From Mustelus asterias (Eukaryota): a stretch of 64,000 nt of DNA. Of the stretch, positions 1 to 64,000 are shown one piece after another. Location of the stretch: the NCBI RefSeq assembly GCF_964213995.1, contig NW_027590197.1:620001-684000 (forward strand). Reading direction: 5' to 3'. The position numbers were made by a program, and so were the translations under genes. The stretch's first letter is position 1. Each line of letters opens with the position of its first letter. The notes beneath the pieces were generated by a model that saw only the letters and a program-made list of their open reading frames with translations, was not told where the DNA came from and did no database searches.

Positions 1-790
1 TTGTGAGACATGATTTTCCACTCAAAGCTATGCGGAACTGTCCCTAATCAGTCCTTGCGTCTCTAAATGCCTGTGGATCAAAATACCTTCCAACAATTTA
101 CCCACCACAGATGTGAGGCTCACTGGCCTGTAGTTCCCAGGCTTTTCCCTGCAGCCCTTTTTAAACAAAGGCACAACATTTGCCACACTCCAATCTTCAG
201 GCACCTCACCCGTGACTATCGATGATTCAAATATCTCAGCAAGGGGAACTGCAATTTCCTCCCTAGCCTTGCACAATGTTCTGGGATACTCTTCTTCAGG
301 TCCTGGGGATTTATCTACCTTGATGCACTTTAAGACTTCGAACACCTCCTTCTCTGTAATATGTACACTCCTCAAGACATCACTATTTCCCCAAGTTCCA
401 TGCTTTTCTCAACAGTAAATACTGATGAGAAATATTCATATAGGATCTCACCCATCTCTTGTGGATCCTCACATAGGTGACCTTGTTGATCCTGAAGAGG
501 CCCTACTCTCTCCCTTGTTACTCTTTTGCCCTTTATGTATTTGTAGAAGCTCTTTGGATTCTCCTTTGCCTTATCTGCCAAAACAATCTTGTGTCCCCTT
601 TTTGCCCTCCTGATTTATCGCTTAACTCTACTCCTACATCCCCTATACGCCAAGGGATTCACTTGATCCCAGCTCCCTATGCATGTCATGTGCCTCTTTC
701 TTCTTCTTGACCAGGGCCTCAATAACCCGAGTCATCCAGGGTTCCTGACTTCTGCCAGCCTTGCCCTTCACTCTAAGAGGAATGTGTTTA
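1..790 (-). mobile_element. CR1-clade LINE ORF2 fragment (endonuclease-RT linker, frameshifted), runs off window start
   Basis: ORFs 28..375, 372..581, 643..876 give CR1 motifs KENPKSFYKY, KSPGP, PEDW..ANVVPLFKKG..PGNYRPVSLTS. Confidence 0.9.
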
Positions 791-939
791 CAAAGACTGA
801 GTGCGGATGCAGAGCCCGAAATAAAACTGGAAACATAAATGGAGTTGGTGGGTGGGTGGTGAGGCTTTATAAACACCCGGTGTTGGCCTCAATTAGCAAA
901 GCAAATTCATTGGGCCTTCCGAAGGCTTCAGGACCTTGT

Positions 940-1035
940 TAATATCCGCCATCTTTATAGGAATCCACATACTGCAAAGCGCATGCGCATCCGCCATCTT
1001 TATTGAGGGTAATTTGGAACAACGCATGCACAGCC
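940..1035. promoter_or_regulatory. YY1/NRF1-like motif cluster upstream of first ZNF pseudogene
   Basis: CCGCCATCTT (YY1 consensus) at 946-955 and 991-1000 flanking GCGCATGCGCA (NRF1 consensus) at 979-989. Confidence 0.5.
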
Positions 1036-1180
1036 ACTGTATTTCTTGGGGGTGAAACCAAATGAATAACCCACAGGGGACAAAAAAAATCAGATTGATT
1101 TAATAACAAACTGTGTGTAAAACTGGAATTTAGGGTTACAGCCAACAACAACTTCTATTGATAAAACACCATTAATATCA

Positions 1181-1500
1181 GGGTGGTTAACACTGCTGCC
1201 TCACAGCTCCAGGGTCCCAGGTTCGATTCCAGCCCTGGGTCACTGTCTGTGTGGAGTTTGCACGTTATCCCTGTGACTGTGGGTTTCCTCTGGATGCTCC
1301 AGTTGCCTCCCACTGTCCAAAGATGTGATGCTTGGGGGGATTGGCCATGCTATTTTGCCCCTTCGTGTACAAAGATGTACAGGTAAGGTGGATTAGTGGG
1401 GTTAAAAATGTGGGTTACAAGTGTAGATCAGGGGTAAAATATTCAGAGTTGGTGCAGACTTGATGGGCCAAATGCTTTCCTTCTGCACTGTAGGAATTCT
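1181..1500 (+). mobile_element. HE1-type tRNA/V-SINE with CR1-like tail
   Basis: tRNA-like head (GTGGTTAACAC...GGTTCGATTCC), V-domain TGTGTGGAGTTTGCAC..., tail GGCCAAATG..CTTCTGCACTGTAGGAATTCT; many copies in window. Confidence 0.85.
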
Positions 1501-1689
1501 TTGAGAAGTCATCCCTGTGCACTGAAGGTCTAGTCACTAATGGTGGAGTGATTAAAATAGGGAATGTGCAGGAAGCCAGAATTGGAGCAATGCTAGAGGC
1601 GATTCCAGAGATGGGGAAGAACAGGCCTTGGAGTGATTTGGAAAAATTAGTAGTTGGGATGCATGAAAAATATGCAACATTTCATTTAG

Positions 1690-2005
1690 ATCTCATAGAA
1701 TCTGACAGTGCAGAAGGGGGCCATTCAGCCCATCGAGTCTGCACTGACCACAATCCCGTCCACGCCCTATCCCCATTACCCCATGCATTTACCCTAGCTA
1801 GTCCCCCTGACACCAAGGGTAATTTAGCATAGCCAATCCACCTAACCTGCACCTGTTTGGACAGTGGGAGGAAACCAGAGCACTTGGAGAAAACCCATGC
1901 AGACACGGGGAGACTGTGCAAACAGACAGTGACCCAAGCTGGGAATCAAACTTGGGTCTGTGGTGCTGTGAGGCAGCAGTGCTAACCACTGCCACCGTGC
2001 TGCCC
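1690..2005 (-). mobile_element. HE1-type SINE
   Basis: Reverse complement of the SINE at 1181-1500, ending GCTAACCACTGCCACCGTGCTGCCC. Confidence 0.85.
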
Positions 2006-2151
2006 TCAACTCGGAGGAGGGAGAGTGAGTGGGACATAGATTTACTGTTTTGGGCAACAGGAACAGAAAAGTTGTTCCTTTTTGAAATTAGACTTGTCTG
2101 ATCAGAATTTCAATCCTGGACTGACAGTAGTTTTGTAAACTCCTTTTGCAG

Positions 2152-2958
<807 letters not shown>

Positions 2959-3620
2959 GTGCAGGGAGTGGATTCTGCTGTAGCTGCTGCTGTTAATCAC
3001 ATCCAGGAGTGAGCCACATTCATTCTGACATCTGAGGTTTGTTTCTGCTGATGTTAACAACCCCTGTAACTGGGCTGGAGTTTAATATTCTGGATCTAGA
3101 GCTGATTGTGTTTTCAGGGTTGCCATTTCCCTTTAAGAACTGCTGTCTGTGATCATTCCCCATCAGTCAGGAACTCACATCACAGCTTCTTCACAGTGCA
3201 GAAAGAAAATTCACCAGTTCCCTCATTTGCATCAAGCAGGTCAAAGATCCCTGAGATCTTAATGACTGCCCCCAATAAAGATGGTGATGTGTGGATGGGC
3301 GATCACCATCTTTGTAAGGGGCAAATTGTCAGTGAATGGGAGGAGCTTGTTCCCCATTGTTCAGAATGAAGACAACTTGTCCATCAAACTGCATCAACTC
3401 TGAGTCCCAATGTCTGATTGAGGCAGTGCGTTGCCACAGAAGGTTAGAACTAAAGAAAAAATCGAAGATGTATTTGAGGTACTAAATTAGTATTTTGCAT
3501 CTGTGTTCACTGTGTGGAAGGACAATGTAGGTACAGAAAGCAGGGACGGGTGTGTGATATAATTGAACAAATTGTCATTGGTGGTGTGGTAAATAGCGAG
3601 GAGGACAACCTTGGATTATA

Positions 3621-3820
3621 TAGAACATAGTACAGTACAGGCCCTTCGGCCCTCGATGTTGTGCTGAGCTTTGTCCAAAACCAAAATCAAGCTATCTCAC
3701 TCTGTCATCCTGGTGTGCTCCATGAGCCTATCCAATAACCGCTTGAAAGTTCCTAAAGTGTCCGACTCCACTAGCACAGCAGGTAGTCCATTCCACACCC
3801 CAACCACTCTCCTGAGTAAA
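3621..3820 (-). mobile_element. CR1 3' end fragment
   Basis: TAGAACATAG tail, GGCCCTTCGGCC hairpin and TTCCACACCCCAACCACTCT typical of the CR1 3' ends in this window. Confidence 0.7.
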
Positions 3821-4229
3821 GAATCAAACACCCTCCCCCCCCCCCCCCCCCCCCCACCACCCCGTTACCCAGACCGATCGTCCTCCTCCTCCACCCCCCC
3901 CCCCCCAACCAGAGAATGATCTGACCCTCCTCTCCCCCGCCCCCCCCCCCCCCCCCCACACCACTGATCTGAGTCAGAGAGCCGTTGGAAACACTGAACG
4001 CACTCTTCAGAAGCTGGAGCCCCGATTCAGACTTTTATTGAGCAGGTCCATTACGGCGCGGTTCCGGATTGGCAAACGCGGTGGTAAAGGGGGAAATGCT
4101 GAAAGTTGGGCGGGCAGTTCATTAATTCAATTTAAATCGCCATTGCACCTGTTTTGGGAGCAAAGCGGATCACCGCCATTCCCGGGTTTCAGTAAAGTGG
4201 CAATCTGCAAGGACGCAGGTGTAGATCGC

Positions 4230-4745
4230 ACCCGAGGGACAGGGCACTGAGGAGGGACAGGGCACTGAGGAAGGCCGGTGCCCCAGTCAGGAGGAAGGAG
4301 GGGGGAGGGGGGGTGGGTGTCGGTGTTGGGGGCAGCAGCAGTGGGTGGGGGGACTTTACTCTTCCAACTCTCTTGGGCGCAAACTAAGTCCAGGGTGTCT
4401 TCACCCCCTCCCCACCCACCCACTGCAGATGGAAAACAGTCTAAATTTTCTCCCCCCCGCAAACCTCCCTTTCAGGCACCGACCTTCTGATGAGGGCATC
4501 AGCCCCACTCAGTCCCCTGATGTTGATATGAGGAGGCTGTGCAGTCTTCCCTCCCGTCGGTGGAAAAAAGTAAAGAAAGAAAGTGTCTCCGTGTCCTCTT
4601 TCCCCCTCTCCCTCCAGGGAGAGAGCACCCTCCAGCAGACGGCAGGCAGGCGATAGCTCACCTTCCTCCCCCTTCCTCCCTCCTTCTTGCAGGAAGCCAA
4701 CAAATCGGCAGAAACGATAGAAAACGGGCGTCTCCAGCAAGCAAG
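4230..4745 (-). mobile_element. Tx1-clade LINE 5'UTR fragment
   Basis: Colinear with 16020-16260 and 17080-17175 (GGCCGGTGCCCCAGTCAGGAGG, CCACTGCAGATGGAAAA, GCTCACCT, CGGGCGTCTCC), which lie upstream of the Tx1 ORF1. Confidence 0.75.
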
Positions 4746-4775
4746 CTCTAAAGTGTGTTACTCACAGATGTTGGC

Positions 4776-5591
4776 CTCTTTTTAGGTCAAACCAAATAAA
4801 CAAACTCGGGTTAAATCAGGACAAAGTAAAAGGGGCAGCTCCCCAGAAGGAGGGGGAACAGCCCGAACAGAAATCAAAATACAAAGGAAACTTAAACATC
4901 AAATTAAAATGTGATTATTAGGGTCAATAACGCACCCCAACCCCTGCGGTGCCCAACGGGCGCGGAAGGTGTCAACCTCGCCCGTGGACACCGCATGCTC
5001 CCTCTCCAGGGACACCTGGCCGCGAACGTAGCCGCGGTAGAGGGGAAGACAGTCAGGATGGACGGCCCCCTCGATCGCCCGCTGCCTGGACCGGTAAATG
5101 GCGCGTTTCGCCAGGCCCAGGAGCAGGTTCACGAGGAGGTCGCCTACCCGACCCTCCCCTCCCCGCACCAGGTGTCTGTAGATCAGGAGCATGGGACTGA
5201 AGTGCAAACAGAACATCAATAAAAGGTTCTTCAGGAAAACATAAAGGGAGTGCAGCCGAAGACACACAACATAGACATGGTCCACGGAGTCCACAAGGCC
5301 ACAGAAAGGGCAGTCTTCGGAGCCCGTGAACCAGTGAATCCTACGGTTGTGCGGAACTGCTGCATGCATCACCCTCCACCCCAGGTCCCCGACGTAATTG
5401 GGGGAGATCCCTCCGTAGAGGGACCTCCAGCGGGGACCTCCGCCACCTGGCGGCAACAAGGCTGGCCAACGCTCGGGCGGGATCCCACCGCACGCCTGCG
5501 CCGCCTCGAGTTTGCGTGCAGTTTCGGGGCCGAGCACGACCGTCCTAAGGTCTGGGACGGCTTTGGCCGTGTGCCGGATGGCCAGCCCCGC
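4776..5591 (-). mobile_element. Tx1-clade LINE 3' end (ORF2 C-terminal zinc-binding domain and 3'UTR)
   Basis: ORF 4899..5762 has WRSLY..GDLGWRVMH..CPFCG..DSVDHVYVVC (zf-RVT type CCHC) and LLLGLAKRAIY; stop at 4899; 3'UTR stem-loop ~4820-4865. Confidence 0.85.
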
Positions 5592-5641
5592 GGAAAAGCA
5601 CAGACACACACACAACCGAATGAGTTTTCCAGTGAACAGCC

Positions 5642-5805
5642 AGGTTAGACTCACCGGTCGGTAATTAGCTGGGCTATCCCTATTCCCCTTGAAAATAGGA
5701 ACCACATCTGCAATCCTCCGGCACCTCTCCCGGCACCTCTCCCGTCTCCATCGACGACGCAAAGATCATCGCCAGAGGCTCTGCAATCTCTTCCCTCGTC
5801 TCCCA
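5642..5805 (-). mobile_element. CR1 ORF2 fragment, downstream continuation of the copy at 12161-14339
   Basis: Reads WETREEIAEPLAMIF..NYRPVSLT, resuming where KSPGPDGMYPRLL stops at ~12165. Confidence 0.8.
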
Positions 5806-8800
5806 CAGAACAAAGAACAATACAGCACAAGAACAGGCCCTTCGGCCCCCCAAGCCCGTGCCGCTCCCTGGTCCAAACTAGACCATTCTTTTGTATCCCT
5901 CCATTCCCACTCCGTTCATGTGGCTATCTAGATAAGTCTTAAACGTTACCAGTGTGTCTGCCTCCACCACCTTGCCTAGCAGTGCATTCCAGGCCCCCAC
6001 CACCCTCTGTAAAATATGTCCTTCTGATATCTGTGTTAAACCGCCCCCCCCCTTACCTTGAACCTATGACCCCTCGTGAACGTCACCACCGACCTGGGGA
6101 AAAGCTTCCCAGCGTTTACCCTATCTATGCCTTTTCATAATGTTATACACCTCTATTAAGTCTCCCCTCATCCTCCATCTTTCCAGGGAGAACAACCCCA
6201 GTTTACCCAATCTCTCCTCATAACTAAGCCCCTCCATACCAAGCAACATCCTGGTAAACCTCCTCTGTACTCTCTCCAAAGCCTCCATGTCCTTCTGGTA
6301 GTGTGGCGACCAGAACTGGACACATTATTCAAAATGCAGCCGAACCAACGTTCTATACATCTGCAACATCAGACCCCAACTTGCCATATGCCTTCTTCAC
6401 CACCTTCTCCACCAGTGACGTCACCTTCAAGGATCTGTGGACTTGCACACCCAGGTCCCTCTGCATATCTACACCCTTTATGGTTCTGCCATTTATCGTA
6501 TAGCTCCTCCTTACATTATTTCTACCAAAATGCATCACTTCGCATTCATCAGGATTGAACTCCATCTGCCATTTCTTTGCCCAAATTTCCAGCCTATCTA
6601 TATCCTTCTGTAGCCTCTGACAATGCTCCTCACTATCTGCAAGTCCTGCCAATTTTGTGTCGTCCACAAACTTACTGATCACCCTAGTTACACCTTCTTC
6701 CAGATCGTTTATATAAATCACAAACAGCAGAGGTCCCAATACAGAGCCCTGCAGAACACCACTAGTCACAGGCCTCCAGCCGGAAAAAGACCCTTCCACT
6801 ACCACCCTCTGTCTTCTGTGACCAAGCCAGTTCTCCACCCATCCAACCACCTCCCCCTTTATCCCATGAGATCCAACCTTTTTCACCAACCTACCATGAG
6901 GGACTTTGTCAAATGCTTTACTAAAGTCCATATAGATGGCATCCACGGCCCTTCCCTCGTCAACCATTCTGGTCACTTCTTCAAAAAACTCCACCAGGTT
7001 AGTGAGGCATGACCTCCTTCTCTCAAAACCATGCTGACTATCGTTAATGAGTTTATTCCTTTCTAAATGCACATACATCCTATCTCTAAGAATCTTCTCC
7101 AACAACTTCCCCACCACGGACGTCAAGCTCACCGGCCTATAATTACCCGGGTTAACTAACGGGACCACATTAGCTATCCTCCAATCCTCTGGGACCTCGC
7201 CTGTGCCCAGTGACGAGACAAAGATTTGCGTCAGAGGCCCAGCAATTTCATCTCTCGTCTCCCTGAGCAGCCTTGGATAGATTCCATCAGGCCCTGGGGA
7301 TTTGTCAGTCTTTATATTCTCTAACAAACCTAACACTTCCTCCCTTGTAATGGAGATTTTCTCCAACGGTTCAACACTCCCCTCTGAGACACTCCCAGTC
7401 AACACATCCCCCTCCATTGTGAATACCGACGCAAAGTATTCATTTAGGATCTCCCCTACTTCTTTGGGCTCCAAGCATAATTCCCCACTTTTGTCCCTGA
7501 GGTCTGATTTTTTTTTTTCCCCTGACAACCCTTTTGTTCCTAACGTATGAATAAAATGCCTTTGGATTCTCCTTAATCCTGTCTGCCAAGGACATTTCGT
7601 GACCCCTTTTTGCTCTTCTAATTCCCCGTTTGAGTTCTTTCCTACTTTCTTTGTACTCCTCCAGAGCTCCCTCCGTTTTTAGCTGCCTGGACCTAACATG
7701 CGCCTCTTTTCTTTTTGACCAGTCCCTCAATTTCCCTGGTTATCCACAGTTCTCGAATCCTATCCTTTTTTACAGGCACATGCCTGTCCTGTGGCCCTAA
7801 CAACTGTTCCTTAAAAGACTTCCACATGCCAGATGTGGATTTATCCTCAAACAGCCTCTCCCAATCAACAGCTGCCAATTTCAGCATAATCCCACTAAAG
7901 TTAGCCTTCCCCCAATCCAACACCTTACCCTTGGGACACCACTCATCCTTTTCCATCACTATCCTAAAGCTAACAGAATTGTGGTCACTATTTGCCACAT
8001 GTTCCCCTACCAAAACTTTGAAGACCTGACCGGGCTCATTCCCCAGTACCAGGTCCAGTATAGCCCCCTCTCTAGTCGGGCTGTCTACATATTGTTCCAA
8101 CGAACCCTCCAGTACACATTTTACAAATTCCTCCCCATCCAGAGTACCTGCCCTCAGCGATTTCCAGTCTATACCAGGGAAATTGAAGTCTCCCACTACA
8201 ACAACCCTATTTTTCCTGCACCTATCCAGTATCTCCTGACATATCCATTCTTCCACTTCCCTTGGGCTGTTGGGGGGCCTGTAGTACACCCCCAACATAG
8301 TGACTGCGCCTTTCCTGTTTCTAAGCTCCACCCAGAGTGACTCGTTACACGACCCCTCTGAATTGTCCTCCCTCTGCACCGCTGTAATATGCTCTCCAAC
8401 TAATACTGCTACTCCCCACCTCTTTTGGCCCCTCCTCTGTCTCGCCTAAAACACTTGTACCCTGGAATATTCAGCTGCCAGTCCGGTCCCTCTTTCAACC
8501 AGTCTCTGTCACCGCAACCACATCCAAATTCCTCGTGCGCATTAAGGCCCCAAGTTCGTCTGTCTTACCTGCTACGCTCCTTGCATTGAAGTATAAGCAC
8601 TCCAGACCTCCAGGCCCAGTGAGGTCATCCTCCCCCAGAGTGCTCTTCTTCTTTGCCAGCCTTGTCCCAGCCCCAAGCTCGTCCCCAGCCTCCACACTTA
8701 TAGACCTAATAGTTTGATCCCCACCCCCCTGCCATACTAGTTTAAACCCCCCCGAACTGCACTAGCAAAGCTCCCAGCCAGGATATTTGTGCCCTTCCAA

Positions 8801-10130
8801 CTTAGTTGTGACCCCTCCCTCTTGTACAGGTGCCATCCTCTCCTGAAAACCTCCCATTGATCTATGAAAATGAAGCCCTCCCTCCTGGACCAGTCCTTTA
8901 GCCAGGCATTCATTTGTGCCAACTCCCTATTCTTAGCCTCACTGGCACGAGGCATTGGGAGCAGCCCAGAGATGGCCACCCTAGTGACCCTACTTTTTAA
9001 CCTATTTCCCAACTCCCTGAATTGCTCTCTTAGGATCCCCCTACTCTTCCTATCTACGTCATTTCCACCAATGTGTATAATGACATCCGTTTCATTATCT
9101 TCCCCTTTTAATATGCCTCCTATCCGCTTGGAGACATCCGTGACCCCAGCACCAGGTAGGCAGACTACCATCCTGGAGTCCTGTTCGCCCCCACAGAATC
9201 GCCTGTCTGTGCCTCTAACTGATGCATCCCCCACCACTATCGCTCTCCTAACCCCTCTCTTCCCTTTCCGGGCCACAGAGCCTGACTGTGTGCCAGTGAC
9301 CTGGTCACTGTGTCTTACCCCTGGAGAGGCACACTCCTCCACACTATCTAAAACAATATACCTGTTTTGGAGTGGGACAACCACAGGTGACCCCTCTTCT
9401 AACTGTTCACTCCCCTCCCCTCTCACACCTGTCACCAAGCCCTTCCTATTTTGAGAGACCACCACTGGAGTCCCCCTTGTACTTTACCCTTCTGCCCTTT
9501 ACTCCTCCTAACTGTGACCCACGTGTCTTCCTCCCGATGCCCCGGTGTAACTAGTTGCCTATAACTCCTGTCAATTTTTCTCCCATTTTCCCTGACTAGA
9601 CTAAGGTCAGCGATCTGCAGCTCCAGTTCCATGACACGGTCCCTCAAGAGCTGCAGTTCCACGCACCTGGCACATATGTGAACCTCTGGGAAGCTAGGTG
9701 TTTGCAGGAACTCCCACATCCCACATCGGAAGCACTGAACTGGCCGATCACTCATACCTGCCCTTATCCTTTATAGGGTTGGGTAAAAAAATAACTAGCC
9801 TTGCCTCGCCCTTTCAGCCTAAGCCCTGTGAGCCAAAGCCCTTATAGTGCACACTCTGCTACCCACTCACTCCACTGCCCGCTCCCGACGCTGCCCACTG
9901 TATAGTGCAGCCGGCTTTTTATGCTCCCTGCGAACCCCCCAGGTAACTGCCTTTTATACTAAGACTCAACCTCCCAGAATCCCCTTCAGCTGACCTCACT
10001 TCCTCAATTCAAAACCCTGAAAAAAGCCCGCGAAATATACTAGGAATACCCTTAAATGAATAATTAAATCACTTCTTTGCTTACTCTCAGCACTCCTGCT
10101 AAGACTCTCTCCCCCAGTCAAACAAAGAGG
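5806..10130 (-). mobile_element. Near full-length CR1 LINE (ORF1 zinc finger/leucine zipper + SGNH esterase; ORF2 APE endonuclease + RT), frameshifted
   Basis: 9432..9755 CxxC..CxxC plus heptad Leu; 8737..9465 IVVGDAS/HIGGND esterase; 7693..8379 YRPP/GDFN/LDL/SDHN endonuclease; 6353..7528 RT with QGSVLGP and FVDD; 3' tail AGAACAAAGAAC. Confidence 0.95.
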
Positions 10131-12160
10131 TCGATCCCCACCCCCCTGCCATATTGTTCCAAAGAACTCTCCTGTACGCATTTCACAAATTCCTCCCCAT
10201 TCAGAGGCCCTGCTCTCAGCGATTTCCAGTTTATACCAGGGAAATTGAAGTCACTACAACAACCCTATTTTTCCTGCACCTATCCAGTATCTCCTGACAT
10301 ATCCGAACTCCCACTTCCCTTGGGCTGTTGGGGGGCCTGTAGTATACTCCCAACATAGTGACTGCACCCTTCCTGTTTCTAAGCTCCACCCAGAGTGACT
10401 TGTTACACAACCCCTCTGAATTGTCCTCCCTCTGCACCGCTGTAATATGCTCTCCAACTAATACTGCTACTCCCCCACCTCTTTTGGCCCCTCCTCTGTC
10501 TCACCTAAAACACTTGTACCCCGGAATGTTCAGCTGCCAGTCCTGTCCCTCTTTCAACCAAGTCTCTGTCACCGCAACCACATCCAAATTCCTCGTGAGC
10601 ATTAAGGCCCTCAGTTCGTCTGTCTTACCTGCTACGCTCCTTGCATTGAAGTATAAGCACTCCAGACCTCCAGGCCCAGTGAGGTCATCCTCCCCCAGAG
10701 TGCACTTCTTCTTTGCCAGCCTTGTCCCAGCCCCAATCTCGTCCCCAGCCTCTACACTTGTAGATCTAATATTTTGATCCCCACCCCCCTGCCATACTAG
10801 TTTAAACCCCCCCGAACTGCACTAGCAAAACTCCCAGCCAGGATATTCGTGCCCTTCCAACTTAGTTGTGACCCGTCCTCCTTGTACAGGTGCCATCCTC
10901 TCCTGAAAACTTCCCATTGAACTAGGAAAATGAAGCCCTCCCTCCTGGACCAGTCCTTTAGCCAAGCATTCAATTGTACTAACTCCCTATTCTTAGCCTC
11001 ACTGGCATGAGGCATTGGGAGCAGCCCAGAGATGGCCACCCTGGAGGCCCTACTTTTTAGTCTATTTCCCAACTCCCTGAATTGCTCTCGTAGGATCCCC
11101 CTGCTCTTCCTATCTACGTCATTTGCACCAATGTGTACAATGACATCCGTTTCTTTATCTTCCGCTTTTTAAGATGCCTCCTATCCGCTTGGAGACATCC
11201 AGTACCCCAGCACCAGGTAGGCAGACTACCATCCTGGAGTCCCGTTTGCACCCACAGAATCGCCTGTCCGTGCCTCTAACCGACGCATCCCCCACCACTA
11301 TTTCTCTCCTAACCCCTCTCTTTCCTTTCTGGGCCACAGAGCCTGACTCTGCCAGTGACCTGGTCACTGTGGCTTACCCCTGGAGAGTCATCCTCCTCCA
11401 CACTATCCAAAACAATATGCTTGTTTTGGAGGGGGACAACCACGGGTGACCCCTCCACTAATTGCTCACTCCCCTCCCCTCTCACACCTGTCGCCGAGCC
11501 CTTCCTATTATGAGAGACAGCCACTGGAGTACTCTCTGGTACATTACCCTTCTGACCTTTACTCCTCCTAACTGTGACCCACATGTCTTCCTCCCGATGC
11601 CCCGGTGTAACTAGTTCCCTATAACTCGTGTCAATTATTCTCTCATTCTCCCTGACTAGACCAAGGTCAGCAATCTGCAGCTCCAGTTCCGTGACACGGT
11701 CCTTCAGGAGCTGCAGTTCCACGCACCTGGCACAAATGTGGTCCTCCGGGAGGCTAGGTGTTTCCAGGAACTCCCACATCCCACAGCGGAAGCACAGAAC
11801 TGGCCTATCATTCATAGTTACCCTTTTCCTGTATAGGTTTGGATAAAAATAACTTGCCCTGCCTCGCCCTTACCGCCTAAGCCCTCTGAGCCAAAGCCCT
11901 GACAGCTCCCACTCTGCTTCACTTGCTCCACTGCCCGCTCGTAAGTGCTGCCTGCCTTTTAAAGCCAGCAACAAACCTCCCCAGGCCTACTTCCGGTTTT
12001 GAAAAAAAAACCCTCCGATTTTACGCACAAAATTAACTGAAAAAAAAAATAAATCTCCACTAAAAAACACTCTCTCTTACCCTCAGCTCTCTCTGTGGAA
12101 CAGTGAGGCTGAAACCTCCAAGGCAATCCCTTTTTAAAGCCAGCAACAAACCTCCCCAGG
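10131..12160 (-). mobile_element. Second copy of the same CR1 family: 5'UTR, ORF1 and start of endonuclease, 3' part missing
   Basis: ORFs 11309..11815, 10797..11072, 10231..10437 closely match 9432..9755, 8737..9465, 7693..8379; ~31-nt direct repeat at 11957-11987 and 12132-12162 in the 5'UTR. Confidence 0.9.
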
Positions 12161-14339
12161 CCGAGTAACCTGGGGTACATCCCATCCGGACCCGGCGACT
12201 TATCTATCTTGATGCCATTCAAAGATTCCAGCACAACCTCTTTCTTAAAGTCCACATACTCAATCTTTTCAGTCCACCACAAGCCCGCAGTACATCCACC
12301 CAGGTCCTTCTCCTCTGTGAAAACAGAGGCAAAATACTAATTGAGCACCTCTGCCATTTCTACTGGTTCCGTACAGACTTTCCCGCCTTCACCTTTTATA
12401 GGCTCTATTCCATCACGTCTCATCCTTTTACTCTTCACATATTTATAGAATGCCTTGGGGTTCTCCTTAATCCTACCTGCCAGGGCCTTCTCGTGACCCA
12501 TTCTGGCTCTCCTAATTTCCTTCTTTAGTCCCTTCCGACAAGTCGTATACTCTTCTAAATCCCTATCTTTGCCAAGCTCTGAGTCTTTTGTACGCTTTCC
12601 TTTTCTTCTCGACTAGGTCCCGCACAGCTTTCGTGCACCACGGTTCCTTTAACTGACCAACACCTCCCTGTCTGCTCGGAACATTGTTCTGTAGAACTCT
12701 AGACAGGCATTCCTTGAAAAACTGCCACCTCTCTTCAGTACATTTCCCTGAGAATACCTCCTTCCAATTTACTCCTCTAATTTGCTGTCTAATGTCTTCA
12801 TATTTCCCCTTACTCCATATAAACACTTTCCTGGCTTGCCTGATCCTCTCGTTTTTTCTAATGCAAGCCTAAAGGAGATAGTTATGACCGCTATCCCCAA
12901 GATGCTCTCCCACTGAGAGATCTGACACCTGTCCAGGTTCATTGGTCAGTATCAGATCAAGTACAGCCTCTCCTCTTGTAGGCTTGTCCACATGCTGTGT
13001 CAGGAAACCCTCCTGAACACACCTAATGAACTCTTTCCCATCCAATCCCCTTACCCTCGGGATATTCCAATCTATGTTTGGGAAATTAAAGTCTCCCATC
13101 ACAACAACTCTGCTATTACTGCATCTCTCCAGGATCTGTTACCCTATCTGCTCCTCCACCTCCCTGTTACTATTAGGCGGCCTGTAGAAAACTCCCAGCA
13201 AAGTGACCGGCCCCTTTGCACTCTGTACCTCCACCCACAGAGACTCGGTGGACAATCCCTCCACAGCATACACCTTCTCTACAGCTGTGACACTATCCCT
13301 GATCAGCAGTGCCACTCCACCCCCTCGCTTACCTCCCTCCCTGTCCTTCCTGAAACATCTGAATCCCGGCACCTGGAGTATCCAGTCCTGTCCCTGAGAC
13401 ATCCAAGTCTCCGTAATGGCCACCACATCATACTTCCAGGCATCGATCCACGCTCTGAGCTCATCCCCTTTATTCACTATACTCCTGGCATTAAAGTAAA
13501 CACATCTCAATCCTATGGTCTGAGCTCTCCCCTTAATTCCCTGTCCATCCACCCTCTTGCACTGCCTATAACCCTTCTCTGTTTGCGAGCGACCTTCCTC
13601 ACTCTGATCCCCTCCCCCCAACCTATCGAGTTTAAACTCTCCCCAGTCGCCTTCGCCAACCTTCCTGCCAGGATATTGGTCCCCCTGGGATTCAAGTGCC
13701 ACCCGTTTTTTGTGTACAGGTCACACTTGCCCCTAAAGAGGTCCCAATGGTCCAGGAACCTGAATCCCTGCCCCCTACACCAGTCCCTCAGCCACACATT
13801 CATCCTCCACCTCACTCCATTCCTGCCCTCACCTTCCCATGGCACAGGCAGCAATCCTGAGATTACTACCTTTGCTTTCCTCCTTCTCAGCTGTCTCCCT
13901 AATTCCCGATACTCCCTTTTCATGACCCCTTCCCCCTTCCTTCCCACATCAGCGGTACCAATATGTACCGCTACCTCCGGCTCCTCTCCCTCCCACCTCA
14001 GGATTTCTGGGATTCGCCCAGCGACATCCTGGATCCCGGCCCCAGGGAGGCAGACCACCATCCGAGACTCCCGCCTGCCTCCGCAAAATCGCCTGTCCGT
14101 CCCCCTGACTGCCGAGTCCCCGATTAATACTGCCTTCCCCTCTTTTCTTTAGCCCTCTGAGTTACAGGGCCAGACTCCACCCTGGAGACACGGCCACTGC
14201 TGCTTCCCCCAGGCGGGCTGTCCCCCCCAACAGTACTCAGGCAGGAGTACTTGTTGTGTAGGGGCACATCCACCGGGGTGCCCTCAATCACCCGAGCTTC
14301 ACCCTTCCTGGCCGTCACCCACTTGGCCTCCTCCCGTGG
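12161..14339 (-). mobile_element. CR1 LINE of a different subfamily (ORF1 esterase, endonuclease), 5'-truncated and interrupted
   Basis: ORFs 13513..14061 (esterase), 13139..13702 and 12869..13102 (NARS/ITETW/YRPP/GDFN). Confidence 0.9.
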
Positions 14340-14747
14340 ACCACCTGATGATAGGGACACGAACATTGGGGTGTTGCCCCAGTCCCCCGACATGCTAAAG
14401 AAGAACTCTGGGTTGTAACCGGTCGGGTGGAACGGAGCCGCGGGGGCCCCGCTGCCACCCGGCCCCGGGGACTCCTCGCCGGGGGACTGAGGCAGCACAG
14501 GCTTCGATTTACAGGGTGCCTTGCCCCCTTTTTTCAGGGGACAAGGCACAAAGACAGGTGGGGGCACGGCAGGAGATGACTCACAAGGGGGGAGGGGCAC
14601 GCAGACCTCGAACTCCACGGTGCCCGAGGGGCCCCGCCTCTTTTTGTTAACCTGCCCTCGGGCAGGTGAGGCCCCTCGCCCTCTGCCCCTCTTCGCCTTG
14701 CTGCACCCCCCCTGTCCCCCCCGTCATGTCCCCCCGAGGTGGCGGTG

Positions 14748-15848
14748 TCACCAGTTTTGCCGGCTCGGGGTCGCTAACCCCCCCATGCTTGGGCCCATGA
14801 TCCCGGGCGCCGGACCCAGCACTAGGGCCAGGAGAGCCCACGTGCCCGGTTGATGGTGGTGGGGGGGGGGGGCGCAGGTGGAGACTGAGGTGGTCCCCAA
14901 GCCGGCTGCTGGGGTGGTTGGGGTGTCTTCCCTGGGGGCCGGGGTTCCGGTACCCCCCTTCTTTTTCGTGGGTCCCTTCTGGGCCTTTTGGCCGCGCGGG
15001 GGCTCCGCTCCCCCCCCGCCGGCAGCTGAGGTGGCAGCTGCTGCCGGCGGGGGCTCCGCTCCCCCCCCGCCGGCAGCTGAGGTGGCAGCTGCTGCCGGCG
15101 TGGCCTCCCCTCGCGGGGGGGCAGATGGTACTCGCTTGGGGGGAGAGGGGGTTGCGGTGCCAGCTGCGGCCGCCTTGGGTTGGTGGTCGGCGGCCTTGGA
15201 GACGGGGCAGTTTTTCCGCACGTGCCCCGCCTCCTTACAGGCATGGCACCGCACACCGTCCGCGGACCAAAAGACCCGGTACGTGGTCCCCTCGTGGGGG
15301 ACATTGAACCCTCCCTCCAGTTCCTCCTCCCGGGCCAGGCGGACAAAAACCTGGCGCCGGAAGGAGTATATGTGGCGGAGGGAGGGGTCCCGAAGGCCGA
15401 GCGGGATCGGCTGCACCCCGAACCTGACCTCCCCCAGTAGATGGAGGTGGGGGAGGAGGAGCTCACTCGGTAGGAAGGGCGGGACGTTCGATATTACTAT
15501 CTTGTGGGCGGTGGCCTCCAAAGGGTCCACCGCCAGGAACGTCCCGCCCACCGTGAGCCCCTTTTCCAGGGCGAGGCGAACCGCCCGCTCGGCCTTCAGG
15601 AAGAATACGGCCCGGCCGTACATCTTTGAGGCCGCGACAATGGCTGAGGGGCCGACAACCCCAGCCATTGCCTTAACGCAGGCCTCGATAGACATGTCGG
15701 GGTGGGCGTAGCACTTCACCCCGAGCTGCCGCGTGATTAAAGAGAATGGCGGCAGGGCCTTGGGAGCGGCGGGGGCTCTGGCAGCCGCCACGCCCGCATA
15801 GGTGGGCCGAGAAGGCCCTGCCACCGGCGACGCTGGTGATGTCGCCAT
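14748..15848 (-). CDS. Tx1-type ORF1 gag-like nucleic-acid-binding protein (probably frameshifted near C-terminus; continues in 14124..14618 frame)
   Basis: YAGVAA, ASKMYGRAVFFL, ISNVPPFL, SFRRQVF, CHACKEAGHVRKNC zinc knuckle; 51-bp tandem duplication at ~15000-15100. Confidence 0.8.
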   Translation of the reverse strand: MATSPASPVAGPSRPTYAGVAAARAPAAPKALPPFSLITRQLGVKCYAHPDMSIEACVKAMAGVVGPSAIVAASKMYGRAVFFLKAERAVRLALEKGLTVGGTFLAVDPLEATAHKIVISNVPPFLPSELLLPHLHLLGEVRFGVQPIPLGLRDPSLRHIYSFRRQVFVRLAREEELEGGFNVPHEGTTYRVFWSADGVRCHACKEAGHVRKNCPVSKAADHQPKAAAAGTATPSPPKRVPSAPPRGEATPAAAATSAAGGGGAEPPPAAAATSAAGGGGAEPPRGQKAQKGPTKKKGGTGTPAPREDTPTTPAAGLGTTSVSTCAPPPHHHQPGTWALLALVLGPAPGIMGPSMGGLATPSRQNW

Positions 15849-16239
15849 TGTATCAGGGGAAGTGCTACGCCCACCCCGAGACTGCCCAGATGCACGGCAG
15901 GGCGTATGTGGGATGGGGAAGATAAGGCAGGGTGGGGTAGGCGGGGGAGGGTGTAGGTGCTCTCTCCCCGGAGCGAGAGAGGGAGAGAGGAGGTTGGAGG
16001 AGCAGGAGGGAGATGAGGCACAAGGCCGGTGCCCCAGTCAGGAGGGAAAAGGGGAGGGGGTGCCGGTCCCGGGGGCAGCAGCAGTGGGTAGGGGAATTAG
16101 GAAAAGGCCTTCACCCCCCCCACTGCAGATGGAAAAGAGACAGTCCAAACGCCTTCGCCCCCCCCCTTCTCCTCCAGTCACTCCCTGTCCTCTCTTCCTC
16201 CCTCCCCCCGGGGAGAGCGCACCCTCCAGAGGCCGGATG

Positions 16240-17090
16240 GCAGGCAAGCAGGCAGTCAGGCAGTCCAGACGGCAGGTAGGCCAAATGGCAAGCAGGCAGG
16301 CAGGCAGTCCAGACGGCAGGCAGCCCAGACGGCAGGCAGGCAGGCAGTCCAGACGGCAGGCAGGTAAGCAGGCCAGACGGCAGGCAGGTAAGCAGGCCAG
16401 ACGGCAGGCAGGCAGGTAAGCAGGCCAGACGGCAGGCAGGCAGGTAAGCAGGCCAGACGGCAGGCAGGCAGGTAAGCAGGCCAGACGGCAGGCAGGCAGG
16501 TAAGCAGGCCAGACGGCAGGCAGGCAGGTAAGCAGGCCAGACGGCAGGCAGGCAGGTAAGCAGGCCAGACGGCAGGCAGGCAGGTAAGCAGGCCAGACGG
16601 CAGGCAGGCAGGTAAGCAGGCCAGACGGCAGGCAGGCAGGTAAGCAGGCCAGACGGCAGGCAGGCAGGTAAGCAGGCCAGACGGCAGGCAGGCAGGTAAG
16701 CAGGCCAGACGGCAGGCAGGCAGGTAAGCAGGCCAGACGGCAGGCAGGCAGGTAAGCAGGCCAGACGGCAGGCAGGCAGGTAAGCAGGCCAGACGGCAGG
16801 CAGGCAGGTAAGCAGGCCAGACGGCAGGCAGGCAGGTAAGCAGGCCAGACGGCAGGCAGGCAGGTAAGCAGGCCAGACGGCAGGCAGGCAGGTAAGCAGG
16901 CCAGACGGCAGGCAGGCAGGTAAGCAGGCCAGACGGCAGGCAGGCAGGTAAGCAGGCCAGACGGCAGGCAGGCAGGTAAGCAGGCCAGACGGCAGGCAGG
17001 CAGGTAAGCAGGCCAGACGGCAGGCAGGCAGGTAAGCAGGCCAGACGGCAGGCAGGCAGGCAACAGGCAGGCCGGGCAAGGCAGGCAGCA
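16240..17090. repeat. 28-bp tandem array (CCAGACGGCAGGCAGGCAGGTAAGCAGG)n in Tx1 5'UTR
   Basis: 23 perfect units 16397-17040, preceded by 24-bp and degenerate units. Confidence 0.97.
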
Positions 17091-17284
17091 GCTCACCTCC
17101 CTCCTTCCTCCCCGCAGGGAGCGAAAAACAAACAAACCCAACAAAACAAAAACAAAAACCGGGCGTCTCCGTGAGCAAAAACGAGAAAAAAAAATAAAGG
17201 TACTCACAAAAAAAAGAAAAGAAAACAAACCCACAGTTTCCGCCCGGCTCCGACCCGGGGCCCCCCGCGTCTCGGGCGAACGTG

Positions 17285-17867
17285 AACTCACCCCACCCCG
17301 GAAACAAAGTGCAGGCGCTGCCCCAGAGGAGGCACGTTTCAGGCCGTCTGAAGCTCAATTCTCATTCAGAGAGAAGCAGCAGCAGCTTTGCTGGGCACGA
17401 GTGAGCAGCTGAACAAGCTCATTGCCCACTTCCGCATTCAGACAATAGGGGAGCTCTGATTGGCTGGAGGACCCGAGCCCTTCCGGTCCTTCCACTCTTC
17501 CCATTGGCCAATACCTCAGCATGAAGGTCAAAGGTGGGCACTCCCTCGCACATGCGCAGAGTCCCTTCTCCCTTGGACATGCGCAGTCCTAGGCCAGGGG
17601 TGGAGGGGGAGATCACCGAGCGGCTTCTCGCTCTGGCCGGAGCCGTCAGCCGGTTGCCTGGAAACCTTGGCTCGAGGAGGTGTAGGGGGAGGGGAACAAT
17701 GGTGGGGGCGGGGCTCCCGGGTCCGCGCGCCCGGGCCTGCACACTGGAACCCGGAGACGTCACCGCGTAGAATTCTGATTCCTATTGGCTGATTCAGGCA
17801 GCGCTCCGTTGTGACGTCACAATGCGGACGGTAGCCAATGAGCTTCAGAGCGAAACTCCCTCCTCTG
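17285..17867. promoter_or_regulatory. CpG-rich bidirectional ZNF-type promoter with an exon-1 on each side
   Basis: Multiple CCAAT boxes, GC box 17704-17715, NRF1-like CATGCGCA twice, CRE TGACGTCA 17812-17819; homologous to 34594-34690 and 49930-50370; minus-strand donor GTGAGT at 17286-17291. Confidence 0.75.
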
Positions 17868-18042
17868 TCCATCCTCTACCGCGGCTCCGTTCGCGGCCGG
17901 GTGTCCCTGGAGAGGGAGCATGCGGTGTCCACGGGCGAGGTTGACGCCTTCCGCGCCCGCTGGGCACCGCAGGGGTCGGGGTGCGTTATCGACCCGAATA
18001 ATCACATTTTAATTTGATGTTTTTAAGTTTCCTTTGCACTTT
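17868..18042 (+). mobile_element. 5'-truncated Tx1 3' fragment inserted in ZNF-type exon 1
   Basis: Near-identical to reverse complement of ~4880-5045 (LYRG.VRGRVSLEREHAVSTGEVD.FRARWAPQG..NNHILI*). Confidence 0.9.
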
Positions 18043-19178
18043 GTACCATGCCTCGGGACATCCTTTCTTGCAGCGTATCAGGTAGACAACGTTGGCCGAA
18101 TTGCAAGAGCATGTACCGTGTACCTGGAGGATGGTGTTCTCACGTGAGATGATGGCATCTGTGTCGATGATCCAGCACGTCTTGCAGAGGTTGCTGTGGC
18201 AGGGTTGTGTGGTGTCGTGGTCACTGTTCTCCTGAAGGCTGGGTAGTTTGCTGCGGACAATGGTCTGTTTGAGGTTGTGCGGTTGTTTGAAGGCAAGAAG
18301 TGGGGGTGTGGGGATGGCCTTGGCGAGATGTTCGTCTTCATCAATGACATGTTGAAGGCTCCGGAGGAGATGCCGTAGCTTCTCCGCTCCGGGGAAGTAC
18401 TGGACAATGAAGGGTACTCTGTCCACTGTGTCCTGTGTTTGTCTTCTGAGGAGGTCGGTGTGGTTTTTCGCTGTGGCGCGTTGGAACTGTTGATCAATGA
18501 GTCGAGCGCCATATCCTGTTCTTGTGAGGGCATCTTTCAGCGTCTGGAGGTGTCTGTTGCGATCCTCCTCATCCGAGCAGATCCTGTGTATACGGAGGGC
18601 TTGTCCCGAGGCATGGTACATTGGGGAAACCATGCAGACGCTGCGACAACGGATGAATGAACACCGCTCGACAATCACCAGGCAAGACTGTTCTCTTCCT
18701 GTTGGGGAGCACTTCAGCGGTCACGGGCATTCGGCCTCTGATATTCGGGTAAGCGTTCTCCAAGGCGGCCTTCGCGACACACGACAGCGCAGAGTCGCTG
18801 AGCAGAAACTGATAGCCAAGTTCCGCACACACGAGGACGGCCTCAACCGGGATATTGGGTTCATGTCACACTATTTGTAACTCCCACAGTTGTGTGGACC
18901 TGCAGAGTTTCACTGGCTGTCTTGTCTGGAGACAATACACATCTTTTTAGCCTGTCTTGATGCTCTCTCCACTCACATTGTTTTGTTTCTTAAAGACTTG
19001 ATTAGTGTCTTTATAAGCTCTGTTTGTGAACAGAATTCCCAAACACCTGAAGAAGGGGCTTAGAGCTCCGAAAGTTTGTGTGGCTTTTGCTACCAAATAA
19101 ACCTGTTGGACTTTAACCTGGTGTTGTTAAACTTCTTACTGTGTTTACCCCAGTCCAATGCCGGCATCTCCACATCAT
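18043..19178. mobile_element. Penelope-like element (GIY-YIG endonuclease end + 3' region) with 5' inversion
   Basis: Minus ORF 17986..18678 ends VVYLIRCKKGCPEAWY; plus ORF continues CPEAWYIGET..RMNEH..E..GLNRD; hammerhead-like CTGAAGA..GAAA at 19044-19080. Confidence 0.9.
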
Positions 19179-20237
19179 GATTGCCCAAAGGAGGCAGAGA
19201 GTGGGTATGCATGGGTCTTCTTCTAAATGGAGGTCAGTCACCAGTGGTGTGCCACAGGGATCTGTTCTGGGACCCTTGCTGTTTGTCATTTTCATAAATG
19301 AACTGGATGAGGAAGCGGAGGGATGGGTTGGTAAGTTTGCCGACGACACGAAGGTTGGTGGGGTTGTGGATAGTCTGGAGGGATGTCAGAAGTTACAGAG
19401 GGACATAGATAGGATGCAAGACTGGGTGGAGAAGTGGCAGATGGACTTCAACACAGATAAATGCGTAGTGGTCCATTTTGGCAGGTCAAATGGGATGAAG
19501 GAGTACAATATAAAGGGAAAGACTCTTCGTACTGTAGAGGATCAGAAGGACCTTGGGGTCCAGGTCCATAGGACACTAAAATCGGCCCCGCAGGTGGAGG
19601 AGGCCAAGGTTAAGAAGGCGTATGGTGTGCTGGCCTTTATCAATCGAGAGATTGAGTTTAGGAGTCCGGGGATAATGATGCAGCTATATAAGACCCTCGT
19701 CAGACCCCACTTGGAGTACTGTGCTCAGTTCTGGTCGCCTCATTACAGGAAGGATGTGGAAAAGATTGAAAGGGTGCAGAGGAGATTTACAAGGATGTTG
19801 CCTGGATTGAGTGGCATGCCTTATGAGGATAGGCTGAGGGAGCTCGGTCTTTTCTCCTTGGAGAGACGTAGGATGAGAGGAGACCTAATAGAGGTATATA
19901 AGATATTGAGAGGCATAGATCGGGTGGACTTTCACAGGCTTTTTCCCAGGGTGGAAATGTCTGCTACGATAGGACACAGGTTTAGGTGCTGGGGGTAGGT
20001 ACAGGGGAGATGTTAGGGGGAAGTTTTTCACACAGAGGGTGGTGGGCGAGTGGAATCGGCTGCCGTCAATGGTGGTGGAGGCAAACTCAATGGGGTCTTT
20101 TAAGAGACTCCTGGATGAGTACATGGGACTTAATAGGATGGAGGGTTATAGGTCGGCCTAAAAGGTAGGGATATGTTCGGCACAATTTGTGGGGCCGAAG
20201 GGCCTGTTTTGTGCTGTAGTTTTTCTATGTTTCTATG
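19179..20237 (+). mobile_element. CR1 LINE, 5'-truncated (RT core to 3' tail)
   Basis: ORF 19141..19998 PQGSVLGP, FADD, RPHLEY; tail TTCTATGTTTCTATG. Confidence 0.93.
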
Positions 20238-22429
20238 AGATAGCAGGGGCATGCTGGGCTGAATGGTCTCCACCTGCAGCCTGTGAATCTCAGCCTCCTG
20301 CTTTTGTGCAGGTTAAAAGGGACAGATTTCAGTGCAGCCTCTTCCCTGTATATGTATTTAAAGAGATGGGTTTCTCTTTAGCTCTGAGTGACCGATATAA
20401 CAATTGGTTGGAGGCCCATTTCCCACTCAGTCCTCCAGCACCTTCCCAGTCTCTCTATTAGTGCGACGCCCAAGGCAGTTTCCAAACTGGGGCGCAGGCC
20501 CCATTATTCTCAGCTAAATTCAGCCCTCAGCTCCGTCACCTGGCTGTCATTGACACGAGCAATAGAGAGACAGAAAGGAGCAGCAGGCGCAAATGCGAAG
20601 TCGAAACTTGTGGCTTTAAATGAACTGCTTGGATTTCTGTGACAATCAATAATTTTGAAAAACTGAATTCTAAATCCAGTGAACAAATTAAAGAATCACA
20701 TGACAAAACTTAAATTTTTCTGACTTTTAGTCGAACAAACTGGAAGCAACAATGGCTAAACACTTTTTGTGGGGAACATAGTCCTTAAACTGTCAAATTG
20801 AATTTATCCTTTTACTCTGAACACAATCAAATATCCCACTCAACGGTTATATTTTACTCTGTCTTGGACACCCAATTATTCAAAACCAGTCCAAAGTAAT
20901 TCTTCACTCCCCGAGGGTTTATTTCTACTGTTTTCCTTTTCCAGACTGGCAACCTTTAATCCCAGAACTGTCTTTCACAGTGATGGTTCCCCAGGGCATT
21001 TTCCCAATAACAAAAGCAAGGCGAATCTTCCAGCCTTGTTTCACAATTGTCAGGAATTTGTGACCAACATTGAATATAGGAGCAGAACTAGGCCATTCGG
21101 CCCTTTGAGTCTGCTCCACCACTTATTTGCATTATGGCTGATCTATTTGTCTTGCATTCCACATTCTCATTCTGCAGCCGATACTTTTGAATCTCTTATC
21201 CAACAAGAATTGGTACAAAGGCAAAATTCTGCTGTTGCTGGAATCTGAAACAAAAGCAGAAAATGCTGGACAATCTCAGCAAGTCCGACAGCATCTGTAA
21301 AGAGAGAATAGAGACAACATTTTGAGTCAGGATGAATCTTTGTCAGAGCTGAAGACAAGGAAAATCGGACAAAATTTATCCTGTGAGGGTCAAGAATTGG
21401 GAAGCAATCCATTAAACCTCCTCTGAACCACTTTCAATGCATTTGTATCATTTCTTGAATAGGAGACAAAGCTGCACCCAGTTTTCAAGATGCAGTTTCA
21501 GCAACGCCCTGCATAACTGAAGCAGAACATCTTTACTTCTATGTTCAATTTCTCTCGTAATAAAGGATTGCATTCCATTTGTAAGAAGTTTAATTTATTT
21601 GTACTAAGATTTATGGGGGTTCTCTTGTTTACAATAACCTCCCCAATTGTAAATCACACCAAGTTCCAGTGTCTTAACCATATGGCAAGACAGAACAATT
21701 TAAATGGTGAATTCAGAAAGTTAATTAACCATTAAAAATGTAACAAGTCAGAACGATAAAAGGTAAAGTATCGATTAACAGTTAATAGAGAAAGCTTAAC
21801 TTTAACAATTGAACAGACTTCTCTCCATCCCTCTCAGACCAGGACATGAAGTGACCGCTCCAAAAACATGGATAACTTGTAAAACCAACGGCTCTCAACA
21901 CCTCTCTGTAAACATCTCTCCCTCCACCTCTTTTTACCAAATTGGCTTCTCAAGACTACTTTTTTATACTTTAAAAATGTCAAAAGCCCATCTTAGCCAA
22001 TTCCCATAAATCTTCAATTATAAACTAAAATAGACATGAGTTTTCAGATGATTTGAAAAGAAATGAACTGTCTGCTGAAAGGATTAACTTTTCTACAGAA
22101 CCTAAAGGGATGGGGAGTGAGCAGCAAAAAATTGGCACACAATTACATCATTTTACACAAGTATAAAAATCAAAACAAACTCGATTGTAAACTTCAGCTC
22201 TTCATTTTTTTGTTATATTCCAGAACCTATTTACTTTAATTTGATCAGTTTTTGTTAGGGATGGACAACTTCTGTTCTTTACAAACTGCTTCACTCATTT
22301 TGTTGATTCTACATGGGCTCGAGAGTCAGAAGCCAGACTTTATCATCCTTATCCTTTTTCCCCTTTTGCCACCACTCCCTCTGTTTTGCGGGAGGGTCGT
22401 GGGGTTTCCAATCAGAACTAATCATTTTA

Positions 22430-22610
22430 TCATAAAAGTTAAATACTGTGGATGCTGGAATCTGAAACAACAACAGAAAATGCTGGAAAATGTCAGCAGG
22501 TCTGACAGATCTGTGGGGACAGAATAGAGCCAATGTTTCAAGTATGGATGACCCTTCATAAGAGCTGTTATGAAGTGTCTTCCAGACTCGAAACGTTGGC
22601 TCTATTCTCT
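22430..22610. mobile_element. Short Penelope-derived element (second family), partly palindromic; other copies ~21218-21360, 27188-27372, 39025-39205, 41680-41812, 45550-45730, 61604-61680, 63770-63870
   Basis: GCTGGAATCTGAAACAAAA..CAGCATCTGTGGAGAGAGAATAGAG; hammerhead-like consensus CTGATGAAGGGTCATCCAGACTCGAAACG. Confidence 0.65.
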
Positions 22611-23237
22611 AATAATTTTATCAATAAGTTTCTTGTTCTTAGTTCCAAATGGCAGGTAAGAGACCTGTCCGGTCCCCACTCGAGCTCTGATTTTTCACTG
22701 GCCATGCTTGGGTCGGATTGCAACCATTAGAATCCACTCTCAGACGTCTGCGTTTCAGTCCAGTGCTACTTGGAGTATGCTGGCACTTCACTGAATATCG
22801 GATCACAAGTCCCTCACAGTTCTTATCACAAATTTGGGATATAATAATTTAAACAATGCCTGAGAACGCTTTTTAACTTCTTAACCAACTACCTACCACT
22901 GTTTGTTGATTGGTCAGATCTCCTCTTCACAGATTCGGGAATCTCAGCTGCTGAACACCAGCCGGTCCTGGAATAAGTTTAATTCTAACTCATTCTGAGT
23001 AAATATTCTCACCAGGTCCTCTGTCTGGGCCCTGCTAAGCAGCTTTAATGGTTCATGATTGCAGAAACTGAGCAGTCACAGGAATGTGGTCAAGATAGTC
23101 CAGTCCCATAATGCCTCGCATTCAATCTGCAGTCCTTCAATTATAACAGAATATGTGGCTGTATGTAGCTGCCTCGGCCGTGGTCAACCCCAACACTGCC
23201 TTCTTGAACTGCTACAATGCCTGAGGCGTAAGTACAC

Positions 23238-23510
23238 TGTAAGAAGTCTCACAACACCAAGTTAAAGTCCAACAGGTTTATTTGGTAGCAAACACCACTA
23301 GCTTTCGGAGCGCTGCTCCTTCGTCAGGTGAGTGGGAGTTCTGATCATAAAAAATCCTGTTTTGTGAACAGAACTTCCACTCACCTGACGAAGGAGCAGC
23401 ACTCCGAAAGCTAGTGGCGTTTGCTACCAAATAAACCTGTTGGACTTTAACTTGATGTTGTGAGACTTCTTATGATGCTTATCCCAGTCCAACGCCGGCA
23501 CCTCCACATT
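23238..23510. mobile_element. Palindromic Penelope-derived mini-element with two opposed minimal hammerheads
   Basis: Arms ~23240-23350 and ~23362-23472; flanking duplication GTAAGTACA (23228-23236, 23513-23521); empty sites in paralogs at ~46315 and ~38075. Confidence 0.85.
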
Positions 23511-24276
23511 GTGTAAGTACATCCACAGTGATATTAGGGAAAGATTTCCAGCTGCACATTCCAGACTTTCCCTAGACTGTAGATGGATACCAGATTGATA
23601 TATTCCATTCAACCACACCCAAGATGAGTTATTCCAATTCCTTTATTGTCCAGGACAATATATTCACAATATCTTTGAAACAGAATTTAAACATTCCCAT
23701 TTGATTTCAGGTATTAACATATTCTGTTAGTTTGTTCTTTATTGTCAATGTCAGGCTGGGGTTGTTCTCCTTGGAGCAAAGGACAAGATTCTGACAGGTT
23801 TAGATAAGGTGGACAAAGAAAAACTGTTCCCATTAGCTGATGGGAGAAGGAGAGGGGGTCACAGATATAAAGTTTCGGGTCAGAGATGTAGGAGGGGATC
23901 TGAGGAAGAATATTTTGATGCAGCGAATGGTAATGACCTGAACGCGCTGCCTACGAGGGTGGAGGAAGTGGAGACAATAAACAATTACAAAGGAAATTGG
24001 ATGGGCATTTGGGGGGTTTCAAACAGAAATGCTGACTAAATATCTCTGAACTTCCTCACACTCTGTCACTCGGTGATCCGTGTGAAATTTGAAACCATGT
24101 ATTCGCAACAAGACACAAAGAGCATCAGCCCACTGGAGGCCAAGTTGTGAGACTGGTCAGTCCAGCAGAAAGAAACCCTCCGACCCTCCCCATTGACCAA
24201 CTGTGAGAATGAACAAAATGCAGTCCTGGATGTAACTGAGAGCAGAAACAATCACAGCAGAATCCAACCCCTGGAA

Positions 24277-24817
24277 TCACTCGTGAACTTGTTGGTGTCT
24301 CAGCAGCTGGGATGAATCTCTGAATCCCTTCCCACACTGAGAGCAGGTGAACGGCCTCTCCCCAGTGTGAACTCGCTGGTGTCTCTGCAGGCTGGACAAC
24401 TGAGTGAATCCATTCCCACACTAAGAGCAGGTGAATGACCTCTCCCCAGTGTGAATGCGCTGGTGTCTCCGCAGGCTGGATAACTGACTGAACCCCTTCC
24501 CACACTGAGAGCAGGTGAATGGTCTCTCCCCAGTGTGAATGCGCTGGTGTCGCTGCAGGTCAGATAATTGACTGAACCCCTTCCCACACTGAGAGCAGTT
24601 GAATGGCCTCTCCCCAGTGTGAACTCGCTGGTGTCTCCGCAGGGCGGATAAATCAATGAATCCTTTCCCACACTGAGAGCAGGTGAATGGCCTCTCCCCA
24701 GTGTGAACTCGCTGGTGTGTCCGCAGGGTGGATAACCGAGTGAATCCCTCCCCACACTGAGAGCAGGTGAACGGCCTCTCCCCAGTGTGAACTCGCTGGT
24801 GTCTCCGCAGGGTGGAT
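24277..24817 (-). pseudogene. Orphaned 3' half of ZNF gene (fingers 7-13) downstream of CR1 insertion
   Basis: ORF 24421..24837 fingers; in-frame TAG at 24421-24423; ends HQQVHE*. Confidence 0.85.
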
Positions 24818-25599
24818 AGAACATAGACATAGAACATAGAAAGTCACAGCACAAACAGGCCCTTCGGCCCACAAGTTGCGCCGATCACATCCCCACCTCT
24901 AGGCCTATCTATAGCCCTCAATCCCATTAAATCCCATGTACTCATCCAGAAGTCTCTTAAAAGACCCCAACGAGTTTGCCTCCACCACCACCGACGTCAG
25001 CCGATTCCACTCACCCACCACCCTCTGAGTGAAAAACTTACCCCTGACATCCCCCCTGTACCTACCCCCCAGCACCTTAAACCTGTGTCCTCTCGTAGCA
25101 ACCATTTCAGCCCTTGGAAATAGCCTCTGAGAGTCCACCCTATCCAGACCCCTCAACATCTTGTAAACCTCTATCAGGTCACCTCTCATCCTTCGTCTCT
25201 CCAGGGAGAAGAGACCAAGCTCCCTCAACCTATCCTCATAAGGCATGCCCCCCAATCCAGGCAACATCCTTGTAAATCTCCTCTGCACCCTTTCAATGGC
25301 TTCAACATCTTTCCTGTAATGAGGTGACCAGAACTGCGCGCAGTACTCCAAGTGGGGTCTAACCAGGGTCCTATAAAGCTGCAGCATTATCTCCCGACTC
25401 CTAAACTCAATCCCTCGATTAATGAAGGCTAGTACGCCATACGCCTTCTTGACCGCATCCTCCACCTGCGAGGCCGATTTAAGAGTCCTATGGACCCGGA
25501 CCCCAAGGTCCTTCTGATCCTCTACACTGCTAAGAATGGTACCCTTCATTTTATACTGCTGCTCCATCCCATTGGATCTGCCAAAATGGATCACTATCA
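24818..25599 (-). mobile_element. 5'-truncated CR1 inserted in sense in ZNF finger 7
   Basis: Tail (TAGAACA)-like at 24818-24840, short duplication TGGATA on both sides, uninterrupted ORF2 C-terminus. Confidence 0.93.
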
Positions 25600-26161
25600 A
25601 AATGGATAAATCAGTGAATCCCTTCCCACACTGAGAGCAGGTGAATGGTGTCTCCCCAGTATGAACTCGCTGGTGTATCCGCAGGCTGGATGACCGAGTG
25701 AATCCCTTCCCACACTGACAGCAGGTGAACGGCCTCTCCCCAGTGTGAACTCGCTGGTGTGTCTGCAGGGTGGATAAATCAGTGAATCCCTTCCCACACT
25801 GAGGGCAGGTGAATGGCCTCTCCCCAGTGTGAACTCGCTGGTGTCTTTGCACGTTGGATAACCGAGTGAATCCCGTCCCACACTGAGAGCAGGTGAACGG
25901 TCTCTCCCCAGTATGAACTCGCTGGTGTCTCTGCAGGCTGGATAACTGAGTGAATCCCTTCCCACACTGAGAGCAGGTGAAGGGCCCCTCCCCAGTGTGA
26001 ATTCGCTGGTGTGTCTGCAGGTGGGATGGTTGACTGAATCCCTTCCCACACTGAGAGCAAGTAAATGGCCTCTCCCCCGTGTGGCTGCGCCAATGAGCTT
26101 CCAGCTCAGATGGGTATTTGTATCTCTTCCCACAGTCCCCACATTTCCATGGTTTCTCCAT
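24905..26161 (-). CDS. Chimeric ORF: six C2H2 fingers fused in frame to CR1 ORF2 C-terminal region (418 aa from MEKPWKC)
   Basis: ORF track 24905..26296; junction [20 protein letters not shown]; expression unknown. Confidence 0.6.
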
Positions 26162-27854
26162 GGTGCAGGTGTCCTTTCCTCTCTCTTCAGTTGACAACTC
26201 GTCCACACACAGAACAGTCCCCCCACCCCCGCTGTGAATGGTGTGATATTTATTCAGGCTGTGTAACTGGTTCAAGCTCAGTGCACTGGAACACACTCAC
26301 TCCAGTCTGGCAGCGTGTTGGCACTTTTCCAGTCACACTGATGTTTGAAATCTTTTCAAGTCATCAGACCGGACAACCATTTCTCCTCGATTCAAAGGCC
26401 GATGATATTCAGGTCCTAAGGAATGTGACTCTGTCAGATCGAGATGTGGCGTTTGAGATTTCGGCCTGTGATTCCTCTTTCAATATCCTGTAAAACAAGT
26501 TTACAGAGGTCATCAGTGTCAGTGCAGGATAGAAATTCAGAACACACAATTCTAGTTTCTATGGAACATTCTTTCCTCTCTCCAGACTCGAAACATTGGC
26601 TCTATTCTCTCTCTATCTGGGGGATAGCGTGGGAAATGATGCTGCGGTAGATCAGCCAATTCTCAATGAATGGTTGCAGCAGTTCGATGGGCTGAATGGC
26701 CAACTGCAGCTCCTGTTTCTTATGATTTGTGTGTGGTGGACAGGAAGCAGTGAGCATGGATCTGTCAATCAGCCTCAATCAGCACCTTCAGGAGAATTGG
26801 GAGGGTGAATATTAGATACAGCAGAGTGAGAATGGAGGGAGAGTGAGTGGGATGGAGATTTACAGCTTTTGGGGAATGAGAGGAAAGAATGTTCATTAGA
26901 ATCATAGAATTCCTACATCTTATCAACCGTCCCTGAGCCTTCACAATGAATCTCTCTTCTCAAGACACTTATCTCTGACTTGTCTGTTCTGCTCGCAGTC
27001 TCACAAAGCAGCTGCCTGTGTGTTGATACGAGGGGCCCTGCTCAGCAAGTTTAATGTTTCATGACTGTGTCTTTAATGACTGAATAACTATAGGAATATG
27101 GTCAAGTCAGCTAAATCACATGATGCTTTATATTTCGGTTAGTAACTGTCCATTTTGTTAACATACCACATTTGGATATATAAATACAGATAAAAGCAAA
27201 ATATTGCAGGTGCTGGAATCTGAAACAAAAACAGAAAATGCTGGAAAATGTCAGCAGGTCTGACAGCATCTGTGGAGAGAGAATAGAGTCATCATTTAAA
27301 TCTGGATGACCCTTCATCAGAGCTCTGACAAAGGGTCATCCAGACTCGAAACGTTGGTCTATTCTCTCTCTATAAATATATATAGGACAGCTGCCTCAGG
27401 CTTGGCCCACTCTAACACATGCACGAAGCAGGGCTGACTATGTGGAAATGCTCAGATTAAAGTTTCCTGCCTTCTCTTTAACAGCGAGTGAAAATGTTTA
27501 TCGGCTTGCAGACCTTCAAAGGAGTCAGTGTCTGCTATTTCAGCATGAACAGGCTAATCTTCACCTGCGTAGGCCCCATAACATTCTGCTTTTCAGCCTT
27601 CACCAGAGGGTGAGCAAGGCCAGATTTCTCCATAGCAAATACCAAAGGCGAGATATGGGGATATGCTATGCAAATAAAGGATTAGCAGAAGTCAATTTTT
27701 CATCGAATGCGAAAGGGTGAAAAGCTAGGATTTAATTGGCGAATATGTCCGTCAACGAAGGATTAGAAACATTCCTGGTTTCTGATTTGCTGTAATTGAC
27801 TGTTATTGCCAAGTTATTTTTCTGTAACATCAGAACCACTTGCGGGTGGAGTTT

Positions 27855-28640
27855 AATTTAGACAAATGCGAGGTGATGCAGGACTTACTCAGTTAATGGT
27901 AGGGCGTTGGGGAGAGTTACAGAACAAAGAGATCTTGGGGTACATGTTCATAGCTCCTTGAAAATGGAGTCACAGATGGACAGAGTGGTGAAGAAGGCAT
28001 TCGGCATGCTTGGTTTCATCGGTCAGAACACTGAATACAGGAGTTGGAATGTCTCGTTGAAGTTGGACAAGACATTGGTAAGGCCACACTTGGAATACTG
28101 TGTGCAATTCTGGTCACCCTATTATAGAAAGGATATTATTAAACTAGAAAGAGTGCAGAAAAGATTTACGAGGATGCGACCAGGACTTGATGGATTGAGT
28201 TATAAGGAGAGACTGGATGGACTGGGACTTTTTTCTCTGGAGCGTCGGAGGCTGAGGGTTGATCTTGTAGAGGTCTATAAAATAATGAGGGGCACAGATC
28301 AGCTAGATAGTCAATATCTTTTCCCAAAGGTAGGGGAGTCTAAAACTAGAGGGCATAGGTTTAAGGTGAGAGGGGAGAGATACAAAAGTGTCCAGAGGGG
28401 CAATTTTTTCACACAGAGGGTGGTGAGTGTCTGGAACAAGCTGCCAGACGTAGGAGTGGAGGCGGGTACAATTTTGTCTTTTAAAAAGCATTTAGATAGT
28501 TACATGGGTACAATGGGCATAGAGGGATATGGGCCAAATGCGGGCAATTGGGATTAGCTTAGAAGTTTTTTTAAAAAGGGTGGCATGGACAAGTTGGCCA
28601 AAGGACCTGTTTCCATGCTGTAAACCTCTATGACTATGAC
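27855..28640 (+). mobile_element. CR1 3' fragment
   Basis: ORF 27907..28557 [19 protein letters not shown]; tail CTATGACTATGACT. Confidence 0.9.
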
Positions 28641-28644
28641 TCTG

Positions 28645-28925
28645 TGTAAAAAACTTGCCTCAAACATCTCCATTAAACCTCACCCCTCACACCTTAAACC
28701 TGTGCCCCCCCCCAGTAATTGACTCTTCCATCCTGGGAAAAAGCTTCTGACTATCCACTCTGTCCATGCCCCTCATAATCTTGTAGACTTCTATCAGGTC
28801 GCCCCTCAACCTCCGTCGTTCTAGTGAGAACAAACCAAGTTTCTCCAACCTCTCCTCATAACTAATGCCCTCCATACCAGGCAACATCCTGGTAAATCTT
28901 TTCTGTACCCTCTCCAAAGCCTCCT
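28645..28925 (-). mobile_element. CR1 ORF2 fragment
   Basis: ORF 28687..28917 [23 protein letters not shown]. Confidence 0.88.
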
Positions 28926-28929
28926 CCTT

Positions 28930-29122
28930 TTGAATGGACCGACCTCATATTAAGCTGATCTTTCTCTTCACCCTTTCTGTAACTGTAACTCTATATTCTG
29001 CACTCCCTCCTTTCCTTCTCCCCTATGTATTCTATGAACAGCATGCTTTGTCTGTATACCGCGCAAGAAACAATACTTTTCACTGTATCCCAATACATGT
29101 GACAATAATAAATCAAATCAAA
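28930..29122 (+). mobile_element. LINE 3' tail, possibly Rex1/Babar-like; second copy ~31465-31690 (-)
   Basis: Ends TGTGACAATAATAAATCAAATCAAA; reverse-complement copy present; family call from recollection only. Confidence 0.5.
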
Positions 29123-29384
29123 CCCATTGCTGCATTTCCTTCCTGAAGCCACATTTGTCCACTGGGGCCTGGCCCCGGGAGAAAGCGCTGCAGCTGCCGT
29201 TGTGTTGGGTGTTGAGGCGGTGCCGCTAGTTCCTTATTGGGGGTGTTGAAGCCTCCACTGGGTGTGTGGAGCCTCCACTGGGTGTGTGGAGCCTCCCCTC
29301 CCACCCACTGCCCCTAACGCTGCCTCCGCTTATCCGCCTCCTTCCCGCCTGAAGATCAGACAAACAAACGCCTGTCCCTGGACA

Positions 29385-29870
29385 TGAGCCGCACTGCGCA
29401 TGCTCAATGTCACAATGCCCGGGGACTGATTGACGGCAGCTCCGGACCAATAGGAAAAGGGGGCGGAGCTGGAGGACCGAGCGGGAGCGGCTGGTCCTCC
29501 AACCAGCGTGAATAGGGGAGGGGTCTGAAGCATGCGCAGTGCGGGTAATGGCGAGGGACGGACGGTTTTAACTCGAATCCGAGATCAGTTCAAGGTAAAG
29601 GGCGGCGCGCAGAGAGAGGTGAATGTGGCGGGTGGGTGGAGAGGTTTCGTAAACATGTTGTTCAAACTCAAACCCCGATAAATAACTTCCGGGGCGCCCT
29701 GTTGGTACCAAATTGGAGGCGCAACTTGTCGTGTTGGGCCTGGGCTGACGGCCGTCAATCTGTCGGTGGCAATGTCTATCAGTGCGCATGTGCGGCCGTC
29801 ATCTTTGTAAGGGGCAATGTGCAACAGGGTGCAGGTGCGATCGCCATGTTTGTAGGGGCGCAGGAGTGTC
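29385..29870 (+). promoter_or_regulatory. CpG-rich promoter/exon-1 module, type B
   Basis: NRF1 TGCGCATGC twice, CCAAT, GC box, candidate donor AAG|GTAAAG ~29595; reverse-complement homolog at 61830-62245. Confidence 0.7.
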
Positions 29871-30000
29871 TACCTTTGTGATGTATGGGACCTGAACCCA
29901 CTGCAGTCCATGTGGTGTAGGTACATCCACCCTGCTGGTAGGGAGGAAATTCCAGCATTTTGACCCAGCGACTGCGAAGGAACAGCGATATATTTCCAAG

Positions 30001-30813
30001 ATGTGGAGATGCCGGTGTTGGATTGGGGTAAACACAGTAAGAAGTCTCACAACACCAGGTTAAAGTCCAACAGGTTTATTTGGTAGCACAAGCCACTAGG
30101 TTTCGGAGCACTGCTCCTTCATCACGTAAGTGGGAGTTCTGTTCACAAACAGGGCATATAAAGACACAAACTCAATTTACAAAATAATGGTTGGAATACG
30201 TGTCTTTACAGGTAATCAAGTCTTTAAAGGTACAGACAATGTGAGTGGAGAAAGGGTTAAGCACAGGTTAAAGAGATGTGTATTGTCTCCAGCCAGGACA
30301 GTTAGTGAGATTTTGCAAGCCCAGGCAAGTCGTGGGGGTTACAGATAGTGTGACATGAACCCAAGATCCCGGTTGAGGCCGTCCTCATGTGTGTGGAACT
30401 TGGCTATCAGTCTCTGCTCAGCGACTCTGCGTTGTCGTGTGTCGTGAAGGCCGCCTTGGAGAACGCAGAGACTGATAGCCAAGTTCCGCACACATGAGGA
30501 CAGCCTCACTAGCTGTCCTGGCTGGAGACAATACACATCTCTTTAACCTGCGCTTAACGCTCTCTCCATTCACATTGTCTGTACCTTTAAGACTTGATTA
30601 CCTGTAAAGACTCGCATTCCAACCATTATTTTGTAAATTGAGTTTGTGTCTTTATATGCCCTGTTTGTGAACTGAAATCCCATTCATCTGACGAAGGAGC
30701 AGCGCTCCGAAAGCTAGTGGCTTTTGCTACCAAATAAACCTGTTAGACTTTAACCTGGTGTTGTGAGACTTCTTATTGTGTTTACCCCAGTCCAACACCG
30801 GCATCTCCACATC
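30001..30813. mobile_element. Large palindromic Penelope-like remnant
   Basis: 30001-30300 is the reverse complement of 30510-30812; GIY-YIG C-terminus ..GLNRDLGFMSHYL* (30339..30536); hammerhead core at ~30685-30720. Confidence 0.88.
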
Positions 30814-30969
30814 ATTCTCGGTGTAAACAGGAGGGGATGTGTTTGGAGACAGAATGTTCCAGTTTTCACCCTGACATTCCCAGTATGAATAAGATGCTAG
30901 ATCAAATGGGGATGTTTTAAGACATCATTTCATTGCCTGGTCAGTAACCTCCTTGAGCTCAGCTCATTC

Positions 30970-31410
30970 TGGGCTGGGAGTGTTTGATGGGGCGGTGTAG
31001 AGGGAGTGTATGAAAACTGTGCCTACTCTCTGGCACTGTTAGGGGACAGGATGTCCCAATTCTCCATCTTTAAAAGGTCAAAGAGAGGACCAACTGGATT
31101 AAATGGTGTTGCTTTATGACATAATTTAATTGCCTGGTAACTAACCTCCTGGAACCCAGCTCATTATGGGCTGGGAGTGTTTGGTGGGGCAATGCAGATG
31201 GAGTTTTTCTTATCTAAAGTGTTCCTCCTCTCTGGCACTGTTTGATGTGGCACATAATGGGAGTTTTCCTTTGTACCTAGCTTGGGTAGTGCTTCCCCTG
31301 GGAGTTTTTCACAGGATGATTTGGAGAGAACTTTCCTCTGTACCTTTGATGGGTTGTACATACCTTAGGAGTGTTTGATGGGAAAGTGTAGAGGGAGCCT
31401 TGCACTGTCC
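30970..31410 (+). repeat. Degenerate copies of GGGAGTGTTTGATGGG..GTAGAGGGAG minisatellite-like unit
   Basis: Motif recurs at ~30976, 31173, 31300, 31368. Confidence 0.5.
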
Positions 31411-31691
31411 TTCAAGTGTTGCAATTGCCCTGCATGATTTCTACTTCACAACATGTGCATTAAATTTTGATTTGATTTATTGTCAAATGTATTGGGATCC
31501 ACTGAAAAGTATTGTTTCTTGCACGCTATACAGACAAAGCATACCTTTCATGGAGTACATGGGGAGAAGGAAAGGATAGGGTGCAGGTACAGGTAGGGTG
31601 AAGAGAAAGATCAGCTTAATATATGATATGACCATTCAAACATGACAGTCGGAAGAAGTTGTTCTTGAGTCGTTTGGTACATGTTTTCAGA

Positions 31692-32460
31692 CCATAGAAC
31701 ATTAAAGCACAGAAACAGGCCTTTTGGCCCTTCTTGGCTGTGCTGAACCATTTTTTTGCCTCGTCCCACTGACCTGCACTTGGACCACACCCCTCTCATC
31801 CATGAACCCGTCCAAGTTTTTCTTAAATGTTAAAAGCATTTACCACTTTATCCGGAAACTCATTCCAGACTCCCATCACTCTCTGCGTGAAGAAGCCCCC
31901 CCTAATATTCCCTTTAAACTTTTCTCCTTTCACCCTTAACCCATGCCCTCTGGTTTTTTTCTCCCCTGGCCTCAGTGGAAAAAGCCTGCTTGCATTCACT
32001 CTATCTATACCCATCAAAATCTTATACACCTCTATCAAATCTCCCCTCATTCTTCTACGCTCCAGGGAATAAAGTCCTAACCTATTCAACTTTTCTCTGT
32101 AACTCAGTTTCTCAAGTCCCGGCAACATCCTTGTGAACCTTCTCTGCACTCTTTCAACCTTATTAATATCCTTCCTGTAATTAGGTGACCAAAACTGCAC
32201 ACAATACTCTAAATTCGGCCTCACCAATGTCTTATACAACCTCACCATGACACTCCAACTCTCATACTCGATACTTTGATTTATAAAGGCCAATGTACCA
32301 AAAGCACTCTTTATGACCCTATCTACCTGTGGCGCCACTTTTAGGAAATTATGTATCTGTATTCCCAGATCCCTCAGTTCTACTGCACTCTTCAGTGCCG
32401 ACCATTTACCTTGTATGTTCTACCTTGGTTTGTCCTTCCAAAGTGCAATACCTCACACTT
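31692..32460 (-). mobile_element. CR1 3' fragment
   Basis: ORF 31823..32338 [17 protein letters not shown]. Confidence 0.9.
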
Positions 32461-32714
32461 GGTCTGGCCAACATGTGACTCCAAAGCCACAACAATGTGG
32501 TTGACTCTCAACTGCCCTCCAATGGCAACTAGGGATGGGTAATAAATGCTGGCCAGCCAGCGACATCCATGTCCCATAAATGAATAAAAAGAATTCAATT
32601 GAACAGCTTGGTGGGCTGAATTTCTAACTATTTCTTACGATCTGTCAGGAACATGAAATGGTGAGTGTCGATCAGCATTAATTAGCACCTTCAGGGTAAT
32701 TGGGTAGTGTATAT

Positions 32715-32980
32715 TAAAGTTTAAAGTTTATTTAATAGTCACAAGTAAGGCTTATATTAACACTGCAATGAAGTTAGTGTGAAATTCACCTAGTTGTCAC
32801 ACTCCGGCACCTGTTCGGGTCAATGCACCGAACCAGCACGTCTTTCAGAATGTGGGAGGAAACTCATGCAGACACGGGGAGAACGTGCAAACTCCACACA
32901 GACAGTGACCCAAGCCGGAAGTCGAACCCGGGTCCCTGGCACTGTGAGGCAGCAGTGCTAACCACTGTGCTACCGTGCCG
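32715..32980 (-). mobile_element. tRNA/V-SINE with alternative (non-CR1) tail
   Basis: HE1-like head and V domain, tail ..CTTACTTGTGACTATTAAATAAACTTT. Confidence 0.8.
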
Positions 32981-33125
32981 CAGAATGCTAAATGGAATGA
33001 GAGAGAGAGTGTATGTGTGAGGGGCGTGGGTGGAGATTTAAAGAATGTTCCATAGAAACTACAATTGTCTGTTTTGAATTTCTATCATGTGCTGACAGTG
33101 ATGATTTTTGTAAACTGCTTTCAGT

Positions 33126-33530
33126 GGATATTGGAAGGAGAGGTTTTGAAAATGGAAATCTCAAAAGAGTCACTTGATTCATAAGGACGTGAAAATCATC
33201 AGCCTTTTTAACATCAGTGTGAGTGGAAAAGCGCTGAGATTCTCACACCCGCATCAGAGTGTTCCAGTGCACTGATTGTGGAGAGACACAAGGACTCCGA
33301 CACCATGGAGAAACCATGGAAATGTGGAGACTGTGGGGAGGGATTCAGAGCCCCATCTGAGGTGGAATCTCATCGACGCAGTCACACCGGGGAGAGACCG
33401 TTCATATGCTGCACTTGTGGGAAAGGATTCAATCATTCATCGAATCTGCTGAGACACCAGTGAATTCACGCTGAGGAGAGGCTAGTCACCTGCTCACAGT
33501 GTGGGAAGGGATTCAGAGATTCATTCACCC
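33126..33530 (+). pseudogene. Truncated ZNF pseudogene (2-3 fingers)
   Basis: ORF 33278..33463 [11 protein letters not shown].., premature TGA, broken by poly-G. Confidence 0.8.
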
Positions 33531-33649
33531 TGGCGGGGGGGGGGGGGGGGGGGGGGGGGAGAGGAGGAGCAGGGGGGGAAAGAGAAGGGAGGGGAAAGAG
33601 AAAGATTGAGAGAGAGAGAAAGATTGAGAGAGAAAGAATCCAACCCCTG

Positions 33650-34690
33650 TAATCGCTTGTGAACTTGTTGGTGTCTCTGGAGGTTGGATGACCGATTGAA
33701 TTCCTTCCCACACACAGAGCAGGTGAATGTCTCTCCCCAGTGTGACTGCGCCGATGAGTTTCCAGTGCAGATGGGAACCTGAATCCTTTCCCACAGTCCC
33801 CACATTTACACAATTTCTCCATGGTGCGGGTGTCCTTGTGGCTCCAGGCTTGACAGTCAGTTCAGTTACAACATAACATGGGTGCGGTCTCTCTGCTGCA
33901 ATGTATTTTCAGGCTGTTTAACTGGTTAAAGTTCTTTCCACAGTCACTCAGGTGTGTGCATGTTTCTGTGTGTGTGTGTGTCTCAGTGCTTTTCCAGTCA
34001 CACTGTTGTTTAAAATCTCCTGAAGCAGACAGAGCAGAGAAACATTTCCATTCTAGGTTCAAAGGTCGATGATATTCAGGTCCCAATGAACTGAGTGACT
34101 ATGTTAGATTTTGATGTGAAGTTTGATTTGATAATTGTCTTTAAATCTTCACCTTCTGATACCCTGCAAAAGGAATTTACAAAAGTCATCAGTGTCAGTA
34201 CAGGATAGAAATTCAGAACGGACAATTCCAGTTTCTATGGAACATTCGTTCCTCTCTCATTCCCCAAAAGCTGTGAATCTCCATCCCACACACTCTCCCT
34301 CCATTCTCACTCTGCTGTATCTAATATTCACCCTCCCAATTCTCCTGAAGGTGCTGATTGAGGCTGATTGACAGATCCACGCTCGCTGCTTCCTGTCCTG
34401 GGCACAGAGAGAGCTGAAAGTTTCCATGCAGGCTGCCAGACAGATAAATGTCTACATTACTGGAGTAAAAATGTGTGGAATGTACAGACCGAATTCACTT
34501 CCTTTCCCTTCAGTTGCTGCAAGTCCCCAATTTCCCCCAGAATGAGAAAAGAAATGGAAAGGGGGAAACATTGATTTCCTCCCAGATGTTGCCCAGAGGA
34601 GGGAGTTTCACTCTGCAGCTCATTGGACAACTTACGCATTGTGACATCACAATGGAGCCCTGCCTGAATCAGCCAATAGGAATCAGTCTC
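33650..34690 (-). pseudogene. ZNF pseudogene with promoter, exon 1, exon 2 and a 2-finger frameshifted last exon
   Basis: CCAAT/CRE-like promoter 34620-34690, exon 1 ~34585-34620 with mutated donor, exon 2 ~34332-34432, [10 protein letters not shown] at 33822. Confidence 0.8.
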
Positions 34691-34699
34691 TTCCACAAT

Positions 34700-34880
34700 G
34701 ACTAGTTCTGGAAGACGAGAGTGTGGCTCATGTTGTTCCGCTGTTTAAGAAGGGTTGCAAAGAGAAGCCTGGTAATTACAGGCCGGTGAACCTGACAACA
34801 GTGGCAGGTAAGTTACTGGAGAGGATTCTGGCCAACCTTTGGATAATCAAGGTCCGGTTAGGGAGAGTTGTCAGAGATCC
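34700..34880 (+). mobile_element. CR1 ORF2 fragment
   Basis: VVPLFKKGCKEKPGNYRPVNLTTVAGKLLERIL. Confidence 0.8.
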
Positions 34881-35029
34881 TGGGTACCAGCAACTTTAGG
34901 CACTCTTAGTCGACTTGAGTACAAACAGCACTGGACACCAGGCATAATCCAATGTGGGGCCTTTAATGACTTGTGCACAAGGAGAAACCCTGTGCAGCTG
35001 TCCCGCAAGTGGTTCTGATGTTACAGAAA

Positions 35030-35446
35030 AAGAACCCAGGTCATCCTGTGATCAGGGGGGCTGGTGGGAGGAGGGGGCGGGATGCAGGTCATCCTCTGAT
35101 CGGGGGGGGGGGGGAGTGGTGGGAGGAGGGGGCGGGACCCAGGTGATCCTCTTATCGGTGGGAGGAGTGGGTGGGAGGAGGGGGCGGGACCCAGGTCATC
35201 CTCTGATCAGTGGGTGGGAGGAGGGGGCGGGACCCAGGTCATCCTCTGATCGGGGGGGGGGGGGTTGGTGGGAGGAGGGGGCGGGACCCAGGTCATCCTC
35301 TGATGGGTGGGGGGAGGGGTTGGGACCCAGGTCATCCTCTGATCAGTGGGGGGAGTGGGTGGGTGGAGGGGGCGGGACCCAGGTCATCCTCTGATCAGTG
35401 GGGGGAGTGGGTGGGAGGAGGGGGCGGGACCCAGGTCATCCTCTGA
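35030..35446. repeat. G-rich minisatellite, ~9 units of 40-55 bp (GGGGGCGGGACCCAGGTCATCCTCTGAT + G-runs)
   Basis: Core repeats directly visible. Confidence 0.92.
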
Positions 35447-36439
35447 CGTGCTACGTTAACAAAATCAACAGTTACTAACCGAAATATAAAGCATCATGTG
35501 GTTTAGCTGACTTGACCATATTCCTATAGTTATTCAGTCATTAAAGACACAGTCATGGAGCATTAAACTTGCCTCGCAGGGCCCCTCATATCAACACACA
35601 GGCAGCTGCTTTGTGAGACTGCCAGCAGCACAGACAAGTCAGAGATAAGAGTGTCCTGAGAAGAGAGATTCATTGTGAAGGCTCAGGGACGGTTGATAAG
35701 ATGCAGCAATTCTATGATTCTAAAGAACATTCTTTCCTCTCTCCTTCCCCAAGAGCTGTGAATCTCCATCCCACACACTCTCCCTCCATTCTCACTCTGC
35801 TGTATCTAATATTCACCCTCCCAATTCTCCTGAAGGTGCTGATTGAGGCTGATTGACAGATCCATGCTCACTGCTTCCTGTCCACCACACACAAATCATA
35901 AGAAACAGGAGCTGCAGTTGGCCATTCAGCCCATCGAACTGCCTCAACCATTCATTGAGAATTGGCTGATCTACCGCAGCATCATTTCCCAATTTATCCC
36001 CCAGATAGAGAGAGAATAGAGCCAATGTTTCGAGTCTGGAGAGAGGAAAGAATGTTCCACAGAAACTAGAATTGTCTGTTCTGAATTTCTATCCTGCACT
36101 GACACTGATGACTTCTGTAAACTTGTTTTACAGGATACTGAAAGAGGAATCACAGGCCGAAATCTCAAACGTCACATCTCGATCTGACAGAGTCATATTC
36201 CTTAGGACCTGAATATCATTGGCCTTTGAATCGAGGAGAAATGATTGTCCGGTCTGATGACTTGAAAAGATTTCAAATATTAGTGTGACTGGAAAAGCGC
36301 CAACAGATTGCCACACTGGAGTGAGAGTGTTCCAGTGCACTGAGCTTGAACCAGTTACACAGCCTGAATAAATATCACACCATTCACAGCAGGGGTGTGG
36401 ACGAGTCTTCAACTGAAGAGAGGCAAGAACACCTGCACC

Positions 36440-37282
36440 ATGGAGAAACCATGGAAATGTGCAGACTGTGGGAAGAGATACAAATACCCCTCTGAACTGG
36501 AAGCTCATCGGCGCAGCCACACAGGGGAGAGACCATTCACCTGCTCTCAGTGTGGGGCGGGATTCACTCAGTTATCCAGCCTGCAGACACACCAGCGAGT
36601 TCACACTGGGGAGAAACCATTCACCTGCTCTCAGTGTGGGACGGGATTCACTCGGTTATCCAGCCTGCAGACACACCAGCGAGTTCACACTGGGGAGAGA
36701 CCGTTCACCTGCTCTCAGTGTGGGAAGGGATTCACTCAGTTATCCACCCTGCAGAGACACCAGCGAGTTCACACTGGGGAGGGGCCCTTCACCTGCTCTC
36801 AGTGTGGGAAGGGATTCACTCAGTCATCCAGCCTGCAGAGACACCAGCGAGTTCACACTGGGGAGAGGCCATTCACCTGCTCTCGGTGTGGGAAGGGATT
36901 CACTCAGTTATCCAACCTGCAGACACACCAGCGAGTTCACACTGGGGAGAGGCCGTTCACCTGCTCTCAGTGTGGGGTGGGATTCACTCGGTTATCCAGC
37001 CTGCAGACACACCAGCGAGTTCACACTGGGGAGAGACCGTTCACCTGCTCTCAGTGTGAGAAGGGATTCATTGATTTATCCGCCCTGCGGAGACACCAGC
37101 GAGTTCACACTGGGGAGAGGCCGTTCACCTGCTCTCAATGTGGGAAGGGATTCACTCGGTCCTCCCACCTGCAGAGACACCAGCGAGTTCACACTGGGGA
37201 GAAGCCGTTCACCTGCTCTCAGTGTGAGAAGAGATTCAGTCTTTCATCCCACCTGCTGAGACACCAACAAGTTCACGAGTGA
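36440..37282 (+). CDS. C2H2 zinc-finger protein, 10 tandem fingers, 280 aa, no effector domain
   Basis: ACCATGG start; uninterrupted CxxC-HxxxH repeats with TGE(R/K)PF linkers; acceptor TTTTACAG at 36133. Confidence 0.88.
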
Positions 37283-38330
37283 TTCCAGGGGTTGGATTCT
37301 GCTGTTATTGTTTCTGCTCTCAATTACATCCAGGACTGCATTTTGTTCATTCTCACAGTTGGTCAATGGGGAGGGTCAGAGGGTTTCTTTCTGCTGGACT
37401 GGCCGGTCTCACGACTTTGCCTCCAGTGGGCTGATGCTCTTTGAGTCTTGTTGCGAATACCTGGTTTTAAATTTCACAAGGATCACAGAGTGACAGGGTG
37501 TGAGGAAGTTCAGAGATATTTAGTCAGCATTTCTGTTTGAAACTCCCCCAGATGCCCCATCCAATTTCCTTTGTAATTGTTTATTGTCTCCACTTCCTCC
37601 ACCCTCGTAGGCAGCGGGTTCCAGGTCATTCCCATTCGCTGCATCAAAATATTCTCTCCCCACCCCCCCGCTGCATCTCTGATCCAAAACCTTAATTCTG
37701 TGTCCCCCTCGTCCTTGTCCCATCAGCGAATGGGAACAGCTTTTCTTTGTCCACCTTATCTAAACCTGTCAGAGTCTTGTCCACCTCTATCAAATCTCCC
37801 CTCAACCTCCTTTGCTCCAAGGAGAACAACCCCAGCCTGACATTGACAATAAAGAACAAACTAACAGAATGTGTTAATACCTGAAATCAAATGGGAATGT
37901 TTAATTTCTGTTTTAAAGATATTGTGAATATACTTTCCTGGACAATAAAGGAATTGGAATAACTCACCTTGGGTGTGGTTGAATGGAATATATCAATCTG
38001 GTATCCACCTACAGTCTAGTGAAAGTCTGGAATGTGTAGCTGGAAATCCCTCCCTAACAGCACTGCGGGTGTACTTACACCTCAGGCATTGTTGCAGTTC
38101 AGGAAGGCAGTGTTGGGGTTGACCATGGCCGAGGCAGCTACATACAGCCACATATTCTGTTATAATTGAAGGACAGCAGATTGAATGTGAGGCATTATGG
38201 GACATGACTATCTTGACCACATTCCTGTGACTGCTCAGTTTCTCCAATCATGGACCATTAAAGCTGCTTAGCAGGGCCCCAACAGAGGACCTGGTGAGAA
38301 TATTTACTCAGAATGAGTTAGAATTAAACT

Positions 38331-38652
38331 GGGGCAGGATTGTGGTCCAGTGGTTAGCACTGCTGCCTCACAGCGCCAGGGACCTGGGTTTGATTCCCGG
38401 CTTGGGTCACTGTCTGTGTGGAGTTTGCACATTCTCCCCGTGTCTGTGTAGGTTTCCTCCGGGTGCTCCAGTTTCCTCCCACAGTACAAAGATGTGTGGG
38501 TTAGGTGGATTTGCCATGATAAATTGCCCCTTAGTGTCAGGGGGACTAGCTAGGGTAAATGCATGGGGTTATGGGGATAAGGTCGGTAGGATTGTGGTTG
38601 GTGCAGACTTGATGGGCCGAATGGCCTCCTCCTGCACTGTGGAGATTCTATG
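38331..38652 (+). mobile_element. HE1-type SINE
   Basis: Full head, V domain and CR1-like tail; absent from paralogous site ~22978. Confidence 0.88.
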
Positions 38653-39414
38653 AGATTATTGCAGGACCGGCTGGTGTTCAGCAGCTGAGAAACCTGGAAT
38701 CTGTAAAAATGGGGTCTGACTAATCAACAAACGGTGGTAGGTACCTGACTAAGAAGTCAAGAAGCGTTCTCAGGCATGTTTAAATTATTTTATCATAAAT
38801 TTGTGATAAGAACTGTGAGGGACTTGTGACCTGATAGTCGGTGAAGTGACGGTATACTCCAAATAGCACTGGACTGAAAAGCAGACCTCTGAGAGTAGAT
38901 TCTAATGGTTATAATCCTACCCAAGCATGGCCAGTGAAAAATCAGAGCTCAAGTGGGGACTGGACAGGTCTCTTACCTGCCATTTGGAAACTAAGAACAA
39001 GAAACTTATCGATTAAAATGATTAGAGAATAGAGCCAATCTTTCGAGTCTGGATGACACTTCATAAGAGCTCTTATAAAGGGTCATCCAGACTCGAATCA
39101 TTGGCTCTATTCTCTCTCCACAGATACTGTCAGACCTGCGGAGATTTTCCAGCATTTTCTGTTTTTGTTTCAGATTCCAGTATCCGCAGTCTTTCACTTT
39201 TATGATAAAATGATTAAGTCTGATTGGAATCCCCACGACCCTCCCGCGAAACAGAGGGAGTGGTGGCAAAGGGAGAAAAAGGATAAGGATGATAAAGTCT
39301 GGGTTCTGATTCTCTGAGCCCATGTAGAATAAACAAAATGAGTGAATCAGTTTATAAAGAACAGAAGTTACCCATCCCTAACAAAAACTGATCAAATTAA
39401 ATAGATTGAGGAAT

Positions 39415-39668
39415 ATCATAGAATCCTACAGTGCAGAAAGAGGCCATTCGGCCCATCGAGTCTGCACCAACCACAATCCCACCCAGGCCCTATCCACATA
39501 TCCCTACATATTTACCCACTAACCCCTCTAACCTATGCAGTTTAGAATGGCCAATCAACCTCGCCCGCACATCTTTGGACTGTGGGAGGAAACCGGAGCA
39601 CCCAGAGGAAACCCATGCAGACACAGGGAGAATGTGCAAACTCCACACAGACAGCAACCTGAGCCGGG
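39415..39668 (-). mobile_element. HE1-type SINE, 5'-truncated
   Basis: Reverse-complement match to other copies. Confidence 0.85.
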
Positions 39669-39972
39669 ATATAACAAAAAAAAGAACAAAAAAAATTAAT
39701 AGATGAAGTTTAAAATCATTTGTTTTGTTTTAAACTTGTGTAAAGTGATGTAATTGTGGGCCAAGTTTTTTCTGCTCACTCCCCAACCCTTGAGGTTCTA
39801 TAGAAAAGTTAACCCTTTCAGCAGACAGTTCATTTGTTTTTAAATCGCCTGAAAACTATGTGTCTATTTTAGTTTATAATTGAAGATTTATGGGAATTGG
39901 CTAAGATGGGCTTTTTAACATTTTTAAAGTATAAAAAAGTGGTCTTGAGAAGGCAATTTGGTCAAGAGAGGT

Positions 39973-40296
39973 GGAATCATAGAAACCCTACAGTGCAGAA
40001 GGAGGCCATTTGGCCCATCGAGTCTGCACCGACCACAATCCCACCCAGGCCCTACCCCCACATATTTACCCACTAATCCCTCTAACCTACGCATCTCAGG
40101 GACAATTTTTTTTTTAACCTGGCCAATCAACCTAACCCGCACATCTTTGGACTGTGGGAGGAAACCGGAGCACCCGGAGGAAACCCACGCAGACAATGTG
40201 CAAACTCCACACAGACAGTGACCCGAGCCGAGAATCGAACCCGGGACCCTGGAGCTGTGAAGCAGCAGTGCTAACCACTGTGCTACCGTGCTGCCC
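39973..40296 (-). mobile_element. HE1-type SINE
   Basis: Reverse-complement match, full length. Confidence 0.88.
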
Positions 40297-40667
40297 TAAG
40301 GGAGGGAGAGATGTTTACAGGGAGATGTTGAGAGCTGTTGGTTTTACAAGTTATCCATGTTTTTGGAGCGGTCACTTCATGTCCTGGTCTGAGAGGGATG
40401 GAGAGAAGTCTGTTCAATTGTTAATGTTAAACTTTCTCTATTAACTGTTAATTGACACTCTTTTTTATCTTTCTGACTTGTTACATTTTTAATGATTAAT
40501 AAAGTTTCTGAATTCACCATTTAAAGTGTTCTTTCTTGCCATATGGTTAAGACACTGGAACCTGGTGTGATTTACTATTAGGGAGGTTATTGTAAACAAG
40601 AGAACCCCCATAAATCTTAGTTCAAATAAATCAAAGTTCTGACAAATGGAATGTTATCCTTTATTAT

Positions 40668-41464
40668 TCCGGACAAATGTGAGGTAATACATTTTGGAAG
40701 GTCTAATACAGATAGGAAATATACAGTAAATGGCAGAACCCTTAAGAGTATTGAAAGGCAAAGGGATCTGGGTGTACAGGTACACAGGTCACTGAAAGTG
40801 GCAATGCAGGTGGAGAAGGTAGTCAAGAAGGCATACGGCATGCTTGCCTTCATCGGCCGGGGTATTGAGTTTAAAAATTGGCAAGTCATGTTGCAGCTTT
40901 ATAGAACCTTAGTTAGGCCGCACTTGGAATATAGTGTTCAATTCTGGTCGCCACACTACCAGAAGGATGTGGAGGCTTTGGAGAGGGTCCAGAAAAGATT
41001 TACCAGGATGTTGCCTGGTATGGAGCGCATTAGCTATGAGGAGAGGTTGGAGAAACTTGGTTTGTTCTCACTGGAATGACGGAGGTTGAGGGGGGACCTA
41101 ATAGAAGTCTACAAGATTGAGAGGCATGGACAGAGTGGATAGTCAGAAGCTTTTTCCCAGGGTGGAAGAGTCTATTAGGGGGCATAGGTTTAAGGTGCAA
41201 GGTTTAAAGGAGATGTTCGAGGCAGATTTTTTACAGAGTAGTGGGTGTTTGGAACTCGTTGGCGGGGAAGGTAGTGGAAGCGGATACAGTCGTGACTTTT
41301 AAGGAGCATCTTGACAAATACATGAATAGGATGGGAATAGAGGGATATGGTCCCCGGAAGGGTAGGAGGTTTTAGTTAAGTCGGGCAGCATGGTCGGTGC
41401 AGGCTTGGAGGGCCAAAGGGCCTGTTCCTGAGCTGTAATTTTCTTTGTTCTTGGTTCTTTGTTC
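40668..41464 (+). mobile_element. CR1 3' fragment with short target duplication
   Basis: ORF 40651..41079; tail TTCTTTGTTC; TATTAT on both sides; empty site in paralog ~21555. Confidence 0.92.
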
Positions 41465-43282
41465 TATTATGAGACAAATTGAACAGAGAAGTAAAGATGT
41501 TCTGCTTCAGTTATACAGGGCGTTGCTGAAACTGCATCTTGAACACTGGGTGCAGCTTTGTCTCCTATTTAAGAAATGATACAAATGCATTGAAAGTGGT
41601 TCAGAGGAGGTTTAATAGATTGTTTCCCAATTCTTGACCCTCACAGGATAAATTTTGTCCGATTTTTCTTGTCTTCACCTCTGACAAAGAGTAATCCTGA
41701 CTCAAAACGTTGTCTCTATTCTCTCTTTACAGATGCTGTCAGACTTGCTGAAATTGTTCAGGATTTTCTGTTTTTGTTTCAGATTCCAACAACAGCAGAA
41801 TTTTGCCTTTATACTAATTCTTGTTGGATAAGGACATCAAAAGTATCGGGTATAGCACGAGAACGCAACACAAAAAGATCAGCCATGATCTAAATAAATG
41901 GTGGAGGAAACTCAAAGGGCCAAATGGCCGACTTCTGCTCCGATGTCGAATGTTGGTCACAAATTCCTGAGAATTGTGAACCAAGGCTGGAAGATTCGCC
42001 TTGCTTGTGTTAGTGGGAAAATGTCCAGGAGAACCATCACTGTGAAGGACAGTTCTGGGATTAAAGGTTGCCAGACTGGAAAAGGAAAACAATGGAAATA
42101 AACCCTTGGGGAGTAAAGAATCACTTTGGACTGGTTTTTGGAGAAAGTGTGTCAACATTCCAAGGCAGAGTAAAGTATATTCATTGAGTGGATATTTAAT
42201 GGTGTTAAGAGTAAAAGGGCAAAGTTTAATTTGACAGTTTAAGGGCTATGTTCCCTATAAAAAAGTGTTCAATCATTGTTGCTTCAAGTTTGTTGGAGGA
42301 AACATCAGAAAACTTGAAGTTTTGTCGTGTGAATCTTTAATTTGTTTACTGGGTTTAGAATTCATTTTTAAAAAATTGTTGATCATCAGAGATCTGAACA
42401 GTTCATTTAAAGCCCCACGTTTCGACTTCCCATTTGAACCTGGGGCACCTTTCTGTCTCTCTATTGCTCGTGTCAATGACAGCCAGGCGACGGAGCTGAG
42501 GGCTGAATTTAGCTGAGAATAATGGGGCCTGCACTCCAGTTGGGAAACTGCCATGAGCGTCACACTAATAGAGAGACAGGAAGGTGCTGGAGGACTGAGT
42601 GGGAAATGGGCCTCCAACCAATTGTTATATCAGTCACTCAGAGCTAAAGAGAAACCTGTCTCTATAAATACATATACAGGGAAGAGGCTGCACTGAAATC
42701 TGTCCCTTTTAACCTGCACAGAAGCAGGAGGCTGAGATTGACAGGCTGCAGGAGGAGTCCATTCAGCCCATCATGTCCCTGCTATCTCTTTTAAAGAACT
42801 CTCTGATTTATCCAACTGCTCTGTTCTTTCCCCACAGCCCTGCAAATTCTTCCCTTTCAAGTCTTTACCCTTTGGAAATATACTATTGAATCTTTCAAGC
42901 AGATCAGAACAATTTGTTGTGTCAAAAAATAAAATTTCATCTCCCCCTCTGGTTCCTTTGCCAATTACCTTCGAGGGACTCACTTTCTGTTAAAGAGCCT
43001 GCCAACCCCTCTCACCCACTTTCCCTAAAGTGCATCAATCTCATCAGGAAAAGTCCAGCAAAATCAAATATTTTTACTGATAAAAGTTTATTAATGAAAC
43101 AGAACATGGTTAAAACAAACAGAAAATGACTTGAGGATCTAAGACAACCAGAGTAAAAGGATGTTCACAATGTTCTGGACACAAATGGTTTCTCTTTATC
43201 TGTTCCCTGACCTCATTGTGGTAAAGGCAGAATTCTCGATAGTAAATTTAAAAAGAAGTTTATTGAATGAAAAAGGTTTACT

Positions 43283-43560
43283 GAACACAGTGGCACAGTG
43301 GTTACTGCTGCCTTACAGCGTCCTGGCTTGGGTCCCTGTCTGTGCGGAGTCTGCACATTCTCCCCATGTCTGCATGGGTTTCCTCCAGGTCCTCCGGTTT
43401 CCTCCCACAGCCCAATGATGTGCAGGCTAGGTGGATTGGCCATGCTAAATTCTCATTCAGTATACCTGAACAGGCACCAGAGTGTGGCAACTCGGGGAAT
43501 TTCACAGTAACTTCATTGCAGCGTGAATGTAAGCCTACTTGTGACTAATAAATAAACTTT
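43283..43560 (+). mobile_element. tRNA/V-SINE with alternative tail
   Basis: Tail CCTACTTGTGACTAATAAATAAACTTT. Confidence 0.8.
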
Positions 43561-44022
43561 CTAAGACATTGATTTTTACAACTTCATGCGGGTGATCAGT
43601 CCGTAGAAGAGTAACCCTCTCTGGCTCCTTCTTTGTCAGGAATTCTTGTGGAATTCAGCCTCGGGAGTCTGGCTCCTTCTTTGACAGTAATTTCCTTGGA
43701 ATTCAGCCTTGGGAGTTTTCAGAATTTGGTTCACAAGGAAAACCTTCAGAACCTCTACTTTTATCCCCAAAGTGACCGTTACCACACGTCAGAGTTGGGC
43801 CTGTTGTAACATGACAATTGGTCAATTTGGTCACCAGATTAATTGAATTGGATCCTCAATTACTGACACCACCACCTCTCATTATCTTAGACAGGAATAC
43901 AAGAGAACTGGTTCATGCTGTCCCTTTATCTGATTCTATACATTCCCCTTATTCACACAGGTTCAAATGTTGAGGCTAATCAGAGCTTGAAAATCTCTCT
44001 CGCCAGTACACTACGCCAGCTG

Positions 44023-44320
44023 CGGCACGGTGGCACAGTGGTTGGCATTGCTGCCTCACAGCGCCAGGGATCGATTCTCGGCTTGGATCACTGTCCATGT
44101 GGTGTCTGCACGTTCTCCCCGTGTCTGCTTGGGTTTCCTCCAGCTGCTCCTGTATCCATCCCCAGTCTGAAAGATGTGCTGGTTCAGTGCATTGGCCATG
44201 ATACATTCTCCCTCAGTGTAACCCGAACAGGCAACGGAGTGTGGTGACTAGGGGATTGTCACAGTAACTTCATTGCAGTGTTAATGTGAGCCTACTTGTG
44301 ACACAAATAAATAAATTTTA
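44023..44320 (+). mobile_element. tRNA/V-SINE with alternative tail
   Basis: Same structure as 43283-43560. Confidence 0.8.
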
Positions 44321-46881
44321 AAAATTTATCTTCATTGCGCATTCGTTACATACACAGCAATTAAGATTTTACATTTTAACAGCAAATAAAAACTCAGTCT
44401 TTTACTATAACGACTGATTCATTAATTGTAACTCAATTAAGGGTCACTGCTTATTCAATCACCATGATGCCCCCTCCGTGGCCAATTCCTGAACGCCCCC
44501 GCCGTGCACATCCATCCCCCTTGGCAGAGATTCAGCCCCCCCTCCCCGCCCCCGATCTCCCTCCCCCATGCAAAGCTCCCCCCTTGGCGTCCACCCTCCT
44601 TACGTAAGCCCCCAGTCATTGTAAATACCCCTCCACTAAGCCCCACCCCCACCCATCCCCTTGGCACTGCCCATGAGACACTTATGGTGCTCAACTGGGC
44701 ACTGCCAGAGGCCAGGAGGGTACTGAATGTGGCGTTGCCCAATGGGCACTGCCCCTGACCACCATGGTGGCTTCAATGGCCTCCGATCCCACACACACAG
44801 CCCCCCCCACGCAACACACTCAGTGTGACCCAAGCACCTGGTCCCTGCTCGTGAAGACCAGTAGTGATTCTCGGCGATGTGACGTCTCGCCAGTGAGGGG
44901 GGGAAGCAGCCATGCTGAACCCACCAATCACATTGTAATGTAGGCAACTCTGTGCAAATAGCCTTCACTCCCTTTCTGGGAATGAAGCCGGCAAAACACA
45001 GGCCGGGAAGAGAGCAATCCTTTAGTCTCACACGCTATCTTCCTGGCTCACCGGTCTAATCGAGCGGCGAGTCGAGCCGGTAAGATCGCCCCCTGTATCT
45101 TTCTTTCACACTCAGACTGAACAATCAGCCTTATTCTTGAGGCAGATTTCACAGAATATAATGTCCTCTCGCTGATCAAAATGAAAGAAGAAATTCTTAG
45201 TTTAAACAATTCCTGCTCGCTACACAGATTCCACAAACATTGAGGTGAATACAGTGTGGTAACAACAAAATGACAACAATACAGTTCAGTAACAACAAAA
45301 CAAACCTTTTTAAACGTCATTTTTTTTGTTGTTATATTCCTGAACCTAATTATTTTAATTTGATCAGTTTTTGTTAGGGATGGGTAACTTCTGTTCTTTA
45401 TAAACTGGTTCACTCATTTTGTTGATTCTACATGGGCTCGGAGAATCAGAACCCAGACTTTATCATCCTTATCCTTTTTCTCCCTTTGCCACCACTCCCT
45501 CTGTTGTGCGGGAGGGTCGTGGGGATTCCAATCAGAACTAATCATTTTATCATAAAAGTAAAATACTGCGGATTCTGGAATCTGAAACAAAACAGAAATT
45601 GCTGGAAAGTCTCAACAGGTCTGACAGTATCTGTGGAGAGAGAATAGAGTCAATATTTCGAGTCTGGATCACCCTTCATAAGAGCTCTTCTGAAGTATAA
45701 TCCAGACTCAAAACGTTGGCTCTATTCTCTTATCATTGTATCGATAAGTTTCTTGTTCTTAGTTTCCAAATAGCAGGTAAGAGGCCTGTCCGGTCCCCAC
45801 TTGAGCACTGGTTATAATCCTATCCATGCTTGGATAGGATTATAACCATTAGAATGTACGCTCAGAGATCTGCTTTTCAGTCCAGTGCTACTTGGAGTAT
45901 ACCGTCACTTCACCGACTACCGGGTCACAAATTTATGATAAAATAATTTAAATAATGCCTGAGCACACTCTGAACCAACTACCTATCATCGTTTGTTGAT
46001 TGGTCAGACCCCCTTTTTACAGATTCAGGTATCTCACCAGCTGAAACCAGCCAGTCCTGGAATAAGTTTAACTCTAATTCATTCTGAGTAAATATTCTCA
46101 CCAGGTCCTCTGTCGGGGCCCTGCTAAGCAGCTTTAATGGTCCGTGATTGCAGAAACTGAGCAGTCACAGGAATGTGGTCAAGATAGTCCAGTCCCATAA
46201 TGCCTCACATTCAATCTGCAGTCCTTCAATTATAACAGAATATGTGGCTGTATGTAGCTGCCTCGGCCACGATCAGCGCCAACACTGCCTTCCTGAACTG
46301 CTACAATGCCTGAGGTGTAAGTACACTCACAGTGCTGTTAGGGAGGGATTTCCAGCGACACATTCCAAACTTTCACTAGACTGTAGCTGGATACCAGATT
46401 GATATATTCCATTCAACCACACCCAAGGTGAGTTATCCCAATTTCTTTATTGTCCAGGACAATATATTCACAATATCTTTAAAACAGAAATTAAACATTG
46501 AGGTAATTTCAGGTATTAACATACTCTGTTAGTTTGTTCTTTATTGTCGATGTCAGGCTGGGGTTGTTCCTCTTGGAGCAAAGGAGGTTGAGGGGAGATT
46601 TGATAGAGGTGGACAAGATTCTGACAGGTTTAGATAAGGTGGACAAAGAAAAGCTGTTCCCATTCGCTGATGGGACAAGGACGAGGGGGACGCAGATTTT
46701 GGTTCAGAGATGCAGTGGGGTGATGTGAGGAAGAATATTTTGATGCAGTGAATGGTAATGACCTGGAACTCGCTGCCTACGAGGGTGGAGGAAGTGGAGA
46801 CAATAAACAATTACAAAGGAAATTGGATGAGCATTTGGGGGGCTTTCAAACAGAAATGCTGACTAAATATCTCTCAACTTC

Positions 46882-47160
46882 CAGCCTGGGTTCGATTCCT
46901 GGCTTGGGTCACTTCTTTGTGGAGTTTGCACATTCTCATCGTGTCTGCATGGGTTTCCTCCGGGTGCTCCGGTTTCCTCCCACAGTCCAAAGATGTGCAG
47001 GTTAGGTGGATTGGCCATGCTAAATTGCCTCTTAGTGTCAGGGAGACCAGCTAAGCTAAATGCATGGGGTTATGGGGATAGGGCCTGGGTGGGATTGTGG
47101 TCGGTGCAGAGTCAATGGGCCGAATGGCCTCCTTCTGCACCGTCGGGTTTCTTTGATTCT
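46882..47160 (+). mobile_element. HE1-type SINE in ZNF 3' region
   Basis: B box GGTTCGATTCC, V domain, CR1-like tail. Confidence 0.85.
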
Positions 47161-47373
47161 TTGAACTCTGTTACCCTTGTGAAATTTAAAACCAGGTATT
47201 CGCAACAAGACTCAAAGAGCATCAGCCCATTGCAGGCAAAGTCGTGAGACCGGCCAGTCCAGCAGAAAGAAACCCTCTGACCCTCCCCATTGACTAACTG
47301 TGAGAATGAACAAAACGCAGTCCTGGATGTAATTGAGAGCAGAAACAATAACAGCAAAATTCAACCCCGAATA

Positions 47374-48129
47374 TCATTCATGAACGTGTTGGTGTCTCAG
47401 CAGGGCAAATGAAGCTCTGAATCCCTTCCCACACTGAGAGGTGAACGGCCTCTCTCCAATGTGAACTCGCTGGTGTCTCAGCAGGTGGGATGAAACTCTG
47501 AATCCCTTCCCACACTGAGAGCAGGTAAAGGGCCTCTCCCCAGTGTGAATGCGCTGGTGTGCCAGCTGGGTGGATAACTGAGCGAATCTCTTCCCACACT
47601 GAGAGCAGGTGAACGGTCTCTCCCCAGTGTGAAGTCGCTCGTGTGTCCGCAGGGTGGATGAATGACTGAATCCCTTCCCACACTGAGAGCAGGTGAATGG
47701 CCTCTCCCCAGTGTGAACTCGCTGGTGTGTCTGCAAGTGGGATAACTGAGTGAATCCCTCCCCACACTGAGAGCAGATGAACGGTCTCTCCCCAGTGTGA
47801 ACTCGCTGGTGTGTCCGCAGATTGGATAACCGAGTGAATCCCTCCCCACATTGCGAGCAGGTGAACGGTTTCTCCCCAGTGTGAACTCGGTGGTGTGTCT
47901 GCAGGTCGGATGAGTGAGTGAATTCCTTCTCACACACAGAGCAGGTGAACGGTCTCTCCCCGGTGTGAACTCGCTGGTGTCTCTGCAGACTGGATGAGTG
48001 ACTGAATCCCTTCCCACACACATAGCAGGTGAACGGTCTCTCCCCAGTGTGACTGCGTCGATGAGTTTCCAGATCAGATGGGACTTTGAATCCCTTACCA
48101 CAGTCCCCACATTTCCACGGTTTCTCCAT
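47374..48129 (-). CDS. C2H2 zinc-finger protein, 8 intact + 1 degenerate finger, 251 aa
   Basis: ACCATGG start at 48129; acceptor at 48488; exon 2 ~48656-48754; exon-1 donor at 49899-49900. Confidence 0.88.
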
Positions 48130-49307
48130 GGTGCGGGTGTCCTTGTGACTCTCCAGGTTAAACAATCAGTTAGTCCCACACAGAACACGGGTACAGTCTC
48201 TCCCGCTGTGAATGCTGCGATGTATTTTCAGGCTGTGTAACTGGTTAAAGCTCTTTCCACACTCAGTGCCCTGGAACACTCTCACTTGGGGGTGTGTGTG
48301 TGTCTCGGTGCTTTTCCAGTCACACTGATCTTTAAAATCTTTTGAAGCAGCAAGAACAGAGAAACATTTCTCTTTCTGGAATCAAAGGTCGATAATATTC
48401 AGGTCTCGATAAATTGAGTGACTCTGTTAGATGTTGATGTGATGTTTGTTTTGGGTATTTGTCTGTAAATTCTCACCTTCTGATATCCTGTAAAATGAAT
48501 TTACAAAAGTAATTATTGTAAGTACAGGATAGAAATTCAGAACAGACAATTCCAGTTTCTATGGAACATTCTTTCCTCTCTCATTCCCCAAAAGCTGTAA
48601 ATCTCCATCCCACACACTCTCCCTCCATTCTCACTCTGCTGTATCTAATATTCACCCTCCCAATTCTCCTGAAGGTGCTGATTGAGGCTGATTGACAGAT
48701 CCATGCTCACTGCTTCCTGTCCCAGACACAGAGATCTGAAAATCTCCATGCAGGCTGCCAGACAGATATATGTCTATATGACTGGACTAAAAATGTGTGG
48801 AATGTACGGAGTGGATTCACTTCTTTTCCCCCCATTCAGTGGGTAAGGGTGGACAAGTCGCCAGGACCCAATCATGTCCTTGTTCTTGTGTGGTGACTAG
48901 ATTTGCACACAGTACTCTAGCTGTGTGCATTGTGCATAACTCCATCATAACCTCCTTTTCTTATATTCTATGCCTCGGCTAATAAAGGGAAGTATCCCAA
49001 ATCCTTCTTAACCATTTCATTAATCTACCCTGCTGTCTTCAGGGTCTGATGGACATGCACCCTAAGATTCTTCCGGTCCTCTGTACTTCCTGGGGACCAA
49101 CCATTCATTGTATGTTCCCTTGTCTTGTTAGTTCTCCCAAAATGAATTACCTCATACTTTCCAGGGTTAAATTGAATTTGCCATTGCTCTGTTCATCTAA
49201 CCAGCCCATCTGCATCCTGTTGTAATCTGAGGCTTTGCTCCTCACTATTTATCACATCTGTGAAAGTACTGATGATAAGTCTGACACATTTGGATCATTA
49301 AGGCGAG

Positions 49308-49590
49308 GCATTATGGTGGCACAGTGGTGAGCATTGCTGCATCACAGCGCCAGGGACTCGGGTTCAATTCCGGCCTCGGATCACTGTGTGGGTTTCGTCC
49401 AGGTGTTCCGGTTTCCTCCCACAGTCCAAAGATGTGCGGGTTAGGTTGATTGGCCATGCCAAATTGACCCGAGTGTCAGGGGGATTATCAGGGTAATCTG
49501 AGGGGTTCCAGGAAGAGAGCCTGGGATTGTAGTCAGTGCAGACTTGATGGGCCGAATGGCCTCCTTCTGCACTGTAGGGATTCTATGATT
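49308..49590 (+). mobile_element. HE1-type SINE
   Basis: A/B boxes, partial V domain, tail GGATTCTATGA. Confidence 0.85.
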
Positions 49591-49892
49591 AATGTGCACA
49601 ATATTAATTTACTCTCCCCTTAAATGTCAGATATCTCCTGGGGAAAACAGCCCTTTAATTGTGAACATTAGGAAATAGACCATCCTTTTAGCCAGACAAA
49701 TAAATGCGTCAACTGAGGGAGCAAAGGATGTCAATGTCTTTAAGAGAGAGAGAAACCTGGGCCAACCTTTCCAGAGTCTTCACCCTCCCTGGATTCACTT
49801 CCTTTCCCTTCAGTTGCTGCAAGTCCCCAATTTCCCCCAGAATGAGAAAAGAAATGGAAAGGGGGGGGGGGGGGGGAGGGGAAGAAAGCGTT

Positions 49893-50375
49893 TTACTCAC
49901 AGATGTTGATGATAGAAGAAATTTTAGTCTGTCTGAAGCTCAATCTTCACTCAGACAGAAAGCCGCATCAGTTTTGTTGAACAGACAATGGAAGCTCACG
50001 CAGCAATTGACACAAGGCCCGGACTCTGATTGGCTGGAGGACCAGCACCCATCCGGTCCTCCACGCGTTGCCATTGGTCAATCTGCCGCATTTAGACTAT
50101 GAGGGGGCGGAACCCGAGCCCACGTGGGGGTGGGCGGGGCTTTGACCGCCAGCCGCGCTGAGCTGGTGTCCAATCCGCAGTGTGCTGCTTCTGTAACCAG
50201 TGATATTGCTGCCAATGGGACACTGTGTGCTGGGAACGCCTCTCTGAGTCATTGTGACGGCACAATGGAGCCCTGCCTGAATCAGCCAATAGCAAACACT
50301 GTGCTCCGCGGTGACGTCTCCGGGTTCAGGCGCGCAGACCCGGGAGCCCCGCCCCCACCCATTGTTCCCCCAGTC
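49893..50375. promoter_or_regulatory. Bidirectional CpG promoter and exon 1 between divergent ZNF genes
   Basis: Several CCAAT boxes, GC boxes at ~50103, 50130, 50348, TGACGTCT; donor CAACATCT|GTGAGTAA on minus strand; homologous to 17345-17810. Confidence 0.78.
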
Positions 50376-50467
50376 TGTACATTCCACACATTGTTAGTCC
50401 AGTCAGATAGACATATATCTGTCTGGCCGCCTGCATGGAGATTTCCAGCTCTCTGTGTCCAGGACAG

Positions 50468-50862
50468 AGTAAGAAGTCTCACAACACCAGGTTAAAGTCC
50501 AACAGGTTTATTTGGTAGCACAAGCCACTCGCTTTCGGAGCGCTGCCCCTTCTTCCGGTGAGTGGGAATTCTGTTCACAAACAGGGCATATAAAGACACA
50601 GACTCAATTTACAAGATAATGGTTGGAATGTGAGTCTTTACAGGTAATCAAGTCTTAAAGGTACAAACAATGTGAGTGGAGAGAGCGTTAAGCACAGGTT
50701 AAAGAGATGTGTATTGTCTCCAGACAGGACAGTTAGTGAGATTTTGCAAGCCCACGCAAGTCGTGGAGGTTACAGATAGTGTGACATGAACCCAAGATCC
50801 CGGTTGAGGCTGTCCTCGTGTGCGGAACTTGGCTATCAGTCTCTGCTCAGCGACCCTGCGTT
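50468..50862 (-). mobile_element. Penelope-like 3' fragment inserted in ZNF exon 2
   Basis: Matches 30037-30430; GGACAG duplicated at 50462-50467 and 50863-50868. Confidence 0.88.
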
Positions 50863-51476
50863 GGACAGGAAGCAGTGAGCATGGATCTGTTAATCAGCCT
50901 CAATCAGCACCTTCAGGAGAATTGGGAGGGTGAATATTAGATACAGCAGAGTGAGAATGGAGGGAGAGTGTGTGGAATGGAGATTTACAGCTTTTGAGGA
51001 ATGAGAGAGGAAAGAATGTTCCATAGAAACTGGAACTGTCTGTTCTGAATTTCTATCCTGTACTGACATTGATGAATTTTTACAATAATTTTTACAATAA
51101 TTACTTTTGTAAATTCCTTTTACAGAATATCAGAAGGTGAGGATTTCCAGATAAAAACTCAAAAGTAACATCACATCAACATCTGACGGAGTCATTCAAT
51201 TTATCGGGACCTGAATATTAGCCACATTTGATTCCAGAAGGAGAAATGTTTCCATGTTCTTTCTGCTTCAGAAGATTTTAAACATCAGTTTGACTGGAAA
51301 AGCACTGAGACACACACACACACCCGAGTGAGAGTGTTCCAGTGCACTGAGTATGGAAAGAGCTTTAACCAGTTACACAGCCTGAAAATATATTGCAGCG
51401 GGGAGAGACTGTATCCGTGTTCTGTGTGAGATTTAACTGATTGTTTAGCCTGGAGAGTTACAAGGACACCCGTAGC

Positions 51477-53048
51477 ATGGAGAAACCATGGAAATGTTGG
51501 GACTGTGGGAAGAGATTTAGGTTCCCATCTCTGCTGGAAACTCATCGACGCAGTCACAGCAGGGAGAGACCGTTCACCTGCTCTGATTGTGAGAAGGGAT
51601 TCAGGTTCCCATGTGAGCTGGAAACACACCGTACAATCACACTGGGGAGAGACCGTTCACCTGCTCTGTGTGTGAGAAGGGATTTACTCGGTTATTCCTC
51701 TTGCTGAGTCACAATCTCACTCACACTAATGAGAGACCGTTTAAATGCTCTGACTGTGGGAGTGGCTTCAAAAGCTCTTGGGAACTGGTGAAACACCAGC
51801 GCATTCACACTGGGGAGAGACCGTTCACCTGCCCTGTGTGTGGGAAGGGATTCACTACTTCAGCCGGTCTGCTCGATCACAATCTCACTCACACCCAGGA
51901 CAGACCCTTTAAATGCTCTGAATGTGGGAGTGGTTTCAAAAGCTCTCAGGATCTGATGAGACACCAGCGCATTCACACTGAGGAGAGACCGTTCAGCTGC
52001 TCTCACTGCTCAAAGAGATTTAAAACGTCGTACTCCCTGCTGACACACCAGCGAGTTCATACTGAGGACAGACCATTCAGCTGCTCCCACTGCACAAAGA
52101 GATTTAGAAGGTCATCCACCCTGTGGGAACACCAGGGAGTTCACACTGGGGAGAGACCATTCACCTGCTCCGTGTGTGGGAAGAGATTCACTTATTCATC
52201 CAACCTGCTGACACACAAAACCACTCATGCCAATTAGAGACCCTTTAAACATTCTGACTGTGGGAGTGGCTTCAAAAGCTCTCGGAAACGGATGATCCAC
52301 CAGCGCATTCACACTGAGGAGGGGCCGCTCAGCTGCTCTGTGTGTGGGAAAGGGTTCAGTGATTCATCCCAGTCTGCGGGCACACCATCGAGTTCACACT
52401 CGGGATGGACCATTCACCTGCTCTGTGTGTGGGATGGGTTTCACTCAGTCATCCCGCCTGTGGATGCACCAGCGAGTTCACACCAGGGAGAGACCATTCA
52501 CCTTTACTCGGACATCCAGCTTGCTGAAACACAAAGCCACTCACACCAAGGACAGACTCTTTAAATGCTCTGACTGAGAGGCCTGACTCAAAAGCTCTCA
52601 GGAACTGATGATCCAGCAGCGCATTCACAGGGGAGAGGCCATTCAGCTGCTCTGACTGTGGGCATGGCTCCAAAAGCTCTGACTAACTGGTGTCCCGCGA
52701 GTGCATTCACACTGAGGAGACACTGTTCCCCTGCTCTCACTGCTCAAAGAGGTTTAGAATATCTTCAGCTGAAACACCAGTGAGTTCACACTGGGGAGAG
52801 ACTATTCACCTGCTCTGTGTGTTGGGAAAGGATTTCCTTGGTTATCCAGCCTGCGCAGACACAAAGTCACTCACACCCAGGAGAGACCCTTTAAGTGTTT
52901 TGACTGTGGGAGTGGCTTCAAAAGCTCTCGGGAACTGATGTCCCACCTGTGAGTTCGCACTGGGAAGAGACCATTCACCTGCTCTGACTGTAGGAAGGGA
53001 TTCACTCGGTCAACAAACTTAGTGAAACACCAGCAAGTTCACAAGTGA
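51477..53048 (+). pseudogene. Long C2H2 ZNF pseudogene (~18-19 finger units, several frameshifts/stops)
   Basis: ORFs 51441..51707, 51668..52237, 52292..52564, 52344..52577, 52690..52938. Confidence 0.85.
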
Positions 53049-53129
53049 TTCGAGTTCTGGGATTATTCTTGTGAACCTTACTTGCCCCTCCTCCAGTGCC
53101 TTCACTTCCTTTTTCTAAATGGAGATCAC

Positions 53130-54925
53130 AAATAGAACGTAGAACAGTACAGCTCAGGAACAGACCCTTCAGCCCACCATGTTGTGTCGAACATGAAGCC
53201 AAATTAAACTATTCCTTTCTGCCTGCCCTTGGTCCATATTCCTCTATTCCTTACATATTCATGTGCTTATCTAAAAGCCCATTAAAGATAATGGGCCTCA
53301 TCCACCCCTGGCAGCGCGTTCCAGACACCTACCACTCTCTGTGTTATAAAAGTTGCCCCTCACATCTCCTTTGAACTTTCCCTGTCTCTCCTGAAGTGCA
53401 TGCTCCCTGGTAATAGACATTTCAACTCTGGGAAAAAGATTCTGACTGTCAACCCTATCTATGTGTGCAGTATTGGTCCCCTTATATGAGGAAGAATATA
53501 TTGGCATTGGAGGGAGTGCAGAGAAGGTTCACCAGGTTGATACTGGAGATGAGGGGTTTGGATTATGAGGAGAGGCTGAGGAGATTGGGTTTGTACTCGT
53601 TGGAGTTTAGAAGGATGAGGGGGGATCTTATGGAGACTTATAAGATAATGCGGGGGCTGGATAGGGTGGAGGCGGAGAGATTCTTTCCACTTAGTAAGGA
53701 AGTTAAAACTAGAGGACACAGCCTCAAAATAAAGGGGGGTCGGTTTAAGACAGAGTTGAGGAGGAACTTCTTCTCCCAGAGGGTGGTGAATCTCTAGAAT
53801 TCTCTGCCCACTGAGGTGGTGGAGGCTACCTCGCTGAATATGTTTAAAGCGCGGATGGATGGATTCCTGATCGGTAAGGGAATTAAGGGTTATGGGGATC
53901 AGGCGGGTAAGTGGTACTGATCCACGTCAGATCAGCCATGATCTTATTGAATGGCGGGGCAGGCTCGAGGGGCTAGATGGCCTACTCCTGCTCCTATTTC
54001 TTATGTTCTTATGTTCTTATGTCTCTTATCATTTCATAGACTTCTATCAGGTCTCCCCTCAGCCTCCGCTGCTTCAGAGAAAGCAACCCTAGTTTGTCCA
54101 GACTCTCCTTATAGCTCGTACCCTCTAATCCAGGCAGCATCCTGGTAAACCTCTTCTGCACCCTCTCCAAATCCTCTACATCTTCCTGTAACGTGGCAAC
54201 CAGAATTAAATACAATATTCTGAGTGCGGCCTAACCAAAGTTTTATAAAGCTGCAACATGACATCCTTACTCTTGTACTCAATAAAGGCAAGCATGCCAT
54301 ATGCCTTCTTTACCACTTATTTATTTTTGTGGCCAATTTCAGGGAACTGTGGATTGGAACCCCAAGATCCCTCTGTGCATCAATGTTGTTCAGGGACCTG
54401 CCATTAACTGTATACTTATCCTTAATATTTGATCTCCCAAAGTGCAGTATCTCATACTTGCCCAGATTAAACTCTATCTGCCATTTCTCCAACCATATCT
54501 CCAGCTGATTTATATCCCACTGTATCGTTTGACAACCTTCTACATTATTTACAACTCTACCTAGCTTTGTGTTGTCTGCAAACTTACTAACCCACACATC
54601 CACATTTTCATCCAAGTCATTTATATTTATCACAAACAGCAGAGGTCCCAGTATGGATCCCTGTGGAACACCACTAGTCACTGACTTCCAGCCAGAAAAA
54701 CACCCTCCACCACTACTCCCTGACTTCTATGTGCAAGTCAGTTCTGAATCCAAGCGGCCAAGTCACCGTGAATCCCATGCATCTTAATCTTCTGGATGAG
54801 CCGACCATGAGGGACCTTGTCGAAAGCCTTACTAAAATCCATGTACACAACATCCACTGCTCTACCCTCATCGATCACCTTCGTCACCTCCTCGATAAAA
54901 TCGATCCAGTTAGTAAGATGTTGAC
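53130..54925 (-). mobile_element. CR1 LINE 3' half, interrupted by an opposite-strand CR1
   Basis: ORFs 54310..54681 (PQGSILGP, FADN), 54009..54215, 53298..53507; tail TAGAACGTAGAAC. Confidence 0.9.
53465..54020 (+). mobile_element. CR1 3' fragment nested antisense in another CR1
   Basis: ORF 53465..53797; tail (TTCTTATG)3. Confidence 0.9.
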
Positions 54926-55554
54926 GGTGCTCCCACTGCAGTCCTGTGATGAAAATATAGACTGGTTGGTGAAATGTAGATAACAGGTAGAATTGATATC
55001 TAATGAGGACTTTATACTTTAGAATTGAATACAGGACTCATTGTTACTAACGGGGAAAGAAGGGTTAAAACCCTTACCCAGAACCCTTTTCACACACACG
55101 TGGACATCTCTGAATCTGACACACACCAAATGGAACGTTACACAAGGGGCTGGAATTCACTGGAATTTCTTAACAACCTTTCAATAGAAATGTCCTGGTA
55201 CCGACCGTGACAAAGGACACAACAGACAGCAAGAACCAGGAGGAACCTTTAACCCAGAGAATGTTAATAACCTTGTTCAGGACACCGGTGCCAGGCACAG
55301 GAGGATCCCAAGAAAAACGGAACATTTAATTTCTGTCTGTTTCACAATTCTAAATGACTGATTCTTTAACATAGGAATGTTTAAAAACAGCATTGTGATA
55401 TTCCAAGGTCAACTGTGTCTGGGAAAGGGACACACTGATGTGTTTTTATTTTAAACAGGAGGATCCATTGAAAAGCAGCTCTGGACGATACGAGCACCTC
55501 CTGACCTCCTTTCAATTCATTTCAAATCACCCATCACTTTCCGTGGAATATTCT

Positions 55555-55925
55555 TTATTCTTCCCTGGGATGTGGACACTGCTGGCAAAGCCCCAGCACA
55601 CGTTGCTCAGCTCCTAATTGCCCCTGAATGGAGTGACTTGCTCAGCCATTTCAGAGGGGCAGTTAAGAGTCACCCACATCGCTGTGTGGGTCTGGATTCA
55701 CATGTAGGCCAGACCGGGTAAGGATGGCAGATTTCCTTCCCTAATAGGGTGCATTAATAGGGTGAACCGGATGGGTTTTTACAACAATCGATGATAGTTT
55801 CATGGTCACCGTTTCTGAGACTATATAATTCCAGATTGATTCACTGGATTCAAATCCCACCAGCTGCCTGTCCCCAGATCCTTTGCTGGGTCTCTGCATT
55901 ACTCGGCCAGCGACATTCCCACCAC
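55555..55925 (-). mobile_element. LINE/SINE-like 3' fragment; related to 32460-32590 (+)
   Basis: GGCAGTTAAGAGTCACCCACATCGCTGTG matches reverse complement of 32485-32520; family not determined. Confidence 0.45.
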
Positions 55926-57786
55926 CTCCCCTGAATGGAATATTCCACACAACCCCTTAGTTAAACAGGAAGGAGAAAAGAGAAAGGCTTTGACCTTTGG
56001 ATGACCTCATCACCACCTACAGAAACCTTAAAGCTGACCATTCTGTAAAAGTTTATAAACTTTATTTTTATAAAACACAGAGTAAGAAACAGGTGAAAAG
56101 TAACGATGGACGTTCCGACTGACATCAGAAACATTGATTGACCGGATAAACACTCACTACATCACAGAGCGATCCTCAACCATTAAAGAATTGACCCACA
56201 ATAAGGAATGAGAGAGCCTTATAAAAAGGGGCAGGAGTTTACACAGAGAGGCGACACCCACAGCTGCTCAGGATGATGGAATTCAGTTCAGGAAGGGGAT
56301 AAAGTGAGAAGCTTTTGTGATTCAAGGTAGAAGTATTGAACAATCTGGAATCAGTGCTTCTCGAGTTTGCTGACGAGCCGAACACTTCAATTAATCTCAT
56401 CATAAAACCCCCAGTGTCAATAACATGGATTTGACTGACAAATGTTGAAGTGTTGGTTTAGAGCCACAAGTTTCAACTTCCCATTTGAGCCTCAGGCACC
56501 TTTCTGTCTCTCTCCTGCTCGTGTCAATGACAGCCAGGCGACGGAGCTGAGGGCTGAATTTAGCTGAGAATAATGGTGCCTGCGCCCCAGTTGGGAAACT
56601 GCCCTGGGCGTCGCACTAATAGGGAGACAGGAATGTACTGGAGTGGGCAATGGGCCTCCAACCAATCAGGGCACCGGAGGAGGTGACCGGGGCTGATGGT
56701 GACGTGACCCCCGGGGTTCAGTGTCCCTGTGTCCAAAGCGGGGAGTCACAGGAACAGGGGACAGAGCAGCTGAACAGAAACCATTTGTGTCCAGAACATT
56801 GTGAACATCCTTTTACTCTGGTTGTCTTTGATCCTCAAGTCATTTTCTGTTTGTTTTAACCATGTTCTGTTTCATCAATAAACTTTTATCAGTAAAAATA
56901 TTTGATTGTTCTGGACATTTCCTGCTGAGATTGATGCACTTTAGGGAAAGTGGGTGAGAGGGGTTGGCAGGCTCTTTAACATGCTGGGCTTTCAAGAGAG
57001 CTGTTAAACATGCTCTCTCTCTGACCCCTCACTCAACTTCACTCCGTTATTTTCCAGTTCTGTTCTGGTCCCGCCTGGGGTAACATCTACTCGATCTTTT
57101 CTCCTGAAGGAGCACTGTGAGTTCTAGGTTACTCGTACATAAGGACAGATGCTTCAAGCAACAGATCAAACATGGATGTAAAAGATTCTCCAGCTCTCTC
57201 TTTACCCCTATCCAAGTTGTGGACAGTTCTTACTCTGTGTTATTTCCCCCAAGCCCTTAATTGTCCCAATCTATAATATTATTCCTTTTAGTTTAATTTT
57301 CCTCACTTTGTGTCCATGTGCAGTGTGTTTAATTGGATCCTGATTGTTTTGAACTCAGTTTCTCTCTGGAGTGTGTGTCAATGCCTTGATGATGTCACAA
57401 TGTTGTCTCAATCCCCTGGCCACATTAACCATTTCATTTCCTGCTGTGTCTCAAGTAGCTGTGTGTGTTTGGGACCCGCTCTTCACTCCATCTCACCATG
57501 AAGTTAGGCTTGCTATTTTTCACACGTAACAAATCACATCTGCACACTCACTCCGGTGTCCCAAAATCATGTCACACATTCTTAACTCTCAGATGTGCTG
57601 ACGAAAGGATCAAAGTGAGTGTCTGTCTTTCTTATTTCCCTGTTATTGTCTGATATTTCATGCAATGACCGAGCTTTCAAATGTAGATTTCTTTAAAACA
57701 AAGTTCATGGATGGCGGAGTGTGTCACAGACCAAGTATTATGCTGGCCTTCACTGATTTACAACTCAGCTAATACAAAGAACAATA

Positions 57787-58106
57787 TGGCGGCACGGTGG
57801 CACAGTGGTTAGCACTGCTGCCTCACAGCACCAGGGACCCGGGTTTGATTCCTGGCTTGGGTTACTGTCTGTGTGGAGTTTGCACATTCTCCCCGTGTCT
57901 GCATGAGTTTCCTCCGGATGCTCCGGTTTCCTCCCGCAGTCCAAAGCTGTGTGGGTTGGGTTGATTGGCTGTGCTAAATTGACCCTAGTTTCTGGGGGAT
58001 TAGCAGGGTAAATATGTGGGGTTACGGATATAGGCTGGGATTGTTGTCAGTGCAGGCTTGATGGGCCAAATGGCCTCCTTCTGTACTATCGGGATTCTAT
58101 TCTATG
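57787..58106 (+). mobile_element. HE1-type SINE
   Basis: GGCGGCACGGTGGCACAGTGGTTAGCAC head through GATTCTATTCTATGA tail. Confidence 0.9.
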
Positions 58107-58119
58107 AATATAATGAAGC

Positions 58120-58835
58120 AATGTAATGGGCATCTTGTTTATTTTCAGCCTGGGCTAATACAGTAACCTGGAGTTTTATGACCCTTTTGGAATTGTTGGG
58201 TGGAGCCTGATTGAAAGGTCAGCGCTCTCTTTGGACATTTTTTTTAAACAGGAGAAAGATTTTAGTTTTCTTTCGTAACAAGCTCTTTGGACTGCAGACT
58301 GAGAGCAGTGTTTCTCATCTCTCTCTGTGGAGTGAAGATTCTGCTGCCTGTGAGTTGCCAGCTGGAAGATAGTGGCAAGCAGTCTCTCTCTCTCTGTCTC
58401 TCTCTCAAGGTCCTGAAAGTTCCAGCACTGGGAAGTCAAAGTTTGAATTCAACATTTAAAGGACTAATTCACAACAGGTGTTAAAAAGCTGCCAAATCCA
58501 GCATCATGTGAGCATACCTGCTTTCTGGGCAAAGCCTAGAACGGGGTGTATGTTTGAAGGGATTATTTGATTTGCAACTGTATACTTAGCTGTGCTGGTT
58601 GATACAAGATCATGGTTGCTTTTTATTGCAATTGGTAAAAGTTATGCTAATTTTTCTTCTTATACTTTAACTGTGTTCTTAAATACACTTTGTTTGATAA
58701 AAGCTTCCTCGTGGCTCACTTGAATCGTACCTGGAGTGAAATATTTATGCTCACCCATGCCAAAATCAAAGTGCAAAACTTCTGGCTAGGCTGACTTTGT
58801 AAAACACTTTGGAGTTTCTGACCTGGGTCATAACA
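58120..58835 (+). mobile_element. Possible solo LTR remnant
   Basis: Ends CATAACA exactly where the ZNF duplication unit resumes; no TSD or second LTR seen. Confidence 0.3.
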
Positions 58836-60990
58836 CGTTTAACCACGCTCAAGGTGAGTTATTCAAATTCCTTTATTGTCCAGGACAATATCTTCACAGT
58901 ATCTTTAAAACAGAAATTAAACATTCCCGTTTGATTTCAGGTATTAACATGTTCTGTTAGTTTGTTCTTTATTGTCAATGTCAGGCTGGGGTTATTCTCC
59001 TTGGAGCAAAGGAGGTTGAGGGGAGATTTGATAGAGGTGACAAGATTCTGACAGGTTTAGATAAGGTGGACAAAGAAAAGCTGTTCCTATTAGCCGATTG
59101 GACAAGGACGAGGGGGGACACAGATTTAAGGTTTTGGGTCAGAGATGCAGTGGGGGGATGTGAGGAAGAATATTTTGATGCAGCGAATGGTAATGACCTG
59201 GAACTCGCTGCCTACGAGGGTGGAGGAAGTGGAGACAATAAACAATTACAAAGGAAATTGGATGGGCATTTGGGGCATTTCAAAAATAAATGCTGACTAA
59301 ATATCTCTGAACTTCTCAACACCCTGTCACTCTGTGATCCTTGTGAAATTTAAAACCAGGTATTCGCAACAAGACTCAAAGAGCATCAGCCCACTGGAGG
59401 CAAAGTTGTGAGACCGGCCAGTCCAGCAGAAAGAAACCCTCCGACCCTCCCCATTGACCAACGTGAGAATGAACAAAATGCAGTCCTGGATGTAATTGAG
59501 AGCAGAAACAATAACAGCAGAATCTAATCCCCATATTCACTAGTGAACTTGTTGGTGTGTCAGCAGGGCGGATGAATCACAGAACCCCTTCCCACACTGA
59601 GAGCAGATGAACAGTCTCTCCCCGGTGTGAACTCGCTGGTGCGATTGCAGGGTGGATAACCGAGTGAATCCCTTTCCACACACGGGGCAGGTGAACGGCC
59701 TCTCTCCAGAGTGAACTCGCTGGTGTCTCCGCAGATTAGATAACTGAGTGAATCCCTTTCCACACTGAGAGCAGGTGAATGGCCTCTCCCCAGTGTGAAC
59801 TCGCTGGTGTGTCTGCAGGTTTGATAAATGAATGAATCCCTTCCCACACTGAAAGCAACTGTATGGCTTCTCCCCAGTGTGATCTCGCTGGTGTGTCTGC
59901 AGGCTGTACAATTGAGTGAATCCCTTCCCACACTGAGAGCAGGTGAATGGTCTCTCCCCAGTGTGAACTCGCTGGTGTGACTGCAGATGAGATAACTGAG
60001 TGAATCTTTTCCCACATGTAGAGCAGCCGAATGGCCTCTCTCCTGTGTGAACACGCTGGTGTTTCTGTAGGTTGGATGACTTACTGAATCCCTTCCCACA
60101 CTGAGAGCAGGTGAATGGCCTCTCCCCAGTGTGAACTCGCTGGTGTGTCTGCAGGCTTGATATCTGAGTAAATCCTTTCCCACACTGACAGCAGGTGAAT
60201 GCACTCTCACCAGTGTGAACTTGCTGGTGTCTCTGCAGAGTGGATGAATCAATGAATCCCTTCCCACACACCCAGCAGGTGAACGGCCTTTCCCCAGTGT
60301 GGCTGCGCCGATGAGCTTCCAGTAGAGAGGGCGCTTTGTATCTCTTCCCACAGTCCTCACATTTCCACGGTTTTTCCATATTTTCAGTCTCCTTGTATCA
60401 TTTGAAGCCTTGTCCACACAGAGAACACGGTATGGTCTCTCCCTGCTGTGAATGCTGCGATGTATTGTCAGGCTGTGTAACTGGTTAAAGCTCTTTCCAC
60501 TGTCAGTGCACTGGAACACTCTCACTCAGGTGTGTGTTTGTGTCCCGGTGTTTTTCCAGTCACACTGCTGCTTAAAATCTTGCAGTGGACAGACCGGTCA
60601 AACATTTCTCCTTCCCATTCAGAGGCTGAGGATATTTAGTTTCCAAGGAATTGAGTGACTCTGTCAGATCGAGATGTGATCGTGAAGATTTCTCTGTGTG
60701 ATTCCTCTTCTAATATCCTGTGAAAACAATTCACAAAATTCATCAGTGTCAGTACAGGACAGAAATTCAGAACAGACAATTCTAGTTTCTATGGAACATT
60801 CTTTCCTCTCTCATTCCCCAAAAGCTGTAAATCTCCATCCCACACACTCTCCCTCCATTCTCACTCTGCTGTATCTAATATTCACCCTCCCAATTCTCCT
60901 GAAGATGCAGATTGAGGCTGATTGACAGATCCATGCTCACTGCTTCCTGTCCTGGACACAGAGAGCTGGAAATCTCCATGCACGCTGCCA
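58836..60990 (-). repeat. Fourth copy of ZNF duplication unit
   Basis: Aligns to 46412-48760 and 23608-24290. Confidence 0.85.
59540..60379 (-). CDS. C2H2 zinc-finger protein, 10 fingers, 279 aa
   Basis: [10 protein letters not shown] start, intact linkers; acceptor ~60718; exon 2 ~60886-60984. Confidence 0.9.
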
Positions 60991-61112
60991 GCCTAACAGA
61001 AATATGGCTATATTCTTGACTAAGAATGTTTTAAATGGATTGTTTCAGTGAGTGAAGATACAGGGGGGTTGTGATTGATGATGATATTGAACTTGCTGCC
61101 AACGTGGGTGAT

Positions 61113-61475
61113 CATAGAGTTTTACAGCATGGAAAGAGGCCCTTCGGCCCATCATGTTTGTGCCGGCCATCAAGCACCGTTCTATTCTAACCCCATTTTC
61201 CACACGTGATGTGTAACCTTACATACTGTGGCATTTCAAGAGCTTATCTAACTTCTTCTTAAATGTGATGATGATTCCCACCTCTACCACCCTTTCAGGC
61301 AGTGAGTTCCAGATTCCCACCACCGTCTGAGTGAAAAAGCTTTCCCTCACATCTCCTATAAACCTCCTGCCCCTCAACTTAAATCCAGGCCCCTGGTTAT
61401 TGACCCCTCTACGAAAGAGAAAAGTTCCTTCCTGTCCCCCCTATCTGTGCCCCTCAGAATTTTATACACCTCAAT
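61113..61475 (-). mobile_element. CR1 3' fragment
   Basis: GGCCCTTCGGCC hairpin, TTCCAGATTCCCACCAC. Confidence 0.7.
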
Positions 61476-61829
61476 GTTAGGCTGGATAACTTGGGGTTAT
61501 TCTCCTTGGAGCAAAGTAGATTGATAGAGGTGTACAAGGGTACATGGAGGTGTCAAAGTTTACATGCTCTGTTTACACGTGTACAAGCTCTGACTATGGC
61601 GTATCCAGTCTCGAAACATTGGTTCTATTCTCTCTCCACAGATGATGTCAGATCTGCTGAGATTTTCCAGCATTTACTGTTTTACTTTCCCTTTCTTTTT
61701 CCTTCTGTGTCACCGCTCTGCCTCATCAATAAGACATTGGGACTCAGAGGGTTGATGCAGTTTGATGGACAAGTTGTCTCCATTCTGAACACTGGGGAAC
61801 AAGCTCCTCCCACTCATTGACAACATTGC

Positions 61830-62245
61830 CCTCTACAAACATGGCGGCCGCACGTGCGCACTGCTGCATATTGCCCCCAATAAAGATGGCGAACGTTAAC
61901 CCGGGACGAACATGAGGAGCTGCAGCCCTGCTCGGTGCAAACTGGGTCCGGGAAGTTCTCTTCCGCATTTTGCGACTCTCACAACATGCTTACGCAGCGT
62001 TTCCACCCACCTGGACGATCCATTGCTCTCTCCGTACCGCCAATCACCTCGAACAGATTTCCGAGCCCAAAATAAAAACCGTTTTCCATCGCCATTACTC
62101 ACACTGCGCATGCTCGAGTCAAAGTTGGCCCCGCCCCTCGTTCGCTCCTATTGGTGGAGGACCAACCGCTCCAGATCGGTCCTCCAGCTCTGCCCCCTCT
62201 TCCCATTGGTCCACGCTGCCGTCAATCAGCCGGGCATTGTGACGG
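61830..62245 (-). promoter_or_regulatory. CpG promoter/exon-1 module type B, positioned to drive ZNF 59540-60379
   Basis: CCAAT x2, GC box 62129-62137, NRF1 TGCGCATGC 62105-62113, YY1-like AAGATGGCG and AACATGGCGG; homolog of 29385-29870. Confidence 0.75.
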
Positions 62246-62286
62246 TGACTTGCTGCTTGTCCAATAATCACAGTGACAGAGTCTCA

Positions 62287-62556
62287 GTGTAACAATGACA
62301 CACACAGGCTCCAATACAATCAGAGTGGGGATGGAGCACAGAGACAACACAGCAAAGCACTGACTTACTCTGAGTGTAACAATGACACACACAGGCTCCA
62401 ATACAATCAGAGTGGGGATGGAGCACAGAGACAACACAGCAAAGCACTGACTTACTCTGAGTGTAACAATGACACACACAGGCTCCAATACAATCAGAGT
62501 GGGGATGGAGCACAGAGACAACACAGCAAAGCACTGACTTACTCTGAGTGTAACAA
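62287..62556. repeat. 87-bp tandem repeat x3
   Basis: Identical units starting 62287, 62374, 62461, partial at 62548. Confidence 0.97.
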
Positions 62557-64000
62557 ATACAATGTTTGTTCAAATAATAAGAGTCACGTTGCAGTATGTT
62601 AGCGAACACAGCATTAGATCCAATGTAATGGTAATACAGTCAGTATCTAGTGCACCAGAACCAAAGTTTAGGTTTCATTTGATAGTGTGAGTGAGTCATG
62701 GTCTATTGATATAATGTATTTAGATTCCGGTGTGTGTTACTCTGCCACTGTCAGTATCAGACAATAACCTGTCTGTTATTCCAATTCTGCTGTATTTTAC
62801 ATTCTGCTGTATTTCTGCTGTACTTTAACCTGGTGTTGTTAAAACTCTTACTGTATTTTACAACTGCAGCTCCTGGGGCTGATTGGAGTCTGGTATAATC
62901 ATCACAAAGGTTGGTTTCAGTGTCTCTGAGGTCATTTTAACTGCAGGTAATCTGACAAGGGAGACAAGAGGCCCAACAAACATTCGATTACAATAGGAGG
63001 ACAAGGTGTAAGGGAGCAATGATATTTTAGGGTGTCTGTGTTGTGGTGAGTGTCACTGGGAGGTGAGTGATAAAATAGAAGTGGAAACATCACGACAGAT
63101 ACATGTGACTGACTCGGCCTGACTGAGAGCTGTTATAGTCGAGGCGAGAATAATGAGGACATGGCGAACTCCAGGATTTCTGATATCTGAGGTGTATCTG
63201 TTGGAGGAACTGAAAATAATCAGTTCCTCCTCATGGTTATCTCCAGTTCGCAAGTTACACAGACACACAGGAAAGAGATCTGACAGATCATCAAACCCAA
63301 TATTTTAATCTTCTGTTTGAGACACATTATGACCGAAAAGATCAAACATTAAAACCTTAGGAGAGAAACATTCAGAATGTCACAAAGATGAATGAACTGT
63401 CCAATTAATCCCATTCACCAGAACTCTGCCAATTTACCTTCTGCAAGTATTTATCCAATTCCCTTTGAAAGTTACTATTAAACCTGCTTCTAGCACCTGT
63501 CAGTTTGCGCATTCCAGATCATATGAAGTTATTGTGTAAAAAAATCTCCTTATCACCCCCTCCAGTTCTGTTGTCAGTTATGTTAAACCTCTGTATCATC
63601 TGCTTACAGACCCTCCTGCACCTGGGAAATAGATTCTCTCCATCGACAGACTTCCTGCTCCTGGGAGATAATTACTCTCCATTGACACTATAATAAATCA
63701 TTTGTCTTTTTAAACATCTCTATTAAATCGCCCCATCACATTCCCTAATCTCAGATGGATAACCCATGTTTTTCCTGCCCTGAAGAATTATATGGACTCA
63801 AAATGTTAACTGTTTCTCTCTGAACAGATGCCGCCGGACCTGCCGGGTTTTTCTGCTTTTCTCCCTGTTTTTCCTTCTATAATCAATCAGAAACTCTTCA
63901 TGATTTTGAACATCTTGATCAAATAGGAACACACAGAGCCTGAGAGAGGTACAGAGGGAGAGACAGAAAGACTGAGAGAAAAATTTAGAAAGATTTTAAA

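Follow-up and report, generated by a model that had tools for sequence, protein, structure and literature searches.

The genome of the shark Mustelus asterias harbours a Tx1-clade LINE family with repeated insertions at two set points within a predicted first exon of ZNF genes. Data come from a window of 64,000 nucleotides, the whole stretch of DNA analysed (contig NW_027590197.1, positions 620,001 to 684,000), and from genome-wide comparison of element 3' ends. Among about 1,400 Tx1 3' ends, 86 match site A, 10 nt upstream of the predicted donor of exon 1, and a further 123 match site B, which lies ~45-50 nt upstream of site A and is used by a younger subfamily; a backward-read control for this matching gave 0 matches. 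Clustering at the same sites genome-wide far exceeds chance, and targeting by the family is real though leaky. A preliminary description of the window had proposed that Tx1 targets ZNF genes and had suggested a survey of 3' flanks. Nucleotide-precise, repeated insertion in the ZNF 5' module is confirmed and the flanks are enriched at these modules; exclusive specificity is not upheld, since ~85% of 3' ends lie away from sites A and B (mostly dispersed, 5'-truncated and at a short motif) and on C1-C3, the largest three contigs, non-ZNF sequence flanks 95 of 97 3' ends.

The element carries two ORFs, with ORF2 55% identical to Xenopus Tx1L over the endonuclease and reverse transcriptase (RT) and 64% identical within the RT. 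A profile search of one ORF2 (L204, 1297 aa) returned PF03372 (APE endonuclease) followed by PF00078 (RT), both exceeding the cut-off; zf-CCHC in ORF1 (E 0.0045) and a C-terminal zf-RVT in ORF2 (E 0.013) were both under it, as was the zf-RVT of Tx1L itself. The RT tree, comprising 22 rows with L1 rows and Tx1-Mar left out and with a very long outgroup branch, groups the family at 100/100 with Tx1L and with turtle, sturgeon and stingray sequences, the stingray RT being the nearest. Judged by its sequence, the family is a member of the Tx1 clade, as the preliminary description had held. Marks of TPRT are present: 5' truncation (median length 208 nt) and target duplications of 13-16 bp in 17 of 95 off-target copies. 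The 3' end reads ...AAAAAGAGG and has no poly(A). Full-length copies start with a tRNA-Val-derived head, to which young full-length copies add a captured ZNF exon-1 segment; this segment holds the element's own target, and 7.1-kb tandem arrays result. In L204, L207 and L208 the captured exon head is unlike the host exon at the 3' side.

Table 1. Features between positions 4200 and 49908 of the window.
Positions	Strand	Feature	Remarks
4200..4757	-	Element B (older copy), 5'UTR with no tRNA head	
4758..4774	-	Site-A right half joining A to B	Copy of the target, either duplicated or borne by the element
4775..5592	-	Element A (older type), 3' end, internally deleted	Terminates in ...AAAAAGAGG, no poly(A)
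5593..14354	.	Other LINEs, nested, with ORF fragments (RT, endonuclease, GDSL-like)	Tx1 ORF2 largely missing
14355..15848	-	Element C ORF1, truncated, mosaic	Identity to young copies 98.7-99.3% in 5' part, ~94% in 3' part
16243..17088	-	28-bp tandem repeat, element 5'UTR	Also in L124, L125, L127
17201..17207	-	Element-internal GTGAGTA	Part of degenerate ZNF site-A/donor copy in 5'UTR
17236..17305	-	Decayed tRNA-Val-derived segment of element head	52 of 69 aligned letters match genomic tRNA-Val
17310..17374	-	Captured segment of ZNF exon 1 at the 5' start of element C (site B)	Young subfamily
17375..17867	.	Predicted bidirectional ZNF promoter, both arms Tx1-occupied	CpG o/e 0.65, GC 0.62, 5 CCAAT boxes
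17852..17867	+	Site-A left half of rightward exon	
17868..18043	+	Element D, 5'-truncated, no target duplication at junction	3' end lost at 18043
34583..34609	-	Empty site A, TGGGAG variant without GT donor	Degraded ZNF array ~0.8 kb downstream
49893..49908	-	Empty exon-1 end, GT donor consensus	ZNF ORF (first ATG 48129) 1.7 kb downstream

The strings quoted in the preliminary description were found where it had placed them (Table 1), and its fusion of the left exon half to a 5'-truncated Tx1 at 17852-17867 was borne out; within element D, 17873-18043 align to element nt 6782-6952. At 4758-4775 the right half reads as described, but the host donor supposed to follow it is lacking: after GCCAACATCTGTGAGTAA comes another Tx1 5'UTR and no ZNF intron, so that this junction is a duplicated or element-borne copy of the target. 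The pieces at 4776 and 17868 (93.6% identity, opposite strands) overlap in element coordinates and are therefore separate copies, as had been supposed. The 4776 junction is duplicated in 11 of the 30 top loci and the 17868 junction recurs in L206; with both duplicated elsewhere, the window alone is no proof of targeting. A Tx1 5' end had been set at ~17175, downstream of a GTGAGTA. That placement does not hold, because the left element starts at 17374 and the motif lies inside its 5'UTR; GTGAGTA near 5' ends is element sequence, and occurs too in dispersed full-length copies in other ZNF genes. The exon 1 read at 34583-34609 has the quoted sequence; its TGGGAG provides no GT. Nor is the splice donor the recognised feature, given that GT is absent at 29 of 86 filled site-A loci; it is also absent at 46 of the 100 empty sites listed.

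The tRNA-Val segment scored 53 against 37 for the best of 300 shuffles. Rfam gave no tRNA match in the window, and for 17100-17500 only a chance CrcZ match; ARAGORN calls at a lowered threshold included many spurious tRNAs and were set aside. The predicted promoter segment between elements C and D is homologous to 34594-34686 and 50024-50370. C109:128900-136500, considered as the uninterrupted form of window elements C and A, was ruled out on comparison.

The target module occurs in 1,066 copies genome-wide and is predicted to be a non-coding first exon common to ~1,000 clustered ZNF genes. Were it a transposon or other repeat, and not a gene exon, the case would resemble Tx1L in Tx1D and Tx1-Mar in Mariner-N4, and the closest named relatives do target DNA transposons (PMC4494074). 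We regard this as very improbable: contigs C1-C11 carry only 2 of the 1,066 copies, one of them an ectopic Tx1 flank; divergent modules lie less than 1 kb apart (8 pairs in 96 modules); and same-strand ZNF arrays lie downstream, within 1.5 kb at 4 of 10 empty loci (none being present over that distance at the remaining 6) and at 0.8-1.7 kb in the window and L222. At L222, none of the joints listed links the donor to a downstream exon, and four read runs covered 30 of 30 bins, introns and repeats alike, and so were uninformative on expression. Tx1 occupies 11 of 96 checked modules (~11%), which makes no case for wholesale ZNF knockout. That these ZNFs would repress TEs is an extrapolation from zebrafish and mammals.

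Insertion counts are inflated by segmental duplication, recombination between copies and 3'-end satellites. Among 30 sampled site-A loci there are 25 distinct upstream breakpoints and at least 9 independent insertions, with both exon halves seen; for site B there are at least 5 independent events with both halves. Target duplications measure 13-16 bp, and the preferred position shifts between subfamilies from site A to site B. It could be supposed that there is no special targeting, that an element with a 4-nt motif enters open promoters, and that segmental duplication and conversion made many copies out of a few insertions, with long copies surviving only there. The duplicated window junctions, the satellites and the non-ZNF flanks on C1-C3 agree with this, as do L203 and L212/L214, which have one interruption in common in different flanks and so indicate that copies recombine. 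What makes the supposition improbable is that the same nucleotide in different paralogues holds copies truncated to 23, 34, 46, 50, 86, 132 and 389 nt as well as full-length copies, which duplication cannot yield. Moreover, a five-position motif has ~7 million sites, and the 1,066 modules would be expected to receive ~0.015% of insertions, against 6% raw and ~2% after collapse to 9 events per 30 loci.

A threshold of more than 20% of flanks has been used to call an element target-specific (PMC4494074). Over all 3' ends, the whole family falls below it (about 209 of 1,400 at sites A and B, or 15%, with numerator and denominator patterns differing slightly). The young subfamily exceeds it, with 123 of 283 GTC-flanked ends (raw, satellites being in both numerator and denominator), as do ORF1-bearing copies, scored by location and not by flank: of the first 100 listed, 86 lie in ZNF clusters and 14 outside. 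On C1-C3 there are 2 ORF1 markers versus 98 3' ends, and all 7 long dispersed copies examined are 5'-truncated. Long copies thus cluster behind ZNF promoters, and likely borrow them.

Off-target copies reveal a short motif. On C1-C3, C is at +2 in 95 of 97 sites and A at +3 in 89 of 97. Of the 17 copies with duplications, 12 have C at -7 (binomial p ~3e-5) and 13 have T at -5 (~5e-5; both values uncorrected), each base matching site A; in the older class, represented by two sites only, the counts are 2/2 and 1/2. No upstream signal was found in 71 copies without duplication. Inspected by eye, 3' flanks consist of ZNF modules, element sequence or diverse sequence, with no U2, 5S, tRNA spacer, microsatellite or Mariner.

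The explanation that we favour, with some reservation, is repeated insertion through an endonuclease motif combined with pairing of read-through RNA. The endonuclease likely reads a short motif presented by the ZNF exon, with bases on both sides of the nick. Full-length copies would be transcribed from the ZNF promoter, past their own 3' end into exon 1, and this RNA would pair with the nicked target, as is known for R2Ol (PMC6530143). Its tail would help choose the first bases, and each subfamily would consequently prefer the flank found at the copies it derives from. When full-length, the cDNA would take in the host leader, placing site B within the element head and building arrays by self-insertion. 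Off-target copies, mostly truncated and promoterless, would be dead ends, leaving the ZNF exon as breeding niche.

Read-through RNA has left a trace: at L096, on a large contig, a Tx1 3' end is followed by 145 nt of downstream head and poly(A), with target duplication, and this copy is a retrocopy of such RNA. The allele at a 3'UTR SNP is predictive of the first base of the flank (56:1 vs 6:23, p 2e-14). Beyond four bases the off-target match to the exon decays to background (C in 14 of 59 at the next base), so that RNA-DNA pairing is short at best and long pairing is ruled out.

Endonuclease residues differ by 9-17% between site-A and site-B copies, including a Y/F difference near a predicted hairpin; enzyme change alone could thus explain the site shift, a point against our favoured mechanism. 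There is accordingly some chance, though a minor one, that the endonuclease alone sets specificity, a relaxed enzyme having evolved from site A to site B with read-through RNA irrelevant to site choice. Target choice is held to lie mainly with the endonuclease (PMC4494074), the information at -7 and -5 is beyond the reach of RNA pairing, and the motif is already present in the genomic copy at most duplicated sites. Set against this, preference at the first base (G/C vs A vs T) follows ZNF paralogue flanks at single-base resolution among elements whose RTs are 89-99% identical, the element lacks a poly(A) tail, and L096 is a retrocopy of read-through RNA. The first six bases also differ in 4 of 25 duplications, in a search that forbade later mismatches; the idea that the RNA tail overwrites target bases was discarded given that bias, and an unbiased set of 17 duplications has one mismatch, at position 12.

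A wider reading, which we consider speculative and doubt as a whole, holds that the family breeds only in ZNF first exons, that its 5' end is layered (target/donor copy, tRNA-Val, host exon segment), that its own GTGAGTA splices it from ZNF mRNA, and that the inherited 3' flank moved the target from A to B as site A decayed in some paralogues. If true, this would be an RNA-heritable target switch inside a putative transposon-repressor family.

Mutsu and Dewa are Tx1-clade elements with sequence preference; unlike the exon targeted here, their targets, and those of Keno, Kibi and Koshi, are small-RNA genes, spacers or microsatellites. The teleost proteins found are 39-43% identical to the shark element, and none is named after any of these five. 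Keno, Kibi and Koshi likewise show Tx1-clade sequence preference (PMC4494074). Tx1L of Xenopus laevis (YTX2_XENLA) is similar in its two ORFs, APE endonuclease, RT, C-terminal zinc motif and target preference, but its target is the Tx1D DNA transposon (PMC4494074, PMC6719617) and not a predicted exon of protein-coding genes, and the shark family has many off-target copies. Crocodilian Tx1-Mar/SINEU shares a partial preference (13-90% of flanks), a 16-nt expected duplication with tandem copies around it, recurrent 5' addition of small-RNA heads and proposed transcription from the flank; its target is Mariner-N4 and its U1/U2 heads sit on non-autonomous elements (PMC4494074), whereas here an autonomous LINE carries tRNA-Val and a host exon segment. 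R2 in 28S rDNA offers co-transcription and 3' read-through pairing, which the shark element would share, but its endonuclease is restriction-like, its specificity strict and its target an RNA gene (PMC6530143).

The preliminary description knew of no comparable case. As regards Tx1 elements at ZNF genes this stands: none was found in the literature searched, where the junction figures in PMC4494074 may be relevant to how new the case is. As a wider statement it is too strong, because ingi/RIME form a LINE hot spot at a single site of the trypanosome RHS genes, which are multicopy, code for protein and have themselves been suggested to control retroelements (PMC7563717). For Tx1 elements, an exon close to the promoter in a large vertebrate family of protein-coding genes would be a new class of target. 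With both target states and hundreds of off-target sites in one genome, change of target by enzyme or by RNA flank is directly testable. If ZNFs repress transposons, as in zebrafish, the element would inhabit the very system that controls it. Recombination takes place between copies at corresponding positions of paralogues, and could shuffle ZNF promoters and aid cluster turnover. The first reading had overlooked the arrays, site B and both parts of the head, tRNA-Val and captured exon.

A large family of clustered ZNF genes shares a 5′ module, the promoter-proximal unit with a predicted non-coding first exon, and a Tx1-clade LINE has inserted recurrently at fixed positions within it; the core idea of the preliminary description, in which a Tx1 element targets the ZNF exon-1 splice donor region, holds. 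That the element belongs to the Tx1 clade is shown by its ORF2, which carries APE endonuclease and RT domains, shares 55% identity with Xenopus Tx1L ORF2 across residues 1–760 and, in a tree of 22 rows without L1 rows, forms a 100/100 clade with Tx1L and proteins from turtle, sturgeon and stingray. Among the known Tx1 target groups that could be checked, membership was found in none. In turtle, where Tx1 fusions are many, a single gene model (P0024) joins KRAB-ZNF to Tx1 RT at the 3′ end.

The element terminates in AAAAAGAGG, without poly(A), and the 3.68-Gb assembly contains 1,400 exact matches to its 20-nt 3′ end. This end followed by the right half of exon 1, 10 nt before the predicted donor (site A), gave 86 matches genome-wide; a second position in that predicted exon, ~45–50 nt further upstream (site B) and used by a younger subfamily, gave 123, including 15 that belong to a single 132-bp satellite on contig C89. 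At each site every listed match but one lies outside contigs C1–C11, and 2 of the 1,066 occurrences of the module's downstream marker lie on them. Thirty sampled site-A loci show 25 distinct upstream breakpoints, some being later interruptions. A stricter count of independent events, requiring exon halves on both sides of the insert, gave seven short copies (23, 34, 46, 50, 86, 132 and 389 nt) and two full-length copies at site A; at site B it gave a 179-nt copy carrying a 14-bp duplication, plus four full-length copies in different paralogues. By 3′ flank, 18 site-B loci divide into 13 with host exon, four with the element's own head and one satellite. On C23 and the initial 11.3 Mb of C71, 96 modules were listed, and 11 of them have a Tx1 3′ end directly upstream. 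What survives of a single strict target is repeated insertion at fixed positions; the preference is partial, and there are two sites instead of one. Nor is the splice donor the recognised feature: GT is missing at the donor position in 29 of the 86 filled sites A and in 46 of 100 listed empty sites (intact sites total 229), and the donor is dispensable for insertion.

Site-B insertions often sit in exons with an altered site A (lost GCC/GGC start or CAAC; 3′ flanks of loci L178–L186), possibly an escape-and-shift pattern. Locus L203 shares its interrupting insertion, at element nt 5425, with L212 and L214, yet their 3′ flanks differ (site B versus site A); copies in different ZNF genes have recombined.

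Together, sites A and B account for ~15% of 3′ ends genome-wide, below the 20% criterion in the available text of PMC4494074; in the young GTC-flanked class the raw count at site B is 123 of 283. On the three largest contigs (C1–C3) 97 of 98 3′ ends were read: 95 have unrelated flanks (median copy length 208 nt), and the two with ZNF-type flanks are both ectopic. Long copies are distributed differently from 3′ ends overall. An ORF1 marker occurs 179 times, twice on C1–C3, and in its first 100 listed occurrences 86 lie where modules or target-flanked copies were also listed (C115 presumed) and 14 lie outside; all seven long dispersed copies examined are 5′-truncated. At C1:59087395 a 307-nt Tx1 end with ~155 nt of ZNF flank, cut by another LINE, is possibly a 3′ transduction; no target duplication was found there. 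Five copies without duplication (L015, L016, L044, L252, L253) have A runs at the 5′ junction, perhaps untemplated additions.

At off-target sites, +2 is C in 95 of 97 cases, and +3 and +4 are mostly A. The 17 sites with clean duplications show an excess of C at −7 (12) and of T at −5 (13), both in agreement with site A. This points to a protein that reads bases upstream of the nick; for the older class, the independent replicate comprises two sites only. By an arithmetic estimate enrichment at ZNF genes exceeds 100-fold. The off-target motif does not have the strength to account for this, and therefore closer matching over the full length, open chromatin or the nearness of source copies must contribute. 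A 3′UTR SNP predicts the first flank base near-perfectly (56:1 against 6:23), at positions where ZNF paralogues vary. L096 consists of a Tx1 3′ end that continues 145 nt into the next head and ends in poly(A); it has a short duplication and shows that read-through RNA existed. In the case of R2Ol, the available text of PMC6530143 reports insertion raised by a 4-nt read-through tail. Because flank matching reaches background by the fifth base, any RNA pairing is short. A change in the enzyme alone could lie behind the shift from site A to site B, the endonucleases of the two subfamilies being 9–17% different. We lean towards a combination, in which enzyme and short RNA pairing would set the site and transcription would start from the ZNF promoter.

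Old full-length copies begin with a nearly intact tRNA-Val directly after a 14-nt target duplication; ARAGORN calls the tRNA in L285 but not in L286 and L287, where the junction is of the same type. Behind the tRNA-Val, L285 carries a degenerate site-A copy with donor, to which the GTGAGTA near the 5′ end, previously taken for a host donor, actually belongs. Contigs carrying Tx1 are rich in tRNA-Val-like genes (105 matches), mostly on ZNF-cluster contigs (C12, C71, C87–C172 and others), several in 2.68-kb tandem units. Young copies have ~65 nt of ZNF exon ahead of a decayed tRNA, and since this head differs from the 3′-side host exon in L204, L207 and L208, it is carried by the element. The head starts at site B, so old heads can receive new insertions; ~7.1-kb spacings on C75, C91, C108, C112, C122, C170, C218 and C390 fit self-insertion arrays, and one is directly visible at L127. 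Three satellites consist of the Tx1 3′ end after self-insertion. L129 (C26), L177 and L189 contain a sequence derived from 5S rRNA, with 11 nt deleted (Rfam 87 and 79 bits). At 2359–2467 of L129 it heads a 2-kb Tx1 3′ piece within a 13-bp duplication, and in L177/L189 it sits inside a ZNF exon module, with a site-B copy upstream; it is possibly a 5S-headed chimera or a SINE3-like element mobilised by the family.

ZNF ORFs begin in a downstream exon (in the window and L222), which places both sites in the predicted 5′UTR. GTGAG is kept upstream of the insert by duplication in L147, L148, L285 and L286 and is not kept in L150, L158, L160, L166, L167, L287 and window element D; most aligned full-length heads carry an internal GTGAGTA (altered in L121, deleted in L207). 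With retention so variable, insertions, first read as gene knock-outs, may lead to silencing, may be tolerated or may be removed by splicing. KRAB-less ZNFs repress TEs in zebrafish (bioRxiv 2022.11.29.518450, whose available text mentions neither sharks nor Tx1); by extrapolation those of this genome might do so.

Partial preference, tandem copies and 5′ additions liken the family to Tx1-Mar/SINEU (available text of PMC4494074), and its putative co-transcription to R2. Hot spots of LINE insertion within protein-coding families have a precedent in ingi/RIME in RHS genes (PMC7563717). A ZNF-type target is absent among the Tx1 targets in the available portions of PMC4640811 and PMC6719617, and a literature search outside Repbase and the 2004 survey found no description of a Tx1 element targeting ZNF genes.

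The window was mapped with L127, a natural full-length copy with an intact 1297-aa ORF2, as reference, and the strings cited in the preliminary description do occur in it. Elements A and D cover an overlapping part of the element, at 93.6% identity, and so are separate copies. Element C is a mosaic, its 5′ part 98.7–99.3% identical to young copies and ~94% further down; element A has 96% identity in the same comparison. Of the 30 best loci, 11 repeat the A|B junction; the 10.7-kb spacing from element C to element A is seen again on contigs C88 and C109, and the element D junction in L206. The window junctions are therefore partly products of segmental duplication.

Tx1 pieces in the window and satellites of the Tx1 3′ end
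Feature	Location	Strand	Basis or character
Element A	5592 to 4775	minus	mapping of L127 on window
Element B	4757–4200		older 5′UTR
Element C	17374 to 14355	minus	mapping of L127 on window
Element D	17873 to 18043	plus	mapping of L127 on window
Satellite, 255 bp	L284 (C71:14939900–14943800)		
Satellite, 132 bp	C89:2431509–2433785		
Satellite, 194 bp	C165:554050–554463		

Elsewhere in the window, 20237–24818 shares ZNF gene-body segmental duplicates, inverted and direct, with 36741–42788 and 45296–47911 (86–95%), and LINE 5′ halves stand in tandem (8088–9884 and 10150–11940, 92% identity), nested within the Tx1 composite. A different CpG-rich, promoter-like stretch (61850–62260; o/e 0.95, 4 CCAAT) is followed by an 87-bp tandem repeat (62282–62556).
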